This document shows positions 1-64,000 of a DNA stretch of 64,000 bases, piece by piece (position 1 is the first letter of the stretch; each line of letters starts with the position of its first letter). The translations under genes were made by a program, and so were the position numbers. The notes below the pieces were generated by a model. That model was not told where the DNA came from and searched no databases. It was given only the letters and a program-made list of their open reading frames with translations. Source of the stretch: Nitrospiraceae bacterium (lineage in GTDB: Bacteria; Nitrospirota; Nitrospiria; Nitrospirales; UBA2166); contig PBSN01000007.1 of assembly GCA_002726235.1 (NCBI GenBank), positions 1-64,000 on the forward strand, in the 5' to 3' direction.

Positions 1-213
1 CAGGAGCAATCCTCCTGAGAGGGCGTGAGCCTGAGCATATTCCAGGGTCTCCACATGATCGTAAATTGAGATCGAGAGCACCTTTGTTTTTCCTGGGATG
101 CTTCCTCCTACCATCAACACTACTCCGAACTCACCGAGGGTATGTGCGAATCCTAAGACTGTTGCTGTGATGTATCCACGCAATGCCAACGGCAGATGCG
201 CGGAGCATACCAT
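1..213 (-). pseudogene. modB: C-terminal fragment of molybdate ABC transporter permease (5'-truncated; runs off the window start)
   Basis: Manual translation gives [65 protein letters not shown], the ModB C-terminal signature. An in-frame TAA lies at 243-241 and no ModB-like sequence is visible upstream. Confidence 0.8.
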
Positions 214-953
214 CTGACCGCGACGAGTACCAGAATCCAGTTAGCGTAAGCAATATAAGCGACGATAATACCACGAACCTGTTGTGAGGGATGCTGATGC
301 CAGAAGAACCGTTGTCGATGCATACGAGATCTTGAATTTGCGATATGTGGCGATATAGATACATAAGCGGATCAAAATTGATACATGGTTGCTTCAGCAG
401 GGTTGTGGTGAGCATCAAAAGATCGTGATAAAACACAACGTAGCACACGTAATCTTGGGTGGCATTGGTATTGCTTTAGCACTGTTCTGGATTAGAAAGC
501 TGGATGTCATTATGTTGGAGTTGTACTAATTGCAACGTCAGGCCCGTTCAACGTGCGATATCACCCCTCCTGGATTCACCTCCCGTCTAATATCTGTGCT
601 AGATAGGGCGCGGCGTGCGATTGTGCAACTCCAACATAATGACATCCATGAGGTTGGACTTGGATGAGCGAGGTCAAGTCAAGTAGTGAAGGCGACGACT
701 CAGAAAGAATTGGGTTTGGGTGTCTGGGGCGATCAGCGGTGTCAGCAGTCCTGTTTTTTTCCTTCATGGCGAAACTAGGCTGGAGCAGATTTTGATCTTC
801 TAACGAGTCTTCATTGGCGTAGCGATGATATTTGAAACTGAGCTGACAGGGAGGCTGATCCGCAAAGGGTTTCTGTCTCCTGTACTGCCTATGAAGGTGC
901 GCAATCCCCTTCCCCCGTAGATCCTCTCGAACTGCATTGCGCGTGAATAGCCC

Positions 954-1466
954 TCAGTCCTCGTTTGCTATGAGTCGTCGCTTCAGAATCCACATTTCGT
1001 ACAGCGGAAGAGTGGACATCAGTACAAAGCTACTAATCATGAAGAAATCCCCCAAAAGCAAGGTGAGCGCAAAGACTTCAGAAACGTACAGGATCAACCA
1101 GGGAGAAAGAAGATCGAGGCCGACGCCTGTGAATGACATATAAGCCATGGTAATCTTGAGCCATCTGGGCGCCATAGTGAGGAAAAAAATATGGACGATG
1201 ATGAGGAAGACGATGGGCATTGTAAACAGGTGAAAGTGGGTGATTTCGGCTAATTCATGAAACGATTTTGGTTCACCGAAGGTGGCATCAGATCCGAGGT
1301 AGTGGGTGATGACGCCGTCATAGGACAACCCGTTCATCGTATAGGCCCAGTAGAGGGTGAGCGCAAATCCGATACCAACGATGCTGACGAAGAAGGTATA
1401 GACCAAGCGAATTTGGCGATCAGTATCCAGCAGCCTGAAGCGAGTGTTAAAGTTGCGCATCTTCAA
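954..1466 (-). CDS. Conserved ~4-TM membrane protein with His-rich motif (possible heme/metal-binding partner of the flavinylated protein)
   Basis: 170 aa; hydrophobic helices; EITHFHLF and IIVHIF histidines; 4-bp overlap with the FMN-binding gene. Confidence 0.7.
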   Translation of the reverse strand: MKMRNFNTRFRLLDTDRQIRLVYTFFVSIVGIGFALTLYWAYTMNGLSYDGVITHYLGSDATFGEPKSFHELAEITHFHLFTMPIVFLIIVHIFFLTMAPRWLKITMAYMSFTGVGLDLLSPWLILYVSEVFALTLLLGDFFMISSFVLMSTLPLYEMWILKRRLIANED

Positions 1467-2161
1467 TTTCCAAATAATCGATTAAAAAATCCCCGAGACG
1501 TTTTCTTCTTGTGTTCAATGGCGCCACATGGCGTTCCCTGCGGATTCAAGTAGAGTTCCTCGGTCAACACCAACGCCCGTTTTACCCCAGCGCTTGCCGA
1601 CCGGACTGACATCGTTGCCCCAGTGATGTTAATAATGTCCCGATTAATTCTGATCGGATCGTCTGATTGTTTGCCTTTGTATTGGTACATAAACCGGGGC
1701 TTGCGAATATCGGCACCACGGCTCTCTCGATAGATGAGCATCTCTACCTGGGAGACTTTGCCGGAAGGTGTGATCCCTACCATGTAAGTCATCGGGCGGT
1801 ACTTCCCAATGGTGTTTTGAATGGATGTGTATCCATCAATGGTGCCGTCTGTTTCACCGATAAAAAACTCAAAACTCGTTTCTGGGAATTTCCAGCCGAT
1901 GCGGCGCTCAATACAGGATTTTTGCTCAGGGGTAATCTTCCTGCTTTCCGCTTGAATAGTCTTGGATTGGGGGAGGAGCAATTTTAATGCTTCGTCTTCG
2001 GTTAGGTAGACGACTTCCTTCCCGATTTCTTGGGTTGTGAGCCACCGTCCGAGCTCTTCATCAAAGATTCGGTCGCGTATTTCCGCTCCATAGGATTGTG
2101 GTATTGCTTGGGTAGATAGGAGGAGGATCACGGCGATGATAGTGAACAGTGGGTGAGACAT
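1463..2161 (-). CDS. Exported FMN-binding domain protein (ApbE flavinylation substrate, RnfG/NosR FMN_bind family)
   Basis: Signal peptide from MSHPLF (start trimmed from 2296); DIINITGATMS contains the [S/T]GAT flavinylation motif; YRESRG motif. Confidence 0.85.
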   Translation of the reverse strand: MSHPLFTIIAVILLLSTQAIPQSYGAEIRDRIFDEELGRWLTTQEIGKEVVYLTEDEALKLLLPQSKTIQAESRKITPEQKSCIERRIGWKFPETSFEFFIGETDGTIDGYTSIQNTIGKYRPMTYMVGITPSGKVSQVEMLIYRESRGADIRKPRFMYQYKGKQSDDPIRINRDIINITGATMSVRSASAGVKRALVLTEELYLNPQGTPCGAIEHKKKTSRGFFNRLFGN

Positions 2162-2300
2162 TATATGGTTCGACAGTCTCGTTTTTTCCGGCGATTGGCA
2201 ATGCGTGAGAGCACGTGATGTTTGACTGCAGGTAACGCCGGTGTATGAAGCCAGCGTAGAGAGAGAGGTGTTGCCATGGGGATAACCCACACGCACCGTG

Positions 2301-2762
2301 TTAGATGGGATGGCATCCGTGTTTTTTGAGGCGTTGCTGGATGGTGTTCAGGATTCGACGTTCAACGTGGGGCGATCCATCGACCGGGAACCACCGCAGT
2401 GCTTTCACTCCGCTGAGGGGATGTTCTTGTCGAACGTGAATAACGCGGATGGTCGATACATCGTGATCATCAATGATTTTTACGAATAGACTGGAGCGTT
2501 CTTGCGTAAGTTTTCGCCCAAACGCTCCGACGCCTTGCTTCGACATGCCTTTTTCCCAATCGGTCTCGAGGACACCGGAGGATTTGTCGGCCGTGATCAG
2601 CGTGGCGCGTTCGAGTACCATGAGGCTCTCGTCCCACACCGTGTCGTACTGACAGCGAACGGTCGAGGTTTGCCCTCCGGAGAGACTGGCGCAACCAATG
2701 AGTAGGCTCGGGAGAATTATGGTGCTGGCGAATCGAAACAATGAATAGCTTCTGCTCATCAT
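2301..2762 (-). CDS. Lipoprotein, possibly BamC/DUF3576-like helix-grip fold
   Basis: Lipobox LLIGC; ADKSSGVLETDW motif. Confidence 0.65.
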   Translation of the reverse strand: MMSRSYSLFRFASTIILPSLLIGCASLSGGQTSTVRCQYDTVWDESLMVLERATLITADKSSGVLETDWEKGMSKQGVGAFGRKLTQERSSLFVKIIDDHDVSTIRVIHVRQEHPLSGVKALRWFPVDGSPHVERRILNTIQQRLKKHGCHPI

Positions 2763-2783
2763 CTTGTCTTCTGGTGTATTGTG

Positions 2784-4133
2784 TCAGAAGTACGTCGCGA
2801 CGGAAAGGACAATTCCATCGTTCATGACGTCTCGTCCGGTAATGCGGTTGGGCTCGAAATTGTACTGGTATTCAAATTTGAACACGGTATCCTCTGTTGG
2901 CCGGAAATTGATTCCTGGAGTAATCCGAAATACATCGCCTTCCAGTCCCGGAGTATCGAGGTTCGTGTTCACATCGTCAACCCGAAAAACTCCCGTAAAA
3001 ATGGAATCATCACTAAAATATTTTGGGGCCAGTTGTTGGATGAACGTCGGCATAAAGTGATAGTTGAATTGTCCATACCAGCCGAACATGCGTTCGGGGA
3101 GTCCGATGAACCGGCCATCGAGATCTCTGTCATTACCTTTAATTGTGGTATAAGCCGCCTCGCCTAAAAATTCCCACGGTCCCCGCATAAAGGTCCAGTC
3201 CAGGGCGCCGATAGTCAAGGGGCGTTTTGACTCAGGGTCGATCTTTGCATGATAGCCTGATACACCGAGTTCGACGCCTAGGATTGGGCTATAGGCCAAT
3301 CGGCCGACGAGAGCTTGGTTGTTATTGTTGTCCAGATTCAGACCAACGTCTGTGGTTTGCCAGCGAGCGCCAGCCAGCCCTCCGGCATCGGTGATTCGTG
3401 GAGTGCCATCCTTGGAAAATCCATTCATGCCTTGCGTTATATAGACCTCGTAATCTAGCTTGGAGAGTCGGGTGGGATAGAAGGTTCCAAAAACTCCTAC
3501 TCCAGGCTCACGCAGTACGCCGGGAATGACCCTGAGAGTTACTTCTGGGCGTTGTGTGAGATCGTTGATGGGAGAATCGTGGACCAGATTGAATTTGCCG
3601 ACCGGAAGGAGTATGACTCCGGCACGGAAATTGATCCACTCCGCAAAGGAGTGGTCGATGACCGCAAATTCCAGTTCTGCTTCGCCGATGCCATGTTCAA
3701 CTTCGAGTTCGGCAGCCATGCGGGTGTTTTCTGTGACATCAGAATAGATAAAGGGCACAAAACGAGTTTGATCAAAGCTAGCGTTTGGATTTCGGCGAGC
3801 ATTAGTGGGACCCTTTAGGTTGGCATATTCGAGGTCCATATACCCGCCAATTACTGCGCGGGGGTTGCTGTAGCCGGGTCTTGCATAGATGAGACCGCCA
3901 CTGCCGCCGTAGCGTAAGCCTGCTGCCTGGGCTTTGCGTTTTTGTTGTTGGTCTTCTAGGTCATGGTCGGCCAGCTCATGTTGTAGTAATTCATCGCTGA
4001 GCTTCTCGAGTTTTTTAATGCGCTCCTCAAGTGATAGTTCTTTTTCATCTTCAGCACCGACTGTTGGGGCAAATCCAAACATTAATAGTGCTGTCAGGAT
4101 CGCGATGGTGCATGATGTGCGCCTATGTTTCAC
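2784..4133 (-). CDS. Outer-membrane porin (OprO/P-like beta-barrel) with N-terminal coiled coil
   Basis: Signal peptide; LEERIKKLEK coiled coil; ELEVEHG..ELEFAVID and GKFNLVHD motifs; amphipathic strands; C-terminal ATYF. Confidence 0.85.
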   Translation of the reverse strand: MKHRRTSCTIAILTALLMFGFAPTVGAEDEKELSLEERIKKLEKLSDELLQHELADHDLEDQQQKRKAQAAGLRYGGSGGLIYARPGYSNPRAVIGGYMDLEYANLKGPTNARRNPNASFDQTRFVPFIYSDVTENTRMAAELEVEHGIGEAELEFAVIDHSFAEWINFRAGVILLPVGKFNLVHDSPINDLTQRPEVTLRVIPGVLREPGVGVFGTFYPTRLSKLDYEVYITQGMNGFSKDGTPRITDAGGLAGARWQTTDVGLNLDNNNNQALVGRLAYSPILGVELGVSGYHAKIDPESKRPLTIGALDWTFMRGPWEFLGEAAYTTIKGNDRDLDGRFIGLPERMFGWYGQFNYHFMPTFIQQLAPKYFSDDSIFTGVFRVDDVNTNLDTPGLEGDVFRITPGINFRPTEDTVFKFEYQYNFEPNRITGRDVMNDGIVLSVATYF

Positions 4134-4241
4134 AATAGCCTCCTCGTAAACAATATTCAGTAATCAGTGCTAAGGTCTAAGTAAGACAGTAAAAGTGCAG
4201 GTATGCATAATCTGGTGCGTAGTATTTTCGGCATTGTTTTC

Positions 4242-5870
4242 TTACTGTTGGCTGATTGGGGTGCTCTTCCGAGAGTCTTCACGCGTTCCACAATAAGAAA
4301 ACAATGACAATGTTGAAAACCACGGTTCCACATATCTGGAACGTCTGAACGTCGTGAGATAGTCGAAACAGTAGTATTTCGAGAGTTTCTGTCCCAGCTT
4401 TGAACTGAACAGCACGGTGCCTTGGAATTCGGCTGCACGCACCACGGCAGCAACCTCATTCAATCCGCGTGCGCGCGCGACATCAAATTCCGGCGCATGA
4501 TAGGCGAACAGTCGTTGGGTCTCCCAGGTAAACACGCTGGTCTCTTCGGGATCAAAGTGGGTTTTGACATGTTCGACAAATGCACTTTGTGGAGGCATTG
4601 TCTCGGCGTAGGCCTTGACCAGGGGGAAGGTGATCAGGCTTGAAAAGATAACTGCCAGAGTGCCAATTGCGGGAGCAACTAATTTCAGCTTGGTATTGCC
4701 CCACTGGAACATCAAAACACCGATAGTCACGCCAGCCAGTGGGTAGAGAAAGAGGATAGGCGGAAGCGCATGGCGTGGGCGTTCCGGGTTTTGACCGATG
4801 AGGATCCATACTAGGTATGGTGCGATCAGTGCACCAACACTCAGCATCGCCGGACGTATTGGCTTGTGAAGCATTGCCCACAACAAGAGGAGACAAAAAC
4901 TGATTGAGAAAGGCACTCTCCATATGTTTTGTGGTGCTTCCGGCCAATATCCTCCAAGCGAAAACGCCCAGATTCCCCACCACCATGTCATGTACCGGCC
5001 CAACCCGATCTCGTCCGAAAAGACTGTGCCTCCCCAGCGGGTGAAGTGTCCGGTACTAAAGTGAATACTTGACTGAATCAATTCTGCCGATCCGGTGTGG
5101 AGGATAAGTGGGAGGATCCATACGCAAGTCCCTATTCCAAGGCCTCCACATCCCCAGAGTGCCAATTCCTTGAAACGGGTTGGCCGTTGTATGAGTATGA
5201 TGAGGGCACACCCTAGGACAAACGGCCAGTAACTCAATCGTGTTCCAAGAACTAGGCCCATCAATGCTCCTGTAGTGCCAACCCACCACAAGGAGGAAGA
5301 TCGTTTGGCGCTGGGGTAGAGTGCGTAGGTCAGTGTAAGGGCGACCCAGGGGAGGAGGGAGCACCCAAGCGCATCGCTGAGAGGTTTTTCGGCTTGTAGC
5401 CATAGGCCGGGACTCAGGAGATATAAGCTGACTGCGGTCACTCCAGCCCAGAGCACAATTCCCGACGTGGCATCATTTAAATAAGGGGAAAGGGAAGACT
5501 TTGTTGCATAACAGGAACGATCGTTCTCATTTGGTGGGGGAGGAGGGGTGATGCACCGCTTAGTCCAGTGCGAGGCGAGTAAGGCGATTGGAATCACTGC
5601 GAGTGTGCTGAAAACGATGCCAGGGAGAATCAAGGCGGTGGTGTCCTGCATGACGGTGGGTCGGATCGCCCATTGGAAGCTTTTTGCCAACGCGATGTAA
5701 ACTGGATAGCCTGGGAGGTGTGGTTGATGTTTTGCAAGATCAAACTCATGGAGCGCGAGAGCAAAGTCTACAGCGTCCCAACCTTCCAGATAGTGGCCTC
5801 GGTATAACCAGCGAAGGGTCCCTCCTGCCACAACCAAGCACAACAAAAATGATGTATATGTCCGTCTCAT
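4242..5870 (-). CDS. Polytopic membrane protein, GT-C fold (PMT/ArnT/DUF2723-like glycosyltransferase)
   Basis: ~11-13 TM segments; acidic first external loop WDAVDFALAL..HQPHLPGYP; RHALP motif; soluble C-terminal domain. Confidence 0.7.
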   Translation of the reverse strand: MRRTYTSFLLCLVVAGGTLRWLYRGHYLEGWDAVDFALALHEFDLAKHQPHLPGYPVYIALAKSFQWAIRPTVMQDTTALILPGIVFSTLAVIPIALLASHWTKRCITPPPPPNENDRSCYATKSSLSPYLNDATSGIVLWAGVTAVSLYLLSPGLWLQAEKPLSDALGCSLLPWVALTLTYALYPSAKRSSSLWWVGTTGALMGLVLGTRLSYWPFVLGCALIILIQRPTRFKELALWGCGGLGIGTCVWILPLILHTGSAELIQSSIHFSTGHFTRWGGTVFSDEIGLGRYMTWWWGIWAFSLGGYWPEAPQNIWRVPFSISFCLLLLWAMLHKPIRPAMLSVGALIAPYLVWILIGQNPERPRHALPPILFLYPLAGVTIGVLMFQWGNTKLKLVAPAIGTLAVIFSSLITFPLVKAYAETMPPQSAFVEHVKTHFDPEETSVFTWETQRLFAYHAPEFDVARARGLNEVAAVVRAAEFQGTVLFSSKLGQKLSKYYCFDYLTTFRRSRYVEPWFSTLSLFSYCGTREDSRKSTPISQQ

Positions 5871-5910
5871 AGGTTCTCGTGTGAAATTTAGTGCATGTCG
5901 TTGAGCTTAC

Positions 5911-6672
5911 TTAGTAGGCGTATCCACCTCCGGTTGCTTCTTCCGTTGGCGGCAGGGGCACTCCTCCTCCTGTTCCTCCTTGACTACTGCCGATGGTCTT
6001 GAAGTCGCCGAGGAGAAAGCCGCCTGTCACGACTACTGGGTCTGTTCCAAATACTGATCCAGAACGCTCGTGTGTTGGCGAGATATCTGATCGCATTGCA
6101 ATTCCGGGAGAAATTGCCGATTGGTTGGAGCTTCCGGCCTGGGCGGGAGCAGTGATGGTGACTTTCGCATCGTACCCTGCCTCGGAGGCTTTCAGTGTGT
6201 CAACTAAAGCGATATTTCTCGCGTAATGGAATCCTTCAGCAATACCCACGTGCGGAACAAGGGTTGTATCGAGAGATTTGCCCGTATCGCGATTTGTTAG
6301 TTTGAGGTTGACGTTTAGGTAGGGAACAAATTCGCCTTCAGCTTTGCCACCAAGAACAGCGCCAGAATACCGGATTTGTGCTTCAAAATGTATGTCGGCT
6401 GCTGTTTTTGGGGTAAGGGGTCCCCCTACTGGTTCAGCTGGTTCAAGAATCATGTCTGGGGGAGCTACTTCTAAGGTGATGGTCATATTGCCGCTAGATG
6501 CCGGCGCGTCTTCTACTAGGACCAGCTCGCCTGTAAAGTTTGGAACGGTTTCAACTGCAGGGGGGACATTACTGTCGCAACCTATTAACAGACTGAGAAT
6601 TCCAATCAAGCCCATTACCCGCACAAGCTGGCCTGCATATTTGTTCGAAGATGGTCTATGAGTCAGTATCAT
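5911..6672 (-). CDS. P19/Tp34/FetP-family periplasmic iron-transport lipoprotein
   Basis: RBS GAGGAG before MILTHR; lipobox LLIGC; motifs DIHFEAQI, GEFVPYL, LVPHVGIAEGFHYARNI match P19 DIHLEADI / WIPYL / PMVAxDGPHYGAN. Confidence 0.8.
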   Translation of the reverse strand: MILTHRPSSNKYAGQLVRVMGLIGILSLLIGCDSNVPPAVETVPNFTGELVLVEDAPASSGNMTITLEVAPPDMILEPAEPVGGPLTPKTAADIHFEAQIRYSGAVLGGKAEGEFVPYLNVNLKLTNRDTGKSLDTTLVPHVGIAEGFHYARNIALVDTLKASEAGYDAKVTITAPAQAGSSNQSAISPGIAMRSDISPTHERSGSVFGTDPVVVTGGFLLGDFKTIGSSQGGTGGGVPLPPTEEATGGGYAY

Positions 6673-6700
6673 TGTTTTTTCTCCTCGCTTCAGCTTGGGA

Positions 6701-8269
6701 TCATGGAATAGTCGTTGGGTTGCCACGGCGGGTAGCAGTTAGGATATTGGCAAATGCTGAACTAAGACGCTGCATGAAGTCTTGTGCCTGCGTTTGCGTG
6801 AAAATGGCCTGTTCTCGGTCGTCAATTGTTGTGGCATCAAAGTTTGGAGCAAGGTAATTGATATTACTGAAGAATGCCCTTGCTTCGGCGCGGGCTTTTC
6901 CAAATGCTTCGAGATCACCAGGGGCTTTCCCTCGCATACTGACGATTTCGTGGTAGACGGCGAGATAAAAGATTTGGGTCAGGCGAGTTTCGATAATACT
7001 GATGTGAGTCTGAATACCCGTTCCACCGCTCGCGATGGTGCTTGCCCCAGCTAAAAAGGCATTATCAATACTGTCTACCAGATCACAGTCGATATTGGCG
7101 GGAGTTCCAAACTCCGCCCCTTCGCAATTGCCCTCTCTGCTCGTCGCGGTTCCTCGGATAGCTTGCCAGAATGCCCAGGCCTCGTCCCAATTATGACCGG
7201 CACCTGAGATGGCGTCGATTTCCCCGGCAGGAACTTTTTCAATAACCTCATCAAATTCATGAAGCAGATTAAGGTAAAACATCCGTTGCGCACCCTTTTC
7301 GGCCCATTCGCCACATTCCATGGGAAAGATGGTGCCATTGACGTTGCAGTCGTTTCCGATTGGACGCTGGGCTAACGCATTTGCGACGTTATCTTCTGCT
7401 GAGGCTAATACAGCTGCCGTAAGGCCACGACTTGCTGCGTAGCGGCTCGGATCTTCGTATTTTATGAATGAGGTTTTGAGGTTTTCGCCAAATCCAGTAT
7501 CGGAGCCATACAGTATGCTCGCGGTCGCAAAATCTGGGAGTGCAGCATTCATTGTTTCGAAATTCGAGACAAGCGCTTGCTGTTTGTCAACGTTCCCTAT
7601 GGGCATTGTGGTGGCGGGTGGAACGCCAGTGGGTGCTATGCTCCCTGAACTTCCACTGGGAGTTTGAGGAACATTTCCTGAGCTGCCAAATGAGGTTACG
7701 GTGGTTAATATGGGGACTCCTCCAGTATCACGGAAGAGTGCAGATGGAGGTACGGCATCATAGTGAACTGCTAGAACGTTGTCTGAAAACATCGTGACTT
7801 CTAGGAGGTACTGATCGTTGAAGGGATTGCCGAGTGGATCAGATGAAGGAAGTGCCACGTTTGAACCATAGCTCCATCCCGCATCATTTCCGAGTGTAGG
7901 AACGAGATCAAACGCGAGGATTCCGGCTCCTGGATTCGAGCGATTTATAATCTGTACACGCATTCGCTGATACGGAATGAAGTCCCCGGCATTGCGAGCG
8001 CCAAACACTTGGGCTCGTTCCGCAAAGAGGCGTACTTGGAAATACATATCTGCCAGATTGTTGGAGACTTGTCCGTTAACAATAGCTGGAACGAGGGTGG
8101 TTACCTCGGCGATTTCAACCACTGCCTCAATCGTTTCTCCAAACAACTCCGCTTCGCCAAGTTCAATTGCAGAAACTGAGGGGGCCCGGGGATCTTTGGG
8201 GGCTTGTGCAAACGTGTGTGATGCCATGACAGTACATAGTAGGATCATGACGATTTGTATTTGTCTCAT
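6701..8269 (-). CDS. Exported fusion: degenerate P19-like domain + S/T/P linker + FEA1/DUF4856-like helical iron-binding domain
   Basis: Signal peptide; GDFIPYQ and LVPTLGNDAGWSYGSNVAL align with the adjacent P19 paralog; C-terminal half has KGAQRMFYLNLLHEFDE and GHNWDEAWAFW. Confidence 0.65.
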   Translation of the reverse strand: MRQIQIVMILLCTVMASHTFAQAPKDPRAPSVSAIELGEAELFGETIEAVVEIAEVTTLVPAIVNGQVSNNLADMYFQVRLFAERAQVFGARNAGDFIPYQRMRVQIINRSNPGAGILAFDLVPTLGNDAGWSYGSNVALPSSDPLGNPFNDQYLLEVTMFSDNVLAVHYDAVPPSALFRDTGGVPILTTVTSFGSSGNVPQTPSGSSGSIAPTGVPPATTMPIGNVDKQQALVSNFETMNAALPDFATASILYGSDTGFGENLKTSFIKYEDPSRYAASRGLTAAVLASAEDNVANALAQRPIGNDCNVNGTIFPMECGEWAEKGAQRMFYLNLLHEFDEVIEKVPAGEIDAISGAGHNWDEAWAFWQAIRGTATSREGNCEGAEFGTPANIDCDLVDSIDNAFLAGASTIASGGTGIQTHISIIETRLTQIFYLAVYHEIVSMRGKAPGDLEAFGKARAEARAFFSNINYLAPNFDATTIDDREQAIFTQTQAQDFMQRLSSAFANILTATRRGNPTTIP

Positions 8270-8451
8270 GCTATGAATGTCCTTTCTTTATTGACGCGAA
8301 AAACAATAAAATTTCGTCAGTTAGAATGTCTTCATGCTCTTGTCTTCCACGTCACTTCCAATATGGCTTTCTGGGGGATTTGTGTGTCATCCACAGATGG
8401 CATTGTCCGTATCTTCCTGTACACCCATTCCCGACTACGTGCGTTGATTCT

Positions 8452-9879
8452 CTATGTCGCAGTAAGCGCATCGATTTCAAGCAATGCCTTCTCGGTGCGA
8501 ATTGATTGGATATGTTTGAGGTTTCGTGAGCCTTGCATAATTTGATGTGCTGCTTCGATGCCCATTTCCATTGCCGTATCGAGGAAAATATACCTAAAGA
8601 TCCCCTGCCGTCCGCCGGTTAATACGTTCTCCATTTTTGCAACTTCTGCAAGGAGAGTATCCCTATCATGTTGATATCCAAGATGGTAGATGGGGTATCC
8701 GTGTTCGACCCACACGCTATGATGGTCGAGGGCAACCGAGTCAATGTTATATCCGAGTGATCGAAGCTCAAGGGACATTTCCTGAAATAGGGTGTTGCCA
8801 TCGGCCTCCCAGATTTTGTCACCGACTGAGCAGGGAATTTCCAGCATGATCGATGTTTTGCCTTGCGGCACCATTTCAGAGCTACGGCGTTTAGGTTCCT
8901 GGATGCGGCTCATCTTGTACTGGGGTTCCGCGATATACATCCAGGTGTTCTCGCTAAAATCTGGGATGTCGAGTGGGATGTTCAAAAAGCGAAGTGCGCG
9001 AGACCGCAGATTGCCAATCGCCGTTTCCACACCATTAGTTGATTGTGGAGCGATGTATCGTGCCAAGGCGGGCAGTGAAATTGTCGAAAATACCCATGAA
9101 CATGGCAGGAGGTATTCCTGGCCATCAACGTGATAGCGTACAGCCTTCACCCGGTTCCCGACGACGTCGAGGCCGGTCACGTCTGCTCCAAGGTGGATTA
9201 TGCCGCCTTCACGGCACATTCGGGAGGCCATTCGATCAAATAACTGGCCCATGCCAAGCCGTGGATAATAGTATCGGCGGGCATAGGTCCGAATTGGAGA
9301 TCGCCGCAAGCCAATGAGTCGCAATGCGGCATCGCCAAGATTGAGGAGAGAAATGCGTTGTGCCGCCCAGTCTGATGAAATTTGGGTGGGGGGGATGCCC
9401 CAGAGCTTTTCCGTGTACGGGCCGAAGAAGCGATCATAGAGCGGGCGGCCAAATCTGGCGGTCACCCAGCCTTCAAAATGCGATTCGTCACGTGGAGAGA
9501 TGCGGCGACGGATAAGTTCGCCCGCATACCCCAGCAAGGCCTTTAGGTTTAATCCAAGACCGAGATTCTCGACCAGATCTGGCGCGGACAGTGGATAGGC
9601 AAATCGTTTTCCGGAGTGCATCACGACAGATTTGCGCTCGGAGACGAGCATGTCGGCTCCCATCAGGTCGAGAATTCGGCTTGTGAGTTCTTGGTTTTGT
9701 GAAAGAAAGCGGTGTCCTCCAAGATCAAAACGATATTCGCCAAATGTATTTGTTGCGCAGAGTCCGCCGGGACGCGGCTCTCGCTCAAGGACCACGACAT
9801 CCCATCCTTGAGCGGCCAATTCCCACGCACAACTTAAGCCACAGGGACCGCCACCCAGTATGACAATAGGGTCTTTCAT
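8452..9879 (-). CDS. FAD-dependent oxidoreductase (HemY/UDP-galactopyranose mutase-like family)
   Basis: GGGPCG dinucleotide-binding motif, DLGGHRF, YTEKLWG, DWAAQRI, GRQGIFRY. Start at MKDPIV overlaps the bfd stop. Confidence 0.85.
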   Translation of the reverse strand: MKDPIVILGGGPCGLSCAWELAAQGWDVVVLEREPRPGGLCATNTFGEYRFDLGGHRFLSQNQELTSRILDLMGADMLVSERKSVVMHSGKRFAYPLSAPDLVENLGLGLNLKALLGYAGELIRRRISPRDESHFEGWVTARFGRPLYDRFFGPYTEKLWGIPPTQISSDWAAQRISLLNLGDAALRLIGLRRSPIRTYARRYYYPRLGMGQLFDRMASRMCREGGIIHLGADVTGLDVVGNRVKAVRYHVDGQEYLLPCSWVFSTISLPALARYIAPQSTNGVETAIGNLRSRALRFLNIPLDIPDFSENTWMYIAEPQYKMSRIQEPKRRSSEMVPQGKTSIMLEIPCSVGDKIWEADGNTLFQEMSLELRSLGYNIDSVALDHHSVWVEHGYPIYHLGYQHDRDTLLAEVAKMENVLTGGRQGIFRYIFLDTAMEMGIEAAHQIMQGSRNLKHIQSIRTEKALLEIDALTAT

Positions 9880-10073
9880 CTGGTTTCCGTTTGGGTATGG
9901 GCAGTGCATTCTGCCGCGACCTGTATCAGATCCTCGATATTCTCAGCGCATCTCCCGCAGCAATCACGGTCGAGATCGAAAGCTGTGATAAGTGAATCGG
10001 GATCAGACCCGTGTTTTGACAATGCGCATTGCATCTTCCGGTCGGTGATTCCTTTACAGAGGCACAGATACAT
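9876..10073 (-). CDS. bfd: Bacterioferritin-associated [2Fe-2S] ferredoxin
   Basis: MYLCLCKGITD...CCGRC; RBS GGAGA at 10085-10081. Confidence 0.9.
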   Translation of the reverse strand: MYLCLCKGITDRKMQCALSKHGSDPDSLITAFDLDRDCCGRCAENIEDLIQVAAECTAHTQTETR

Positions 10074-10090
10074 GATGAAGTCTCCATATG

Positions 10091-10115
10091 GATAATGCTA
10101 ATGATTATGATTATC
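10091..10115. promoter_or_regulatory. Two overlapping Fur boxes
   Basis: GATAATGCTAATGATTATG (10091-10109) and GCTAATGATTATGATTATC (10097-10115) each match GATAATGATAATCATTATC at 16/19, offset by 6 bp. Confidence 0.85.
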
Positions 10116-10116
10116 A

Positions 10117-10145
10117 ATAATAGCTTTACGCGAAGGACTTGTCAA
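10117..10145 (-). promoter_or_regulatory. Sigma70 promoter of the bfd-led iron operon
   Basis: Minus strand TTGACA (10145-10140), 17-nt spacer, TATTAT (10122-10117). The predicted start site falls inside the Fur boxes. Confidence 0.8.
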
Positions 10146-10266
10146 ATCTATAATGATTCTGCCCGTATTGACTTATAGTTGGCACAATCACATGAGGCCA
10201 CCATGTTTTCATACTTAATAAATTGCGAGGTGGCGTGGCCAAATACGTAGTGTTGACGGGAGGGAT

Positions 10267-10743
10267 GTGATGAAAGCAAAAAAAGGTGTTGTTGAGTATC
10301 TCAATAAACTTTTGACCAATGAGTTGACCGCAATCAATCAATATTTTCTCCATGCCGAGATGTGTGAGAACTGGGGGTATGATCGGCTGTATCACAAAAT
10401 TCGAGCCGAATCCGTTGACGAAATGAAACATGCAGAGGATCTTATCGAACACATTTTGTACCTGGAAGGCGTTCCCAACGTACAACGCCTTAACACCATT
10501 ACCATTGGGCAGACGGTCTTGGAACAACTCAAACTTGACCTGAAGGTGGAACAGGGAGCGGTGATCCTTTTCAACGAAGCAATTGCTCACTGTGTCAAGG
10601 TTGGGGATAACACCACGCGTAACAAACTGGAAGACATGCTGGAGTCCGAAGAGGGACACGTCGATTTCATCGAGACCCAACTTGAAACTATCAAGCAAGT
10701 TGGCCTCCAAAATTACCTCAGCCAGCAAATTAAGAACGACTAG
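10267..10743 (+). CDS. bfr: Bacterioferritin
   Basis: NELTAINQYFLH, ESVDEMKHA (heme Met), ESEEGH ferroxidase motifs. Confidence 0.97.
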   Translation: MMKAKKGVVEYLNKLLTNELTAINQYFLHAEMCENWGYDRLYHKIRAESVDEMKHAEDLIEHILYLEGVPNVQRLNTITIGQTVLEQLKLDLKVEQGAVILFNEAIAHCVKVGDNTTRNKLEDMLESEEGHVDFIETQLETIKQVGLQNYLSQQIKND

Positions 10744-11093
10744 TTTGCTGACCGAGGTCGGTCTAGCACAACACTATTCACGCGCTTGAGAAGTTTCGCT
10801 TTGCCCGCATTATCGGACAGCAGAATTTCGTTGATCACGTTGTTGGTTGATGGAAATTTACTGGTCGATGGGACAGCAGGTCTTGCAAAAGCCCGGATCA
10901 TCAAAGTTCTGAGTAATGCATGCTGGGGTTGATTTCGGCAGATCTAGCCGGAATGGAGATTTACCGTCCACAAGGCGGGTGCTAGTGATACAAAAAAGAG
11001 TTGTTCGTTGCACGGCACGAAGTGTCGGGCGCACACACGGCCGACACTCTCGAACCGCTGTGGTCAAGTAGGTTGGTGGAGGAGTAAGCAATT

Positions 11094-11113
11094 GCCACAA
11101 GAATACTTGTGGC
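11094..11113. terminator. Hairpin between convergent bfr and the lipoprotein pair
   Basis: Perfect 8-bp stem GCCACAAG-AATA-CTTGTGGC; no clear U-tract. Confidence 0.35.
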
Positions 11114-11139
11114 CCACGACTATTACAGCTCGCGAATTA

Positions 11140-11457
11140 TTACTCGTATTTGATGGCCAATCCGCGAGCGTCTGCTTGGCAGTGCAAGAGGAATGCCCAC
11201 CAACAGTTGTTGGCAATTTCTACATCAACCACGTCATCTGCACCCATTTCTTTCGCGGTCGCTGTAAGCTTGTTTAAAACGGCACCCTTGGAAATATCGG
11301 CAAATGGCATTGACCAGCCCGACACCTCAACTGTTCCTAGGACTTTATGCGGTTTTGTGATTGACTTTGAGTCGACACTCATCTGGGTCAAGGGGTAGGA
11401 ACATCCAACAAGAAATGCACTCGCGCAAATAATTGCAAGGAATTTTACGTTCATCAT
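11140..11457 (-). CDS. Small lipoprotein, YbjQ/TRL-like fold
   Basis: RBS GGAGG; lipobox LVGC; AKEMGADDVVDV..NNCWW..C.A.A.G.AIKYE. Confidence 0.7.
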   Translation of the reverse strand: MMNVKFLAIICASAFLVGCSYPLTQMSVDSKSITKPHKVLGTVEVSGWSMPFADISKGAVLNKLTATAKEMGADDVVDVEIANNCWWAFLLHCQADARGLAIKYE

Positions 11458-11489
11458 GTATGCCTCCATATCGTTTGATCGTCTCGGCT

Positions 11490-11846
11490 TTACTGAGGAT
11501 TCGCCGCATCCTCATATTTCACAGCTACGCCGAGACCGTCGGCCCAGCATCTGATTACCTCTCCGATAGCGGGAACCACCGACCAATAACAGTTATTCTT
11601 TACCCTGATATCTAGAATGTCATCTGCTCCGAGAACATCTGCTTTTGTTCGCAGCGTGTGCATCATTTTTCCAACTGCAATCTCGCCAAAAAAAGCCCAC
11701 TCGGAGGCTTCAACGGTTTGCTGCCATTTGATTGGCTTATTCACAGTCTCGGAGGTAACAATTCCCATGGGTGCCATTGAATAGGAACAGGAAATCGTCG
11801 ACAAAGACAAAAACACCAAGCAACCGAATACATGCCATCGTGTCAT
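11490..11846 (-). CDS. Small lipoprotein, paralog of the downstream gene
   Basis: RBS AAGGAG; lipobox TISC; ADVLGADDILDI..NNCYW..C.ADGLGVAVKYE. Confidence 0.7.
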   Translation of the reverse strand: MTRWHVFGCLVFLSLSTISCSYSMAPMGIVTSETVNKPIKWQQTVEASEWAFFGEIAVGKMMHTLRTKADVLGADDILDIRVKNNCYWSVVPAIGEVIRCWADGLGVAVKYEDAANPQ

Positions 11847-12038
11847 AGGGTGGCTCCTTCCCTTGAAATATATCGGAGTAACTCTCAAGCGTCTTTCGCC
11901 TTCACATATGCATGAATTGTGTCATGATCTATCATGGTTCGTTGTTCATTGTAGCACAGCAACATTGCAGAAAAGAAAAGAAGCCATCGCCATTATCTAG
12001 CTGTCCGTTATTTTCGTTCCGTTAGATAGATCAATGGT

Positions 12039-12377
12039 TCAGAGTGATTTGGCTGGTGTTGCGCTCGCATTGGTTGTAGCGAGAGGAAGGTCTTTCTCTG
12101 ATGGCGAAAGTTCCGTCGCGTGTTTTTGTGCCTGTTCATTGGCATCTTTTAATAAGCGAGCTTCTGTGTTTATGACAAAATCAACTTCATCCTGAACGAC
12201 TTCATGGATTGCTAGGCAGGTTTTTTTTGCAAACGGTTTCTGGGATATCGGTGCAGCACCATGTAGCAACTGCTTGGCTCGTTGGACTGCAATGATGACA
12301 ATCCGAAAACGCGAGTCAATCTTAGTGTTGCTGTGATGATCGAGTAATGAAAGAACCCCCATTGTCACTCCTTTCAC
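12039..12377 (-). CDS. rpoZ: RNA polymerase omega subunit
   Basis: IDSRFRIVIIAVQRAKQL; lies downstream of gmk. Confidence 0.9.
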   Translation of the reverse strand: MKGVTMGVLSLLDHHSNTKIDSRFRIVIIAVQRAKQLLHGAAPISQKPFAKKTCLAIHEVVQDEVDFVINTEARLLKDANEQAQKHATELSPSEKDLPLATTNASATPAKSL

Positions 12378-13027
12378 TGTGCATGATTCTGCCCATCGAG
12401 GCAGGATTTGTCGACATACGCGGTTTTCATTCGCTCCGCGGTGATCACGGCTTCCAATTCTTTCAGTGTTTGATTCAAGTCGTTGTTCACGGCGATATAG
12501 GTATATTGGCGGAAGTGTTGCATTTCATCGCGTGCGCGGTTCAATCGCATCTGAATCGATTCTTGGGAGTCTAGACCTCGGGTTTGAAGGCGCGTTTGGA
12601 GTTCATCCCATGATGGCGGAAGGAGATAAATGAACACTCCTTTCTGGAATGTTTTCTTGAGTTGCATGGCTCCCTGCTCATCGATATCCAGTAAGAGGTC
12701 AATTCCCTCAGTCAACGTCTGTGCTGTCGCCGTCCGGTGCGTTCCATATAAATGACCATAAACCTCTGCCCATTCGAGAAATTCTTTGGCATCGATCATT
12801 TTCTGAAACGTGTCTTTGCTGACGAAGGCATAATCTTGTCCGTCAACCTCACCTGATCGGTGAGGTCGGGTGGTGCACGAAATAGAAAATCGCAAACGTG
12901 GTATGCGGGTAACAAGTTGATTGCACAATGATGTCTTACCGGCGCCGGAGGGGCCAGATATTACGAACAGAATGCCTTGGCGTTGACCAAGAGACACGGC
13001 GTCTTCAATCGTCGGTATATTGTTCAC
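12374..13027 (-). CDS. gmk: Guanylate kinase
   Basis: SGPSGAGKT, SCTTRPHR, EVDGQDY, YGT motifs. Confidence 0.97.
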   Translation of the reverse strand: MNNIPTIEDAVSLGQRQGILFVISGPSGAGKTSLCNQLVTRIPRLRFSISCTTRPHRSGEVDGQDYAFVSKDTFQKMIDAKEFLEWAEVYGHLYGTHRTATAQTLTEGIDLLLDIDEQGAMQLKKTFQKGVFIYLLPPSWDELQTRLQTRGLDSQESIQMRLNRARDEMQHFRQYTYIAVNNDLNQTLKELEAVITAERMKTAYVDKSCLDGQNHAQ

Positions 13028-13049
13028 GTGTTGGATGATGTTTGGAACG

Positions 13050-13928
13050 TTACTCGAGGTTGTGGATTTGCTCTCGAATTTTCTCCAGCCTGCCTTTTAT
13101 TGCCACGGTCCGTTGTGAGACATCAAGGTCATTGCCCTTTGTGCCCATCGTATTCACTTCTCGATTGAGTTCCTGCATCAGGAAATTGAGTGTTTTCCCA
13201 ACCTCCGTGCCCGTCTCTATAAGGGCCTGACACTGATCCAGATGGCTGTCCGTTCGGACGAGTTCCTCACTTATATCACATCGTGTGGCAAACAAGGCAA
13301 TTTCCTGAGAGAGGCGTGCGGCATCCACCGTGTAGTCCTTCATGAGGGGCGTAATTTTTTTGTGTAGACGGTTGGTGTAGTGTTGAATGATACGAGGTGC
13401 ACGCCGCTTGATTGCAGTGATGTCCCGTCGTATGCCTCGAAGGTGACTCAGTATATCTCGTGTTAACGCGCGACCTTCCCGATGTCTCATGAGGTCAAGT
13501 TCTTCCAATGCACTGCGTAGTACTCGATCCATGATCTCCATTACTACCTCAGTAGGTATGGGAGGAGGCGCGATGGTCGTGAGTTCTCGAAAGTTCGCCA
13601 ATAAGCTGATGTCGATGTCTCCGGTTAAACAAAGGTCACGTTGCACTTTCTTGAGCGCACAGATGTATTGACGGGCGATATCTTCATCAATACGAATGTG
13701 TTGTTGCTGTCTCGATCCGTTACGAATGGAGATAGACACATCAACCTTTCCACGTGAGACATGCTGACCGATGATTCGCTTTATTTTGGCCTCATGCGGA
13801 GAAAGTGTGCTGGGGAGATGGGTTGTGATCTCGCAAAACCTGTGATTGGTAGATCTAATCTCCACGACCACGCGGTGACCGTAGACGACACGTTCCTTCC
13901 GGCTGTATCCTGTCATGCTTTTAATCAT
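13050..13928 (-). CDS. yicC: YicC/YloC family endoribonuclease
   Basis: MIKSMTGY, EIRSTNHRF, DISEELVR, LNFLMQELNREVNT, IREQIHNLE. Confidence 0.95.
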   Translation of the reverse strand: MIKSMTGYSRKERVVYGHRVVVEIRSTNHRFCEITTHLPSTLSPHEAKIKRIIGQHVSRGKVDVSISIRNGSRQQQHIRIDEDIARQYICALKKVQRDLCLTGDIDISLLANFRELTTIAPPPIPTEVVMEIMDRVLRSALEELDLMRHREGRALTRDILSHLRGIRRDITAIKRRAPRIIQHYTNRLHKKITPLMKDYTVDAARLSQEIALFATRCDISEELVRTDSHLDQCQALIETGTEVGKTLNFLMQELNREVNTMGTKGNDLDVSQRTVAIKGRLEKIREQIHNLE

Positions 13929-15637
13929 CGGGTGGTACTCCCAGCGTAGCCCCATGATCGTTCTTGTGCAGGGGCACCCAAGACGTACGTCTGGAAATGT
14001 TCGTCGATCGCCTCAAGAAGTGGAGGCAGTGATGTGGGATTGAGCGCTGATATTGCAATGCCGGACAACCGGTGGGCTAAGACATCTCGCTGCGGTAAAG
14101 CAACACGATCCGACTTGTTCAGGACAAGAAGGCGTGGAATATGGGTGAGGGAAAGTTCGGACAAGACACTCGACACAACACGAAGTTGTTCGTCAAACGT
14201 TGGGCTACTGAGGTCGCACACGTGTAGAAGGAGGTCGGCATCACGCAGTTCGTCTAATGTTGTCTGAAATGCCCCCATAAGTCCTTTAGGAAGTTTTTGG
14301 ATAAACCCCACCGTATCTGTGAGAATCACTTCTTTTTCTGTCAACAGCCGCAATCGACGGCTTGCAGTGTCCAAGGTCGTAAAGACTTGATTGCTTGTTT
14401 CGACGTGATTGCGCGTCAAGGTGTTGAGGAGCGTCGATTTCCCCGCATTGGTATAGCCGATCAGCGCAACGATTGGATAGTTGTGGCGTACTCGGAGAGC
14501 TCGTTGTTGGTGGCGCTGTTTGACGAGTAGCTTCTGTTGGCGCTCGAGGTGAGCAATCCGATCTCGGATTCGGCGCCGATCAAGTTCGAGTGTGGTTTCC
14601 CCTGGTCCGCGACCACCAATTCCACCGGTCAATCGTGAAAGAGAGGTCGAGCGCTCCGCGAGACGCGGGAGTACATATCGAAGCTGGGCTAACTCGACTT
14701 GGAGTTTCCCCTCTCGAGAGTGAGCCCGTCTCGAAAAAATATCAAGGATCAATTGTGTGCGGTCAATGATCTTCATCTCGGTGATTTCGGAAATGGCTTT
14801 TGTCTGTGCTGGCGTTAGGTTTTGATCGAAAATCAGAAAATCTGCTCCGCGATGTAAGGCGTTGATGACAACATCTTTTAACTTTCCCTGCCCTAGTAGA
14901 TATTTGGGGTGAACTGTCTGGGGACGTTGGAGCACTGTGTCTAGAACAACAATGCCATCCGAATCCGCGAGTTCTTGAAGTTCGATGACCGATTCTTTCT
15001 GAATCGCACGATGCTTCTCAGACACACTGATTAATATGGCACGGTCGGAGCCATGTTCGACATGATGGTTCGATTTCGACCTGGAGAACTCTTCATCCAA
15101 GGAACGAAGAAATGTCGAAAGGTGGAGGTCGAGTGCGTGAAATGAGGTGGGTGCCCACACCTCATACACGCGGTGAGCAGGGTTTTGTGGAAGCACATGT
15201 GCCAGGTAGATCATGCCTGGTCTTCCCTCCGTATCGATTCCCAGGGCGGCAATCAGATCAAAACGAAGCATGGCAAGATCTGTCAAGTCATCTTGGCTCA
15301 GAGATTCGTTGCGTAGGTGGGTATGGATCATGCGAATGCCGCGCAGGGCGGTTCGGCCCAACCGATATCTCGAAAGGTTAGGGATGATCACCTCGCGTTC
15401 ATCTCCCACAAACACATCTTCAACGACACCACCTCGACTAATCAAAACACCAATTTGCCGTTTAATCTCGCGCGACAACTCGGTCAAGTAGGTCGCAAGC
15501 TCCACACTGATTACCTCGTGAGCAGAGACGCGTCGACGGTACGCTTTTTTTAGTCTGTGGAGATGGCTTGGCTTCAATCCACTAAGGTTGCCGTGTACAG
15601 TTGAAATTCTTCCTTCTCCTACGTAGTCATGGCACAT
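13925..15637 (-). CDS. hflX: Ribosome-splitting GTPase HflX with N-terminal extension
   Basis: GYTNAGKS, DTVGF, NKSD, GGIGGRGPGET; start uncertain. Confidence 0.95.
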   Translation of the reverse strand: MCHDYVGEGRISTVHGNLSGLKPSHLHRLKKAYRRRVSAHEVISVELATYLTELSREIKRQIGVLISRGGVVEDVFVGDEREVIIPNLSRYRLGRTALRGIRMIHTHLRNESLSQDDLTDLAMLRFDLIAALGIDTEGRPGMIYLAHVLPQNPAHRVYEVWAPTSFHALDLHLSTFLRSLDEEFSRSKSNHHVEHGSDRAILISVSEKHRAIQKESVIELQELADSDGIVVLDTVLQRPQTVHPKYLLGQGKLKDVVINALHRGADFLIFDQNLTPAQTKAISEITEMKIIDRTQLILDIFSRRAHSREGKLQVELAQLRYVLPRLAERSTSLSRLTGGIGGRGPGETTLELDRRRIRDRIAHLERQQKLLVKQRHQQRALRVRHNYPIVALIGYTNAGKSTLLNTLTRNHVETSNQVFTTLDTASRRLRLLTEKEVILTDTVGFIQKLPKGLMGAFQTTLDELRDADLLLHVCDLSSPTFDEQLRVVSSVLSELSLTHIPRLLVLNKSDRVALPQRDVLAHRLSGIAISALNPTSLPPLLEAIDEHFQTYVLGAPAQERSWGYAGSTTR

Positions 15638-16698
15638 GTTGAGGTTTCAGTTGTTGGCTCGCATGCGATCATTGTATCTGGTCTTTTCCGAAGTGGTTGC
15701 TTAGCAAACGGTTCGGTGTCGAGGGGAGCAAAATTTTTACGGGTGTAGGCGTTCCATCCTGCTGCGGCGATCATTGCACCGTTATCTGTACAGTAGCGCG
15801 GTTCTGGAAAATGAAGATGAAGGTGATGTGTGGCCGTGTGATCGTACATAGTCGTCCGGAGTAGCGAATTGGCCGCGACTCCGCCAACTACAACGATATC
15901 AGAAATGTCATAGCACACAGCCGCGTGGATTGTTTTCTGAATGAGTACCTCAACGATGGATGTTTGGTATCCGGCCGCAATGTCGGCTGAGGTCATATCA
16001 GAGTGATGTTCGCGTGGAGATTGTAAAAAATAGCGCAAAGCGGTTTTGATGCCGCTGAAACTAAAGTCAAACGACCGTTTTGATGGATATGGGAGTGAAA
16101 ATGGAACCTTGCGAGGGTCTCCAGATTGAGCGAGTTTGTCAATCAACGGTCCTCCGGGATAGCCGAGTCCTAGCATCTTTGCGCCTTTATCGAAGGCTTC
16201 GCCTGCCGCGTCATCGAGGGTGCGACCGAGCTGTTCATAATGGTCGTGGGATTGCACTGCATAAAGGTTGGTATGGCCGCCAGACACGAGAAGTGCGATA
16301 TGCGGAAAAGGGATTTGAGTTGTGCCAAGTCGAGCCGAAGCAAGATGGCCTTCCAGATGGTGAACTCCAATCAGGGGGATGTTAGCCGAGTAAGCTAATG
16401 CTTTTCCAAATGAGAGGCCAACGAGGAGTGCGCCAATCAATCCTGGACCTTGGGTGACGGCAATGGCATGAAGGTGATTGAGTCGGACATCGGCTTGGGC
16501 AATTGCTTCTCGAACCACACTGTCCACAACTTCAATGTGAACGCGGGATGCGTATTCTGGCACTACACCTCCATATGGGGCATGAACGTTTTCTTGAGTG
16601 TGAAGAACATCAGAGAGCACTTCATGCCCGTTTTTTACGACCGCAACGGCGGTGTCGTCGCACGAAGTTTCAATGCCTAGAATGAGCGTATCACCCAT
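15619..16698 (-). CDS. tsaD: tRNA N6-threonylcarbamoyltransferase
   Basis: LGIETSCDDT, HHLEGH, LVSGGHT, CTDNGAMIA. Confidence 0.97.
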   Translation of the reverse strand: MGDTLILGIETSCDDTAVAVVKNGHEVLSDVLHTQENVHAPYGGVVPEYASRVHIEVVDSVVREAIAQADVRLNHLHAIAVTQGPGLIGALLVGLSFGKALAYSANIPLIGVHHLEGHLASARLGTTQIPFPHIALLVSGGHTNLYAVQSHDHYEQLGRTLDDAAGEAFDKGAKMLGLGYPGGPLIDKLAQSGDPRKVPFSLPYPSKRSFDFSFSGIKTALRYFLQSPREHHSDMTSADIAAGYQTSIVEVLIQKTIHAAVCYDISDIVVVGGVAANSLLRTTMYDHTATHHLHLHFPEPRYCTDNGAMIAAAGWNAYTRKNFAPLDTEPFAKQPLRKRPDTMIACEPTTETSTCAMTT

Positions 16699-16785
16699 GG
16701 TGATTACTCGTGGATAGCGATGGTGTGAAGGGAGAAAGAAATATGGAAACGTGGAGGGGTGTTTGTGTTTACGCCCAAGCGGGGA

Positions 16786-19224
16786 TCACACGCTCGCAAG
16801 CGCCTCTTCTTCAACTTCAATGAACTCAAGTGCTTTACCTTGAAGAGAGACTTTAACTTTTCTCCCATCGCGGAAGCGCCCTTTGATTAGCTCGTCAGAC
16901 AGTGGGTCACTAAGATACTTTTGGATAGCGCGCCGCATCGGCCTTGCACCATACAGCGGCTGATACCCTTCTTGGATAAGAAAGTTTTTCACGTCTGCGG
17001 AAATTTCTAATTCGAGACCTTGGGCGCATAGCCGGTTGTGAATTTCCTGAAGTTGGATGTCGATGATCTGGTAGAGGTGTTCCTTCTCGAGGGAATGAAA
17101 GACCAAAACTTCATCAACTCGGTTGAGGAACTCTGGACTAAAGGCTTTGCGCAATTCATCAAGAACCTCATCTTGCTTCTGCTTCCGTATATCCTCTTGT
17201 TGGCGTTTCTGCTGAAATCCGAGCGAGACTTCCTTCTGGAGCAACTTGGTTCCAATATTGGAAGTCATGATTACGACGGTGTTCTTGAAATCAATCTTTC
17301 GGCCAAGGCTATCCGTCAAACACCCATCATCTAGAACTTGTAGCAATACGTTGAAGATGTCGGGATGTGCTTTTTCTATTTCATCAAAAAGCACCACGGA
17401 ATAGGGGCGACGACGAATTTGTTCCGTTAATTTTCCACCTTCTTCATAGCCCACATACCCGGGAGGCGCACCAAAGAGGCGTGAACTACTGAATTTTTCC
17501 ATGTATTCTGACATGTCGATGCGTATGAGGGCATCTTCAGACTCAAAGAGAAAACCTGCGAGGGCACGTGCAAGCTCCGTTTTGCCTACGCCCGTTGGGC
17601 CGAGAAAGATAAATGATCCGATTGGTTTCCTCGAATCTTTCAAGCCTGCACGGGAACGACGTAGCGGACGGCAGACTGCGGAAACTGCTTCGTCTTGTCC
17701 GATGACACGTTCGTGTAACTCTTCTTCCATACGAAGCAACTTCTGTGATTCTTCTTCCTCTAGTTTGAAGAGAGGAATCCCTGTCATCATTGACACCATC
17801 TGAGAAATATCATTTCGCGAGATGACAGGGCGGTTCTTTTCTTGTCCTTTCTTCCATTCGGTGCGTGAGGCATCGTGAAGTTTGCGGAGGCGCTGTTCTT
17901 CCTCTCTAAGCTTGACGGCTTCTTCAAAGTTCTGCAGTGTGATGGCAAGCTCTTTTTCCCGAACAACACGCTTAAGATCTTGTTCATGCACCTTGAGGTT
18001 GTTGGGCAACGCATAGGTTTGAAGTTTCATGCGTGAGCCACTCTCGTCAATCACATCGATGGCTTTGTCTGGGAGACAACGGTCTGAGATGTATCGATCA
18101 GAGAGGCGCACCGCATCAATGATCGCATCTTCGGTGATCTCAACTCCGTGATGGTTTTCATATCGCTCCCGTAATCCTTTGACAATCAGGATAGATTCTT
18201 CGACTGATGGCTGTTGAACATAGATTGGATGAAACCGTCGCTTGAGAGCCCCGTCTTTCTCGATATGTTTCCGATACTCATCAAGGGTAGTGGTGCCGAT
18301 ACAGTGAATCTCCCCTCGCGCAAGAGCAGGTTTCAACATGTTTGAAGCGTCAATGGAGCCTTCTGCGGCTCCGGCGCCAACGAGCGTGTGAAGTTCGTCG
18401 ACGAAAAGGATAATGTTGCCGCTTTGCACAGTTTCTTTCATGACAACTTTGAGACGTTCCTCAAACTGGCCGCGATATTTTGTTCCAGCGACAAGTGCCC
18501 CAAGGTCAAGGGCAATCACACGTCGATTGAGTAAGTTGTCGGGAACTTCCGCGTCGACGATTCGCTGAGCGAGTCCTTCAACGATGGCGGTTTTTCCCAC
18601 TCCGGATTCTCCAATGAGGGCGGGGTTGTTTTTCGTTCGACGGCACAGGATTTGAAGGACTCGCTCAATTTCTTTTACGCGCCCGATGACAGGATCCAAG
18701 GCATTTTCCTGTGCAAGCTTCGTGAGATCTCGCCCAAACTCATCGAGCGCAGGAGTCGTACTTTTTCGTTCTCGATCGCGTGGTGCAGACTTTTTGAGGT
18801 ACATCACCGTAAGTTGCCGTACTGCAAGGAGATTTGCGCCAAGACTTCGTAAGGTTTTCCCTCCAAGCCCCTCCTCTTCACGGAGAAGACCGAGGAGCAA
18901 GTGCTCACTTCCGATATGGTTATGGCCGAGAAGGCGAGCCTCTTCGATGCCAAATTCGATAACTTTCTTGACTCGGGGGCTGAACGGAATTTCTCCAAAT
19001 GCGAGTGCGGTGCCGCCACCGGGCATGTTCAGTTCGATCTCCGCCTGAATGCGTTCTGGTGAGAGGCCCATCTTCTTTAGAATTGAAGAAGCGATGCCGT
19101 CGTTATCACGTAAAAAGGCCAGAACCAAATGCTCAGTGCCGAGATAGTCATTCATGTGGCGTTCTGCTTCTTCCCGTGCAAGGATAATGATCTTCCTGCC
19201 TTTGTCGGTAAATCGCTCGAACAT
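16786..19224 (-). CDS. clpC: Clp protease ATP-binding subunit ClpC
   Basis: MFERFT after RBS AAGGAGG; two Clp_N repeats; GESGVGKT and GPTGVGKT Walker A motifs; UVR-type M domain. Confidence 0.95.
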
Positions 19225-19435
19225 TCTGCCTCCTTGACGTGATACTTTCCCCCGTGTGATATCGTTGAGCAAACGAGGGAAGTGACATGCTGGAAATTTC
19301 CGTCAGTCTAGGGGCCGTCCAAATTGATTGTCAAGCTTGTGTGTGGTTGACAAGGTCCTGTTGCCCACCTACCCTAAGGGCCGATCGCTTCGCTCTTTTC
19401 TTTTCATCACTCAATATGGATTTTCTGGTACAGCT

Positions 19436-20293
19436 GTGAAGACGATTGGGATTCTGGCCAAACCCAATTTTCCTGGGGTTGCTGCAACCTTGCAATACCT
19501 TGTGCCTTGGCTTAAAGAACGTCAAAAAGAGCCTTTGCTCGACCCTCTTATTGCCTCATTCTCTGTCGACGAACACACCTTAAATCTAGAGTCTGGTTTG
19601 GTGGATCAGGGCGATATGCTCTTGGTTTTTGGGGGTGATGGCACTATGTTGCGTGCAGCACGATTGGTGGCACGTCATCCTATCCCTATTTTGGGGATCA
19701 ACGTTGGTGGATTGGGGTTCTTAACGGAGATTACTCCAGACTATGTATGTTTAGCGTTAGAGAACGTATTCCGCGGAGATTTCCGGGTTGAGGAACGCCT
19801 GATGTTGCATTCGCGGGTCTGTTCGCGAATCGAGGCAGTGGTTGATGCCGTTGCGTTGAACGACGTTGTGTTTAGTAAGGGAACACTTGCAGGCATGGTC
19901 AAACTCGAGATATCAATCGGAGGAGAATTCTTAACGGCGATTCGTGGCGATGGATTGATTATTTCAACACCCACAGGGTCAACAGGATATTCACTCTCCT
20001 CAGGTGGGCCGATTGTGAACCCATCGGTGCACGCGATGATTCTGACTCCCATTAGTCCGCACATGCTGACGAATCGTCCGATTGTCGTCCCGCAGACCGA
20101 GGTTGTGCAGGTGGTGCTGTGTAGTAAAGACGAAGGGGCAGTTGCGAGTTTTGATGGACAGTCGGGTCATCCGCTGTATGAAGGAGATACCGTGGTAGTT
20201 CAAGCCTTGGACACGCGAGCACAGTTCATCCGCTTTCCCGATAAAACATTTTATCAGGTATTGAGACAGAAATTGAAGTGGGGCGAGAGTTAG
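19436..20293 (+). CDS. nadK: NAD+ kinase
   Basis: GGDGT, GLGFL, ALND, DGLIISTPTGSTGYSLSSGG; GTG start inferred. Confidence 0.95.
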   Translation: MKTIGILAKPNFPGVAATLQYLVPWLKERQKEPLLDPLIASFSVDEHTLNLESGLVDQGDMLLVFGGDGTMLRAARLVARHPIPILGINVGGLGFLTEITPDYVCLALENVFRGDFRVEERLMLHSRVCSRIEAVVDAVALNDVVFSKGTLAGMVKLEISIGGEFLTAIRGDGLIISTPTGSTGYSLSSGGPIVNPSVHAMILTPISPHMLTNRPIVVPQTEVVQVVLCSKDEGAVASFDGQSGHPLYEGDTVVVQALDTRAQFIRFPDKTFYQVLRQKLKWGES

Positions 20294-21774
20294 TTTTCTC
20301 TCACTTCGCTCGCTTTCAACCTCTTTAATCGCTCTTCGTCAAGTTCGACGTACAGGGTTTTTTCCTGAGTCATGGTCACCGTTCCGGGTGGTTTGCCTTT
20401 CACTTTTTTTACATATTTGCGTAGCGTGTAACTCACGTCGCCGTGGCCACTACGCTTGCAGCTACTGTATAGCAGTGCGAGGTGCGCGGCGTCATACAGG
20501 GTTTGTTGTGGCACTGCCGTCCGGTCTCCAACAAATATTGCCACATGAGATCCGGTAACGCCGCGCGCATGCATCCATAGGTCACGTCCCCTGGCTACTC
20601 TAAAAGTCAAGGTTTCATTCTCAGTAGCATTGCGTCCCACGCCGATCGTCAAACCATCGAATGACACAAAATGGCGATAGGGACGTTTGATTTTCTCCTG
20701 CCGTTTTTGTGGGGCTATGTTCCTTTCCGGAGATGCAAGGGATGATGCTGGTGATGACGAGCTGCCGAGGTCAGATGGTGGACTGCCTTGCAGAAGGCGA
20801 TCTCGGTCCTGCGCAAAGGATTCAAGCTCCTGCTTCATCCTTCCGATACGTGGTGGGAGTTCGCGTTGCGCCGAGCGGTATTTCTTATACTTCAGAAAAT
20901 ACCCATTCATATTTGCATTAAGACTGAGTGCTGGGTCGAGGGGAATAATCATGGTGCCAAGAAAAGGATCAAAGTAATCTTGTACGATTGCTTGCGTTGC
21001 ACCCTTGGAGATAGTGTGCATTGAGGCTTTGAGTAATTCGCCACACCGCTGATAGTCCTGGTATCGATCCATGCGTGCAAGGTCGGCTTCAAGGTTCGCG
21101 AGTCGGCGTCTGGTTTTTTTAATGCGGCGCGCATTGTTTGAAAGGAGTTCTTGTTGTACACGCTGTATCGCAAGTTCGTGTGTGAGTAGGGCGTAGCGTG
21201 TTTCAAGGCTGCGATTGACGGGATAGGGGCCATCATTGATGCAGTATCTCTGTTTGCTGGTATCTTTGTCAGCATTGTGTTGCACGGATGAGGATTGTAC
21301 GAATGGTGATTTGTAGCGGTCACCAATTGCCAAACGTCCGGGGCGGAGTGTGGCTGATACGACGTCGGTAGCATCAAGAATATAGAGATTTGCACTGCGC
21401 CCGATCAAGTCGGCTATAAGAGATCTGCTGTCTTGAGTTTTTTTGCACCGAAGTCGGACAATGCGGTCGTTGGCGACTTTCTCAATGGATACGAGTTTTG
21501 CGCCTAGCAGATGCCGACGAAGCAACTGGCAAAACTGTGGTGGGGTTGCGGGATTTGCATATTTTTGTGTGAGCAAATGAAGGCGAGGGATCTGCGGATG
21601 TGCGGAGATGTGGAGATGTAACGTTTCTCCTTCAATCCTGATTTCGAGTGTGATGGCGAGAGAATCCGGTTGGTAGATTTTCTGAATCCATCCACCTTGC
21701 AGTGGGATGGCGATTTCTTGTAATACCTGATCGATTTCGTGGATAGACTGCGACATGACACCATCATAATACAA
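20290..21774 (-). CDS. rqcH: NFACT/Rqc2 (FbpA-like) ribosome quality-control protein
   Basis: FCQLLRRHLLGAKL..NDRIV (NFACT-N) and VGRNATEN..DLWMHARGVTGSHV (NFACT-R). Confidence 0.9.
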   Translation of the reverse strand: MYYDGVMSQSIHEIDQVLQEIAIPLQGGWIQKIYQPDSLAITLEIRIEGETLHLHISAHPQIPRLHLLTQKYANPATPPQFCQLLRRHLLGAKLVSIEKVANDRIVRLRCKKTQDSRSLIADLIGRSANLYILDATDVVSATLRPGRLAIGDRYKSPFVQSSSVQHNADKDTSKQRYCINDGPYPVNRSLETRYALLTHELAIQRVQQELLSNNARRIKKTRRRLANLEADLARMDRYQDYQRCGELLKASMHTISKGATQAIVQDYFDPFLGTMIIPLDPALSLNANMNGYFLKYKKYRSAQRELPPRIGRMKQELESFAQDRDRLLQGSPPSDLGSSSSPASSLASPERNIAPQKRQEKIKRPYRHFVSFDGLTIGVGRNATENETLTFRVARGRDLWMHARGVTGSHVAIFVGDRTAVPQQTLYDAAHLALLYSSCKRSGHGDVSYTLRKYVKKVKGKPPGTVTMTQEKTLYVELDEERLKRLKASEVREN

Positions 21775-21781
21775 AAAACTG

Positions 21782-22657
21782 ATGACGATTAACGAAAGCC
21801 TGCAATGGGCAATGGAGATCTTTGAGCAGGAAGGCGTTGAGAATGCTCGTGGGAACGCGGAGCATCTCCTAGATCATTGTTTAGGCATGGATCGGACTGC
21901 GCGGTTTCTTATGCGACATGAGCGGGTGCTCTCCACTGTCGAAGAAGATGTATATCGTCGACTTGTTGCTCAGCGAGCTGATCACACGCCGTTGCAATAT
22001 CTGCTGGGTAAAGCTCCATTTCTCAATGAAGATTTGGTCGTGGATAAATGGGTTCTGATTCCTCGCCCGGAAACCGAAAAGGTGGTTGAGGTTGCCATAT
22101 GGCTTCTGCGACAGGGGGAAAGCGTAGTGGCTCCTGTGGTACTTGATATCGGAACGGGATCTGGAGCGATTGCAGTCAGCCTCGCAAAAGCGCTGCAGGC
22201 AAAGGTGTGGGCGAGTGACGTGTCGGCTGAGGCGCTTGAGGTTGCGCAGATCAATGTTCGACGTTTACAGCTCGAAGAGCAAGTGGCGGTGGTACATGGG
22301 GATCTGTTTTGTCCGTTCCATGTGCTTAACCTCGCAGGACAAGTTGATCTTGTGATTTCCAATCCACCATACATCCCACATAGGGTGGTGGATACTCTTG
22401 CTCCTGAGGTCTCCCAACATGAACCGCGGATGGCGTTGGATGGTGGCGAGGATGGGTGTGATTTTTATCGAGCGATTGTTCCGGCCGCCATCCCGTTTTT
22501 GAAACCCGGCTTGGGGTGGCTGGTCTTAGAACTAGGTGATGGTCTTGCCGTGAAGGTGCAGGATATCATCGGAAATCAGCGCGAGTTCAGTACTCCCCAG
22601 GTGTTTCCGGATCTCAATGGGAAAGATAGGGTGATTATGGCGAAACGAGGACGGTGA
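21782..22657 (+). CDS. prmC: Release factor glutamine methyltransferase
   Basis: VLIPRPETE, DIGTGSG, SNPPY, ALDGGEDG. Confidence 0.96.
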   Translation: MTINESLQWAMEIFEQEGVENARGNAEHLLDHCLGMDRTARFLMRHERVLSTVEEDVYRRLVAQRADHTPLQYLLGKAPFLNEDLVVDKWVLIPRPETEKVVEVAIWLLRQGESVVAPVVLDIGTGSGAIAVSLAKALQAKVWASDVSAEALEVAQINVRRLQLEEQVAVVHGDLFCPFHVLNLAGQVDLVISNPPYIPHRVVDTLAPEVSQHEPRMALDGGEDGCDFYRAIVPAAIPFLKPGLGWLVLELGDGLAVKVQDIIGNQREFSTPQVFPDLNGKDRVIMAKRGR

Positions 22658-22799
22658 GAATGCGAAATGATGGATGCTGAACGTCAAATGCGCTTGAATA
22701 GAGGATGGCAACTGAAAAAAACGTGTTCATCGCTTTACACTTCTACAATCGACGGAATCTACGGCTTCCAGGTTGCCGTTGTGCGTGGATATCCCGAAT

Positions 22800-23996
22800 C
22801 TAAGGTTCAACCGCTTTTCTGGTCTGCAGACGGAATGATCGACCCGGAAGAATTTTGCCCATGACAACGAGGCGGTCGGCGCCTGTCACGGATGGAAGAT
22901 TATTTGGTGTTCCATGAATGGTTTGGTAGGCCATAATGGCGAACGCGGTGGCTTCGATAGTTTTGCTATTCCATTCGTACGCTTCTGCGGTGTTTACTGA
23001 AATGGGGGCGAACGCAGTACGGAATTCTTTGACTAAGGTGTGATTTTTTGTTCCACCACCTGCAAGAATGACTTCATCGACTGTCCCCTTGAGAAAGCGT
23101 TGACTTGTGTTCGCTGCTTGAGCAGTGAACGCGGTCACTGTTGCGACGAAGTCTTCGTTTTGCATCTTGCATCGCCTCGCATCTCGCATCAGTCGCTGAA
23201 CGTAGGCGTTGCCAAATTCTTCCCTTCCGGTCGATTTCGGGGGACGACGTTTCAAAAACGGGTGCTTCGACAGGGCTGTCAGAAGGGCTTGGTTGATGCG
23301 CCCTTTTGCTGCGGTGGAACCATTGGTATCTTGGCGTGCTTTGCCCTTGGTGATGTGTGTGATGGCGCTGTTGATCATCATGTTGCCTGGGCCGACATCG
23401 AATGCGGCGATAGTGCCTCCTGTCATTGTGGAGGGAAGGTAGGTTACATTGCAGATGCCACCGAGATTCACGATCAGTCGAGATCTGGTTTTATGCTGAA
23501 ACAGAATGTGATGTGCATAGGGAGTTAGTGGCGCACCTTCTCCACCAGCGGCCATGTCACGCGGACGAAAGTCTGCGACGGTGGTCACTCCGGTTCGTTC
23601 TGCGATGATTGCTGGTTCTCCTATCTGAAGGGTGGATCTATGTGGTGCGCGTGAATGATGGTAGAGGGTTTGCCCATGTGAGCCAATGAGATGAATGTCA
23701 TGGTTGGTCAGGCCGGATAATCGGATGAGTTTTAACGCTGTTGCTGCGAAGCGCTCTCCGAGCGTTACGTTTAGATCGCACACTTCCGGCCCGGTTCCGG
23801 ATTCGCATATTTGAAGAATATGGGCTTGAAGTTTTCGGGGATAGGTGCTGGACGCAAATGCCAAGAGTTTCACGATCATTCGCGGACCGTGCCCCTTGAT
23901 CGAGACAAGGGAAGCATCGATTCCATCAGCAGAGGTGCCTGACATCAGACCAATGACATTCAATGGTGAAAAAATCTCCTTTTCGGGAGTGAGCAT
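22800..23996 (-). CDS. anmK: Anhydro-N-acetylmuramic acid kinase
   Basis: GLMSGTSADGID, GSHGQT, DFRPRDMAAGGEGAPL, PPKSTGREEF. Confidence 0.96.
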   Translation of the reverse strand: MLTPEKEIFSPLNVIGLMSGTSADGIDASLVSIKGHGPRMIVKLLAFASSTYPRKLQAHILQICESGTGPEVCDLNVTLGERFAATALKLIRLSGLTNHDIHLIGSHGQTLYHHSRAPHRSTLQIGEPAIIAERTGVTTVADFRPRDMAAGGEGAPLTPYAHHILFQHKTRSRLIVNLGGICNVTYLPSTMTGGTIAAFDVGPGNMMINSAITHITKGKARQDTNGSTAAKGRINQALLTALSKHPFLKRRPPKSTGREEFGNAYVQRLMRDARRCKMQNEDFVATVTAFTAQAANTSQRFLKGTVDEVILAGGGTKNHTLVKEFRTAFAPISVNTAEAYEWNSKTIEATAFAIMAYQTIHGTPNNLPSVTGADRLVVMGKILPGRSFRLQTRKAVEP

Positions 23997-24071
23997 ACCT
24001 CCCGCTCGTTTTCTTGACAATGCGCAAAAAACGGCAGTACCATCATGTCGCATCACGTCGTAGCGAATTAC

Positions 24072-25412
24072 ATGATTCACACTCTCCTACATGGCTGTCG
24101 AATCACCTTTTTCATCGCGATTTTTCCCTTACTCGTAGTTGGGGCTTCACTCAACGTTGCGTCTGCCGCAACTGTCATGGTTGCCACCTACGAAGGGGTG
24201 ATCAACCCGGTCACTGCGGAATATTTCCAATCCGTACTTGATGAGGCAGTTGAGTCCAATGCGCATCTCCTAGTGTTTCAGCTCGATACTCCGGGCGGCC
24301 TTGATACGTCAATGCGGCTGATTATCAAGGAAATCAATGCTTCGCCCGTTCCAGTGGTCGTCTTTGTCTCTCCCAATGGGGGCCGTGCCGCCTCTGCCGG
24401 CGTTTTCATCACCATGGCCGCACATGTTGCGGCTATGGCGCATGGGACGAATATCGGTGCAGCGCACCCCGTCGCCATGGGTGGTGGCGAGATGGACAAG
24501 GTGATGAAGGCTAAAGTTGAGAACGATGCGGTCGCATATATCAAGTCGATCGCGGAAAAGCGTGGTCGCAATGCGGAGTGGGCTGAAGATGCGGTTCGAA
24601 AAAGTGTATCGGTGACAGAGAAAGAAGCGTTGGAACTTGGAGTGATCGATCTCGTGGTCGCGGATCTCAACGAGCTTCTCGTTGCTATTGATGGGCGTGA
24701 GGTGGAAACGGCTACGGGAACGGTCGTGTTAAAGACTAAGGACGTACATCTTCAAGACGTTCCAATGACGTGGCGTTTTGAGTTTCTCAAGGTGCTGAGC
24801 GATCCTAACATCGCCTATATCCTCATGACCATCGGGACCATAGGCATCATTGCGGAATTGTATAGTCCGGGGATGATCTTGCCAGGCGTCGTTGGGGCCG
24901 TGAGCCTTATTCTTGCGTTTTATTCGTTTCAAACATTGCCCATCAATTACGCAGGGTTATTATTGATGATGCTTGGTGTTGTCCTGCTGATTCTCGAGAT
25001 GCAGATGTTCAGCTATGGGCTACTGAGCATCGGTGGAATCGCTGCTATGATTCTTGGATCTGTAATGCTGATGAATGGTGGGGCGGAGTTTCAGAAGGTA
25101 TCCTTAAGCGTAATCCTTCCAGTGGTTTTGGTGTTCGCGGGGTTCATCCTGCTGCTGACTGGGTTAGCGGTGAAATCATTTCGACGAAGGCCGGTGACGG
25201 GGGCTGAGGCGCTGGTGGGCATGACAGTCCTAGCCAAAACTGATCTTGACTTGGAGGGTCAGGTGTGGCTTAAGGAGGGGGGGGAATTGTGGAATGCTAC
25301 TAGTGATGTGCCGATTCGGGTTGGGCAAGAGGCTGATGTTACGGCGGTTAAGGGTTTGCGTTTGTTGGTGACACAACACGACAAAGCTAAAGAAGGGGAA
25401 TCATCGACATGA
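24072..25412 (+). CDS. nfeD: NfeD membrane-bound ClpP-class serine protease
   Basis: [22 protein letters not shown] bundle and C-terminal OB fold. Confidence 0.93.
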
Positions 25413-26182
25413 GTATATTCTCGATGCCTGTCATTGTTATTGCGGTGATCGTGATGATTTTATACAGCGGGGTCAAGGTTCTGCGGGAATATGAGCGTGG
25501 GGTGATATTTTTCTTCGGCAAACGCTCCAAGGCGCTTATCGGAGGCAACGGTCCCGGCATCATCGTGCTCATCCCCGGTGTGTATCAAATGGTAAAGGTC
25601 AGTCTGAGAACAGAAACCCTCGATGTTCCCTCACAGGACATTATCACCAAGGACAACGTGACAGTGAAAGTGAATGCCGTGGTTTTTTTCCGGGTTGTTG
25701 ACCCTGATAAAGCCATCTTGGATGTCGAGAATTATCTGTATGCGACACAGCAGATGTCTCAGACAACCCTGCGTAGCGTTCTTGGTCAGAGCCTGCTGGA
25801 TGACTTGCTTTCAAAACGAGAAGAGATCAATTCAGAGCTTCAGCGGATTATCGATCTACAGACGGAGCCGTGGGGTGTCAAGGTGATGGCAGTGGAAGTC
25901 AAGAATGTTGACCTCCCACAAGAAATGCAGCGAGCCATTGCTCGTCAAGCTGAGGCAGAGCGGGAACGGCGAGCAAAGGTGATCCATGCCGATGGAGAAT
26001 ATGAGGCATCAAGCCGCCTTGCCGACGCGGCCGAGATTATGTCTCGTACTCCTGCGACCCTTCAGCTTCGCTATCTTCAAACCCTGACAGAGATCACCGT
26101 GGGTCAAAACACGACCGTGGTATTCCCACTGCCCATGGACATCCTATCTGCCTTTGTCCCGAAGAAGCCGCCTGAGACGTGA
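25409..26182 (+). CDS. SPFH/stomatin (slipin) family protein
   Basis: [41 protein letters not shown]; coupled to nfeD. Confidence 0.93.
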
Positions 26183-26261
26183 GAAAGACGCTTCACCAAT
26201 CTAGTCTAATGCAGTGTCCTCTGCGGATGTGATAAGCAGGTAGGGAGATTACAGCGGCTCG

Positions 26262-27638
26262 ATGTTTGCCCCGCTTGCTTGGTTTAAAAGAGGGCTCCCG
26301 GCACAACGCCTCACCCCCACTCAGATCCTATTCCTTGGCTATGTCGTTATTATCGGGATAGGGGCGGGTTTGCTCCTTTTGCCGATCTCGACCCCAGATG
26401 GTGGCATCAGTTGGGTTGATGCCGTCTTTACGGCAACATCGGCAACCAGTATTACCGGCCTTATTGTTCTCGATACCCCACGTGATTTCACGCTGTTTGG
26501 TCAGCTTGTCATCCTCGGTCTGATTCAAATCGGCGGAATTGGGTATATGACCATTGCTGCTCTGCTCGTGATTATTCTGGGACGTAGAATTGGGATGCAG
26601 GAACGACGCCTTCTTCAGGAATCCTTAAATCTGATGAGTCCTGAGGATATTCTGCGTTTCGTGTTGCAGGTGGTCAAAATAACTTTTCTCATCGAGGGGG
26701 CAGGTGCAGGGGTTTTTGCCCTTCGATTCTGGGAGGATTTCGAGCCGGCGTACGCCGTGTATTACGGTATCTTTCACTCGATCTCTGCCTTCAATAACGC
26801 AGGGTTTACCCTCTTTTCCAATAGCTTGGCGACTTACCGCCTCGACCCGGTCATCAATGGCGTCGCGATGATTCTTATCATCACTGGCGGGATAGGGTTT
26901 CTTGTCTATGGCAATGTCGTCGGTGTGATCCGAAAGCGGGATCTGCGGCTGTCCGTACACACGAAGATGGTGTTAAGTGTCACCGCAGTACTGATTGTGA
27001 TGGGAACGCTTGTGGTGTTGTTATTCGAGCATGCAAATCCTAGGACGCTTGGGATATTGTCCTGGCCGGAAAAAGTCATGGTCGCTGGCTTTCAAGTAGT
27101 CTCAGGGAGGACGGCGGGGTTTGGAACTGTCGATGTATCCATGTTTACCGACTCGACATTGTACTTCGTGGTATTCTTAATGTTCGTCGGAGGTTCTCCA
27201 GGAAGCACGGGTGGGGGAATCAAAACTACCACTTTTGGGACCATTGTGATGGCCTTGTGGGCGACCATGCGTGGGTATCGAGATGTGATGGTGTTTTATC
27301 GACGCATTCCAACCGATATTGTTGCCAAGGCCTTTTACTTGGCAGGATTGGCCATTGTTCTTGTCTCAGTGGCCACTCTCGTTCTTACGTTTGTGGAACG
27401 ACAGGATTTTATGAGTACGTTGTTCGAAGTCACTTCGGCTGCCGCAACGGTGGGGATGTCGACGGGTGATGGTGCTTCACACAGTCTTTCTGCCACGTTT
27501 AGTGACGGGGGAAAGTTGTTAATTGTACTGTTGATGTTGATTGGAAGGATTGGGCCGTTAGCCATCAGCATCGCGATCGTTGGTGGGAGCCAACACGCGA
27601 GATTTCGCTATGCCGAGGAGAAGCTTGTCATTGGATAA
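26262..27638 (+). CDS. ktrB: Ktr/Trk K+ uptake membrane subunit
   Basis: TATSATSITGL, SAFNNAGF, RTAGF, GSTGGGIKTTT, ATVGMS pore loops. Confidence 0.93.
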   Translation: MFAPLAWFKRGLPAQRLTPTQILFLGYVVIIGIGAGLLLLPISTPDGGISWVDAVFTATSATSITGLIVLDTPRDFTLFGQLVILGLIQIGGIGYMTIAALLVIILGRRIGMQERRLLQESLNLMSPEDILRFVLQVVKITFLIEGAGAGVFALRFWEDFEPAYAVYYGIFHSISAFNNAGFTLFSNSLATYRLDPVINGVAMILIITGGIGFLVYGNVVGVIRKRDLRLSVHTKMVLSVTAVLIVMGTLVVLLFEHANPRTLGILSWPEKVMVAGFQVVSGRTAGFGTVDVSMFTDSTLYFVVFLMFVGGSPGSTGGGIKTTTFGTIVMALWATMRGYRDVMVFYRRIPTDIVAKAFYLAGLAIVLVSVATLVLTFVERQDFMSTLFEVTSAAATVGMSTGDGASHSLSATFSDGGKLLIVLLMLIGRIGPLAISIAIVGGSQHARFRYAEEKLVIG

Positions 27639-27702
27639 GCGATATTATGGTGAATGTTAGTGTGTTAACCTCCATTCATCATTATTTGCAGTGGAGGTGG
27701 GG

Positions 27703-28392
27703 ATGAATCGTCAGGTTGCGGTTTTAGGCTTGGGACGCTTTGGGTCGAGTGTCGTTGAAGCTTTGGTGAAGCGCAGTGTTGATGTTCTCGCGATTGACAA
27801 CAATCCGGAAAGTGTTCAAAAGATCAGCGAGATCGCGACCTATGCTGTGCAGTGTGATGCCACCGATGTCAAGGCGTTGCGGGCTGTCAATGCGCAGGAT
27901 GTAGATGTTGCGGTGGTTAGTATGGGGCAGGATGTTGAAGCTACGATTTTGATCGTCATGATTTTGAAGGATCTTGGCATTAAGGACATTGTTGCCAAGG
28001 CATTTACTCCACTCCATGGAAAGATTTTGACCAATCTTGGTGTGAAGGAGGTCATTTATCCGGAACGCGATGCTGCCGTTCGTCTCTCACGGAGACTTGC
28101 GGCGCCACGTGTATTGCAATATCTCGAAGTATCATCTGGGTATTTTATTGAGGAGGTCAAAGTTCCCCGAACCATGGTCGGAAAGCGTCTTGGCGAGACC
28201 AATCTTCGAACCCAATATAAAGTGAATGTCATTGGCATCAAGCATTGGGTACAGAAGACGGAAAAAGGGCAGGCCGTGATGGCCCTCAATTTCAATTTTG
28301 TACCGTCACCGGAAGATCTCCTAGACGACGGCGATGTCATTGTGGTGCTTGGAAAACCGGCTGATTTAGAGTGGCTTGCTGCGTTTGAATGA
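27703..28392 (+). CDS. ktrA: Ktr/Trk NAD-binding regulatory subunit
   Basis: GLGRFG RCK-N domain, VIYPE, RCK-C domain. Confidence 0.93.
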   Translation: MNRQVAVLGLGRFGSSVVEALVKRSVDVLAIDNNPESVQKISEIATYAVQCDATDVKALRAVNAQDVDVAVVSMGQDVEATILIVMILKDLGIKDIVAKAFTPLHGKILTNLGVKEVIYPERDAAVRLSRRLAAPRVLQYLEVSSGYFIEEVKVPRTMVGKRLGETNLRTQYKVNVIGIKHWVQKTEKGQAVMALNFNFVPSPEDLLDDGDVIVVLGKPADLEWLAAFE

Positions 28393-28437
28393 GCAATACC
28401 GCCGTGTTCTACCTTCGATACTCCTCTTCAAAGTGGG

Positions 28438-29001
28438 ATGAAGTTTTACCTGAATAGGTGGCCCCTTGCCACGGTGTTTCTAGGCATTGCCGCTGTGCTG
28501 GCTTTGCTGATTGGAATCGGCGTTGAAAAACCAAAGCGCGTTGCTGAGGTTCCCGGCGTGTTTAAGAATGCTGATGCTGAGATTGATCGCTTTTCCTTCA
28601 TTCAAACAAAAGATGGAAAAATGCAATGGAAGGTTCAAGCTCGTCGTGCGCGAATTGTAGAAAACGAATTCAAGGCTGTGTTGGAAGATCCTCGAGTAAC
28701 GCTCTTTAAGGAGGAGGGAGCTCAGATGATTTTAGAAGGGGATGAAGGTGTGGTGGATACCGAATCGCATAATTTTACGTTGAAGAAACGCGAAGGCTCC
28801 ATTCCCATCCATTTGGAGAGCGGGTACACTATCTATACGAATCAGTTGCAGTGGATTGACCAGAATCAAGAGATCTCTACCGATGCACCGGTTACGATTT
28901 ATGGTGATGGGATCGAAATTACAGGCTTGGGCTTACGGGGGGTGCTTGGGACTGAGACCTTCACAATTACCAATGATGTCCGTGCCGTGGTTGCGAACTA
29001 G
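28438..29001 (+). CDS. lptC: LPS export protein LptC
   Basis: Single N-terminal TM; beta-jellyroll-type sequence; position before lptAB. Confidence 0.85.
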   Translation: MKFYLNRWPLATVFLGIAAVLALLIGIGVEKPKRVAEVPGVFKNADAEIDRFSFIQTKDGKMQWKVQARRARIVENEFKAVLEDPRVTLFKEEGAQMILEGDEGVVDTESHNFTLKKREGSIPIHLESGYTIYTNQLQWIDQNQEISTDAPVTIYGDGIEITGLGLRGVLGTETFTITNDVRAVVAN

Positions 29002-29515
29002 TCTCCTCTTCCTTGGCATTTTTCTTCTGTGCGGAGTGGCGTGGGCGATGGAGGATCAAGACTCGGATCCCATTGTCATTACGTCGCAAAGTCTGGTGGT
29101 CCATAATCGGAATGATCAAGCCATTTTTGAAGGTCAGGTCATGTTGATTCAGGGAGCTTTTCGGCTCACAGCCGATCGTATGGTTGTGTTTTTTGCGGAT
29201 CAGGCTGCGTCCAACGATCCGGGCGTCCCGGCCGTCGCTGGCCAGAAAATTTCTATGATTAAAGCAGTTGGGCATGTCAAGATTGTGGACGGGGATCAAT
29301 CAGCGACTGGGAAGAAGGCTGTGTTTTATGGCAAGGAGGAAAAAGTTGTCCTGACTGGACAACCGGAGATCTGGCAGCACGGGTATCGTGTTACTGGGAA
29401 AAAATTGACCCTCTTTCTTAAAGAGGATCGTAGCGTGGTTGAGGGAGGAAGCCAGGTTGTGATTACCGACAGCGGCTCACTGAACTTGGGTGCTTCTGCA
29501 GAGGATGAGCATTGA
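28973..29515 (+). CDS. lptA: LPS transport periplasmic protein LptA
   Basis: Signal peptide; PIVITSQ..FEGQV..LTADRM..VLTGQP OstA domain; start trimmed from 28856. Confidence 0.9.
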   Translation: MMSVPWLRTSLLFLGIFLLCGVAWAMEDQDSDPIVITSQSLVVHNRNDQAIFEGQVMLIQGAFRLTADRMVVFFADQAASNDPGVPAVAGQKISMIKAVGHVKIVDGDQSATGKKAVFYGKEEKVVLTGQPEIWQHGYRVTGKKLTLFLKEDRSVVEGGSQVVITDSGSLNLGASAEDEH

Positions 29516-30261
29516 CCGCTGTGAGTTGTGCCACGAAATCGCTTGATGCCAGAGTGCTCGAAAAAGTTATCAAAGGGAGACGTGTTGTCAGGTCTGTGAG
29601 TGTGAAGGTTCAGTCAAATGAGATTGTTGGGTTATTAGGACCCAACGGAGCCGGAAAAACAACAGTGTTTGGTATGATTGTCGGCTTGGTCAGCCCTGAT
29701 AATGGGGCAATCTTTCACAACGGTGAAGAAATCACTGGCCTTCCCATGTATAAGCGTGCGCGCAAAGGGATTGCCTATCTTCCACAAGAGCCATCCGTGT
29801 TTCGGCGACTTTCGGTTGAGCAAAATCTGCTAGCTATTCTTGAAACGCTCAACCTCTCCAAGCAGGAGTGTCAGCAACGTCTTGAAAATGTCTTGGCAGA
29901 ACTCTCTATTGGGCACATTCGAACTCAGAAAGCATTTACCCTCTCAGGAGGAGAGCGTCGGCGCGTTGAGATTGGAAGAGCTCTTGTAATGGATCCCGAT
30001 TTTCTTCTTTTGGATGAACCGTTTGCCGGGATTGATCCCATCGCGGTGAACCAGCTTCAATCAACGATTATGCATCTCAAGCACCAAGGTATAGGGCTGT
30101 TGATTACAGACCACAACGTTCAGGAAACGCTTTCGATTACCGATAGAGCGTATATATTAAGTGATGGTGAGGTGGTAGAATCCGGGAGTCCAGCGGATAT
30201 TGTGAGTAGTCCGATGGCTCGTGCCGTGTATCTCGGGGATCGCTTCCGATTAACTGAGTAA
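29512..30261 (+). CDS. lptB: LPS export ABC ATPase
   Basis: GPNGAGKT, YLPQEPS, LSGGERRR, DEPFAGIDP, ITDHNV. Confidence 0.97.
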   Translation: MTAVSCATKSLDARVLEKVIKGRRVVRSVSVKVQSNEIVGLLGPNGAGKTTVFGMIVGLVSPDNGAIFHNGEEITGLPMYKRARKGIAYLPQEPSVFRRLSVEQNLLAILETLNLSKQECQQRLENVLAELSIGHIRTQKAFTLSGGERRRVEIGRALVMDPDFLLLDEPFAGIDPIAVNQLQSTIMHLKHQGIGLLITDHNVQETLSITDRAYILSDGEVVESGSPADIVSSPMARAVYLGDRFRLTE

Positions 30262-30274
30262 CAGAGATAATAGT

Positions 30275-31663
30275 GTGGCAATGAAATTGCAAATGGATAT
30301 GCGGCTGTCGCAACGGCTCGTCATGACACCGCAATTGCAACAATCCATTAAGTTGCTACAGATGTCGCGGTTGGAGCTAGAGCAAACGGTGTCTGAATAT
30401 TTGGTTGAGAATCCTCTGTTGGAGGAGGTGGAGCCGGATGTGTCCGCCGAAGATGAAACTTCTCCTGTGAGCCTAGATCCTAACTCGCAAAGCATTGATT
30501 GGCAGGGATGGAGCAACATGAGGCAGAGTGGCTATGTTGCTTCGGGCGATGAGGTTTCCCGCAATCAACGGGTGGCAACTGAAACAACACTTGAAGAGCA
30601 TCTCTTGTGGCAGCTGAATCTTTCCGCCTTGACTGATGAAGAGAAGTCCATTGCACAACTCATCATTGGAAATATTGATGAGCGTGGATATTTGTGTTGT
30701 AGCCTGGAGGACGTCGTGGCAGGTACGTCTGTATCTCCGGAGAGCGTCGGAGTTGTTTTCCGGCAGGTTCAAGGGTTTGATCCCCCCGGTGTTGCAGCAC
30801 GTGATCTGAGAGAATGTCTTCTCATTCAAGCTGAGAGCCTTGGTCTGTCGCACTCGCTTGTCTGGATAATCATTGATCGATTTCTTCCTCACTTGGAACG
30901 AAAAAAATACAAGGCCATTGCCAAGGTACTTGGTGTTGGCCTTCACGAAATTTCCCACGCCGTAAAGATCATCGAAGGGATGGAGCCTCGCCCCGGGCGG
31001 CCGTTCTACAATGTAGACAATCAAGCCATTATTCCTGATGTCATTGTTATGTGGTTTGAAGGGAAGTGGCACGTTCTTCGTAATGATGATGGTCTTCCAC
31101 GCATTCGGATCCAACCTAAATATCAGGCACTGGTGGCAAAAGGGTCGGTTGAGGCGAAAGAGACGCAGATCTATCTGGGAGAAAAAATGCGTTTGGCGAG
31201 ATGGTTGGTCCGAAGCCTTGATCAACGCAATAAAACCATCATGAGGGTGGCGGAAAGTATTCTGAAATTTCAGGAACCATTTTTCTCCAAGGGGCGAGAA
31301 TATTTGAAGCCGTTGGTGTTGAGGCAGGTTGCAGATGATGTGTCGATGCATGAATCCACTGTGAGTAGGGTGACTGTAAACAAGTATCTCTATTCTCCAC
31401 AGAGGGGGATGTTTAGCCTGAAGCATTTTTTTTCTGGAGGTATTGCACGTATGGGTGGTGAATTGCCTGACGTGACGCCTGAAACTGTCCGTGAAATGAT
31501 TCGGAAGATCATTGCTGAAGAAAATACCTATCACCCGCTCAGCGATCAGGAGATAGTGAATCGACTTAGTCAACAAAAGGTCGCTTTTGCTCGACGAACG
31601 GTTGCGAAGTATCGGACAGAACTTCGCATTGCTCCGGCAAATCAACGGAAGGTGGCATTCTAG
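30275..31663 (+). CDS. rpoN: RNA polymerase sigma-54
   Basis: MTPQLQQSIKLLQ, HESTVSR, RpoN box ARRTVAKYR. Confidence 0.97.
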   Translation: MAMKLQMDMRLSQRLVMTPQLQQSIKLLQMSRLELEQTVSEYLVENPLLEEVEPDVSAEDETSPVSLDPNSQSIDWQGWSNMRQSGYVASGDEVSRNQRVATETTLEEHLLWQLNLSALTDEEKSIAQLIIGNIDERGYLCCSLEDVVAGTSVSPESVGVVFRQVQGFDPPGVAARDLRECLLIQAESLGLSHSLVWIIIDRFLPHLERKKYKAIAKVLGVGLHEISHAVKIIEGMEPRPGRPFYNVDNQAIIPDVIVMWFEGKWHVLRNDDGLPRIRIQPKYQALVAKGSVEAKETQIYLGEKMRLARWLVRSLDQRNKTIMRVAESILKFQEPFFSKGREYLKPLVLRQVADDVSMHESTVSRVTVNKYLYSPQRGMFSLKHFFSGGIARMGGELPDVTPETVREMIRKIIAEENTYHPLSDQEIVNRLSQQKVAFARRTVAKYRTELRIAPANQRKVAF

Positions 31664-31707
31664 TTCGCGGTGCAATCGAACGTTTGCTGTATGAGAGAGG
31701 TGGAAGG

Positions 31708-32235
31708 ATGACGATCAATCTTACGGGGAAGCAGGTCGTTCTTGACGAAGCTCTGCGGCAGTATGTCGACAAAAAAGTCGAAAAACTGGGGCAGTATGGG
31801 GCAAAACTTCATGACGTCCACATTATGCTCGCGATGGAAAAGTATCGTGCGCTGGCAGACATTTCGGTGAATGTGGGTGGTCATGCGGTGGTTGCGAAAG
31901 CGGAGACAAAGACACTCTATCGGTCAATTGATGGTGTGATGGAGAAGATAGAACGACAGCTTATGCGATATCGAGGTAAACTCCTTGGAGTCAAAACACG
32001 CCATGCAGGTGCGCCAACGGAATCATTGCGTGATGGTAGCGGTGTTGACTCCAACCATCTTGGCATCAAGACTCGGACTATCTCTGTGGCTTTGGCATCT
32101 GCGGAAAAAGCACTTGAGGCGATGGCATCTTTTGAAGATAATTGCATGGTTTTTTCTGATGAACGCACGGCGCGGTTTCGCATCGTACACCGCCGTCCTG
32201 ATGGAGAAGTGGAAATCCTGGATCCGCTAACCTAG
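31708..32235 (+). CDS. hpf: Ribosome hibernation factor (long HPF/RaiA)
   Basis: MTINLTGKQ..LRQYVDKKVEKL..LYRSID..KIERQL plus a C-terminal domain; follows rpoN. Confidence 0.9.
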   Translation: MTINLTGKQVVLDEALRQYVDKKVEKLGQYGAKLHDVHIMLAMEKYRALADISVNVGGHAVVAKAETKTLYRSIDGVMEKIERQLMRYRGKLLGVKTRHAGAPTESLRDGSGVDSNHLGIKTRTISVALASAEKALEAMASFEDNCMVFSDERTARFRIVHRRPDGEVEILDPLT

Positions 32236-32399
32236 CAGAGTGTTGAAAAATTCAAAGCACCAAAAGTGTCAGTTGAAAGGCAGGATGTTCAACACCGGCA
32301 GAGCCGCAGTTTCTTAGGCGTGCGGAGCGTACGAGGAGTCGTGTGAGTACGTTAATGGGTCGGGAATATCGTTGGAGACCTTTTTCAACATCCTGTTAG
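32232..32399. repeat. Palindromic MITE/REP-like element, copy 1
   Basis: Ends CTAGCAGAGTGTTGAAAAA / TTTTTCAACATCCTGTTAG form a 16/19 inverted repeat; internal GTAC motifs. Confidence 0.7.
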
Positions 32400-32447
32400 G
32401 GCCAACGGGCATCGTTGGCCAAGATTTCTGTTCCGCTCTTATTTACC

Positions 32448-33323
32448 ATGTCTAATGCCTCAGGTGTTCAGCTCATCGTCATTACCGGTCTCTCCGGTGC
32501 AGGGAAAAGTTTGGCTATCCGTTGTCTGGAAGATTGTGGGTTCTTTTGTGTTGACAATCTTCCAGCCCCATTGCTCCTGAAGTTTGTCGAACTTTGTACC
32601 CAGAAGGGAGCAGAAATTTGCCGCGTGGGATTAGGTATCGATATCCGGGAGCGAGGGTTTCTCGGCGAGGTGGTGGCCATATTGAAACGATGGCGGGACG
32701 AGGGGTTTTTCGTCGAGGTGTTGTTTATCGAAGCGCGGGATGACGTACTTTTCCGAAGGTTCTCGGAAAGTCGTCGGCCTCATCCCTTAGCGGGAGACAG
32801 ATCCGCAATGGAGGCCATACGATACGAGCGGAGCTTAATGAACGAATTGCGTCATACTTCTGACAGAATCATTGACACGTCTGATTTATTGGTACACGAT
32901 TTTAGAGCAGCCGTCGTCCAATATTGCCTAAGTGCTGGGGGAACCGGAACTTTTCGGATCTTGATTGTTACTTTTGGGTATAAATATGGCATTCCGTATG
33001 ATGCGGATCTTCTCTTCGACGTGAGATTTCTGAAAAACCCTTACTTTGTTAACGAGTTGAAGGATTTTACAGGGGAGAATCCTCGTGTGCTGGATTTTGT
33101 ATTGGGTTTGGATGAAACGAAACCGTTTTTGATGAAGACAGAAGAATTGCTCTGGACGATTTTACCGCTCTACAAGCGTGAAGGAAAACGGTATCTGACT
33201 ATCGGGATTGGTTGTACTGGAGGGCGACACCGATCCGTCTCCATCGGGAGCACGCTTGCGGAAAATATTCGTGTAGCTGGGTATGAGGTCACCTTACGTC
33301 ACCGAGATATGACGCAGCCATAG
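32448..33323 (+). CDS. rapZ: RNase adapter RapZ
   Basis: TGLSGAGKS, CVDNLP, FGYKYG, DVRFLKNP, GCTGGRHRSV. Confidence 0.96.
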   Translation: MSNASGVQLIVITGLSGAGKSLAIRCLEDCGFFCVDNLPAPLLLKFVELCTQKGAEICRVGLGIDIRERGFLGEVVAILKRWRDEGFFVEVLFIEARDDVLFRRFSESRRPHPLAGDRSAMEAIRYERSLMNELRHTSDRIIDTSDLLVHDFRAAVVQYCLSAGGTGTFRILIVTFGYKYGIPYDADLLFDVRFLKNPYFVNELKDFTGENPRVLDFVLGLDETKPFLMKTEELLWTILPLYKREGKRYLTIGIGCTGGRHRSVSIGSTLAENIRVAGYEVTLRHRDMTQP

Positions 33324-33354
33324 GCCATCGGACGATTACAGGACAGATCAAGTT

Positions 33355-33511
33355 GTGAGGTGGGTTTCACACGAGAAACCGGTTGTCGGACTCGACATCG
33401 CGTCACACGCGGTTAAAGTCGAGTTGTTCTTGTTGCAAATGGAAATACAGGATGGACAAGTTTGGGATCGCGTCTCTGCCTTCTGAGGGTGTTGTGGATG
33501 GGGAGTTATGA
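33355..33511 (+). pseudogene. pilM: Frameshifted 5' remnant of type IV pilus pilM
   Basis: One frame reads KPVVGLDIASHAVKVEL; the +1 frame continues KYRMDKFGIASLPSEGVVDGEL then stops. Both match the PilM N-terminus, and the site is directly upstream of aroK. Confidence 0.75.
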
Positions 33512-33564
33512 TTCGCAGCGTTGTGAAATAATATGTAAGTGGGTCTTGTGCGGATCGCTGTGCA

Positions 33565-34128
33565 ATGATGGGGTATGACTCAAGTATTGTCATCGTGGGG
33601 TTTATGGGCACAGGCAAGACCGTCGTTGGTTCGGTGTTAGCGAAGGAGCTTGGTGTCCGCTTTTTCGATACCGATCGGTTGATAGAAGAGGCTCAGGGGA
33701 TGCTGATCGCGGACATTTTCAGCCGGGATGGAGAGGAGGTGTTTCGCACAATGGAGAAGCAAACGGTACGTAATGTTGTCTCTTCTGCGAAACGCGAGCC
33801 GTGCATCATTGCTACTGGGGGAGGCACTGTCGTTGATGTAGAGAACCTGCAGCGGCTGAAGACGATTGGCCTGATGGTCTGTTTGTATGCGGATCCAGAG
33901 GTCATTCATGCGCGCACAGTGGATGATGCCTGTCGACCACTGTTGCCCACCGGTGAAACTGTGGATCGGCTTTCGGCGATTGTCGAATTGTTGGCTGTGC
34001 GTCGGCCCTTCTACGAAAGTGCTGACATTTGTATTGATACGAGTCAACACGGTGTGAACAGCGTCGTGACCAGCGTAATTGACCATATCAATAGCATCGA
34101 GAGCAAACGTCTGAATTGCTTACATTGA
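33565..34128 (+). CDS. aroK: Shikimate kinase
   Basis: GFMGTGKT, DTD, GEEVFR, ATGGG, RPLL. Confidence 0.96.
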   Translation: MMGYDSSIVIVGFMGTGKTVVGSVLAKELGVRFFDTDRLIEEAQGMLIADIFSRDGEEVFRTMEKQTVRNVVSSAKREPCIIATGGGTVVDVENLQRLKTIGLMVCLYADPEVIHARTVDDACRPLLPTGETVDRLSAIVELLAVRRPFYESADICIDTSQHGVNSVVTSVIDHINSIESKRLNCLH

Positions 34129-34129
34129 A

Positions 34130-35311
34130 TTGCGTGAGAAAGAGTGGAATAACGTGGTACAGAATTCAACCCTTGGAATATCTCGAAAGCAAATCAATGG
34201 TCGAGGTAGCTCAATAGTGCAGGTTCGGTTGCGCGCGAGGAGTTATCCTGTCGAAATTGGAAAAGGGATTTTTTCACGGTTTGGCAAACGTTTGAGTAAG
34301 TTACGACCGGCCGTCATTGGGATGAAGGTGGCGGTTGTAACAAACCCTCGATTGCTCAAGTTGTATGGGAAAGGCCTCATCCATAACCTCCGGGCTGAAG
34401 GTTTTGCAGTCACAACGATTGTAGTGCCGGATGGGGAGCGCTCTAAGGATCTGTCGTGGGTCGGCCGTATTATTGATAAGCTCGTCGCGGGGAAGTTTGA
34501 ACGGCGATCTGCATTGATTGCGCTTGGAGGCGGCGTGATCGGAGATCTCACCGGTTTTGCGGCCTCGGCATATTTACGCGGGATTCCCTATATTCATGTT
34601 CCGACGACTGTCATTGCTCAGGTTGATTCGAGTGTTGGGGGAAAGACGGCCGTCAATCATGCTAAGGGGAAGAATCTGATCGGAGCATTTTACCAGCCGA
34701 AATTGGTGTTCGCTGATGTCGAAGTGCTCAACTCCCTTAATTTTCGAGAGTTAATTGGGGGGCTGGCCGAGGTGATTAAGTACGGCGTTATCGCAGACGC
34801 AAAGCTTTTCAGGTTTCTCGAGACCGATATGGCGAGGATCCTCAGTCGTGACCCTGATGCCTGGCTCTATCTTGTGAGTCGTTCATGTGCAATCAAGGCA
34901 GCAGTGGTCAGCGCGGATGAGCGGGAAGGGGACCGTCGTCGGATTTTAAATTATGGACATACCTTGGGACATGCCATTGAGACGGTCACGAGCTACCGAG
35001 GGTATACACATGGTGAAGCCATTGCCATGGGGATGGTATTTGCGGCGCAATTGTCTGTTGCAGAGGGCTTGTGTGGTACGACGACGGCGAAGCGCCAGTG
35101 TGATCTCCTCGTAAAAGCGGGGTTGCCGACGACAATGCCGGGCCTTCCTCACGCCGCTGTCATGCATGCCATGGATCGAGATAAAAAGGTTGTTGCCGAA
35201 CAGGTGAACTTTGTGCTCGTTGACCGTATCGGTCGGGTGAGGGTCAAAACGATAGAAAAGCAAAAAATACGACGTGCGCTCAAGAGCTTTTGTCAGAGCA
35301 CGAGTTCTTGA
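34130..35311 (+). CDS. aroB: 3-dehydroquinate synthase
   Basis: GGGVIGDL, QVDSSVGGKT, KNLIGAFYQP, LNYGHTLGHA, HGEA; start uncertain. Confidence 0.97.
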   Translation: MREKEWNNVVQNSTLGISRKQINGRGSSIVQVRLRARSYPVEIGKGIFSRFGKRLSKLRPAVIGMKVAVVTNPRLLKLYGKGLIHNLRAEGFAVTTIVVPDGERSKDLSWVGRIIDKLVAGKFERRSALIALGGGVIGDLTGFAASAYLRGIPYIHVPTTVIAQVDSSVGGKTAVNHAKGKNLIGAFYQPKLVFADVEVLNSLNFRELIGGLAEVIKYGVIADAKLFRFLETDMARILSRDPDAWLYLVSRSCAIKAAVVSADEREGDRRRILNYGHTLGHAIETVTSYRGYTHGEAIAMGMVFAAQLSVAEGLCGTTTAKRQCDLLVKAGLPTTMPGLPHAAVMHAMDRDKKVVAEQVNFVLVDRIGRVRVKTIEKQKIRRALKSFCQSTSS

Positions 35312-35691
35312 TGATGGCATAGGGCTAACTGTTTGAGGGGTTGTTCTTCGGTTGTCTCGCGGTTTTTAGCTTGTGGCGCCTGTGGGCATTATGGCGTATG
35401 GGGTAATTGAGGACTTCGTCTCCGAAACACGCCATTGCCGCAAACGAAGAATTTTTCAGCATTCTCACCGAGAATTCCCACGAGGAAGGAATGGACACAT
35501 AGCTACATCGTGGGTCCGCGTTTACACTCCGTTTCAGTTTTTCTCTTCGTTGAATTGGTCTAGGAGCCCCTGCGTGTCAATGCCCTCTCCGAAGGCACCT
35601 GAACCTTGTGTTGTCTGCTGAGAGTGTGTGACAATCAGCGGAGGATTTGTGAGATACAATACAAATCATGCAAGCATATGACTGAGGGGGT

Positions 35692-36939
35692 ATGAGCGGA
35701 CCTAGACGTAGGGTTGTCGTGACAGGCCTCGGCGTGATTTCTCCAATTGGGATCGGCAAGGAAAATTTTCTTGCGGGTCTTCGTGCTGGGCGATCTGGTA
35801 TCGCACCAATTACCCGGTTTGATGCCAGTGGATATGAATCTAGAGTGGCGGGAGAAGTGAATGATTTTGATGCCGTAGAGCATCTTGGGCTTCGGCGTGT
35901 GAATCAGATGGGGCGTGCAGCTCAATTTGCGGTTGCTGCTGCTGGGATGGCCCTGGACGATGGTGGTCTCAATCTTGATGCAGTTGATAAGGAGAGAGCA
36001 GGGAGTGTTATTGGGACTGCGGTCGGCGACCTTGGGTGGGCTATTGAAGAAGCGCTGACGCAAGATCACAATGGCCATGTTGCGTCGAATCCTCGCACGA
36101 TGTTTATGGCCTATCCAAATTCAGTCTCTGGCCAAGTGTCTATCCGGTACGGACTGAATGGGGCTACAGATACGATCTCAAGCGGATGTGCGTCGGGAGG
36201 GACGGCGTTTGGACTTGCGTCCAATCTCATCCAACGTGATGAAGCGGATGTTCTCCTTGTCGGGGGGACTGAAGCCCCGCTTCACCCAACCATCTTCCGG
36301 AACCTGTGTGCGGCTGGTGCGTTATCGACGATGAATGGCGGAGGGAGACCGTCTCCGTTTGACAAGGACCGTGATGGCCCAGTGTTGGCAGAGGGAGCTG
36401 GCATTGTGGTCTTTGAAGAACTGGGGCATGCGCTTCGACGCGATGCCACGATCTATGCGGAGTTTATGGGGTGGGGTTCAACGACTGATGCCTTTAGTCT
36501 CACACGAACCGAACCCAATGGGATACAGGGAATTCGTGCCAGTCAGGTTGCATTAAAGAATTCGTTGGTGGCTACTGACGAGGTTGACTATATCAGTGCG
36601 TATGGGATTGCGACGCCATCGTGTGATTGGACTGAAACCCGAATTGCGAAAATGGTGTTCGGTGATCGCGCTCGCACAATTCCCATTAGTGCGATTCAAT
36701 CGATGGTTGGATATTCTTGGGCCGCCATGGGTGCGCTACAATTCATTGCCAGTTGTATGGCAATTACAGAAGGGGTCATCCACCCGACGATCAATTATGC
36801 CGCGAAAGACGTGAATTGCGATCTTGATTATGTGCCGAATGTCGCGCGAGATCTACGAATTGACACCGCCGTGACTGACCAGTTTGGATGTGGGAAGAAT
36901 GTCGTGACGGTTATCCGGCGGTACAACGGTTTCGGATAA
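35692..36939 (+). CDS. FabF-like beta-ketoacyl synthase with non-canonical active site (Cys-Tyr-Tyr)
   Basis: RRVVVTGLG, SGCASG, PFDKDRDG, EGAG; YISAYGIAT and IQSMVGYS replace YINAHGTST and TKSMxGH. Confidence 0.85.
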   Translation: MSGPRRRVVVTGLGVISPIGIGKENFLAGLRAGRSGIAPITRFDASGYESRVAGEVNDFDAVEHLGLRRVNQMGRAAQFAVAAAGMALDDGGLNLDAVDKERAGSVIGTAVGDLGWAIEEALTQDHNGHVASNPRTMFMAYPNSVSGQVSIRYGLNGATDTISSGCASGGTAFGLASNLIQRDEADVLLVGGTEAPLHPTIFRNLCAAGALSTMNGGGRPSPFDKDRDGPVLAEGAGIVVFEELGHALRRDATIYAEFMGWGSTTDAFSLTRTEPNGIQGIRASQVALKNSLVATDEVDYISAYGIATPSCDWTETRIAKMVFGDRARTIPISAIQSMVGYSWAAMGALQFIASCMAITEGVIHPTINYAAKDVNCDLDYVPNVARDLRIDTAVTDQFGCGKNVVTVIRRYNGFG

Positions 36940-36953
36940 TCTCCTTCGCGCGC

Positions 36954-37376
36954 TCATTCTTCCACAGTAAACCCAGCTTCTTTCCACGCTTCGGTTCCGC
37001 CCTTTAAGTTATATACATTCGTGTAGCCTCGCGCAAAAAGGGTGCGCGCGGCGACATTCACCATGTGACCAGTTTTGCAATACAAGTAGATTGGCGTTGA
37101 TTTATCGGCGGGGAACTTCTCTAGGTGCTCGTCAAGCTTGTTGTGAGGAACAAGATGGTCTGTTCCTTTGATGTGGGCCTGCTCGGGAGTATGAACGTCT
37201 ACTAAAAGGATATTATCTTTCGAGGTGGCAGCATTGAATTCCTGTGCCGGGAGGACATTGAGACCATTGGGAGGGATGAAGAGTTGAATGAAGGCACACC
37301 CGGAGAAGATGGGCATAGCCAAAGTGATGAGAAACAGCATGAATAATGTTCCGGGTGTTCTACGATGGGTTGTCAT
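36954..37376 (-). CDS. Rhodanese-domain lipoprotein
   Basis: RBS GGAGGAGG; lipobox FSGC; LVDVHTPE, YCKTG, NLKGGTEAW. Confidence 0.88.
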   Translation of the reverse strand: MTTHRRTPGTLFMLFLITLAMPIFSGCAFIQLFIPPNGLNVLPAQEFNAATSKDNILLVDVHTPEQAHIKGTDHLVPHNKLDEHLEKFPADKSTPIYLYCKTGHMVNVAARTLFARGYTNVYNLKGGTEAWKEAGFTVEE

Positions 37377-37505
37377 AACCTGATCCTCCTCCCCGATATC
37401 AAAGTAAGCTGGGCATAGCTTGGAAGGTTTGCCATGCTTGCCCGTCTCCGTATGGTAAAATAATACATCCATGTGCTTCAGCACAAATCGAGATAGCGTC
37501 TTGTA

Positions 37506-38408
37506 ATGATGTGGGAGGTGCGCCCCGTGAACGCATATCAAGTGATGCTTGTATCGTTTTTTGTGTTCTTCCCCGCCTGTACAGGTGTGCCGCTAACTAC
37601 TCAGTCATCAGCAACACAAATTGCACCTGAGATGGCGGCGACTTTCACACTGGGGAAAGTTGCTGAAGAAGGTAATGGGGAACTCAGTGACGTTCCTATG
37701 GTGCTGATTCCAGCTGGAGAGTTTCCGATGGGAAGTATGCAAGGCAGTGCGAATGCGAAACGGGCGGAAGGTCCTCAACGGATGGTTTATTTGGATGCGT
37801 ACGATATGGATGTCTATGAGGTCACGACGAAGTATTATGCGAAATTTCTCGAAGTTACCCACATGCCGGCTCCTTTGGCGTGGAGTCAAGTGGACTTGGC
37901 CAAGCATGGGGATCGTCCCGTTGTTGGAGTAACGTGGGATGAGGCGTCGGCATACTGCAAGTGGGTGGGAAAGCGGTTGCCGACTGAAGCCGAATGGGAG
38001 AAAGCGGCTCGGGGGACCGATGGGCGAAGTTACCCGTGGGGGAATGAGGTGCCGACATCTGATCGGGCGACGCTCACAAAACATTGGGAGGGTTATGATA
38101 CACCGACTCCGGTTGGGAGCCTGGAAGGAGGGAAGAGTCCGTACGGACTGTATGATATGGCGGGTAACGTGATGGAGTGGGTTTCTGATTGGTACGATCA
38201 GAGGTACTACGATACTGCCCCGGCCAAGAATCCCAAGGGCCCGGAAACGGGGAAGGCTGGTGTTGTTCGTGGAGGGGGCTGGGGATTTTTGCCTACTGAT
38301 GCTCGCTCAGCACGACGTATCTACCCGTCCCGCGATACTCAGTGTAGAAATATTGGGTTTCGTTGTGCCAAAGATGCTGTGGAGCAACTAGAGATAGAGG
38401 AAAACTAA
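37506..38408 (+). CDS. FGE-sulfatase (SUMF1/EgtB/PvdO) domain lipoprotein
   Basis: IPAGEFPMG, RLPTEAEWEKAARG, YGLYDMAGNVMEW, IGFRCA; lacks the catalytic Cys pair of true FGE. Confidence 0.9.
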   Translation: MMWEVRPVNAYQVMLVSFFVFFPACTGVPLTTQSSATQIAPEMAATFTLGKVAEEGNGELSDVPMVLIPAGEFPMGSMQGSANAKRAEGPQRMVYLDAYDMDVYEVTTKYYAKFLEVTHMPAPLAWSQVDLAKHGDRPVVGVTWDEASAYCKWVGKRLPTEAEWEKAARGTDGRSYPWGNEVPTSDRATLTKHWEGYDTPTPVGSLEGGKSPYGLYDMAGNVMEWVSDWYDQRYYDTAPAKNPKGPETGKAGVVRGGGWGFLPTDARSARRIYPSRDTQCRNIGFRCAKDAVEQLEIEEN

Positions 38409-38471
38409 TTCGGTTCCTGAGAACTGAATGGCAAGGCTTGAGGGTTTGCTAGCAGTCAGGAGGAAATGGCC

Positions 38472-38586
38472 CTGTTAAAAAATGCCCGGTCCTCACAAGG
38501 CCATAGAATTGTGTTGGCGCGCGGAATGTACACGAATCTGAGCAGGGTAGCGGACCGAAAATGCCACTGAAGGATCTTTTTGACAG
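38472..38586. repeat. Palindromic MITE/REP-like element, copy 2 (degenerate)
   Basis: Ends CTGTTAAAAAA / TTTTTGACAG; lies between convergent genes. Confidence 0.55.
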
Positions 38587-38592
38587 TCTTCT

Positions 38593-39507
38593 TCATACCG
38601 GTGTGAGCCAGTCACTGTGAGTGTCTGATTTTCCAGATACCGTGTCAAAATAGGAACACTGGATTTTTTTGGTGATTGGTCCTGGTTTCCCTTCACCAAT
38701 TGCGCGATTGTCGATTTCTTTGAGGGGGGTAATTTCAGCTGCAGTTCCGGTAAGAAAGACCTCGTCAGCACTATACATCTCGTCGCGACCGAATCGCTCT
38801 TCTTTGACGGTAAATCCGAAGTCCCGCGCAATCTGAAACACTGAATTACGGGTAATGCCTTCCAGCACTGCCTGAAGAGGCGGCGTTTTTAGGCGTCCAC
38901 GGCGAACGATGAAGATGTTCTCCCCAGTTGCCTCGGCGACGTAGCCGTCTGTATCCAGTAAGATGGCTTCATCGTAGCCCCCTCGTTTGACTTCCTGTTT
39001 CGCCATGATGGAATTGACGTAGTACCCGCTAATTTTCGCCAGGGGCATGTTCGAGTTTACGTGATGTCGTGCGTAAGAAGACACCTTGGCTCGAATACCG
39101 TTCAGCAAGCCGTCCTCTCCCAAGTATGTTCCCCATGGCCATGCCGCTATTGCAACGCGGACAGGGAGGTTCTCACTCGGATAAAGGCCCATCTCGCCAT
39201 ATCCGAGATAGATCAGTGGCCTGATATAACAGGCATCGAGTGCATTAGCTCGAACAACGTTTAGGATGGCGGTACTGATTTCTTCCTTGCTGAACGGAAC
39301 ATGAACCATGCCGATGTTGGCAGAGGCAAACAAACGATCAACATGGTCGGAGAGTCGGAAGATCGCAGATCCTTGTGGACCTTTGTAGCATCGAATCCCT
39401 TCGAACATCCCCAGCCCGTAATGCAAACTATGCGTGAGGACATGGACGTGCGCGTCCTTCCAGTCTACTAAGGTGCCGTCCATCCAAATTTTCGATCCTT
39501 CCTGCAT
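38593..39507 (-). CDS. ilvE: Branched-chain amino acid aminotransferase
   Basis: HSLHYG..FEGIR, YIRP, AKISGYY, EATGENIF, LEGITR, GTAAE. Confidence 0.97.
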   Translation of the reverse strand: MQEGSKIWMDGTLVDWKDAHVHVLTHSLHYGLGMFEGIRCYKGPQGSAIFRLSDHVDRLFASANIGMVHVPFSKEEISTAILNVVRANALDACYIRPLIYLGYGEMGLYPSENLPVRVAIAAWPWGTYLGEDGLLNGIRAKVSSYARHHVNSNMPLAKISGYYVNSIMAKQEVKRGGYDEAILLDTDGYVAEATGENIFIVRRGRLKTPPLQAVLEGITRNSVFQIARDFGFTVKEERFGRDEMYSADEVFLTGTAAEITPLKEIDNRAIGEGKPGPITKKIQCSYFDTVSGKSDTHSDWLTPV

Positions 39508-39693
39508 CGGGTTGCTCCATCCTCTCTAGCGAGTGTAGTCAGGGATGCGGGGCGCATCATAACAGCCTGTCCGTGAACGGGTCAACGAATTGTCTCGGTG
39601 TCGTGCATAGACTTTTTGTCGAGCAATGTCCTACAATTCGGTGCGAGAATCAGCATAGGATATTCGAAAATGCCAGTGAAAATAAGGGTTGAA

Positions 39694-41664
39694 ATGATGG
39701 GACACTTCAAATGGATAAGGCGGTATTTCCTCGTGGTTTTTATCATTGGTGCGTTTGTGTTGGTGCCTGGCATCGGTGCTGGCGACGCATTGGCGCACGA
39801 GGGTGAAGAACACGAAAAGAAAATACTCGGTGGTGCGGGAACAAGAGAAGGATTGTCATCGTCGCCATTTCGCAACAAACGCGATCATGAGATTCATTGG
39901 TATGAATGGGGTGACGAACCGTTCGAACGTGCGACGGCCGAGGATAAGCTCATCTTGCTGGATCTGACGGCGGTCTGGTGTCATTGGTGCCATGTGATGG
40001 ATGAGACCTCCTATTCCGACCCAGAAATCATCGCAATGCTGAATAGGGACTTTATTGCGATCCGGATAGATACCGATCGACGTCCGGATCTACAGGCGAG
40101 ATACCTCAGTGGAGGATGGCCGTCGACGGACATTCTTGTACCCAGCGGCGAACTGGTTTTTGGAGCGACGTATCTCCGTCCAGAGCAACTGAAATCGGTA
40201 CTTCGTGAATATCAACAACTCTATACGGATCATAAGCCGGAAGTTATGAAACGGGCGAAGGCCATGCAAGAGGAAATGAAGGCGGCGTGGGCTTCGCATG
40301 ATGCACCAAAGGGAGCAATTGATCCCGCGGTCATCACGCGCGCTGTCTCATTGATGAAAGGTAATTTTGATAAGGAAAATGGTGGCTTTGGTGCCTCGCC
40401 AAAGTTTTTCGAACACGATGCTCTCACCCTTGCATTTCTCATGCATCACCGGACTGGGGATGAAGAATTAAAAGAGGTTGTGCTCACCACGTTGCGGAAA
40501 CAGCTTGGAATCTTTGATCCGGTATGGGGTGGGTTCTATCGATATTCAGTGGATGAGGCTTGGACGACGCCCCACTATGAGAAAATGCTGGATACGCAGG
40601 CCATGGCAATCCGGAACTATCTTAACGCCTATCTGCTTACAGGGGAACGGCGATATCGCGCTGCTGTCGAAGGCATCATGACGTATGTTGATCGCTTCTT
40701 ATCGAATCCAGGCCGTGGGGGGTTCTTTGCGAGCCAGGATGCCGATGTTGGTAGTCATGATCCGCACGCGACCTTTGTTGATGGGGAGGATTACTATCTG
40801 CTGGGTGAGAAAGAACGATTGGCCATTGGGATTCCGCATGTTGACTTGACTGTTCTTACTCACTGGAACGGCCTGATGGCTGAGAGCTATCTTAAGGTGT
40901 ATCAGGCACTTGGGGACGAGCGAGCGAGAGATTTTGCGTTGAAAACCTTGGATATGCTGTACGTCACTCGGTATCGCAAAGGCGCTGGTATTGCGCATTA
41001 CTTTGCACATGGTAAACCTCAGCAATCAGGATTGCTGGTAGACCAGGTGGCATTTGCGCGCGCATTGATCGAGGCCTATGTGGTAACGGCGGACCGTTCA
41101 TACCTCCAGAAGGCCGAGATGATCGTTGCCGATATGCACGCGTTGTTGGAGGATAAAACGGCAGGAGGATTTTTCGACATGGCTTTCGACCCGGACGCAA
41201 AAGGGATGCTTCTTAGACCGGAAAAGCCCACGATAGAAAATGCTCGGGCTGCAATGTTGCTGAGCGAACTCTATTATTTCACCGAGAATGCTATGTACAA
41301 GAACGGTGCAGAACGGACATTGCAGTACTTGCTAGGAACTCGATCGCCATATCCCCCAGCTCTTGGGGCGCTCGCGGTTGATCGGTATCTCAACTATCCC
41401 CTGCATATTGTTGTTGTTGGAGAGAAGAAAGAACAAACAACACAGCGCCTGTGGCACGAAAGCCTCCGCGTGTATGCTCCAGGGAAGACCGTCATGTTGC
41501 TTGATCCTTCCACAGACGAGCTCGCCATTGGTGAAGTTACCTTTCCAAAACTTTCCCAACCCGCGGCCTATGTATGTACCGACCTGCTTTGTTCCAAGCC
41601 GATTGAAAAGCCAGGAGAGCTTCGCGAGAGCCTTAAACGGTTTCTTGCCGCGACTGTATCGTAG
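39694..41664 (+). CDS. YyaL/SSP411 (DUF255 thioredoxin + alpha/alpha barrel) protein with signal peptide
   Basis: WCHWCHVM, GGWP, GGFG.SPKF, GGFYRYSVD..WTTPHYEKML; N-terminal hydrophobic segment ending ALA. Confidence 0.9.
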   Translation: MMGHFKWIRRYFLVVFIIGAFVLVPGIGAGDALAHEGEEHEKKILGGAGTREGLSSSPFRNKRDHEIHWYEWGDEPFERATAEDKLILLDLTAVWCHWCHVMDETSYSDPEIIAMLNRDFIAIRIDTDRRPDLQARYLSGGWPSTDILVPSGELVFGATYLRPEQLKSVLREYQQLYTDHKPEVMKRAKAMQEEMKAAWASHDAPKGAIDPAVITRAVSLMKGNFDKENGGFGASPKFFEHDALTLAFLMHHRTGDEELKEVVLTTLRKQLGIFDPVWGGFYRYSVDEAWTTPHYEKMLDTQAMAIRNYLNAYLLTGERRYRAAVEGIMTYVDRFLSNPGRGGFFASQDADVGSHDPHATFVDGEDYYLLGEKERLAIGIPHVDLTVLTHWNGLMAESYLKVYQALGDERARDFALKTLDMLYVTRYRKGAGIAHYFAHGKPQQSGLLVDQVAFARALIEAYVVTADRSYLQKAEMIVADMHALLEDKTAGGFFDMAFDPDAKGMLLRPEKPTIENARAAMLLSELYYFTENAMYKNGAERTLQYLLGTRSPYPPALGALAVDRYLNYPLHIVVVGEKKEQTTQRLWHESLRVYAPGKTVMLLDPSTDELAIGEVTFPKLSQPAAYVCTDLLCSKPIEKPGELRESLKRFLAATVS

Positions 41665-41775
41665 TTATGGTGCTGATGGAGGGGTTGCGTGGTGTCAGCG
41701 CGACTATCCTTTCATTCGCCTTGTTTCTCTCCTTCAACCACCGGACACGCTCTTTCTATCGTTAGAAATTCGACT

Positions 41776-42534
41776 ATGCGGCTTGCGAATAAAACAGCAC
41801 TTATCAGTGGTGGTGGGACTGGTATTGGAAAAGCGATAGCTATATGTTTTGCAGCAGAAGGTGCGCGGGTGATGATTGTTGGTCGGCGGAAAAGTCCTTT
41901 GGCCGAAACCGTATCCGAGATTCATTCGCATGGGGGGCAGGCTGCGTATGTGATTGCAGATTATGCGCAGGTGAAACAGGTGAAGGAGTCGATTGCTGCG
42001 ACAATATCTACATTTGGGACGCTTGATATTTTGGTGAACAATGCCGGGGTGGCGGGGTTTAAGCCTATTCTTGAGGTGACTGAAGAGGATTATGAGTACC
42101 AGACAAGCATCAATCTCAAGGGTCTGTTGTTTGCCACCAAGTTTGCGATTCCTCTGCTTGCTTCCCAGGGAGGTGGTTCTATCGTGAATATCTCATCCGG
42201 TGCGGGATTGAAGGCGGTGCCTTTATCGTCCGTCTATGGGACCACGAAGGCAGGAGTGGTTCATCTCACCAAGATCAGTGCCCTCGAGACAGCCGATAAA
42301 AACATCCGAGTCAATTGCATCTGTCCAGGGTTTATCGAAACGCCCATCTTTGACACGTTCATTCCAAAGGATCAATTGAGGGCATCAAAAGCCAGTTTTA
42401 GCGAGATGACTCCGTTGAAACGAATGGGGCGTGCGGATGAAGTTGCAAAGGCGGCACTCTACCTCGTATCCGAAGATGCCTCATGGATGACAGGTAATGT
42501 GGTGACCTTGGATGGGGGCCTGAATATCGCATAA
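41776..42534 (+). CDS. SDR family oxidoreductase
   Basis: GGGTGIG, NNAG, YGTTK, IRVNCICPG. Confidence 0.93.
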   Translation: MRLANKTALISGGGTGIGKAIAICFAAEGARVMIVGRRKSPLAETVSEIHSHGGQAAYVIADYAQVKQVKESIAATISTFGTLDILVNNAGVAGFKPILEVTEEDYEYQTSINLKGLLFATKFAIPLLASQGGGSIVNISSGAGLKAVPLSSVYGTTKAGVVHLTKISALETADKNIRVNCICPGFIETPIFDTFIPKDQLRASKASFSEMTPLKRMGRADEVAKAALYLVSEDASWMTGNVVTLDGGLNIA

Positions 42535-42541
42535 TTTTTGT

Positions 42542-42991
42542 ATGAGCCGCGCTGTCCCAAAGGGGTTGCTGAGTGTGTTTGCGTGTGGGGTCATGTTATG
42601 TGCGATCCCGTCTTTGGCCACCCAGAAGAGTTTTCAATCGACAACAATTTCAAACATTGCGAATGATCCTGGTGCCTATGACCGCAAAAAAGTTGCTGTC
42701 TCTGGGAAGATTGTGAGTTTGCAAGTGCTTCGATCCTTTCGAGGGGCTACTTACGTTTCCATGGTGTTGATTGATGAAGACCAAGTAGATTCCCTGCCTG
42801 CTTTGACGGTTCTCTTCTGGCCATCCCATCCCTTGGCGATGGGGGATGTCGTGACTATTGAGGGGCGCTATCATGTGCAATGGAGATTTGGCGGGCTTGA
42901 ACATGATCATTTCGTCGACGCTAGTAAGGTGGTGCGTGAAGGTGAAGTTGAATTACCGTCTGCCTCACCGTCTCCGCGTATTCAGTTGTAA
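42542..42991 (+). CDS. Exported OB-fold-like hypothetical protein
   Basis: Signal peptide; YDRKKVAVSGKI...GDVVTIEG pattern. Confidence 0.55.
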   Translation: MSRAVPKGLLSVFACGVMLCAIPSLATQKSFQSTTISNIANDPGAYDRKKVAVSGKIVSLQVLRSFRGATYVSMVLIDEDQVDSLPALTVLFWPSHPLAMGDVVTIEGRYHVQWRFGGLEHDHFVDASKVVREGEVELPSASPSPRIQL

Positions 42992-43009
42992 CCGATTTGC
43001 TTTGAAGGT

Positions 43010-43681
43010 ATGGATTGGACACGAGAAGAACTTAGTGCATCGGTGGTTGCGTATATCGAAATGCGTGACTTCGAGCAGCGTGGTGAAAAGTTCGTTAAAA
43101 AACGATTCTACGAGGCACTAAGCGAGCGATTCGATAGGTCTCCAAAGGCATTCGAGTATCGAATGCAAAATATCTCCTACGTCTATTCTGTCTTAGGAAG
43201 GCAGTGGGTTAGTGGTCTAAAACCCGCAAAAAACGTTGGTGCAAACGTTCTCCCCGTCATTGAGGAACTGATTTTCCAACACGAAGGCGTCATATCCACT
43301 CCGAAAGTAGAGTTTGAAGAACAGGTCTCCAAACTGAGGCGGGAGAAAACTCTCCCCAAACCGCAGGGAAGCAAGTCCCCGCAAAAACAAAGCAAGGAGA
43401 CTACATCCTACGACAGAGACCCAGAGGTAGTAGCGTGGATTCTCAAAAAATCAGGTGGTATCTGTGAGAGTTGCGAGAACCCCGCACCTTTTGTGAAACC
43501 TGACGGGGACTTCTATCTCGAAGTTCACCATCTTCGCAGATTGGCAGATGGTGGAAGTGACACTGTGACCAATGCAGTGGCAGTTTGTCCTAACTGTCAC
43601 AGAGAATTGCATTACGGCAGCAACAGAGAAAATGCACTAAAACACCTGTATCTTGTTATGGAGAGATTAGAGCGGGAGTAA
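43010..43681 (+). CDS. HNH endonuclease, McrA-like nuclease domain
   Basis: RDPEVVAWIL..GICESC..APF..DGDFYLEVHH..GGSDT..NAVAVCPNCHRELHY closely parallels the EcoKMcrA C-terminus. Confidence 0.9.
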   Translation: MDWTREELSASVVAYIEMRDFEQRGEKFVKKRFYEALSERFDRSPKAFEYRMQNISYVYSVLGRQWVSGLKPAKNVGANVLPVIEELIFQHEGVISTPKVEFEEQVSKLRREKTLPKPQGSKSPQKQSKETTSYDRDPEVVAWILKKSGGICESCENPAPFVKPDGDFYLEVHHLRRLADGGSDTVTNAVAVCPNCHRELHYGSNRENALKHLYLVMERLERE

Positions 43682-43755
43682 TTGAAATGAGAACATACCG
43701 AACAATTCAATCAGGCACTCTGTAAGGGTTAAATTATCTTTGTAGAGACAATCAT

Positions 43756-44418
43756 TTATTCGACAAGATGACCGCGGGCAATCCAGTGGCGATCGTCAGG
43801 GCAGGTGATGACAAAGTGGCCCAATCCGGATTCGGCTAATTGGGCTGAAACCTCTTCGTGGGTGAAAGCAGCTAGCATAGAGTTGTAGAAATCGCGGCGA
43901 AGGATTTCCGGTTCGTGATATGCGTACTGCTCAACGATGGTTTGAGCGATTGTTGTCGATTGAGGGCGGGAGAGATCCATGATGAGAACGGGTGCAGAGG
44001 GCTTTGCTAAGCGTGTGATCGTGGTCCAGAAATCCATAGGGCGGGGAAGGTGGTGCAGCAAACTATTGGAGATGACGGCATCAGCCAGGTCAGGCAAAAA
44101 AGTTCTTTGGATTGTTTCACAACGTAACTGGATGCAATCGTGTAGCTGCGCGGTGGTGATGGCTTTTTCTCCAAGCTGGATCATTGGACGTGAGGCGTCG
44201 ATGCCAATAACGCGACAGTCGGGGAGTGCTTGGACAAGCCGGATTGGAATATCCGCTGGGCCACATCCGAGGTCGATCACGGATCCAGAGAGGAAGTCCG
44301 GAAAACGCCGACGAAATTCATTGATAAAATATTCGTTTTCTTTTGAGAAGTCTGCTTGTGCGTATGCCTGCGCCTGGTCCGGATCGTCCATGAATTCTGG
44401 CTCAAGCACACGTTTCAT
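43756..44418 (-). CDS. Class I SAM-dependent methyltransferase
   Basis: MKRVLEPEFMD, DLGCGPAD, ISNSLLHH, DLSRP. Confidence 0.9.
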   Translation of the reverse strand: MKRVLEPEFMDDPDQAQAYAQADFSKENEYFINEFRRRFPDFLSGSVIDLGCGPADIPIRLVQALPDCRVIGIDASRPMIQLGEKAITTAQLHDCIQLRCETIQRTFLPDLADAVISNSLLHHLPRPMDFWTTITRLAKPSAPVLIMDLSRPQSTTIAQTIVEQYAYHEPEILRRDFYNSMLAAFTHEEVSAQLAESGLGHFVITCPDDRHWIARGHLVE

Positions 44419-45268
44419 TTCACGGAATTCCAACAGTCAATGCCATCTAACGTTTGATCTGGGATTACCTAGGTTTGTGGGTAGGATGCCCGTAGCATCA
44501 GGGGTGACGTAGTAAATAAAGCAAGTGGCTGCTCTTGGGAAAGGAGTGCCTTGCCTGGTCAATAATCGATTTGGTCAGTTGAAAGAGTTGTATCAGGATT
44601 CATGGGGATTCGTGGAGTCCCTTCTGTCTCCAGTGCCATCGGGACGTTGTAATTGGCAATGGCAACAGCGGCATCAATTGTAGCGTGGCGTATCATGATT
44701 GGGTTTTTCTGCTGATTTATAGTTCGTCACCAAACGTATTCCATGACCATCTTCGGTTCTGTTCCAACAAAATATTTGAGCGGGCGTGCATTTCCGACAT
44801 GCGTTGATAGTTTTCCTTCCGCTTCAGATTCAAATGTGGATTTGTGAGGTTCTGGTTGATTCGGATGTCATTATCCACGTGTAACGCGTCTTGCTCAGGC
44901 TAGTATAGCAGGGTTGCGTTTTGATCGATGATGCTGGCGAGGTCGTCATATGCGTTGAGAGCGAACACATCTGCTCGAAATCCTGCGATGAGGGGTGGAA
45001 TGGGTGTGTAGGATGCGGGTATTTCCATGGAAGAGGCTTTGGGGAGAAGAAAGAGCCGTTGAGGTGGTAGTATTTCAAATTTTCCACAGACTCGGTACTA
45101 TGCAACGAGGATATATGAACAGTGTAAAGAGGCTAGGCGTTCCATCCATTTTTCTCCAGCCAAGACATTGCCCGATGCCACACACGAAATATCGTCACTC
45201 TTTCAATTGATTGTTTCATTGATTCTATTGCGGGCAAGAAAAGGCGATTTGCGAAGTGTGATTCTCGA

Positions 45269-45283
45269 TGGCACGTTGATTGC
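45269..45283 (+). promoter_or_regulatory. Sigma54 -24/-12 promoter
   Basis: TGGCACGTTGATTGC equals TGGCAC-N5-TTGC and lies ~60 bp upstream of the lipoprotein start. Confidence 0.65.
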
Positions 45284-45340
45284 GTTTTAGGGGGGGGAGA
45301 CTTGAAGAGTTCGTTAATGCGTACAAAGATAAGGGGAATC

Positions 45341-46426
45341 ATGATCCGATTGAGGATAGTGCTGTTCACCCTTGGAGTACTTCTGATTGTTCTCAATGGG
45401 TGCAGCCAACTCGGACCCGGAAGAATTGAAGTAGGCCGTGGACACTATAATGCGGTCGTTCAGCAGACCGACAATGAACAAATGCTTCTCAATCTGGTTC
45501 GCCTGCGTTACCGTGACACGCCGTTTTTTCTTCAGGTAGCAAGCGTGTCTACGAACTTCGAGTTCCAAGTTTCCGCAGATACCAGTGCGTCATTGAATAC
45601 GGGCCCAGACGTGTATGGCCTTGGCGTTGCGGGTAAGATGATCGAATCGCCGACTGTCACCTATACGCCTCTGCAAGGGGATCTATTTGTCAAAGAGTTG
45701 CTTTCGCCCGTAAGTCTGTCCACAGTAGTCTTGTTGTACCATTCTGGATGGGCAATTGATCGGATCTTTAACGTCACGATGCAATATCTTAATGGGATTC
45801 CAAACGCGCCGAGTGCGTCAGGCCCGACACCGGATGGGGTTCCTGAATATGCGGTCTTTCATCGGATCACCGATCTTCTTCGGGTTCTCCAAAAGCGGGG
45901 GGACGTGACCCTTTGGCAGGCTGAAGGAGGTGTTCCGGCTCAAAGCATGATTTTGCGCATCGCACCGCGTGCGCTTGATTTACCGGAAGGGAGTCAACTG
46001 GTTGAACTCCTTCGTTTGCCCCCTGGGAAAACCGATTACACGATCACTACCACTGTGGATTCAAGTAACGGCGAGGAAATGAGCGTTGTGATGCGATCAT
46101 TGATGGCAAGCTTGTTTTATGTGTCGCAGGGTGTGCAACCGTTGCCTGAAGATGAAACACGTGGTCGTGTCACGGTCACTCGTGATGCCAGTGGCCAACC
46201 GTTTGATTGGAGGCGGGTGACTGGAGAGTTGATGCAGATACATTCAAGTGTGAACCAACCAGAATTTGCGGCCGTACGTGTTCAATACCGTGGAACATGG
46301 TTTTACATCGATGATTCCGATTTGACCTCAAAGTCGACGTTTGCGTTGCTCATGAATCTCTTTGCGTTGCAGGCTGGCGATGTTCCAGCAACTGCGCCTG
46401 TGCTCACACTTCCTGTCGCTCGATAA
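45341..46426 (+). CDS. Conserved hypothetical lipoprotein
   Basis: Lipobox LNGC; QMLLNLVRLRYRDTP, PTVTYTPLQG, WFYIDDSDLTSK, APVLTLPV. Confidence 0.75.
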   Translation: MIRLRIVLFTLGVLLIVLNGCSQLGPGRIEVGRGHYNAVVQQTDNEQMLLNLVRLRYRDTPFFLQVASVSTNFEFQVSADTSASLNTGPDVYGLGVAGKMIESPTVTYTPLQGDLFVKELLSPVSLSTVVLLYHSGWAIDRIFNVTMQYLNGIPNAPSASGPTPDGVPEYAVFHRITDLLRVLQKRGDVTLWQAEGGVPAQSMILRIAPRALDLPEGSQLVELLRLPPGKTDYTITTTVDSSNGEEMSVVMRSLMASLFYVSQGVQPLPEDETRGRVTVTRDASGQPFDWRRVTGELMQIHSSVNQPEFAAVRVQYRGTWFYIDDSDLTSKSTFALLMNLFALQAGDVPATAPVLTLPVAR

Positions 46427-46445
46427 GGTCAGTTGAGGAATAGCT

Positions 46446-46492
46446 CTGTCCTCCGAAGGCAGAGGTCAGAGGTTCGAATCCTCTCGGGTGCA
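46446..46492 (+). pseudogene. 3' fragment of tRNA-Arg(CCG), possible att-site scar
   Basis: Anticodon arm CTGTC-CTCCGAA-GGCAG, T arm AGAGG-TTCGAAT-CCTCT and acceptor 3' strand CGGGTGCA are present; the matching 5' GCACCCG is absent. Confidence 0.75.
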
Positions 46493-46619
46493 GCGCACGT
46501 TTGGGAACGGGTGTCTCATCCTGGAGACTAATGCCAAATTGCCTTAGTTTTTACTAGTTAGTATTCGTTTGAAGTGAACCACGAAATTGTGTCGGTGGGG
46601 GATGAACCCCTTGAAAATA

Positions 46620-46648
46620 TTGCAAAATATGCCCCATATTCTTACAAT
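46620..46648 (+). promoter_or_regulatory. Putative sigma70 promoter of the gsp operon
   Basis: TTGCAA, 17-nt spacer, TACAAT; the spacer contains the inverted repeat AATATG-ccc-CATATT. Confidence 0.5.
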
Positions 46649-46695
46649 GATGGCTTCCTCTCCAATTATTATCAGTGTAAGGATCACTGGATGTT

Positions 46696-47652
46696 GTGAA
46701 ACGGACTTTATCAGGCCGGGTGGTGACGATTCTCTTTGTTATTACCGGTGCGGCTTTTGGGCTTGCGAGTATTCTAAATAGCCTACTTGCACACGCTTTA
46801 GCATCGCCTTCTACCGTTTCCATGCGCGTGGATTTTCCGCATCCACTACAACAGGCTATTGATATTGATCAGGTTGTACGGGTTATTCTCAGTGGGGACC
46901 TGTTTCTGCAGCCCGAACATCTCAAATCAGCTTCTATCAATGGAGATCCCTTATCGGACTCTTCTGGTTATGAGATTTCATCGTCTGGAGAGATCGTGAC
47001 ACCCGATGGACCTATTCCGCTTCGTCTGATGGGCACGGTCGTTGGACCTCCGCGGCTGACCTATGCGATTATCGAGTCTGATGATGAGGGACAGCGGCTG
47101 TATCATCTCCACGACATGGTTCTTGATGTGGCAAAAGTGGTTCGGATCGTGCGGAATGAAGTTACTGTTGAGGTGGGGGGGGTACCGGCGTTACTGCGGA
47201 CGGAATTCGAACCCGCGCGCTCGAGCTCTGAATCCCAACCTAGCGCTTCAAGTACGGCATCGATCTCATTAAGAGGATCCAAAGCCATCGTCGTGGCCCC
47301 GCGAAAATCAGCGCGGAAAGGGAAAAAATTAAAGCATCGATTAACGTTAGACCGTAAGGAGGTTGACGCAGCGTTTGCCAATCTCCCCAAGCTTCTGACG
47401 CAAGCACGGGTGATGCCTCATTATGCCAGTGGGAAAATGGCTGGGTTCCAAGTGGTCTCTGTGAAATCAGAAAGCCTGTTCGATCGTATTGGGTTGCAGT
47501 CTCAAGATGTGCTGAAGCGAATCAATGGGATGGAAATCAAAGATCCATCGAGATTCCTCAGTGCGTTTCAGCAGGTGAAGGAAGAGGAAACAATTACTCT
47601 TGACCTCGTTCGGCAAGGGAAGTCAAATACCTTCGTGTACGAGATTCGGTAA
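46696..47652 (+). CDS. gspC: T2SS protein C (PDZ-type)
   Basis: N-terminal TM; HR domain LRLMGTV..AIIE; PDZ domain GLQSQDVLKRING. Confidence 0.9.
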   Translation: MKRTLSGRVVTILFVITGAAFGLASILNSLLAHALASPSTVSMRVDFPHPLQQAIDIDQVVRVILSGDLFLQPEHLKSASINGDPLSDSSGYEISSSGEIVTPDGPIPLRLMGTVVGPPRLTYAIIESDDEGQRLYHLHDMVLDVAKVVRIVRNEVTVEVGGVPALLRTEFEPARSSSESQPSASSTASISLRGSKAIVVAPRKSARKGKKLKHRLTLDRKEVDAAFANLPKLLTQARVMPHYASGKMAGFQVVSVKSESLFDRIGLQSQDVLKRINGMEIKDPSRFLSAFQQVKEEETITLDLVRQGKSNTFVYEIR

Positions 47653-49236
47653 TTGCTAATGGGTTATTTCTCCTGTCATCCAATGAACGTTTCCCAATGG
47701 ATGGGTTTACTGTTGGCGGTCTGCGTGCTCACTGGCGGTCTACTAGCCACAGATCATGTGTACGCCCAGCCTGCGGCTGATGATGTGATTCCCCAAGCGG
47801 GGGAGGCAATCACGTTGGATTTTCAAGATGTTGAACTCCCGGTTTTCATTCGATTTGTCAGTGAGTTTACCGGGAAGAACATTATGATTGACGAATCGGT
47901 GAGGGGAAAAGTTTCATTGTTTTCTCCGACAAAAGTTGCGAGTGATGGTGTTTACCAAGTGTTTCTTGATGTTCTCAAGCTGAAGGGATATGTCGCTGTT
48001 GACGCTGGGGAAGTGATTCAAGTGCTGTCGGCTTCCGACGCACCCTCAGGTCGCCAGATTTATGTGCATCAGTTAGAGAACGCGAAGGCTGCTGAGATTA
48101 CTGCTGTCCTTGTAGGGCTTGTCAGCAGGTCAAATGCGGTTACGCCTCCACAACCTGGTAAGCCCGTTGTGCGTCGCGCAACAGAGTTCGAAGGGCCTGT
48201 GCAGATTTACCCAGACAAGACATCGAATAGGCTCGTCATTACGGCGACCCCTGTTGACTATGAACGTTTGGTGACGATCATCGATGGGTTGGACGTGCAA
48301 TTGGGTCAGGTCTTTGTCGAAGCCGTGATTATGGAGGTGAACATTTCAACATTAAAAGAATTGGGCAACGAACCCAATGCACTGCTTGCCACAGGTGGTG
48401 TGGGTGAGTCTGTGACCTCGCTTGGCGGGTTTAACCGGGCACCCGAGGATATTGTAGGCATTGCCTCGCTGTTGGCAGGACAAATCTCAGCTGGCATCGA
48501 AGATTTAAGTCCGATAACGGTTCGGAACTTCTTGCATGCGCTCTTGACCCGTAAGGACGTGAATTTGCTTTCGACCCCTCATATTCTCACGACAGATGGC
48601 CATAAGGCGAAAATTATCGTGGGTGAAAACCGGCCTTTTGTGACTGGGCAGAGTCAGTCGGTGGGTGGAAATACGATGACCACGATTGATCGAGAAGATG
48701 TTGGGGTTGTCTTGGAGTTGACGCCGCATCTTATGGAGAATGATATGATCACGCTTCAGGTCTCACAAGAAATTACGGCGGTGGATGAGACCATCGCTCA
48801 GAATATTGGGAATACTCCTGTGGGGCCTACGACGACGAAGCGAGGGACCAACACAACCGTGATTGTTCGCGACGCTCAGCCTATTGTGTTGGGGGGGTTG
48901 ATTCGTGACAACATCACTGAATCGAACCGAAAGATTCCAATTCTTGGGGACATTCCGTTTATTGGCGCGATGTTTCGGTTTGAAACTCGTAACAGTGAGA
49001 AGGTCAATCTTTTGATTTTCTTGACGCCTCATATCGTGCGTGGTCCAGAAGATGTTTCCGAACTCAAGAAGCTGAAGCTTGAAGAGTTGCAACCGATGGT
49101 TGATGACAGCATTATTGAAGGTAGCGGAATACCCGACACAATCAGACAATTGCACATCGTTCCTTCGGGTGAAGTGGTTAATCACTCATTTTCTTTTCAG
49201 CCGCCTCCTCTAGTGTCGGCTGCTTCCGGAGCCTAG
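47653..49236 (+). CDS. gspD: T2SS secretin (short form)
   Basis: N0 ITLDFQDVEL; QVFVEAVIMEV, NLLSTP, KIPILGDIPFIG, LLIFLTPHIV. Confidence 0.93.
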   Translation: MLMGYFSCHPMNVSQWMGLLLAVCVLTGGLLATDHVYAQPAADDVIPQAGEAITLDFQDVELPVFIRFVSEFTGKNIMIDESVRGKVSLFSPTKVASDGVYQVFLDVLKLKGYVAVDAGEVIQVLSASDAPSGRQIYVHQLENAKAAEITAVLVGLVSRSNAVTPPQPGKPVVRRATEFEGPVQIYPDKTSNRLVITATPVDYERLVTIIDGLDVQLGQVFVEAVIMEVNISTLKELGNEPNALLATGGVGESVTSLGGFNRAPEDIVGIASLLAGQISAGIEDLSPITVRNFLHALLTRKDVNLLSTPHILTTDGHKAKIIVGENRPFVTGQSQSVGGNTMTTIDREDVGVVLELTPHLMENDMITLQVSQEITAVDETIAQNIGNTPVGPTTTKRGTNTTVIVRDAQPIVLGGLIRDNITESNRKIPILGDIPFIGAMFRFETRNSEKVNLLIFLTPHIVRGPEDVSELKKLKLEELQPMVDDSIIEGSGIPDTIRQLHIVPSGEVVNHSFSFQPPPLVSAASGA

Positions 49237-49264
49237 GCTCAGGTTTCCGTCTCCTTTCTCGGCT

Positions 49265-50980
49265 ATGTCCACAACGGACGAACGGCTTAGCGAAATTCTC
49301 CAAGACAAGTATTCGGTTGATCCCGCACGTATTGAGGAAGCGCTTACGGCCCAGCGCGAGAAGGGGGGGCGACTGAGCGATATTCTTCTCACGCAACAGG
49401 TTGTACGGGAAGAAGAGTTGCTCGAGGCGCTCAGTATTCAATATCACCTTCCACATCGTGCGCACCTTCGTCCTCCCGACATTGAACTTACTCTTGTGTC
49501 GCGGGTGCCAATTGCTTTTGCCAAGCGGCATTTGGTGCTTCCCATTCAGGTTCGTGATGGTGTTGTTGAAGTCGTTACGGCTGACCCCTTGAACTTCGCC
49601 CCATTGGATGATCTGCGGATCTTATTGAACCATAATGTCCAACCGGTATTGAGTACCGCAATGACTATTTTGGGGTGCATTAACCAGGTTTACGATCAGA
49701 CCGCGTCGAATCGCGCTGAACAAGCCATCGAGGATATGTCGGGGGCAGAAGATGTTGACGCGTCAGCTGGGGAGTGGACAGAGCCTTTAGATTTGCTCGA
49801 TGCGACTGATGAGGCGCCGATGATTCGGCTGGTCAATTCTATCCTCTATCAGGCCGCACGACAGCGTGCAAGCGATATCCATCTCGAACCGTTTGAACAG
49901 GAAGTGCTGGTCCGATATCGAATCGATGGCGTGTTGTATAACAATATGACTCTTCCGCGGAGGTTGCACCCGGGGCTTATTTCACGCGTAAAAATTATGG
50001 CGGGACTGAATATTGCTGAAAAGCGTCTCCCGCAAGACGGGCGTATTACCATACGAACTGCAGGGCGCGCAATCGATTTGCGTGTTTCGGTCATTCCGAC
50101 AGCGTTTGGTGAGCGAGCGGTGCTCAGATTACTCGAAAAAGGAACGCGTCTATTTAGTCTTGTCGATCTTGGACTTTCAAACGAGAAGATGACTGTGATG
50201 GATCAACTCATCCGAATGAGTCACGGGATCTTGTTAGTGACGGGTCCCACAGGAAGTGGAAAGACCACAACTCTATATACCGGATTGACCCAAATCAATA
50301 CGTCGGACAGAAACATTATCACCATTGAGGATCCTGTAGAATATCAATTAACCGGTATTGGGCAAATGCAGGTCAATGCTAAAATTGGCATGACATTTGC
50401 TAATGGACTTCGGGCGATCCTTCGACAAGATCCGGACGTAATCATGGTTGGCGAGATCCGAGATCGTGAGACCGCCGATATTGCCATTCATGCTTCGCTG
50501 ACGGGGCATCTGGTGTTGTCAACTTTGCATACCAATGATGCGGCTGGTGCGGTCACCCGACTGATTGATATGGATGTTGAGCCGTTTCTCGTTTCGTCGT
50601 CTGTCTCTGCAGTCATCGCACAGCGGTTGGTTCGAGTGTTATGTCCGGAATGTCGTCAGTCGGCATCCCCGTCACACGAAGAACTTGTGAAACTCGGCTT
50701 AGAAGCTGAATCGGTAACCACAACAATTTATCATGCTGTTGGCTGTGAGACCTGCATGCAGACAGGGTATCGTGGGCGGCAAGGCATCTATGAGATTTTG
50801 CTTGTCGATGATGATATCCGGGCACTCATTATCGCGAAAACTGATTCGGCACAGATTCAAAAGTGCGCGATTGAAAAAGGAATGACGACTCTTGCTCATG
50901 AAGGGGCGGTCAAAGTTCTTGAGGGTGTAACAACGGTAGAAGAAGTGCTTCGCGTGACATTGCAGGATGTCGCTTGGTAG
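49265..50980 (+). CDS. gspE: T2SS ATPase
   Basis: ASDIHLEP, GPTGSGKT, LRQDPD, TGHLVLSTLH, CxxC Zn motifs. Confidence 0.96.
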   Translation: MSTTDERLSEILQDKYSVDPARIEEALTAQREKGGRLSDILLTQQVVREEELLEALSIQYHLPHRAHLRPPDIELTLVSRVPIAFAKRHLVLPIQVRDGVVEVVTADPLNFAPLDDLRILLNHNVQPVLSTAMTILGCINQVYDQTASNRAEQAIEDMSGAEDVDASAGEWTEPLDLLDATDEAPMIRLVNSILYQAARQRASDIHLEPFEQEVLVRYRIDGVLYNNMTLPRRLHPGLISRVKIMAGLNIAEKRLPQDGRITIRTAGRAIDLRVSVIPTAFGERAVLRLLEKGTRLFSLVDLGLSNEKMTVMDQLIRMSHGILLVTGPTGSGKTTTLYTGLTQINTSDRNIITIEDPVEYQLTGIGQMQVNAKIGMTFANGLRAILRQDPDVIMVGEIRDRETADIAIHASLTGHLVLSTLHTNDAAGAVTRLIDMDVEPFLVSSSVSAVIAQRLVRVLCPECRQSASPSHEELVKLGLEAESVTTTIYHAVGCETCMQTGYRGRQGIYEILLVDDDIRALIIAKTDSAQIQKCAIEKGMTTLAHEGAVKVLEGVTTVEEVLRVTLQDVAW

Positions 50981-51338
50981 ATCCCCGTTTGGTAATAAAC
51001 GGGAGGTCTGGTCGCGGTTTTTGGCTTGAGCTCAAGATAAAACAGGTTGCTCATCCTCATATGCATGGATGGAAAATACTGGCGTTGCCTTCTAGGTGCT
51101 GGATGCGGTTGGTGCCTGATGAAGGGGCGACGCTATGTGAGTTTGCATGAGCTTGCCTGGACGACCATTGCTCCTTTTCGTTCTCGCCGTTACGTTCTTG
51201 TCAGTGTCTTACTATTGATTTGCGGCTGTGCGGATTTAGCCAACCAATATCAATAGTTTCGTCTCGCCTTGCTCTGTTGTATGATTAATGCCGCAGGGTG
51301 TATTTTCGGTACGTTAGTAGGGGAGCGGAGTCAAGCAA

Positions 51339-52556
51339 ATGCCAGTCTATGAATACCGGGGGTTGACTGTAGCGGGGAAAGAGGTATCTGGCATGATCGA
51401 TGCCGATACTGCGAAAGGTGCGCGGCTTAAGCTTCGAAGCACCGGTGTCTTTCCTACTGATCTGAATGAGGGAGGATCGGCAGGAGCAAAAGGACTGTTT
51501 GCCTTCAAGGATCGATCAGAATCGATCTCCCTGAAGGAACAGGCCCTATTGACGCGGCAACTCGGGACATTGGTGACTGCGGGGTTGCCCCTCGTCGATG
51601 CACTCAGCGCCTTGATCGACCAAATCGAGAAAACCAATATCAAGGGCGTGATGGCAGATATTCGTGAACGAGTGCGGGAGGGGAGTGCGCTAAGTCAGGC
51701 GCTCGAATGTCATCCTGAATCGTTCTCTCCGCTCTACATCCATATGGTTTCAGCCGGGGAAGCTAGCGGAGCTTTGGACGAGGTTCTGGCACGCCTGGCT
51801 GATTTTCAAGATGGTCAAATTCGGCTTAAAAATCGAATCACGACTGTTTTGATGTATCCGGTATTTATGTTTGCGGTTGGGGCTAGCGTGCTCTTTGGGC
51901 TGGTTACGTTCGTGGTGCCCAAGATTACTGCAGTGTTCACTGAAATGGAACAGGCTTTGCCACTTCCGACTATCATTCTGTTGACCGTGAGTGAGGGGCT
52001 GGCCGATTATTGGATGTGGATTCTCGTTGGATGTGCGCTCGCAGTACTGATGCTGAGGAGGTTTTTGCAGACGGAGACTGGCCGTGAACGATACGATGCG
52101 TTTTTGCTCAGGCTTCCAGTGCTGGGGACTGTTGTACAAATGGTTGCAGTCTCTCGATTTACGCAGACACTCAGTACGATGTTGAGTAGTGGCGTGCCAT
52201 TGATGCAAGCCCTTGGGGTGGTTTCACGGGTAGTGGACAACCGAGTGCTTCAACATGCCATTGATGAAGCTCGTCAGAATATTCGGGAGGGTGAAAGTCT
52301 TGCAGCCCCGTTAAAACGAAGTGGTTTGATTCCGCCGTTGGCCACTCACATGATCGCGGTTGGGGAAAAGAGTGGCGAATTGGAATCGATGTTAATTCGT
52401 GTGTCGCAGGTATACGATTCCGAAGTCGAAACGTCTGTGAATCAACTGACTGCACTACTGGAACCCATTATGATTGTGGTGATGGGAGTGGTTGTCTTAT
52501 TTATTGTTCTGGCCATTTTGCTTCCGATCTTTGAAATGAGTTCGATGGCACGGTGA
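51339..52556 (+). CDS. gspF: T2SS inner-membrane platform protein
   Basis: MPVYEY, TRQLGTL, AGEASG, GEKSGEL, LLPIF. Confidence 0.96.
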   Translation: MPVYEYRGLTVAGKEVSGMIDADTAKGARLKLRSTGVFPTDLNEGGSAGAKGLFAFKDRSESISLKEQALLTRQLGTLVTAGLPLVDALSALIDQIEKTNIKGVMADIRERVREGSALSQALECHPESFSPLYIHMVSAGEASGALDEVLARLADFQDGQIRLKNRITTVLMYPVFMFAVGASVLFGLVTFVVPKITAVFTEMEQALPLPTIILLTVSEGLADYWMWILVGCALAVLMLRRFLQTETGRERYDAFLLRLPVLGTVVQMVAVSRFTQTLSTMLSSGVPLMQALGVVSRVVDNRVLQHAIDEARQNIREGESLAAPLKRSGLIPPLATHMIAVGEKSGELESMLIRVSQVYDSEVETSVNQLTALLEPIMIVVMGVVVLFIVLAILLPIFEMSSMAR

Positions 52557-52578
52557 GCCTAACTGGGGAGGGTGCGGA

Positions 52579-53007
52579 ATGCGAGATCAACGAGGATTCA
52601 CGTTCGTCGAAATTATGGTGGTTGTGGCAATTCTTGCTGTTTTAGCAGCCATTGTGGTGCCTCGCATCATGGGAAGAACAGATGAAGCTAAAATTACGGC
52701 AGCAAAAGTGCAGATGCGCAATATTGAGGGTGCGTTGAAGTTATACAAGTTGGATACGGGGCAGTATCCATCCACAGAGTACGGACTCGAGGCACTTGTC
52801 ACCAAGCCAACTGCCGGGAAGGTTCCAAAAAACTGGCGTAAAGGAGGGTACATCCAGGCTGTCCCAAAAGATCCATGGGGGACGCCGTTTGTTTACCTGA
52901 GCCCTGGCGTCCATGATGACTATGACCTCGTCTCAAACGCGCGTGATGGTGAGCCAGGTGGAGAAGGGGAAGACGCAGATATTCAAAGCTGGAATCTTGA
53001 ACGATAA
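52579..53007 (+). CDS. gspG: T2SS major pseudopilin
   Basis: RGFTFVEIMVV, YKLDTGQYP, PKDPWG, DGEPGGEGEDADI. Confidence 0.96.
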   Translation: MRDQRGFTFVEIMVVVAILAVLAAIVVPRIMGRTDEAKITAAKVQMRNIEGALKLYKLDTGQYPSTEYGLEALVTKPTAGKVPKNWRKGGYIQAVPKDPWGTPFVYLSPGVHDDYDLVSNARDGEPGGEGEDADIQSWNLER

Positions 53008-53503
53008 CAGACGTCGCACTTGCGTTGATGGCTTCTCTCTTGTCGAGCTTGTCGCCGTCATTTTTGTACTGATACTGATGGTGTCTATTGTGTATCCTAA
53101 AATTCGAACTGGAGGGGATTTAAAAACCGTTTCTCGGCAGATTATTGGGACGATTCAACATACCTATTCGAGAGCTGAGTCGGAGAAACAACCCTACCGA
53201 CTTCATTATGATCTCACCCATGGCGAATACTGGGTATCTGTAGCACCAACTGCCGTCGATAACGACGCGTCGCAAGATGTTAAGCCAGATCAGCCACGAC
53301 TCCTTCCCAAGGGCATCAAATTTGCAAAAATCGAAACCATGCATTTTGGCGTAGTAGTGGATGGACGTGCGTTTACCAATTTCTATCCCATTGGCCGTGT
53401 TGAGCCGACGGTGATTCATCTCCGGGATAAAGAGCACGAAACCTTTTTGCTCTCCATCAATCCACTTACCGCCCGCGTGACCGTGAGTTCTGACACGGAA
53501 TAG
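52997..53503 (+). CDS. gspH: T2SS minor pseudopilin H
   Basis: GFSLVEL prepilin motif; FYPIG; TTG start inferred (ORF track start 52913). Confidence 0.8.
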   Translation: MNDNRRRTCVDGFSLVELVAVIFVLILMVSIVYPKIRTGGDLKTVSRQIIGTIQHTYSRAESEKQPYRLHYDLTHGEYWVSVAPTAVDNDASQDVKPDQPRLLPKGIKFAKIETMHFGVVVDGRAFTNFYPIGRVEPTVIHLRDKEHETFLLSINPLTARVTVSSDTE

Positions 53504-53577
53504 CCGCTCGCGGTCACGCACATGACCGTTGCAAAGCCATCGCACGAGCGCGTAGGATACGCATTGATACGACACGC

Positions 53578-54009
53578 GTGATGGCATTGAAAGACAATCA
53601 GGGTTTTACTCTCCTAGAAGTAATGATTTCGCTCGCGATTTTTGGTATGACAGCCACCGTTTTGTTGGGGTTGCGTAACTGGGATATTGATACTCGGATG
53701 TTTTCACAAAACGTGACAATCGCCACGCTTTTGGTGCAAGAAAAACTTGTCGAAGCCGAATTGGCGGTCGATGGTCCACCAGCGTTTGGTGTTTCCACTG
53801 GTGATTTTGGCGACCGTGCCCCAGGATTTTTCTGGAGGCAAACAGTGTCCGCTACTCCCTTGACTATTGATGTTCGAGAAGTAAAGGCCCGCGTTTCTTG
53901 GGGACAGGGTAATGAAGAAGAAAATTTTGTGCTATCGTCGGGGTCGGATGAAGAGACAGAAACCGCTGATGCAGTAGAGGCCGTAGCCTACTATCTCTTT
54001 GAGCAATAA
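53578..54009 (+). CDS. gspI: T2SS minor pseudopilin I
   Basis: QGFTLLEVMISLAI; position in the cluster. Confidence 0.85.
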   Translation: MMALKDNQGFTLLEVMISLAIFGMTATVLLGLRNWDIDTRMFSQNVTIATLLVQEKLVEAELAVDGPPAFGVSTGDFGDRAPGFFWRQTVSATPLTIDVREVKARVSWGQGNEEENFVLSSGSDEETETADAVEAVAYYLFEQ

Positions 54010-54014
54010 GCCAG

Positions 54015-54761
54015 GTGCATGTATCTCCGATAAAACACTCGGCAAACAATCAGCGTTCTTTAATGGGGTTTACGCTGATTGAAATATTGCTCGCTATGGC
54101 GATGGTAGCGATTCTGTTTACTATGCTGTATGGAACGTTTGGGAGTAGCGTAGATCTTATCCAAGCGGCTGAACAAGAGGGAGAAACATATCATATGGCG
54201 CGACTGACTATTCGTCAGCTCTCGCAAGAATTGACGTCTGTCGTCCAATCGCTCAATGGGGTAATGTTTGAGGCTACTGCAGGAGAGAAATGCCCGCAGA
54301 TTGCGCGTATCGAGTTGCTAGATGCCGATGCAGTTGAGGAAGAGGAGGAGGAAGCGGAAGGGGGCAGGATAGGGTTTATCGCAGTTGATGTCGAAGAAGG
54401 CAATCGCCCCATGGACTGTTTTACCTTTGCAACCTATGCTCATGGACGATATCGGCCGGATGTGAAGGAGTCAGATCTTAGCGTGGCGACCTACTGGCTT
54501 GATGGTGATAAGGTTATGCACAGAGAAGAGACCAATCTCTTCAGCCTTTCATCGAAAAGCGTGGAATCTTACCCACTTGCCGAAGGCGTCGAGGGAATGA
54601 ATTTCAAGTTTTTTGATGGCACTGAGTGGGTTGATGAATGGGATGCTGGCAAGCTAGACATGCTCCCATATGCCGTTGAAGTCGAGTTGACGTTCCTGCT
54701 GCCGTCTGCAGAGCGTCGGGTATTCACAACTATGGTATCGGTATCACGCGCGTCAGAATGA
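54015..54761 (+). CDS. gspJ: T2SS minor pseudopilin J
   Basis: GFTLIEIL; FFDGTEWVDEW..LPYAVEV. Confidence 0.88.
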   Translation: MHVSPIKHSANNQRSLMGFTLIEILLAMAMVAILFTMLYGTFGSSVDLIQAAEQEGETYHMARLTIRQLSQELTSVVQSLNGVMFEATAGEKCPQIARIELLDADAVEEEEEEAEGGRIGFIAVDVEEGNRPMDCFTFATYAHGRYRPDVKESDLSVATYWLDGDKVMHREETNLFSLSSKSVESYPLAEGVEGMNFKFFDGTEWVDEWDAGKLDMLPYAVEVELTFLLPSAERRVFTTMVSVSRASE

Positions 54762-55693
54762 CGTGGTCATTGGCGAGCCTATGGCGATGGGGCGCCTATG
54801 CCTTCTACGCGATTCTTATTTTCGGGATATGCGTATATGTCACGTTTCCATCTCCTCAATTTCATGCCTGGTTAATTGCCGAAGCTGATCGGCGTTTTGG
54901 CGTTCAGATTGAAGCGCAGGCACTACAGTCACACACACCTCTTCGTTTTGCTATTGACAAAGTCACTCTCTCGATCGATCCAGCGCGTGTTCCATTCTCA
55001 CGGATGGACACTGGGAGCATTCGCGTCGTGCCAATTGAGCATTTGAGTCTAGAATTGCACTCATGGCCCCTCTTGTTGGGACAGTATGTGCTGAGTACGG
55101 ACATCAATGTGTTTGGCGGCGGGGTTCGTGGAACACTCACGGCTGAAAAAGATGGTGGCCAATGGCGTTATCATGTGGATGGCGAGAGCGAGAACATTGA
55201 CCTCCAGTCTCTAGAGAAGGGCATACTCGCATCGAGAGCGGGTGGACAGGTATTGACCTCCGGTATTGGAGCTATTCGCTTTGATCTCACGTGGATTGGG
55301 AAGGATGGTCGTTCCGGAGCCGGTACGGTCTCCGTCAGTCTGGGGGACGCGATTGTCAATCTGTCGGGTTTGCCTTCTGTTGCCATCTCAGAACTCTCAG
55401 CGAATCTGACACGTGACCAACAGGGCTGGTGGCGAACCGATGATTTGCGGGTGGCTGGGGAGAACGATGGGTTTGCAGCGACTGGGCAGGGGCGCTTTCT
55501 GCTTGATGAATCCCTTTTGAGTAGCATGGTCAATCTTTCGGTGAGCGTTACGATCAATGATGCCGTAAAACGTCAGTACCCTCAGCTTGAGGTTTTCATG
55601 CCAAATATTGGGGAACCTGTTCGCCTGACAGTCACTGGAACGTTGGGTCGACCAATCATTCTGATCAACGGAGTTCCAATTTTGGCATCCTGA
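54758..55693 (+). CDS. gspN: T2SS protein N
   Basis: N-terminal TM ending YVTFP; beta-rich body; C-terminal VTGTLGRP. Confidence 0.75.
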   Translation: MTWSLASLWRWGAYAFYAILIFGICVYVTFPSPQFHAWLIAEADRRFGVQIEAQALQSHTPLRFAIDKVTLSIDPARVPFSRMDTGSIRVVPIEHLSLELHSWPLLLGQYVLSTDINVFGGGVRGTLTAEKDGGQWRYHVDGESENIDLQSLEKGILASRAGGQVLTSGIGAIRFDLTWIGKDGRSGAGTVSVSLGDAIVNLSGLPSVAISELSANLTRDQQGWWRTDDLRVAGENDGFAATGQGRFLLDESLLSSMVNLSVSVTINDAVKRQYPQLEVFMPNIGEPVRLTVTGTLGRPIILINGVPILAS

Positions 55694-57312
55694 TGCTGAC
55701 TCGATTCACACAAATGGTTGCACGCCTGTTTCGACCGAGGAGCTTCGTCGGACTTGATATTGGTAGCACTACTGTGAGGGTTACTCGGTTTCGGCGTGGG
55801 CGCGCTGGTCCAGATGAGATTGTGTGTCTGCAACAAGAGCTTTTGGGTGACGATTCCACGGAGCTTGGGGCAGATGCAGTCTCTCAAAGACTGCGTGTGT
55901 TATTTCAGGAACACTCGTTATTTGGTGTTCCCGTTGTGGTGGCGATGCCAACGCATTGGGTATTTTCTCGGATCCTCACGATCCCCTTCACTGACCCAAA
56001 AAAAGTTGCCCAAGTCATCTCTTATGAAACGGAGGAACTGATTCCCCTCGGGTTAGATGAGGTGGTTTTTGATCACACCATTATTGACTCGCATGAGGGA
56101 GAGAGTACAGTTCTTGTCGCTGCGGTTCCTCAGGATCGAATGACTCAATATCTGGAGTTATTGGCAAACGCGGGTATTGATCCGGTGTCGATGGATCTTG
56201 ATAGCTTGGCACTGTTTCACTTTTATCGGTACGCGCTTAAGGAATCGGCGCAGGATGTCGTGTTGATTGATATTGGGGCATCCAAGAGCACGATATGCAT
56301 CGTCAGCGGAGGGAAGTTGCGAGTGATCCGGAGTATCATGATGGCCGGTGAATCCTTGACGCGGAATTTGGCAGCTCACCTTGGAGGGACTCACGCTGAG
56401 GCTGAATCTGAGAAACATCAGTTCGTTGTTCCCGAAGATGACGATGGGTTTGATGTCAGTAACCCTGACTTAAAGGCATTGCGAGATTTTCTTGATCCCT
56501 TTACCACTGAAATACGAAATACAATTCAAGCTCACGAAACAGCAGCCGGTTTGACGATAACGCAGCTTTATTTGTGTGGCGGTGGAGCCAAGTTGAATGG
56601 GCTATCAGCTTACCTTGCCCATCGGCTCAATATTCAGATTGTCAATTCACTGGATGGCCGATTTGGCACCGCACAAAAAAAAGGGGATCTGTGGGATGGG
56701 GATTATGCGTCTAGCCTTGGCTTGGCAGTGAGGCCTGCGTTATGGGGGCACGGTGTCTCGATTAATCTTCGGCAGGGTCCATTTTCCATTCCCCATCGCG
56801 AACGATCAGCGAAGCAAAAAAGTTGGATGCGCCTTGTAGTGGGGGTAATGCTAGTTGTTGGGATCGGGTTTGCCAACTTTTACGTCGACTACTCCATTAA
56901 AGAAACACGACTACAGACGTTGAAAGATACACTCCGCCAGGATTTTCGAACGACGTTTCCTGATATCACGAGTATTGTTGATCCAGTGCAACAAGGGCGG
57001 ATGGCGCTAGATCAGGCCAAACAACGCCTCTCGGTGTTCGGTCATAATGATCCGGCCACGATCCTCCTCATTCTGGCTGACTTGACTGAACATCTTCCAG
57101 CGGACCGAACTCTCGAGGTCAATGAGTTGATCGTGGAGGGTGCGAAGGTCAAGATCGAAGCTTCAACTGATTCGTTTGAATCTGTCGACGCGATTAAAGC
57201 CGCCTTGACAAATTCTGAACGTTTGGTAGAGGTGGTTGTCAGTGATGCCAGAATGGGTGCAAAGCCAGGACAGGTCAAATTTCGAGTGACGTCGGTGGTT
57301 GGAGCAGAATAA
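55693..57312 (+). CDS. gspL: T2SS protein L (PilM/PilN-like)
   Basis: VGLDIGS, IDIGASKS, YLCGGGAKL actin-like fold, then a TM and a periplasmic domain. Confidence 0.88.
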   Translation: MLTRFTQMVARLFRPRSFVGLDIGSTTVRVTRFRRGRAGPDEIVCLQQELLGDDSTELGADAVSQRLRVLFQEHSLFGVPVVVAMPTHWVFSRILTIPFTDPKKVAQVISYETEELIPLGLDEVVFDHTIIDSHEGESTVLVAAVPQDRMTQYLELLANAGIDPVSMDLDSLALFHFYRYALKESAQDVVLIDIGASKSTICIVSGGKLRVIRSIMMAGESLTRNLAAHLGGTHAEAESEKHQFVVPEDDDGFDVSNPDLKALRDFLDPFTTEIRNTIQAHETAAGLTITQLYLCGGGAKLNGLSAYLAHRLNIQIVNSLDGRFGTAQKKGDLWDGDYASSLGLAVRPALWGHGVSINLRQGPFSIPHRERSAKQKSWMRLVVGVMLVVGIGFANFYVDYSIKETRLQTLKDTLRQDFRTTFPDITSIVDPVQQGRMALDQAKQRLSVFGHNDPATILLILADLTEHLPADRTLEVNELIVEGAKVKIEASTDSFESVDAIKAALTNSERLVEVVVSDARMGAKPGQVKFRVTSVVGAE

Positions 57313-57857
57313 TGTTGAAGTGGCTTGAACCTCTGAAACGACTCTCTCTTCGCGAACGAGTCATGGTGATTGCGGGCGGACTTTTTCTGTTCATCCTCCT
57401 CATCTATACCACTGCGATTGAGCCGATGATTGATCGCATGCAACGACTCGATCGGCTTGCTGCTGGAAAACAAAGCGCGATTCAGGAGCTGGCAGCGATT
57501 CGTGAGGAATATGTTGGAGTTCATGCTCAGGCGATACAGATTGACCGAGCGATCGATGAAGTGTCAGGCACATTCTCTCTATTGGCTTTTCTTGAAGAGG
57601 TAGCAACGGATGTTCATATCAAGTCACAGATCGTCGCGATGCGCCCCCAAGCGGCATTGCCGTCGAGTGAATATCGAGAAAATTCTGTTGAGGTGAAAAT
57701 CGAGAAGGTTGCCATTCCATCTGTTGTTGCCTTGCTCAGGGCGATGCACACCGCGTCTGCCGTTCTTCGGTTTAAACGCTTCCATTTACGGCCGCGGTTT
57801 GATGATCCGGCGTATCTCGACGTCTCGTTTCTCGTGTCAACCTACGAACGCGTCTAA
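57312..57857 (+). CDS. gspM: T2SS protein M
   Basis: LSLRER plus TM plus coiled coil plus ferredoxin-like domain. Confidence 0.88.
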   Translation: MLKWLEPLKRLSLRERVMVIAGGLFLFILLIYTTAIEPMIDRMQRLDRLAAGKQSAIQELAAIREEYVGVHAQAIQIDRAIDEVSGTFSLLAFLEEVATDVHIKSQIVAMRPQAALPSSEYRENSVEVKIEKVAIPSVVALLRAMHTASAVLRFKRFHLRPRFDDPAYLDVSFLVSTYERV

Positions 57858-57948
57858 CAGGGTGCTGAAAAATCCTGGCAGCGTTGTTCGCGCATTGCTT
57901 AGAGTCTCAATGCACACACATGTACGCCGTAAAGCCATTTTTCAACAG
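57854..57948. repeat. Palindromic MITE/REP-like element, copy 3
   Basis: CTAACAGGGTGCTGAAAAA is 17/19 identical to the reverse complement of the right end of copy 1; closes with TTTTTCAACAG. Confidence 0.65.
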
Positions 57949-58929
57949 TCGACATCGTTGATACAACGACAGTCTGAGCGTGGCGTCGCGCTCGTTATTA
58001 CTCTATTGATGGTGGCGTTACTGGTCACCTTGATTCTGGAATTTGATGTGTCGACGCGCAATGAACTCAATGCAGCCACTAATTTCCGTGATGGCATGAA
58101 GGCATCGTATCTTGCAAAAGCTGGGGTGTCCGCTGCACAAGCAATTATGGCGGAAGATGCGAGAATCGATAAAATGTTTGGACGAAATTACGACACGTTG
58201 TTTGAGGTATGGGCTACACCGTTGCCGAACTATCCCATTGGTGATGGTGTTGTTTCCGTGCAGGTGACGGATGAAATGGGAAAGCTTAATCTCAATGATC
58301 TAGCCGCATTAACACAGGGTGAAGCCTCAGACTCCCTCAGACTGCTGGATCATACTAGGCGCTTCGAACAGTTATTTGAGCTTCTGGTTCTAGATACCCG
58401 CTTGCTTGATGCTATTTTGGATTGGGTCGATTCCGATGACCGTCAAAGGAAAGACGGGGCAGAGATACAATACTATGGAGAACTAGATCGGCCGTATGTT
58501 ACTAAGAATGGCCCATTCGATAGTCTTTCTGAACTTCGCTTGGTCAAGGGCATTACGGATCAGGTGTTCGAACGGCTGAGTCCGTTTGTGACCGTCTATC
58601 CGCGAAAACCCGATGGAGTTACACCCGTAAATATCAATACTGCCGATCCAGTTGTGCTTCAAGCGCTTGATGATCAGGGGAATATTTCCACAGCGCTGGC
58701 CGGCGATATACTGCAGGCGAGACCCTTTCAAAGTGCGCAGGACCTCAATCGCGTGACGGCGCTGGGCGATATCGATGAAAAACTACGTGCGGATAGAGTC
58801 GTCGAGGTGGCAAGTTCGTATTTTTCAGTGCGGGCGGTTGGAACGGTTGGCGAGACGTCAAAGATTGCAAAGGCCGTCATTAAACGTGATGCAGAAAAAA
58901 CTGAGTTGGTGTATTTGCGGATGGAGTAA
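57910..58929 (+). CDS. gspK: T2SS minor pseudopilin K
   Basis: ERGVALVITL, DEMGKLNLN, DWVDSD, SELRLVKG, VNINTA; start uncertain (57910 or 57958). Confidence 0.92.
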   Translation: MHTHVRRKAIFQQSTSLIQRQSERGVALVITLLMVALLVTLILEFDVSTRNELNAATNFRDGMKASYLAKAGVSAAQAIMAEDARIDKMFGRNYDTLFEVWATPLPNYPIGDGVVSVQVTDEMGKLNLNDLAALTQGEASDSLRLLDHTRRFEQLFELLVLDTRLLDAILDWVDSDDRQRKDGAEIQYYGELDRPYVTKNGPFDSLSELRLVKGITDQVFERLSPFVTVYPRKPDGVTPVNINTADPVVLQALDDQGNISTALAGDILQARPFQSAQDLNRVTALGDIDEKLRADRVVEVASSYFSVRAVGTVGETSKIAKAVIKRDAEKTELVYLRME

Positions 58930-59078
58930 TGATGATGGCGTATGGAATTTTGGGGTACTGATGTCATAGGAGATTGAGCTCGCAAGCGTGGTGTTGGACG
59001 ATCAGGCGAATGAATTTGGAGGTCGGCGAGTTGATGATGTGATAGTCGGAGAACTACGCCGGTGATTAGGGGTCTGAT

Positions 59079-59759
59079 GTGGACAGGGAGGATGTCATGA
59101 CGCGTGAACTTACATACCAACATGCCATGAGAGATTTGGTGAATTTGTATGCGGAAATTGATCATCTGACGATGGAGTGCTGTGCTGCATGGCTTCCGAA
59201 GGCTCCAGATCGTCATGCGCAACTTGAAATGGCAGAACAGATTGGAGAGGAACGAAATCACTATCTTTCCCAAGTTGAGTGGCTCAATTGTCATGCTGGA
59301 GGGCACGCCTCGATTGTGCTGCCGTCGTGGGCAGATAGCCTTCGGACGTTAGTAAATGGCATGCAATGGCCGGAATACCTTGCGTGTGTCCATCTTGCGA
59401 TTGAGGGTGTTGGGATTGCCTTAGTCGAGCGCGTAGCGCGCGACGCTGATCAGGGTGTAAAGGATTGTCTCGCACCATCCTTGCGAGACGAAGGGGGACA
59501 TGCGAGTTTCGGAGTGCGTCAGTTGGAGCAATTGCTTCAGAGCGTTGATGGTAAGAAGCGCGAGGAGCTTAAACGACGGATTATTGCGAGTGTTACGGCG
59601 ATTGCTCGATTGGCCAGTTCGTTGCCTGTCACATCAGCACATTGGGAGGCCGTTGGGACGTCGACGGAGGAACTCCGTGATATTGCTGCTCAGCGGCTAG
59701 GAACATTACTCTCGCCGCTTGGTATTTCTCAATCGGTAAATCTCTCAGCATCAGCGTGA
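59079..59759 (+). CDS. Ferritin-like di-iron-carboxylate protein
   Basis: GEERNH, AIEG and RDEGGH give the E..ExxH..E..ExxH pattern. Confidence 0.7.
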   Translation: MDREDVMTRELTYQHAMRDLVNLYAEIDHLTMECCAAWLPKAPDRHAQLEMAEQIGEERNHYLSQVEWLNCHAGGHASIVLPSWADSLRTLVNGMQWPEYLACVHLAIEGVGIALVERVARDADQGVKDCLAPSLRDEGGHASFGVRQLEQLLQSVDGKKREELKRRIIASVTAIARLASSLPVTSAHWEAVGTSTEELRDIAAQRLGTLLSPLGISQSVNLSASA

Positions 59760-59772
59760 AACGGTATCTCAT

Positions 59773-60189
59773 ATGGCACAGAAATTTGGAAATGCTCGCT
59801 GGGTCAAGGAAGGTTTTCTAGACAATCACATTGCTGGAACGGTGGTTGGGCGTATCACGTTTGCGGCTGTTGGAGTGGTCCCGATCGTGCTTCGAGGAGA
59901 CTTCAAAGATGATATCAAGGGTGAGGTCATCCTGTTTGAAAATTCTAACTTCGAGGATGATGATCGTGCAGCCCTCGGCCTTGCCGATCTTGATTCTGTG
60001 CTGCGCGGGGCTGTGCACCTGATATCGCTTGATCCGCATCCGCTTCTTGAGCCACACCCCTATATTGAGTGGTTTTCTGCCGAAGGGACACACTATCGGA
60101 TTGAATTGCAGGATGGGGATGCCAGAATTGCCTCACAACAGGAGACTTCTGCTTTGTTTGAGGAGAGCAAAAAACTGCGGTCAATATAA
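59773..60189 (+). CDS. Conserved hypothetical protein
   Basis: 138-aa ORF with natural-looking composition, co-oriented with its neighbours. Confidence 0.6.
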   Translation: MAQKFGNARWVKEGFLDNHIAGTVVGRITFAAVGVVPIVLRGDFKDDIKGEVILFENSNFEDDDRAALGLADLDSVLRGAVHLISLDPHPLLEPHPYIEWFSAEGTHYRIELQDGDARIASQQETSALFEESKKLRSI

Positions 60190-60197
60190 AATTTGAC

Positions 60198-60226
60198 TTG
60201 ACACACGTAAGACGCACGTCTATAGT
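60198..60226 (+). promoter_or_regulatory. Strong sigma70 promoter upstream of the beta-barrel array
   Basis: TTGACA (60198-60203), 17-nt spacer, TATAGT (60221-60226). Confidence 0.75.
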
Positions 60227-60448
60227 CGCGCTGATTGAGTGAGATAAATTACAAATCTGAAGGAATGTTGTGAGATGGATCATACTTTGAGGTGTCTGTT
60301 GTTAATAAAAACGGGAAAGACGGTGGTTCATGGTTGATGAGGTAACGAAGGAAAGGAGTGGATCCATGACCAGATGTATAATCCGAAGATATTCCACAAG
60401 GTGTAGCTCAAGTTGATAGTGTGCAATCCTAGACGGGAGGATCTCAAA

Positions 60449-61237
60449 ATGGAAAGAGCGAAATGGAAGACTATGGTGCTGCTCGTGGCGCTACTTTCCC
60501 CGCTTCTCTTCTTCGCTGCTCCCCCCAACGCGTCGTGGGCGCAGTTGCCCACCGAGATCAATGGTTTGGTCAAACTGAAGGGTGGGTTTGCGGCTCTCGA
60601 GAACAATCGATCTGGTGAAGCCTTCACAGACTGCTTTGCCATGGGATCGCCTGCCTGTAACGCTCCAGGCGCGACGCTTAATGACGGCACTACAGGGTTT
60701 AATGTTGGAGCTGGGTTGGATCTTCCACTCTGGCTGTTACCCTGGGGGCATGTTGTTGTTGCCGAACTTGACATAGGATTTTCAAAGTTCAGTTCCGGCA
60801 AGAGCTTTTTGCAGCTGATCGAGAATGGGCCGACTACGCTTGGTGGGGCAACCCCATGCGGTAGTCCGCGGTGTGCGACCGGGACCAAACCTGGGTTCCC
60901 AGGGCGTCCCCAAGAGCCAGGCGTTAGGCATGTCAATGTATCCACGGTCAATGCGGGGATCAGTCCGAAGTACCGAATGGACACGTTGTTTGGGGATGAC
61001 CGGAAGTTCAGGCCATGGATTATCCCGGTGGGTTGGGAGCTCCAGGTCTTTAGTCCCCCGCCGAATTCCATGCAGATGTGGGAGATTGGTGGCGTGACTG
61101 GAGTTGGTATGGATGTCCACGTATGGGAACGTATTTGGGTTGGTGTTGAAGGCCGGTACCACTACCAGTACACGGATCATACGGGCATCGACGGGAATTG
61201 GTTTACAGCTGGGGGATATGTAGGACTCTCATGGTGA
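60449..61237 (+). CDS. Outer-membrane beta-barrel protein, paralog 1
   Basis: RBS GGGAGG; signal peptide MERAKWK..SWAQ; SPKYR..PWIIPVG.E...SPP; C-terminal YVGLSW. Confidence 0.8.
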   Translation: MERAKWKTMVLLVALLSPLLFFAAPPNASWAQLPTEINGLVKLKGGFAALENNRSGEAFTDCFAMGSPACNAPGATLNDGTTGFNVGAGLDLPLWLLPWGHVVVAELDIGFSKFSSGKSFLQLIENGPTTLGGATPCGSPRCATGTKPGFPGRPQEPGVRHVNVSTVNAGISPKYRMDTLFGDDRKFRPWIIPVGWELQVFSPPPNSMQMWEIGGVTGVGMDVHVWERIWVGVEGRYHYQYTDHTGIDGNWFTAGGYVGLSW

Positions 61238-61311
61238 GGGGTATCTCAAACATGAGCCAGCTCATGGCACCGAAAATGCCGCAAAGCCTTGAGACACGGG
61301 AGGATTTCACA

Positions 61312-62028
61312 ATGGAAAGAGCGAAATGGAAGAAATCATTGTTGCTCTTAGCGCTAGTAATCCCGCTTCTTTTCGTCTTGTCGTTCCCCCAGACCTCGTC
61401 AGCACAGTTGCCTTTCCATGTGAATGGAAACTTCTTCTTTCAGGCTGGGGGTAAGTTCCTTATGAACGATAGGGCGAATGAGCCGTTCACGGACTTCTTT
61501 TCGGGTTCGACGGGAACGGAGCCAGCGGATAATACCGCGGGCTGGTATGTCGGAATGGGTATTGACATGCCGCTCTGGGAACTACCGTGGGGAGATGTCA
61601 TCGTTGGAACCATCAACATTGATGTAGGTCATTTTGACCAAGCTGATAAAACGTTTTTAACCGCGCAGGGCTTGCCGTCGCTAACTGCTCCGGGTCGTGG
61701 ACAAGATCTGAAGCAACAGGGTGGGTTGACGACGATGGGCATCATGGTGCACCCGAAGTGGCGCATTGCGGCACTTTCGACGGAGGTGAACGGGAAACTT
61801 ATTCAGCCGTGGATTATTCCCTTCGGATTTGAAGTGCAGGCATTCGCACCACCGACAGCTGGGATGAACATCTTTGATGTGGGGTCAATTTTTGGTGTCG
61901 GCGTTGACATGGTGTTGACGAAGCGGTTGGTGGTCGGTATCGATAACCGGTGGCATGTTGGCACCGGCCAGTCTCGTATTGACACACTGAATACGACCGT
62001 TGGGGGATACGTCGGAATCCGCTTCTAG
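61312..62028 (+). CDS. Outer-membrane beta-barrel protein, paralog 2
   Basis: Same RBS and leader; HPKWR..PWIIPFG.E...APP; C-terminal YVGIRF. Confidence 0.8.
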   Translation: MERAKWKKSLLLLALVIPLLFVLSFPQTSSAQLPFHVNGNFFFQAGGKFLMNDRANEPFTDFFSGSTGTEPADNTAGWYVGMGIDMPLWELPWGDVIVGTINIDVGHFDQADKTFLTAQGLPSLTAPGRGQDLKQQGGLTTMGIMVHPKWRIAALSTEVNGKLIQPWIIPFGFEVQAFAPPTAGMNIFDVGSIFGVGVDMVLTKRLVVGIDNRWHVGTGQSRIDTLNTTVGGYVGIRF

Positions 62029-62093
62029 CGGGACGACGTCCTAAGTAACCAAGGATGACCTGCAACATGCGACATATACGGGAGGATTTGACA

Positions 62094-62783
62094 ATGGAAA
62101 GAGCGAGATGGAAGACTACATTATTGCTCTTGGCATGGCTATTCCCGCTTCTGTTCATCCCGGTCTTCCCCCAGCTATCATGGGCTCAGATGCCGGTTGA
62201 GGTGAATGGATCAACCTACTGGGGAGGCGGAATTGCCGGCTTGATCAATGATCGAGCAAATGAAATGTTTACTGACTTAAACTCGTCTCTCACGGGGAGC
62301 AAGCCAAATGATGACACGCTTGGCTGGTACGTGAGTACGGGTATGGAAATCCCAATCTGGGGCCGCTCAAATGGACACGTCATTTTGGGCGAAATTAACA
62401 TGGATTTTAGGAAGTTTGGTGGTGAGGAGGCGGGTTTCCCGGGCAGTGGGGGCGGTAAAGGTTCGGGTTTCGAGATCCATAGAGTCGACTTGATTCAGAT
62501 TTCAGCCAGTTTCTCGCCGAAATATCGTTTCGATAACTTTCACTCATCTGGGCGGATCTGGCCGTGGATTATTCCAGTTGGCTTAGAGCTTGGTGCGATA
62601 AGCCCTCCAGGGCCTGACGTCAATCCGATTGATATTGGTACAGTTCATGGGTTTGGCGTTGATTATATGTTGAACCGCTACTTTATCGTCGGTGTTGATT
62701 TTCGGTATCACTTGGCCTCAGGTATCAATGCAATTGAAACCAGCAGCTTCACTTCAGGTGTGAAGGTCGGGCTACGGTTCTGA
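62094..62783 (+). CDS. Outer-membrane beta-barrel protein, paralog 3
   Basis: Same RBS and leader; SPKYR..PWIIPVG.E...SPP; C-terminal KVGLRF. Confidence 0.8.
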   Translation: MERARWKTTLLLLAWLFPLLFIPVFPQLSWAQMPVEVNGSTYWGGGIAGLINDRANEMFTDLNSSLTGSKPNDDTLGWYVSTGMEIPIWGRSNGHVILGEINMDFRKFGGEEAGFPGSGGGKGSGFEIHRVDLIQISASFSPKYRFDNFHSSGRIWPWIIPVGLELGAISPPGPDVNPIDIGTVHGFGVDYMLNRYFIVGVDFRYHLASGINAIETSSFTSGVKVGLRF

Positions 62784-62804
62784 GGATTTGAGGAGGTGGT
62801 GCTG

Positions 62805-64000
62805 ATGAAACGATGGGCTGTAAAAGTTGCGAGATGGAGGGAACCAATCATGAGAAAACATGGGCCAACAACCAGGTTCGGCCCTGGGGTCCGATACGGG
62901 CTCTTGGCGCTGACTGTGGTCGGTATGATGGTGGGTCCAGTCATTTCTTCAGTGCTGGCGCAAGTTGTCACTCTAACGCCAACCGAAGGGGGGGCGGCTC
63001 TGGGTGTTCAGCCTGGGACTGCGACCATCGATGTTAAGCAAAACGGAAATGCGAAAGTTACATTTGACCTTTCTGGGATACCGGCGCCAAACCCAGGCCG
63101 TGAGTGTCGTGGTCTGGACAGTGACCAGTCATTGTTGTCCGGGTGGTTTCGGTTTATCAATGACGCTGGGGAATCCACGGTTAATGCGGATAACCTAGTC
63201 GAGCGGTGGGGGCCTCCACCAACTATTATTGAGGATGCTCCTGAAGGGTGCGTTGCGGAATATCCGATTTCGCGAGGGAGAAAGCCGTTCGACCCAGAGA
63301 ATCCTGAGAGTACAGATCGAGGCGGAGGGACATCTGGCTGTTATGGGAAGGCTCCAAACGTGATTACGTGGAGTCCGATAGCCAAATCGACGGCTGGCTT
63401 CACTGCCGGGATGGGTGGAACTTCGCGTCCTGATCCGAACGGGTTTGTGTCTGATATAGACGGCGATGCGAATGCAACCCTGAAGACCAATTTTGACCCT
63501 ACCGATGGGGCAACGACACCGTTGGTTCTGAATCCATGGCATTTTGGATCGAGTGTTCCACCGTTCTGGGCGCAATGTACGAATCCAAAGGTCACTCCCG
63601 CACCGCCGGTCTGCCTTGCTGCTGGAGGAAAGCTCCGGGCGAATGACAGCGGGTATAAGCGGGTATATGAGAACAAGCCATTCAATGACCATGTTGGCCC
63701 GAATGGCGAACGCATTCCGTCGAGAATACCGGGTATCGGGGTGATCGGTGAGATGAATACTTTTGGCGAAGTTGATGAGAGGGCATATGGTCGAGGCCTT
63801 ATTTTTGATATCAACGGACCCTGTGACAACAATCCTCTCGCCAGAACGCCGTGTGGGCCTGGTGGGTTTGGAAAAGAAGGTGGTCCTCCGGCACATCCGG
63901 CTGGGCGAGATATGATGGGCTTCCCGCCGAAGCCTGGGAGTGCAAAGGGTCAGCGGTTCCAAGTTCCTGATGAAAAGGGACGGCAAACTCTTGCTCGAGC
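62805..64000 (+). CDS. Exported Pro/Gly/Cys-rich protein of unknown function (partial; runs off the window end)
   Basis: RBS AGGAGG at 62791; manual translation is open to the end (~398 codons); in-frame alternative start at 62850; signal peptide ..GLLALTVVGMMVGPVISSVLA/Q; absent from the ORF track. Confidence 0.85.
   Translation, partial: MKRWAVKVARWREPIMRKHGPTTRFGPGVRYGLLALTVVGMMVGPVISSVLAQVVTLTPTEGGAALGVQPGTATIDVKQNGNAKVTFDLSGIPAPNPGRECRGLDSDQSLLSGWFRFINDAGESTVNADNLVERWGPPPTIIEDAPEGCVAEYPISRGRKPFDPENPESTDRGGGTSGCYGKAPNVITWSPIAKSTAGFTAGMGGTSRPDPNGFVSDIDGDANATLKTNFDPTDGATTPLVLNPWHFGSSVPPFWAQCTNPKVTPAPPVCLAAGGKLRANDSGYKRVYENKPFNDHVGPNGERIPSRIPGIGVIGEMNTFGEVDERAYGRGLIFDINGPCDNNPLARTPCGPGGFGKEGGPPAHPAGRDMMGFPPKPGSAKGQRFQVPDEKGRQTLAR

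Follow-up and report, generated by a model that had tools for sequence, protein, structure and literature searches.

What kind of iron system sets P19-type proteins beside a porin, a flavoprotein and two putative sugar enzymes? We addressed this question for a locus within a 64,000-nucleotide window (the whole stretch of DNA analysed) of G000, a small marine Nitrospirales genome, of nitrite-oxidiser type, of 1.87 Mb that is 90.65% complete. On balance, we favour the view that the locus is a Fur-repressed envelope iron-acquisition operon, composed of a common core and an acquired block with a mutase/GT-C glycosylation pair, whose acceptor would likely lie in the capture apparatus.

Organization of the operon and its promoter

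A first-pass annotation had described nine co-oriented genes behind a TTGACA-17-TATTAT promoter with Fur boxes, and our ORF, promoter and box scans recovered the same arrangement. The nine ORFs all lie on the minus strand at 954-10073 with intergenic gaps of -4 to 182 bp, including one of 139 bp between the lipoprotein and FMN genes with the FMN start at ATG 2161, and the promoter region is common to the operon and a divergent bacterioferritin gene.

10117..10145, minus strand: sigma70-type promoter, TTGACA-17-TATTAT (11/12 consensus; same elements in the congeners G004 and L015)
10091..10121, unstranded: overlapping Fur boxes over the -10 element and start site (16/19, 16/19; 17/19 on the minus strand)
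10267..10743, plus strand: bacterioferritin (bfr), divergent from the operon (TIGR00754, 190 bits against a cut-off of 126)
9876..10073, minus strand: gene 1, bfd-like [2Fe-2S] ferredoxin (PF04324, E 8.6e-5, below the cut-off at 23.3 against 26; Cys 4, 6, 39 and 42 present)
8452..9879, minus strand: gene 2, cytoplasmic FAD enzyme, UDP-galactopyranose-mutase-like, PRK07208 family (NF005547/PRK07208 above cut-off; best PDB match 4dsg)
6701..8269, minus strand: gene 3, secreted fusion of a P19 fold and an FEA1-type helical domain (PF10634 and PF07692)
5911..6672, minus strand: gene 4, P19/FetP-like lipoprotein, LIGC lipobox (PF10634, E 3.7e-17; FetP alignment)
4242..5870, minus strand: gene 5, GT-C-fold membrane glycosyltransferase, QPHxPGY subfamily (PF11028 TMEM260-like; fold model)
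2784..4133, minus strand: gene 6, outer-membrane porin-like protein, C-terminal Phe (weak BBP2, E 0.011; a relative gives weak Porin_O_P)
2301..2762, minus strand: gene 7, small lipoprotein, LIGC lipobox (weak DUF3576/NlpB-like)
1463..2161, minus strand: gene 8, exported FMN-bind protein, TGAT flavinylation motif, ITGATM (PF04205 above cut-off; longest ORF starts at 2296)
954..1460, minus strand: gene 9, small inner-membrane protein, Aq_1264_TM family (PF27139; invariant His75-x-His77)

At 11/12 the promoter scores highest among 13 sites across 11.5 kb, a total at chance level (12.2 +/- 3.8). The Fur box matches are 16/19 at +10091, 16/19 at +10097 and 17/19 on the minus strand from 10115; the 17/19 site is unique in the whole 1.87-Mb assembly, and three block shuffles gave 0 such sites. 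The box is kept in three congeners; in G004 and G001 it precedes bfd, in L015 the porin gene, and the host carries a fur gene (G000:C4:139424-139846). We predict from this arrangement that the operon is Fur-repressed and switched on under iron shortage. Positions 1-16000 held no Rfam matches, and the count of terminator-like sites, 10, did not exceed the 10.6 expected by chance. Short, 99%-identical RNA-contig pieces fall in the FMN, lipoprotein, porin, P19-FEA1, FAD and bfr genes; they come from one study and one sample (X1, X2), and as assembled contigs they carry no readable expression level. None of these pieces lay in the GT-C, P19-lipoprotein or gene 9 sequences or spanned a gene junction, and RNA run X3 held no pieces of the operon.

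A widespread core and a genus-restricted block

The locus had been taken for a single nine-gene iron-acquisition operon. Iron acquisition is upheld by the Fur box, the bfd/bfr pair and the P19 and FEA1 domains, but the single unit is not: the operon consists of two layers, a common four-gene core and a genus-restricted four-gene block, and bfd travels with bfr. The congener L015 has the core and the promoter without the block, and the block is therefore dispensable for the core.

The core of porin, lipoprotein, FMN-bind protein and Aq_1264-family protein is a widespread but unstudied set. The Aq_1264-family gene occurs in 114 of 301 Nitrospirota, and across 40 core loci the porin is present in 38 and the small lipoprotein in 34, with ApbE (32), FutC (24), FutB (21), FutA (17) and Fur (9) as neighbours. 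The ApbE, FutB and Fur neighbours, together with the Fur box, bfd/bfr and the P19/FEA1 domains, support the proposal of entry through the porin and capture in the periplasm. Family searches likewise matched the P19+FEA1 fusion, the P19 lipoprotein and the FMN-bind protein (PF10634, PF07692, PF04205) as annotated. A [S/T]GA[S/T] flavinylation motif is found in 38 of 39 homologues of the last of these, which is presumably flavinylated by ApbE. The profile search found no ApbE in the 90.65%-complete host, from which the genes that flank ApbE in congeners (ubiA, kefC) are also missing, and all four congeners carry an unlinked ApbE. Gene 9 matched nothing in the main Pfam or NCBIfam profile sets and was assigned to PF27139. 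It had been described as a 4-TM protein with histidine; the histidines are borne out, H75 and H77 being invariant in 61 sequences (H90 in <90%), and the helix count was not exactly confirmed, as a simple hydropathy scan picked 3.

The rare block comprises the P19-FEA1 fusion, the P19-like lipoprotein, the mutase-like flavoenzyme and the GT-C glycosyltransferase, and the fusion architecture is found in 8 database proteins. The P19 fold is indicated by a FetP match (E 3.7e-10) and a structure match (Z 11.6, rmsd 4.0, 143 aligned). Compared with the His-x-Glu, Met, Asp, His, His set, which we take to be the metal ligands of P19/FetP, gene 4 has His in place of Met and its last (C-terminal) His replaced. 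The P19 part of gene 3 keeps only the last His, three of four ligands being lost in this species, and these positions vary among congeners. Both proteins have Ser/Thr-rich linkers, at about residues 186-210 in gene 3 and 226-250 in gene 4. The FEA1 half of gene 3 scores 29.9 against PF07692, above the cut-off of 25 over 36 matched residues, and 46.5 against NF038033, below the cut-off of 250. A fold search with the whole gene 3 model gave no clear match for the FEA1 domain (best helical Z about 7). Compared with its anammox-type partner this domain reached 97% probability, and with DUF4856 a moderate 75% over 116 columns; one control pair reached 72%, but over 21 columns. A c7 protein that recurs near GT-C relatives was tried as an FEA1 homologue and rejected (match probability 0.35%).

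The anammox-type locus L131 has homologues of six of the nine operon genes, and in both gene trees the window clusters with L131 (support 81 and 97). Such grouping, the limitation of the block to one genus within 301 Nitrospirota and the ligand losses in gene 3 would fit a recent passenger from an anammox-like donor behind a Fur promoter, partly decaying or used for copper or zinc. We find this improbable, however: G001 and G004 retain the complete block with its gene order unchanged (46-91% identity), the GT-C gene is also in the congener G003, the FEA1 half is strongly conserved, and the Fur box is kept.

A candidate glycosylation pair

Gene 2 had been read as an FAD oxidoreductase; we considered an iron-reducing role for it and rejected this. 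Its match to 4dsg is full-length (E 6.5e-18, residues 4-465), and it keeps H56, W160, R175, R325, Y395, R424 and Y430, presumably mutase active-site residues, all conserved in 90% or more of the 43 partners aligned. Against TIGR00031, the curated bacterial glf model, it scores 37 bits, below the cut-off of 304. The enzyme is mutase-like and travels with the GT-C gene, and it therefore probably belongs to sugar chemistry and not to iron redox.

The GT-C fold suggested for gene 5 was confirmed by a structure search with its model (pLDDT 85), which is ArnT/ALG12-like: the best match is ArnT (5f15, E 1.1e-7), and the top 27 fold matches listed are all GT-C enzymes. D32, H51, H275 and R366 are invariant in 34 relatives, D32 being the acidic residue after the first helix. 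Database names for the family include 'hypothetical', 'GT39' and 'nucleoporin-interacting protein'. Judged from sequence, the mutase-like enzyme and the GT-C protein would form a glycosylation pair. The operon itself contains no GT2 and no flippase gene, and a GT2 + LAB_N pair lies unlinked to it at G000:C8:130629-131611.

GT-C relatives among iron-uptake genes

We surveyed the best 80 of 359 GT-C loci; clustering at 60% identity reduces these to 29 groups, and the counts are therefore not independent. A mutase-like gene is present in 50 of the 80 (46 directly adjacent), GT2 in 7 and both in none. Recurring neighbours are DUF4856 (31), FEA1-type (8) and c7 (13) proteins, TonB receptors (27), porins (24), FTR1 (3) and two-component genes (26). 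A strict iron-uptake marker is found in 40 of the 80 and in 23 of the 37 loci of at least 10 kb; 19 loci lack all three of an iron, a porin and a c7 marker, and 5 of these are at least 10 kb long. New here, then, is the finding that GT-C loci, among the best 80 of 359, never combine a mutase-like gene with a GT2, and that half of them are iron-marked. Such recurrence of the same two sugar enzymes among iron-uptake genes of distant bacteria hints that glycosylation is an unrecognised part of iron acquisition. The TonB-independent route proposed earlier fits this operon, but relatives of the pair stand behind the TonB-dependent receptors counted above.

When 45 operon heads among the GT-C loci were examined, only 2, both Bacillota-like, had a significant canonical Fur box. 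The Bacillus plasmid NZ_CP047367 has Fur boxes before a run of FEA1-like, epimerase, LPG-synthase TM, phosphatase and GT2 genes, and also before a c7-like gene, FTR1 and GT-C; the operon includes a phosphodiesterase-family gene as well. Because cultured Bacillus relatives carry it, the module is genetically testable. GT-C relatives were found in no viral contigs or phages and in 2 plasmid-collection records. More distant GT-Cs adjoin pilus-assembly genes instead.

These neighbourhoods bear on what the pair acts upon. The operon might serve iron uptake and, under iron limitation, the pair might remodel a lipid or surface polymer (lipid A, LPS, teichoic acid) in the manner of ArnT-type systems, being co-regulated with capture proteins and not acting on them. 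The top fold match to ArnT points this way, as do LAB_N beside GT2 in 6 of the best 80 of 359 loci, the LPG-synthase TM and phosphodiesterase-family genes of the Bacillus operon, and the locus L122, where a 17/19 Fur box precedes GT-C, phosphatase and GT2 genes with no capture protein in view. However, the GT-C subfamily occurs in monoderm Bacillus, which has no lipid A, as well as in diderms, its recurring partner is a secreted FEA1-type or c7 protein, and the GT-C gene is placed between capture and transport genes; we therefore regard polymer remodelling as doubtful, though worth keeping in mind. By analogy with IroB, which glucosylates enterobactin, the pair might instead make or tailor a small iron chelator, or a lipid-anchored periplasmic iron ligand, that is bound by the FEA1/P19 proteins. 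Its persistence whether entry or import is by TonB receptor, by porin or by FTR1, and its exchangeable sugar supply (mutase or GT2, never both) would agree with this idea. Against it, no recurring chelator-synthesis genes were found among the annotated neighbour clusters, GT-C enzymes modify lipids, glycans or proteins, and IroB is soluble and has a different fold; we give a chelator little credence.

Iron import and proposed mechanism

Profile searches of five genus genomes (the host and four congeners, one of them 98% complete) found FTR1, FeoB_C and ZIP in none, and import is therefore probably via FutBC. A FutB-like gene lies directly behind fur in all five, and a FutA-like gene (30-32%) lies elsewhere in four. 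Replacement of a lost FutA by the P19/FEA1 proteins was considered and rejected, as all five genus genomes lack futA in the fur-futBC locus, with or without the block. A weak NRAMP-like gene (E 2e-8) in G000 and G001 makes a ferrous importer possible. Searches of G000 and G004 for ExbB/TolQ found nothing, which we read as genome incompleteness.

In the favoured reading of an iron-acquisition operon with a glycosylation pair, Fur would leave the promoter upon iron shortage and Bfd would free iron from the neighbouring bacterioferritin; mobilisation of iron from Bfr by Bfd is established. Iron would enter through the porin and, as the protein families suggest, be held in the periplasm by the FEA1-type helical domain and the P19-like lipoprotein. 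The Aq_1264 membrane protein, by putative heme binding and contact, may hand electrons to the ApbE-flavinylated FMN protein, freeing or reducing ferric iron, and import would probably use the separately encoded, Fur-boxed FutBC ABC transporter. The mutase-like enzyme would make a furanose nucleotide sugar, a GT2 encoded elsewhere would load the furanose sugar onto a polyprenyl carrier, and GT-C would transfer it outside the inner membrane, the likeliest acceptor being the iron-capture apparatus, chiefly the FEA1-type protein.

A broader and more tentative possibility is that an undescribed iron-starvation glycosylation module is common to at least three named phyla (Nitrospirota, Planctomycetota, Bacillota). 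One GT-C subfamily with an exchangeable sugar supply would glycosylate FEA1/phytotransferrin-like iron-capture proteins, which would depend on the sugar to be stable, anchored or able to bind iron. Within this genus, the module would have been combined with the porin-flavoprotein-Aq_1264 core and with two P19 proteins, which may heterodimerise with one complementary copper site, a permease-free variant feeding a ferric ABC transporter.

In iron-poor seawater, nitrite oxidisers and anammox bacteria have a high iron demand set by their heme and Fe-S enzymes, and the locus provides a concrete parts list for how a genus without FTR1, FeoB or ZIP in five genomes may obtain it. The GT-C/mutase pair offers a testable role for the GT-C family and ties it to DUF4856 and bacterial FEA1-like proteins; if the proposal is true, glycosylation would be connected to iron capture.

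Comparison with known systems

Three-component glycosylation systems join a GT-C transferase to a linked GT2 and a flippase. The present locus resembles these and ArnT-type GT-C systems in its GT-C transferase, and some relatives have an adjacent GT2 and a candidate flippase (LAB_N or LPG-synthase TM), namely 7 of the best 80 of 359 loci and L169. Unlike them, it has a mutase-like flavoenzyme instead of the linked GT2 and flippase, and an iron-uptake setting. Similarly, gene 2 resembles eukaryotic-type UDP-galactopyranose mutase (4dsg, 3ute) in its full-length match, GGH loop and retained Arg/Tyr/Trp active-site positions, and differs in its low identity and TIGR00031 score (37 vs 304); mutase activity here is putative.

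The first annotator did not recognise the combination as a characterised system, and we also found no description of it in the literature, although the large cluster table of PMC8238504, outside the text covered, might list such clusters. We found no literature on aq_1264/PF27139 or DUF4856, or on Nitrospira with ApbE and porin, and the main text of PMC8238504 contains neither 'porin' nor 'Nitrospir'. P19 clusters containing FMN-bind proteins are described in parts of that paper (Meheust et al. 2021). As in the P19/FetP-FTR1 systems (FetMP, Ftr1-P19), in so far as portions of PMC8238504 and PMC7285068 describe them, a P19-fold periplasmic protein, an FMN-bind protein and predicted Fur control meet in one locus. 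Unlike those systems, this one has no FTR1 in 5/5 genus genomes, altered P19 ligands and a P19 fold fused to FEA1, and adds a porin, the Aq_1264 protein, the mutase-like enzyme and GT-C.

Like the flavinylation electron-transfer systems (PepSY-like, MsrQ-like, DUF4405/FezC), as portrayed in parts of PMC8238504 and PMC11334425, the locus sets an exported protein bearing the TGAT motif and a small membrane protein with histidines near iron genes, and ApbE is a neighbour in 32 of 40 core loci. Here, unlike in those systems, the membrane partner has one His-x-His pair and belongs to PF27139, which is unnamed in the text covered of these two papers. Finally, algal Ot-Fea1 is iron-loaded and induced by iron deficiency, according to parts of PMC4855317. 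Unlike algal FEA1/ISIP2a as presented there, the gene 3 domain is bacterial, single and fused to a P19 fold, with a 36-residue PF07692 match and a score below the NF038033 cut-off; like them, it is a Fea1 domain in a secreted protein.

A predicted iron-uptake operon and its common core

As the first-pass annotation had claimed, nine co-oriented genes follow a promoter overlain by two Fur boxes, to which our scan added a third match:

954-10073, minus strand: nine ORFs, in order bfd, FAD protein, P19-FEA1 fusion, P19-like lipoprotein, GT-C membrane protein, porin, lipoprotein, FMN-bind protein and 4-TM protein
10145-10117: TTGACA-17-TATTAT promoter, the top-scoring site within 11.5 kb
Over the promoter: two 16/19 Fur boxes, with a 17/19 match on the opposite strand
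Divergent from the operon, sharing the same intergenic region: bacterioferritin gene
11140-11888, minus strand: tandem pair of paralogous small lipoproteins, 36% identical, without clear family

Boxes were scored against the 19-position E. coli consensus. By motif scan the 17/19 box is the sole site of that score in the window's own assembly (G000; closest named relatives marine Nitrospirales, e.g. Nitrospiraceae bacterium UBA2166), none arose in three composition-preserving shuffles of it, and the operon box is conserved in three congeners. Judged from sequence, this is a real iron-uptake operon, probably under Fur control.

With the FMN-bind protein as query, 40 loci came up among named Nitrospirota genomes, some truncated by contig ends, and here the neighbourhood is indeed conserved for the core: 38 have the porin, 37 the 4-TM gene and 34 the lipoprotein, alongside ApbE (32), FutC (24), FutB (21), FutA (17) and Fur (9). 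The 4-TM protein, a member of family PF27139 (Aq_1264_TM), is present in 114 of 301 Nitrospirota genomes and has His75 and His77 invariant across 61 sequences, while 38 of 39 FMN-bind homologues carry the flavinylation motif. ApbE was found in all four congeners and not in G000 (1.87 Mb, 90.65% complete); because its neighbours ubiA and kefC are likewise missing there, this points to an assembly gap. About 20 of the 40 core loci (within L020-L052) also have a small Cys-rich ORF (~74 aa, without Pfam match) between apbE and the porin gene. The core is common, yet undescribed in the literature searched; its mechanism, proposed earlier as TonB-independent entry via the porin with flavin-linked iron redox, is one that we infer.

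Import genes elsewhere in the genus

FTR1, FeoB_C and ZIP were found in none of the five genus genomes. All five carry a fur-futB-futC run (divided between two contigs in G002) from which futA is missing, a FutA-like gene lying elsewhere in four; two have a weak NRAMP-like gene. In G000 the run (G000:C4:136634-139846, locus L058) has a 15/19 Fur-like box, and an MgtE transporter comes after it. Of the two TonB receptors in G000, one lies in a B12-type context and the other is broken by a single internal TAG stop (G000:C14:19150-21220; L060:4153-6219). Separately, a cytochrome bd-like subunit I/cytochrome c gene cluster has a 16/19 Fur-like box over its start (G000:C8:275771; L063:2511-4460).

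A rare block of four genes

The nine genes had been presented as one operon, and their distribution does not support a single nine-gene unit: among the same 301 genomes PF10634 occurs in 3 and PF07692 in 1. Four genes between bfd and the porin form a rare block. The GT-C profile hits 5 of the 301, close matches being only G000 and G261, and the P19-FEA1 fusion has 8 protein-database relatives among 8,000 candidates scored. Among congeners, G001 and G004 have the complete block in unchanged order, and in G003 the GT-C lies at a contig end. In congener L015, which branches as sister to those carrying the block (bootstrap 100), the same promoter stands immediately upstream of the porin, and bfr, bfd and the block are all absent. 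Loss in L015 is a possible explanation; the simplest reading is a single gain after L015 split off.

The fusion's N-terminal domain has the P19 fold (structure comparison, Z 11.6). In the window it retains only the last His position, and the P19-like lipoprotein the other three, a complementarity suggesting that the two may form a heterodimer; since the pattern fails in G001, we treat this as a lead. In another Nitrospirota family (L078 and L079, from G084 and G076), P19 genes of the canonical kind, complete in their ligands, adjoin a 4Fe-4S membrane protein, with an OprB-type porin also nearby in L079.

A putative glycosylation pair that recurs with iron genes

The supposed FAD oxidoreductase is better read as mutase-like: its closest solved structures, with 4dsg the best (E 6.5e-18 over the full length), are UDP-galactopyranose mutases. 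Its positions matching the mutase active site are conserved in 43 aligned partners. The membrane protein has a predicted GT-C fold (pLDDT 85; top-ranked matches ArnT and ALG12); UniRef names some GT-Cs of related loci 'nucleoporin-interacting protein'.

Querying metagenomes with an alignment of 14 sequences confirmed 359 GT-C relatives, and the figures below refer to the best 80 of these 359.

Genes near GT-C in the best 80 of 359 loci
Mutase-like gene: 50, immediately adjacent in 46
GT2: 7; together with mutase-like gene: 0
DUF4856 lipoproteins: 31
TonB-dependent receptors: 27
Window-related porins: 24
Flanking two-component genes of unknown signal: 26
Unnamed secreted protein c7: 13
FEA1-type: 8
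FutAB: 4
FTR1: 3
FMN-bind/ApbE fusions: 3
Strict iron marker: 40 (23 of the 37 loci spanning 10 kb or more)
No iron, porin or c7 marker: 19

Grouped at 60% identity, the 80 loci give 29 groups, 19 with the mutase-like gene and 27 with an iron, porin or c7 marker. DUF4856 matches FEA1 moderately (75% probability, 116 columns, common HxWDE motif); c7 does not match FEA1, which rules it out as a homologue. GT2 was not found in the window operon, and G000 C8 holds an unlinked GT2 and LAB_N pair, 49% and 56% identical to counterparts in GT-C loci. Findings against an iron link for the pair are that, by the canonical consensus, only 2 of 45 operon heads in the metagenome loci have significant Fur boxes, and that 26 of the 80 loci are flanked by two-component genes.

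A link to iron is not general in the wider families: two more distant GT-Cs, in L172 and L173, adjoin pilus-assembly-like genes (identity read from sequence), and in G000 a PRK07208-type paralogue of the FAD protein forms a fusion with a NeuB-like synthase domain (G000:C1:19594-21978; L062:5595-7979). At L122:9961-13733 a 17/19 Fur box lies directly upstream of consecutive GT-C, phosphatase-family and GT2 genes, and none of the genes in view is a transporter. Downstream of GT-C in L104, L119 and L125, acyl-reductase-like, MMPL and other lipid-type genes recur, with a Fur-like box in L104.

Parallels in distant bacteria

The anammox-type locus L131 packs into 14 kb homologues of six operon products, namely porin (38%), FAD protein (49%), GT-C (26%), FEA1 domain (27%), lipoprotein (25%) and FMN-bind protein (45%), and it clusters with the window in both gene trees. 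Members of its GT-C cluster are named Ca. Brocadiaceae and Planctomycetes, and one Thermodesulfovibrionia. Four anammox-type loci (L123, L131, L132, L146) have a common near-palindromic motif upstream of the porin gene that resembles a variant Fur 7-1-7 box and falls short of significance when scored with the E. coli consensus. Bacillus nitratireducens plasmid NZ_CP047367 carries two 16/19 boxes: one precedes genes for an FEA1-like lipoprotein, epimerase, LPG-synthase TM protein, phosphatase-family protein and GT2, the other a c7-like gene, FTR1 and GT-C. The plasmid lipoprotein matches anammox-type FEA1 proteins (E 1e-17) and, weakly, the window alignment (24% probability).

Comparison with known systems

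Algal Fea1 proteins carry iron and are iron-regulated (PMC4855317), and PMC7285068 sums up FetP as binding Fe2+ and reducing Fe3+. P19 + FTR1 clusters containing an FMN-bind gene are reported by Meheust et al. (PMC8238504); unlike these, the window locus lacks FTR1 and the full P19 ligand set. Huang et al. (PMC11334425) cover PepSY, MsrQ and DUF4405 cytochromes, and the Aq_1264_TM family is not among them in the parts compared. The GT-C/mutase pair was not described in iron operons in the openly accessible literature searched. New here is the rare block, and especially its putative glycosylation pair, which turns up repeatedly beside iron-capture genes across distant phyla.

Follow-up and report, generated by a model that had tools for sequence, protein, structure and literature searches.

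A rare fusion of a P19-fold domain to a Fea1-family domain, paired with a P19 lipoprotein, in a putative envelope iron-acquisition cluster of a Nitrospiraceae bacterium

Are two iron-capture folds joined in one exported protein of a Nitrospiraceae bacterium, and what might such a protein do? The question is raised by a gene in the window, that is, the whole stretch of 64,000 nucleotides at the start of contig PBSN01000007.1 (assembly GCA_002726235.1), for which an earlier note had described, from the letters alone, a P19-like domain followed by an iron-binding domain of the FEA1/DUF4856 or imelysin kind. The reading frame was found as given there, with an ATG start and 522 aa on the minus strand (6701..8269), and it is not a chance ORF, because full-length relatives of 25-88% identity exist and all four of its cysteines are conserved in 16 of the 18 rows of alignment A1. 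The quoted motifs are all present (K325-G326...F331-Y332....H337-E338, and HNWDEAWAFW at residues 359-368), as are the two Cys pairs (Cys308/Cys319 and Cys382/Cys395), the S/T/P/G linker (Table 1) and the helical C-terminal part, which AF2 modelled from residues 215-522 as 13 helices with a pLDDT of 97.4 and a pTM of 0.94. The joining of a P19-fold domain to a Fea1-family domain was confirmed, with both Pfam families above their curated cut-offs and Foldseek and phmmer in agreement. In our literature searches we found no paper on a P19-Fea1 fusion, and the architecture is rare, being represented by 11 full-length representative clusters among 1.84 billion representatives. Annotation pipelines have already tagged relatives with both Pfam families, and two of these proteins are named 'iron transporter'. 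One candidate relative, P0019, was rejected as a family member and left out of alignments A2 and A4 and of the tree, since it is a P19-P19 tandem with no Fea1 domain. Degenerate-pattern scans were made with single proteins and with the narrower alignment A5; A1 contains no sufficiently conserved stretch.

The N-terminus of the fusion has the features of a Sec signal. Residues 2-19 form a lone helix in the AF2 model, and the pattern ...AFAQxPKxPR is conserved among relatives. A lipoprotein was considered and rejected, Cys12 being unconserved and outside any lipobox. In the whole-chain model (pTM 0.64) the arrangement of the two domains was not confidently predicted, and the linker between them is short or missing in Myxococcota-type relatives. 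We consider it moderately probable that the fusion is a Sec-exported periplasmic protein of an iron-regulated envelope iron-acquisition cluster, a grading that applies to this explanation as a whole.

Table 1. Features of the fusion gene and its surroundings (positions in the window; residue numbers are those of the encoded protein)
Feature	Position	Strand	Basis or remark
Small multi-pass membrane protein, Aq_1264_TM-like	954..1466	-	3-5 hydrophobic segments; overlaps FMN_bind stop by 4 nt
Extracytoplasmic FMN_bind protein, T-G-A-T flavinylation-type motif	1463..2296	-	PF04205, 32.7 bits (cut-off 22)
Small lipoprotein, 153 aa	2301..2762	-	Lipobox L-I-G-C
Outer-membrane porin-like beta-barrel, N-terminal coiled coil	2784..4133	-	Signal peptide, C-terminal ...ATYF
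GT-C-fold glycosyltransferase-like membrane protein, TMEM260/PMT_2-like	4242..5870	-	PF11028, 25.1 bits (cut-off 24.2), marginal
Stand-alone P19 lipoprotein, C-terminal GGGY-x-Y tail	5911..6726	-	PF10634, 63.2 bits; lipobox L-I-G-C50
Fusion gene, P19-fold domain plus Fea1-family domain	6701..8269	-	522 aa, ATG start
Helical domain of the Fea1 family, residues ~225-522; four-helix-bundle core, two Cys pairs	6704..7597	-	PF07692, AF2
Flexible S/T/P/G-rich linker, residues ~193-224	7598..7693	-	Sequence; AF2 pLDDT <50 for 202-214
P19/FetP-fold beta-sandwich, residues ~25-192, degenerate metal-ligand positions	7694..8197	-	PF10634, profile search, Foldseek
Signal peptide, residues 1-21, likely cleaved after T-F-A	8207..8269	-	Read from sequence
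FAD-dependent oxidoreductase, cytoplasmic, amine-oxidase/GLF-like, PRK07208 type; first gene of putative operon	8452..9909	-	PF01593, NF005547
Fur-box-like site, divergent promoter region between FAD oxidoreductase and bacterioferritin genes	10091..10121	.	Consensus match
Sigma-70-like promoter match, the best in the region, directed into the operon	10117..10145	-	TTGACA-17-TATTAT
Bacterioferritin, divergently transcribed	10267..10743	+	TIGR00754 bfr, 190.3 bits (cut-off 125.55)

For the C-terminal domain, the Pfam model PF07692 (Fea1) scored 29.9 bits (cut-off 25), albeit over residues 335-370 only, and phmmer searches with the fusion retrieved strong Fea1 proteins such as P0023 and P0051 (184.9 and 179.2 bits to PF07692, respectively); 31 of the 40 members of alignment A2 matched Fea1 at E<=1. 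The fusion keeps the family-conserved residues K325, H337, E338, H359, W361, D362, E363, W365, R378 and E462. Among the 22 non-fusion rows of A2, D362 is found in 21, E338 and E363 in 20 each, H359 in 18, E462 in 15 and H337 in 12, and every one of these residues is present in the fusion. The canonical Arg/Lys-Tyr pair of the third core helix, with R or K at position 440 in 13 and Y at position 441 in 12 of the same 22 rows, is absent from the fusion, which has H440-E441 there; in the fusion-family rows, 10 of 18 retain the full Fea1 polar core including E441, and H440 is found in 11 of 18. The two Cys pairs, of the disulfide type, are absent from the other aligned Fea1 proteins. Judging from the distance of each residue to the helix ends in the DSSP string of the model, H337/E338, H359/D362/E363, E462 and the family-specific H440/E441 would be gathered towards one common end of the four-helix core. 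A His-Glu pair at 440/441 would fit a softer His/carboxylate Fe(II) site better than a tyrosinate plus carbonate Fe(III) site. In the available parts of PMC7966952 and PMC7676907, the phytotransferrin ISIP2A is described as carrying PF07692, FEA1 and FEA2 as induced by low iron, and Ot-Fea1 as purified with ferric iron.

The earlier note had also placed this domain near imelysins and DUF4856 proteins. A relationship to imelysin was rejected, since hhalign of A2, the profile of the C-terminal domain, against the two imelysins of locus L031 gave probabilities of 0.3% and 0.1% and no imelysin-family chain was among the best 50 VIA-align matches or the Foldseek matches listed, which does not by itself exclude the imelysin fold of two four-helix bundles; in addition, the fusion had no Pfam match to imelysin/peptidase M75 (PF09375) at E<=1. 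In fold searches the domain did resemble four-helix bundles, but generic ones only. Specifically, Foldseek against the PDB gave no match at E<=0.001 (best E 0.08, TM 0.19), and the wide VIA-align search gave none at Z>=8 among 48,161 chains, its best match being the vinculin tail (Z 6.8, rmsd 3.5, 138 residues aligned) and its matches being generic helical bundles. A profile search of PDB sequences with the domain returned one chance-level match (E 0.78), and no solved structure related to the Fea1 domain was found among the PDB searches run. From the model, the fold may be called a 'four-helix-bundle core' at most, which is not proof of a new fold. DUF4856 (PF16148) was not matched in the fusion, but weak, sub-threshold matches at E<=1 in 11 of the 40 A2 members (best 9.8e-5), overlapping their Fea1 region, suggest a remote relationship between Fea1 and DUF4856 rather than membership.

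The N-terminal domain is assigned to the P19/FetP fold by a marginal match to PF10634 (Iron_transport; 23.2 bits at residues 65-155, cut-off 21), which rises to 36-43 bits in relatives, and by profile matches to the solved HftA/Tp34 (E 9.4e-5). With the full-length model, whose N-terminal domain has a pLDDT of mostly 87-97, Foldseek gave 34 PDB matches at E<=0.001, led by P19/FetP/FtrA/Tp34/HftA chains with TM to target of 0.58-0.73 over ~165 aligned columns at 15-21% identity; the best was Campylobacter jejuni P19 (6wef_A; E 4.9e-5 and a TM to target of 0.73 over 165 columns). The copper ligands of FetP we take to be His44, Met90, His97 and a histidine of the M-H-R-H-T-D loop, residue roles that are partly corroborated by the variants M90I, M88I, E46Q and E44Q in PDB titles. 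A search of PMC7285068 for the FetP ligand residues found none. In the fused domain the ligand positions are occupied by Y76, Q78, R80, T125, A130 and S133: Y76, T125 and S133 stand at copper-ligand positions, only H169 of the H-x-D loop being retained, and Q78, R80 and A130 align with the acidic iron/manganese site, for which the part of PMC9174327 available gives Glu3, Glu44, Asp46 and Asp92. The relatives P0003, P0004, P0006, P0009 and P0011, by contrast, retain the H/E/H/E/H set of P19 ligands in A1. Both folds of the 'two iron-capture folds' are there, but with the ligands for copper and iron missing from the P19 domain, it is probably only the Fea1 half that binds metal in this protein. 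Nor are the two folds 'unrelated' in the functional sense, because both domain families partner FTR1-type permeases elsewhere; the algal protein P0031, for example, is an FTR1-Fea1 fusion.

A second P19 is encoded by the next gene, and it differs from the fused one in its ligands. This stand-alone lipoprotein matched FetP (3nrp) in phmmer at E 3.9e-10 and keeps H113, E115, H159, E164 and H167 at the ligand positions, with His159 where FetP has Met90 and R212 in place of the H-x-D histidine. The loss is complementary, the fused domain retaining only H169 and the lipoprotein keeping the cis positions but having lost that histidine. We found the stand-alone P19 gene directly downstream of the fusion gene in all 10 other loci (L008, L009, L011, L024-L027 and L029-L031, of which L008 and L029 may be one organism). 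In the tree the two P19 lineages form separate clades (support 100/99 for the stand-alone and 94/94 for the fused proteins) with a similar branching order.

The surrounding genes form a putative operon that begins with the FAD oxidoreductase gene (PF01593, 86.1 bits; NF005547, 399.5 bits, cut-off 380; no hydrophobic segment). An outer-membrane component is present in all 10 other loci, being porin-like in seven and a TonB-dependent receptor instead in three; the porin-like protein of the window had no match in the Pfam search, and its orthologues in L009 and L027 gave weak BBP2 or Porin_O_P matches under the cut-off. The small lipoprotein, with a weak DUF3576 match (20.2 bits, cut-off 25), is conserved in L008 and L009. 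The FMN_bind protein, whose gene is found in 4 of the 10 other loci, contains ...NITGATMS..., which fits the [S/T]GA[S/T] motif described as the ApbE target in the accessible part of PMC8238504. ApbE, needed to flavinylate this protein, was not found in genome G000 and is present in G001 and G004. Wherever the FMN_bind gene was seen with it, in L008, L009, L025 and L026, the gene for the small membrane protein was its constant companion; as a lead only, this protein has an atlas feature score of 0.97 to PF27139 clusters. The bacterioferritin gene is adjacent in L008 and L009 as well, and in L031 the fusion/P19 pair lies next to imelysin-DHOR-imelysin genes. No inner-membrane iron transporter is encoded in the cluster. 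FTR1 (PF03239), in a search whose control was positive in 4 of 14 genomes, was found in none of three genomes of the genus, which at 90.65, 98 and 96% completeness do not prove its absence, and FeoB_C was not found in G000. A Nramp-like gene lies on contig C8 (32.7 bits, cut-off 29.8), with no link to the cluster.

Uptake genes under repression by iron typically have a Fur-box-like operator over their promoter, and such an arrangement was observed upstream of the putative operon. The 19-mer at 10097-10115 has 2 mismatches, and overlapping 19-mers 3-5, to the E. coli Fur consensus; the site is the sole one with <=5 mismatches in the 64-kb window, and L008, L009, L024 and L025 have similar sites in the corresponding intergenic regions. 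The promoter match, a consensus match only, agrees at 11 of 12 positions and its -10 element overlaps the Fur-like site; the total of sigma-70-like sites (13) is not above the shuffled expectation (9.1 +/- 3.1). The cluster is apparently iron-regulated. A weak hint of expression came from a hydrothermal-vent metatranscriptome assembly, in which 7 short contigs, possibly DNA carry-over, matched the cluster at >=99% identity, one of them (6977-7302) within the Fea1 domain; no sequence of the RNA runs X21 and X22 matched the cluster, which is no evidence of silence.

The reading that we favour, with moderate confidence, is that of a periplasmic iron-capture system within an iron-regulated cluster, in which metal is bound by the Fea1 domain, while the P19 lipoprotein is the docking partner of the degenerate P19 domain. 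Metal would enter through the dedicated outer-membrane channel and be captured by the Fea1 domain; the fused P19 domain would probably have a docking or dimerising role, keeping Fea1 against the ligand-intact lipoprotein, at which copper-dependent handling of iron could take place as in P19/FetP. Electrons for the cycling of iron between Fe(III) and Fe(II) may be delivered or withdrawn by the FMN_bind protein together with the small membrane protein, a role that has been suggested for other clusters in which P19 is accompanied by an FMN-binding gene. A bolder and, in our view, rather unlikely version can be drawn from the complementary ligand loss: the fused P19 and the P19 lipoprotein would be an obligate, pseudo-symmetric heterodimer derived from a P19 homodimer, so that only one composite copper site could form, across the interface, with Fea1 tethered beside it, and, together with the outer-membrane channel, the flavoprotein module and the GT-C-like protein, the pair would constitute an FTR1-independent, envelope-spanning uptake machine.

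Other explanations for the same cluster were considered. It is unlikely, to a greater degree than the heterodimer, that the cargo is not iron but copper, manganese, zinc or some other divalent cation, the His/Glu-rich variant Fea1 site and the His-rich site of the stand-alone P19 acting as a periplasmic chaperone or uptake pair. Such a cargo would suit the change from Arg/Lys-Tyr to His-Glu at 440/441 and the His159 of the stand-alone P19 at the position of FetP Met90, and a solved FtrA/P19 binds Ni too (title of 7r3s), but all of the context signals, namely the divergent bacterioferritin gene, the Fur-like site, the imelysin/DHOR genes of L031 and the TonB-dependent receptors, are those of iron. 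In P19/FetP, copper is reportedly needed as a cofactor when iron is transported rather than being transported itself, a result said to be that of Chan et al. in 2020, which also counts against another metal. On the other side, copper is bound by P19 proteins in addition to iron or manganese, according to PDB titles and the available portion of PMC9174327.

A glycoprotein or cell-envelope module with no metal binding seems to us more improbable again. The P19 pair would then be substrates or partners of the GT-C-like and the FAD-dependent (GLF-like) enzymes, their Ig-like folds and Ser/Thr/Gly-rich linker and tail being modified. The GT-C-like gene, encoding at least 7 hydrophobic segments, is found in 7 of the 10 other loci, and the FAD oxidoreductase gene adjoins the fusion gene in 6 of them, with up to 57% identity across phyla; the fusion linker is rich in S, T and G, as are the partner P19 tails. 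Atlas neighbours of the GT-C-like protein carry PMT_2, TMEM260-like, Glyco_transf_22 or GT87, which we take as a lead only. Moreover, the divergent relatives P0010 and P0012-P0022, which include the Myxococcota loci L011, L024 and L031, have lost most of the proposed ligands in both domains and in their stand-alone P19, yet the pairing of the genes is kept. This counts against the favoured reading too, as what the family conserves may be something other than metal binding at the proposed sites. However, the full Fea1 polar core is retained by the fusion and by the 10 fusion-family rows counted above, five rows also have a complete P19 ligand set, the context is iron-related, the Pfam match of the GT-C-like protein is marginal, and a glycosylated protein could still bind metal. 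Least likely of all, and improbable, is a periplasmic redox or detoxification device, rather than an uptake system, in which the P19 copper site and the flavoprotein cycle iron as a ferroxidase or ferrireductase with bacterioferritin-type storage and Fea1 holds the product: a permease was found neither in the cluster nor in the genome, the FMN_bind and small membrane proteins are present and the DNA recurs in marine and vent metagenomes (habitat labels only), where reduced iron is available, but the Fur-box-like operator follows the pattern of uptake genes, the TonB-dependent receptors of three loci imply import, and the role of permease could fall to the Nramp-like gene on contig C8.

Fea1/ISIP2A-type domains are central to marine algal iron uptake, and the fusion family offers a tractable route to the Fea1 fold and its ligands, because it is small and bacterial, has a confident AF2 model (pLDDT 97) and contains a domain that should be open to testing, on its own, by recombinant expression. 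The fixed P19 pairing, the complementary ligand loss and the failure to find FTR1 suggest that the activity of P19-type proteins is not confined to the textbook P19-FTR1 scheme. Marine and hydrothermal-vent metagenomes of many studies contain this DNA as well, and the system may therefore be relevant to how uncultured deep-sea bacteria acquire iron. Should the heterodimeric machine prove true, it would be an FTR1-independent kind not yet described, and would provide a bacterial context for a phytotransferrin-type domain.

Among known systems, the bacterial FEA1-related lipoproteins of NF038033 are similar in that the stand-alone Fea1-family proteins P0027, P0028 and P0038 (387, 425 and 277 bits, cut-off 250) align with the C-terminal domain, but the fusion is not an NF038033 equivalog, scoring 46.5 bits, far under the cut-off, having a plain signal peptide ending in T-F-A and no lipobox, and bearing an extra P19 domain. 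EfeO of the EfeUOB system has an N-terminal cupredoxin-like domain and a C-terminal M75/imelysin-like helical domain. The fusion is analogous to it as a periplasmic protein combining a copper-type beta-sandwich with a helical-bundle domain that has a His/Glu metal site (PMC9174327, available part), although the two have no detectable homology by the hhalign comparison given above, P19 is not a cupredoxin, and EfeO works with an FTR1-type permease, EfeU, for which no counterpart was found here. P19 genes are clustered with an FMN-binding gene in 260 clusters (Meheust et al. 2021, PMC8238504), which, as far as the accessible part of that source goes, share with the present cluster an extracytoplasmic FMN_bind protein with the [S/T]GA[S/T] motif; those clusters are mostly Gram-positive and described together with FTR1, whereas the present one is diderm, with a porin or TonB-dependent receptor, has no FTR1 and encodes a pair of P19 paralogues of which one carries the Fea1 domain.

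Algal FEA1/ISIP2A (PF07692) shares the K-G...H-E and H-x-W-D-E-x-W core motifs with the fusion and, according to the available parts of PMC7966952 and PMC7676907, the extracytoplasmic location and the low-iron context. The fusion differs in being bacterial, in carrying a single Fea1 domain on a P19 domain and in having His-Glu for Arg/Lys-Tyr at 440/441 and the extra Cys pairs, and endocytosis, which ISIP2A uses, is inapplicable to it. The P19/FetP/FtrA/Tp34/HftA proteins (PF10634) have the same beta-sandwich and are periplasmic, and the neighbouring stand-alone copy keeps their His/Glu/His positions. In contrast to P19/FetP, the P19 domain of the fusion bears a Fea1 domain and degenerate ligand positions, with no FTR1-type permease found in the three genomes, and whereas the known systems use a single homodimeric P19, here the fused P19 forms a fixed pair with a second, paralogous one.

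The reading frame proposed for the fusion protein in the earlier note was borne out: it starts with ATG, encodes 522 aa and carries all the motifs quoted there (K325-G...F331-Y....H337-E338, HNWDEAWAFW at 359-368, and the pairs Cys308/319 and Cys382/395). Residues 1-21 form a hydrophobic signal-type segment with T-F-A at its end; a lipoprotein reading was rejected, since this segment contains no lipobox and relatives do not share Cys12. The joining of a P19-like domain to a Fea1-family domain was confirmed by Pfam matches above cut-off, with 23.2 bits for PF10634 (Iron_transport, the P19 family; cut-off 21) over residues 65-155 and 29.9 bits for PF07692 (Fea1; cut-off 25) over residues 335-370; the NCBIfam model 'FEA1-related lipoprotein' matched residues 334-483 with 46.5 bits, below its cut-off of 250. 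The full-length predicted structure (alignment A4, 43 sequences; mean pLDDT 91.1, pTM 0.64) falls under pLDDT 50 at residues 202-214, suggesting two confident domains on a flexible tether, whose mutual orientation is not reliable. Foldseek matched this model to 34 PDB chains at E<=0.001, led by the P19-family chains C. jejuni P19, E. coli FetP, Brucella and Rubrivivax FtrA, T. pallidum Tp34 and T. denticola HftA (TM to target 0.58-0.73, about 165 aligned columns, 15-21% identity).

Coordinates of the features discussed (contig positions for loci outside the window)
Feature	Locus	Coordinates	Strand	Remarks
FAD oxidoreductase	window	8452-9909	-	GLF-like (UDP-galactopyranose mutase) sub-match
Fusion protein	window	6701-8269	-	
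Stand-alone P19	window	5911-6726	-	directly downstream of fusion; PF10634 63.2 bits; FetP E 3.9e-10
C-terminus of stand-alone P19	window	5911-5940	-	
GT-C-fold membrane protein	window	4242-5870	-	TMEM260/PMT_2-like
Small membrane protein	window	954-1466	-	after FMN_bind gene
Fur-like site	window	10097-10115		
Metatranscriptome contig	window	6977-7302		within Fea1 domain
Two adjacent small ORFs	window	11140-11469, 11490-11888	-	109 and 132 aa
TonB-dependent receptor	L011	7214-10000		in porin's place
TonB-dependent receptor	L024	11235-13997	-	in porin's place
TonB-dependent receptor	L031	307-2838		in porin's place
Imelysin, di-haem oxidoreductase (DHOR), imelysin	L031 (metagenome contig)	5239-8958		after fusion and P19 pair
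Tandem P19 pair	L028 (Armatimonadota MAG)	~10037-11229		no Fea1 domain
Tandem P19 pair	L032 (short metagenome contig)	351-1651		no Fea1 domain

Residues 215-522, modelled from alignment A2 of the C-terminal domain (40 sequences: 22 non-fusion Fea1 and 18 fusion-family), are all-helical (mean pLDDT 97.4, pTM 0.94), with a long four-helix-bundle core (helices 316-345, 357-382, 419-447 and 453-473). Foldseek, VIA-align and a profile search of the PDB found no experimentally solved relative: the domain model alone had no significant Foldseek match in the PDB (best E 0.08), VIA-align against 48,161 representative chains returned generic bundles only, none at Z>=8 (best Z 6.8, rmsd 3.5 A, 138 residues), and the domain profile against all PDB sequences gave one chance-level match. 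By sequence, the domain is a distant Fea1 member. A phmmer search of 1.84 billion representatives with the whole fusion protein gave 45 matches at E<=0.001; where a match is confined to residues ~312-495, Pfam scores the protein as a strong Fea1 member (P0023, 184.9 bits; P0051, 179.2; P0040, 167.2; P0049, 131.8; P0031, 129.8), and bona fide bacterial 'FEA1-related lipoproteins' are among the matches (P0027, 387 bits; P0028, 425; P0038, 277). Every residue listed as conserved across the 22 non-fusion rows of A2 is retained in the window protein, namely D362 (21 rows), E338, E363 and W365 (20 each), H359 and R378 (18 each), E462 (15) and H337 (12). At positions 440/441, however, other Fea1 proteins have mostly Arg/Lys-Tyr (13 and 12 of the 22 rows), whereas His-Glu stands there in the window protein and much of its fusion family (H in 11 of 18 rows, E in 10), and the four Cys of the fusion family are absent at those columns from other Fea1 proteins. 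According to two reviews (PMC7966952 and PMC7676907), the diatom phytotransferrin ISIP2A and the low-iron-induced FEA1/FEA2 of Chlamydomonas carry the PF07692 domain, and a related Ostreococcus protein had ferric iron present on purification. The DUF4856 likeness suggested earlier was seen, as weak matches, in some relatives and not in the window protein: 11 of the 40 A2 members matched this family at E<=1 (best 9.8e-5) over the Fea1 region, a hint of a remote Fea1-DUF4856 relationship, and the window protein gave no match at that threshold. The suggested imelysin link found no support: Pfam gave no match, the fold-search lists contained no imelysin chain, and hhalign of A2 with two imelysins of locus L031 returned probabilities of 0.3% and 0.1%.

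Ligand positions in the P19 domains were assigned by alignment to solved FetP and HftA, taking the FetP copper ligands to be His44, Met90, His97 and the M-H-R-H-T-D loop histidine of the other subunit. Partial support for this set comes from the titles of PDB variants (M90I and E46Q of FetP; M88I, E44Q and D92H of P19) and from the Mn-site residues Glu3, Glu44, Asp46 and Asp92 given in PMC9174327. The equivalent positions in the fused P19 domain of the window are Y76, Q78, R80, T125, A130 and S133, so the domain is degenerate there, and P0002, a homologue 88% identical to the window fusion, is almost equally degenerate (H, Q, R, T, E, Q). Five relatives (P0003, P0004, P0006, P0009 and P0011) retain H/E/H/E/H, so the loss is recent and lineage-specific. 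The sole ligand-type histidine left is H169, in a conserved H-x-D motif aligned to the M-H-R-H-T-D loop; its equivalence to His125 or His127 of FetP hinges on a 2-residue gap and is uncertain. The partner P19, a lipoprotein by its lipobox L-I-G-C50, retains H113, E115, H159 (at the position of the Met ligand), E164 and H167, whereas R212 replaces the H-x-D histidine that is found in the orthologues at L009, L025, L026 and L027. The two paralogues of this lineage have thus each lost one of two complementary halves of the canonical copper site between subunits, as expected if the two P19s formed a heterodimer with a single composite copper site; this is one evolutionary event, the window and loci L008 and L029 being close kin.

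On balance, the best-supported reading is an iron-regulated periplasmic capture-and-relay system, in which the Fea1 domain would bind iron, the degenerate P19 domain would tether it to the ligand-intact P19 lipoprotein, and a flavoprotein module would cycle the redox state. The main caveat is that, in the divergent relatives P0010 and P0012-P0022, most candidate ligands are gone from both domains and from the partner P19, although the gene pair persists. A rival reading, a system for a metal other than iron, is unlikely.

As to iron regulation in the capture-and-relay reading, the eight cluster genes, from 9909 down to 954, all lie on the minus strand, separated by short gaps or overlapping, and the window begins at the contig end just past the last of them. 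A Fur-like site, with 2 mismatches to the E. coli Fur consensus, lies between the first cluster gene and a divergent bacterioferritin gene and is the sole one with <=5 mismatches within the 64-kb window. The best promoter-like match of the region (TTGACA-17-TATTAT, minus strand) overlaps it with its -10 element, and comparable sites were present in the equivalent regions of L008, L009, L024 and L025. The two adjacent small ORFs look like paralogous lipoproteins, with Cys-Ser-Tyr in the lipobox region, similar C-terminal halves and the ends ...GLAIKYE and ...GVAVKYED. Window DNA was found in at least 20 runs (14 studies) with marine, seawater or hydrothermal-vent metagenome labels, and one of these runs may be its source. 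One vent metatranscriptome assembly contained seven contigs (249-326 nt, at least 99% identity) spread across the cluster, RNA-library contigs being no proof of transcription. A contig of RNA run X20 (a single contig, depth 8) has one extra T behind position 2476, in the gene of the 153-aa lipoprotein; DNA run X5 matches the window at this point, and strain variation or misassembly may account for the extra base.

The window's nine proteins were placed by tblastn on ten other fusion loci (L008, L009, L011, L024-L027 and L029-L031), of which L008 and L029, with identical percentages, may be one organism. The stand-alone P19 was directly downstream of the fusion in all ten and an outer-membrane component adjoined in all ten (porin-like barrel in seven, TonB-dependent receptor in three), with the GT-C-like protein in seven, the FAD oxidoreductase in six, and the FMN_bind gene plus small membrane protein in four, several contigs ending too early to tell. 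The three receptors have a TonB_C domain at the N-terminus, ahead of the plug, an unusual arrangement. The GT-C protein and the FAD enzyme accompany the P19 pair across phyla; between Nitrospiraceae-type and deltaproteobacterial loci the FAD enzyme is 57% identical and the fusion 36%. From this co-occurrence the Ig-like P19 proteins could be glycosylated; that the whole system serves a glycoprotein or envelope role tied to these two genes, present in seven and six of the ten loci, is quite unlikely. All eight partner P19s compared (window, L008, L009, L011, L024-L027) have a low-complexity tail, acidic or rich in S/T/G, and after it a conserved C-terminal G-G-G-Y-x-Y (or G-Y-I-A-P); this ending might mark them for recognition by the porin/receptor or the GT-C protein. 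Pro is the last residue in nearly all fusion proteins.

FTR1-type permeases are normally the partners of P19 and Fea1 proteins. FTR1 (PF03239) was found in none of three genomes of the window's genus (G000, G001 and G004; completeness 90.65, 98 and 96%), in a search whose control was positive in 4 of 14 genomes; in the Myxococcota genome G415, FTR1 lies on another contig. A search for FeoB_C in G000 was negative, and a Nramp-like gene lies elsewhere in the window's genome. The redox step of the capture-and-relay reading follows a proposal of redox cycling for P19 clusters with an FMN-binding gene, of which PMC8238504 gives 260, and T-G-A-T of the FMN_bind protein fits the ApbE flavinylation motif described there. 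ApbE is present in G001 and G004 and was not found in G000. The small membrane protein resembles the recently defined Aq_1264_TM (PF27139; atlas score 0.97), has several conserved-looking His in hydrophobic segments, and may be a membrane electron conduit for the flavoprotein. A further rival, a periplasmic iron-redox role with no uptake, is very unlikely.

The fusion is rare. Among 5.8 billion proteins searched through a word index, 8 matched, the window's own included, and 11 of the 45 phmmer matches are relatives that contain both domains at full length (458-516 aa: P0006, P0009-P0013, P0015-P0017, P0021 and P0022); P0008, P0014, P0018 and P0020 are fragments. P0019 (456 aa) was rejected as a P19-P19 tandem and excluded from the P19 tree. 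Other architectures were seen in P0024, a P19 domain followed by ~470 residues without assignment, and P0031 of the alga Chrysophaeum taylorii, in which 1194 aa join an FTR1 permease to Fea1 domains. Of the 4 other genomes of the genus, 2 have the fusion; it was found in none of 36 others of the order, in none of 400 others sampled from the phylum, in 2 of 401 Myxococcota genomes, and at 4 loci from a scan of 241 million metagenome records. Close relatives are labelled Nitrospiraceae, more distant ones Myxococcota, 'Deltaproteobacteria' or 'bacterium'. Tandem P19 paralogues without a Fea1 domain at L028 and L032 suggest that the P19 pair is probably older than the fusion and represents its ancestral, unfused state; at L032 an FAD oxidoreductase gene immediately precedes the pair. 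A maximum-likelihood tree puts the partner P19s in one clade (100/99) and the fused domains in a second (94/94), and the branching order within the two is similar.

Both domain families and the association of P19 with FMN_bind are already known, and annotation pipelines tag relatives with both Pfam families, two of them being named 'iron transporter'. In the literature searched (most subscription journals outside coverage), we found no description of a P19-Fea1 fusion and no report of FetP together with Fea1; phytotransferrin with P19 led only to phytoplankton work, and PF07692 by name only to diatom work.
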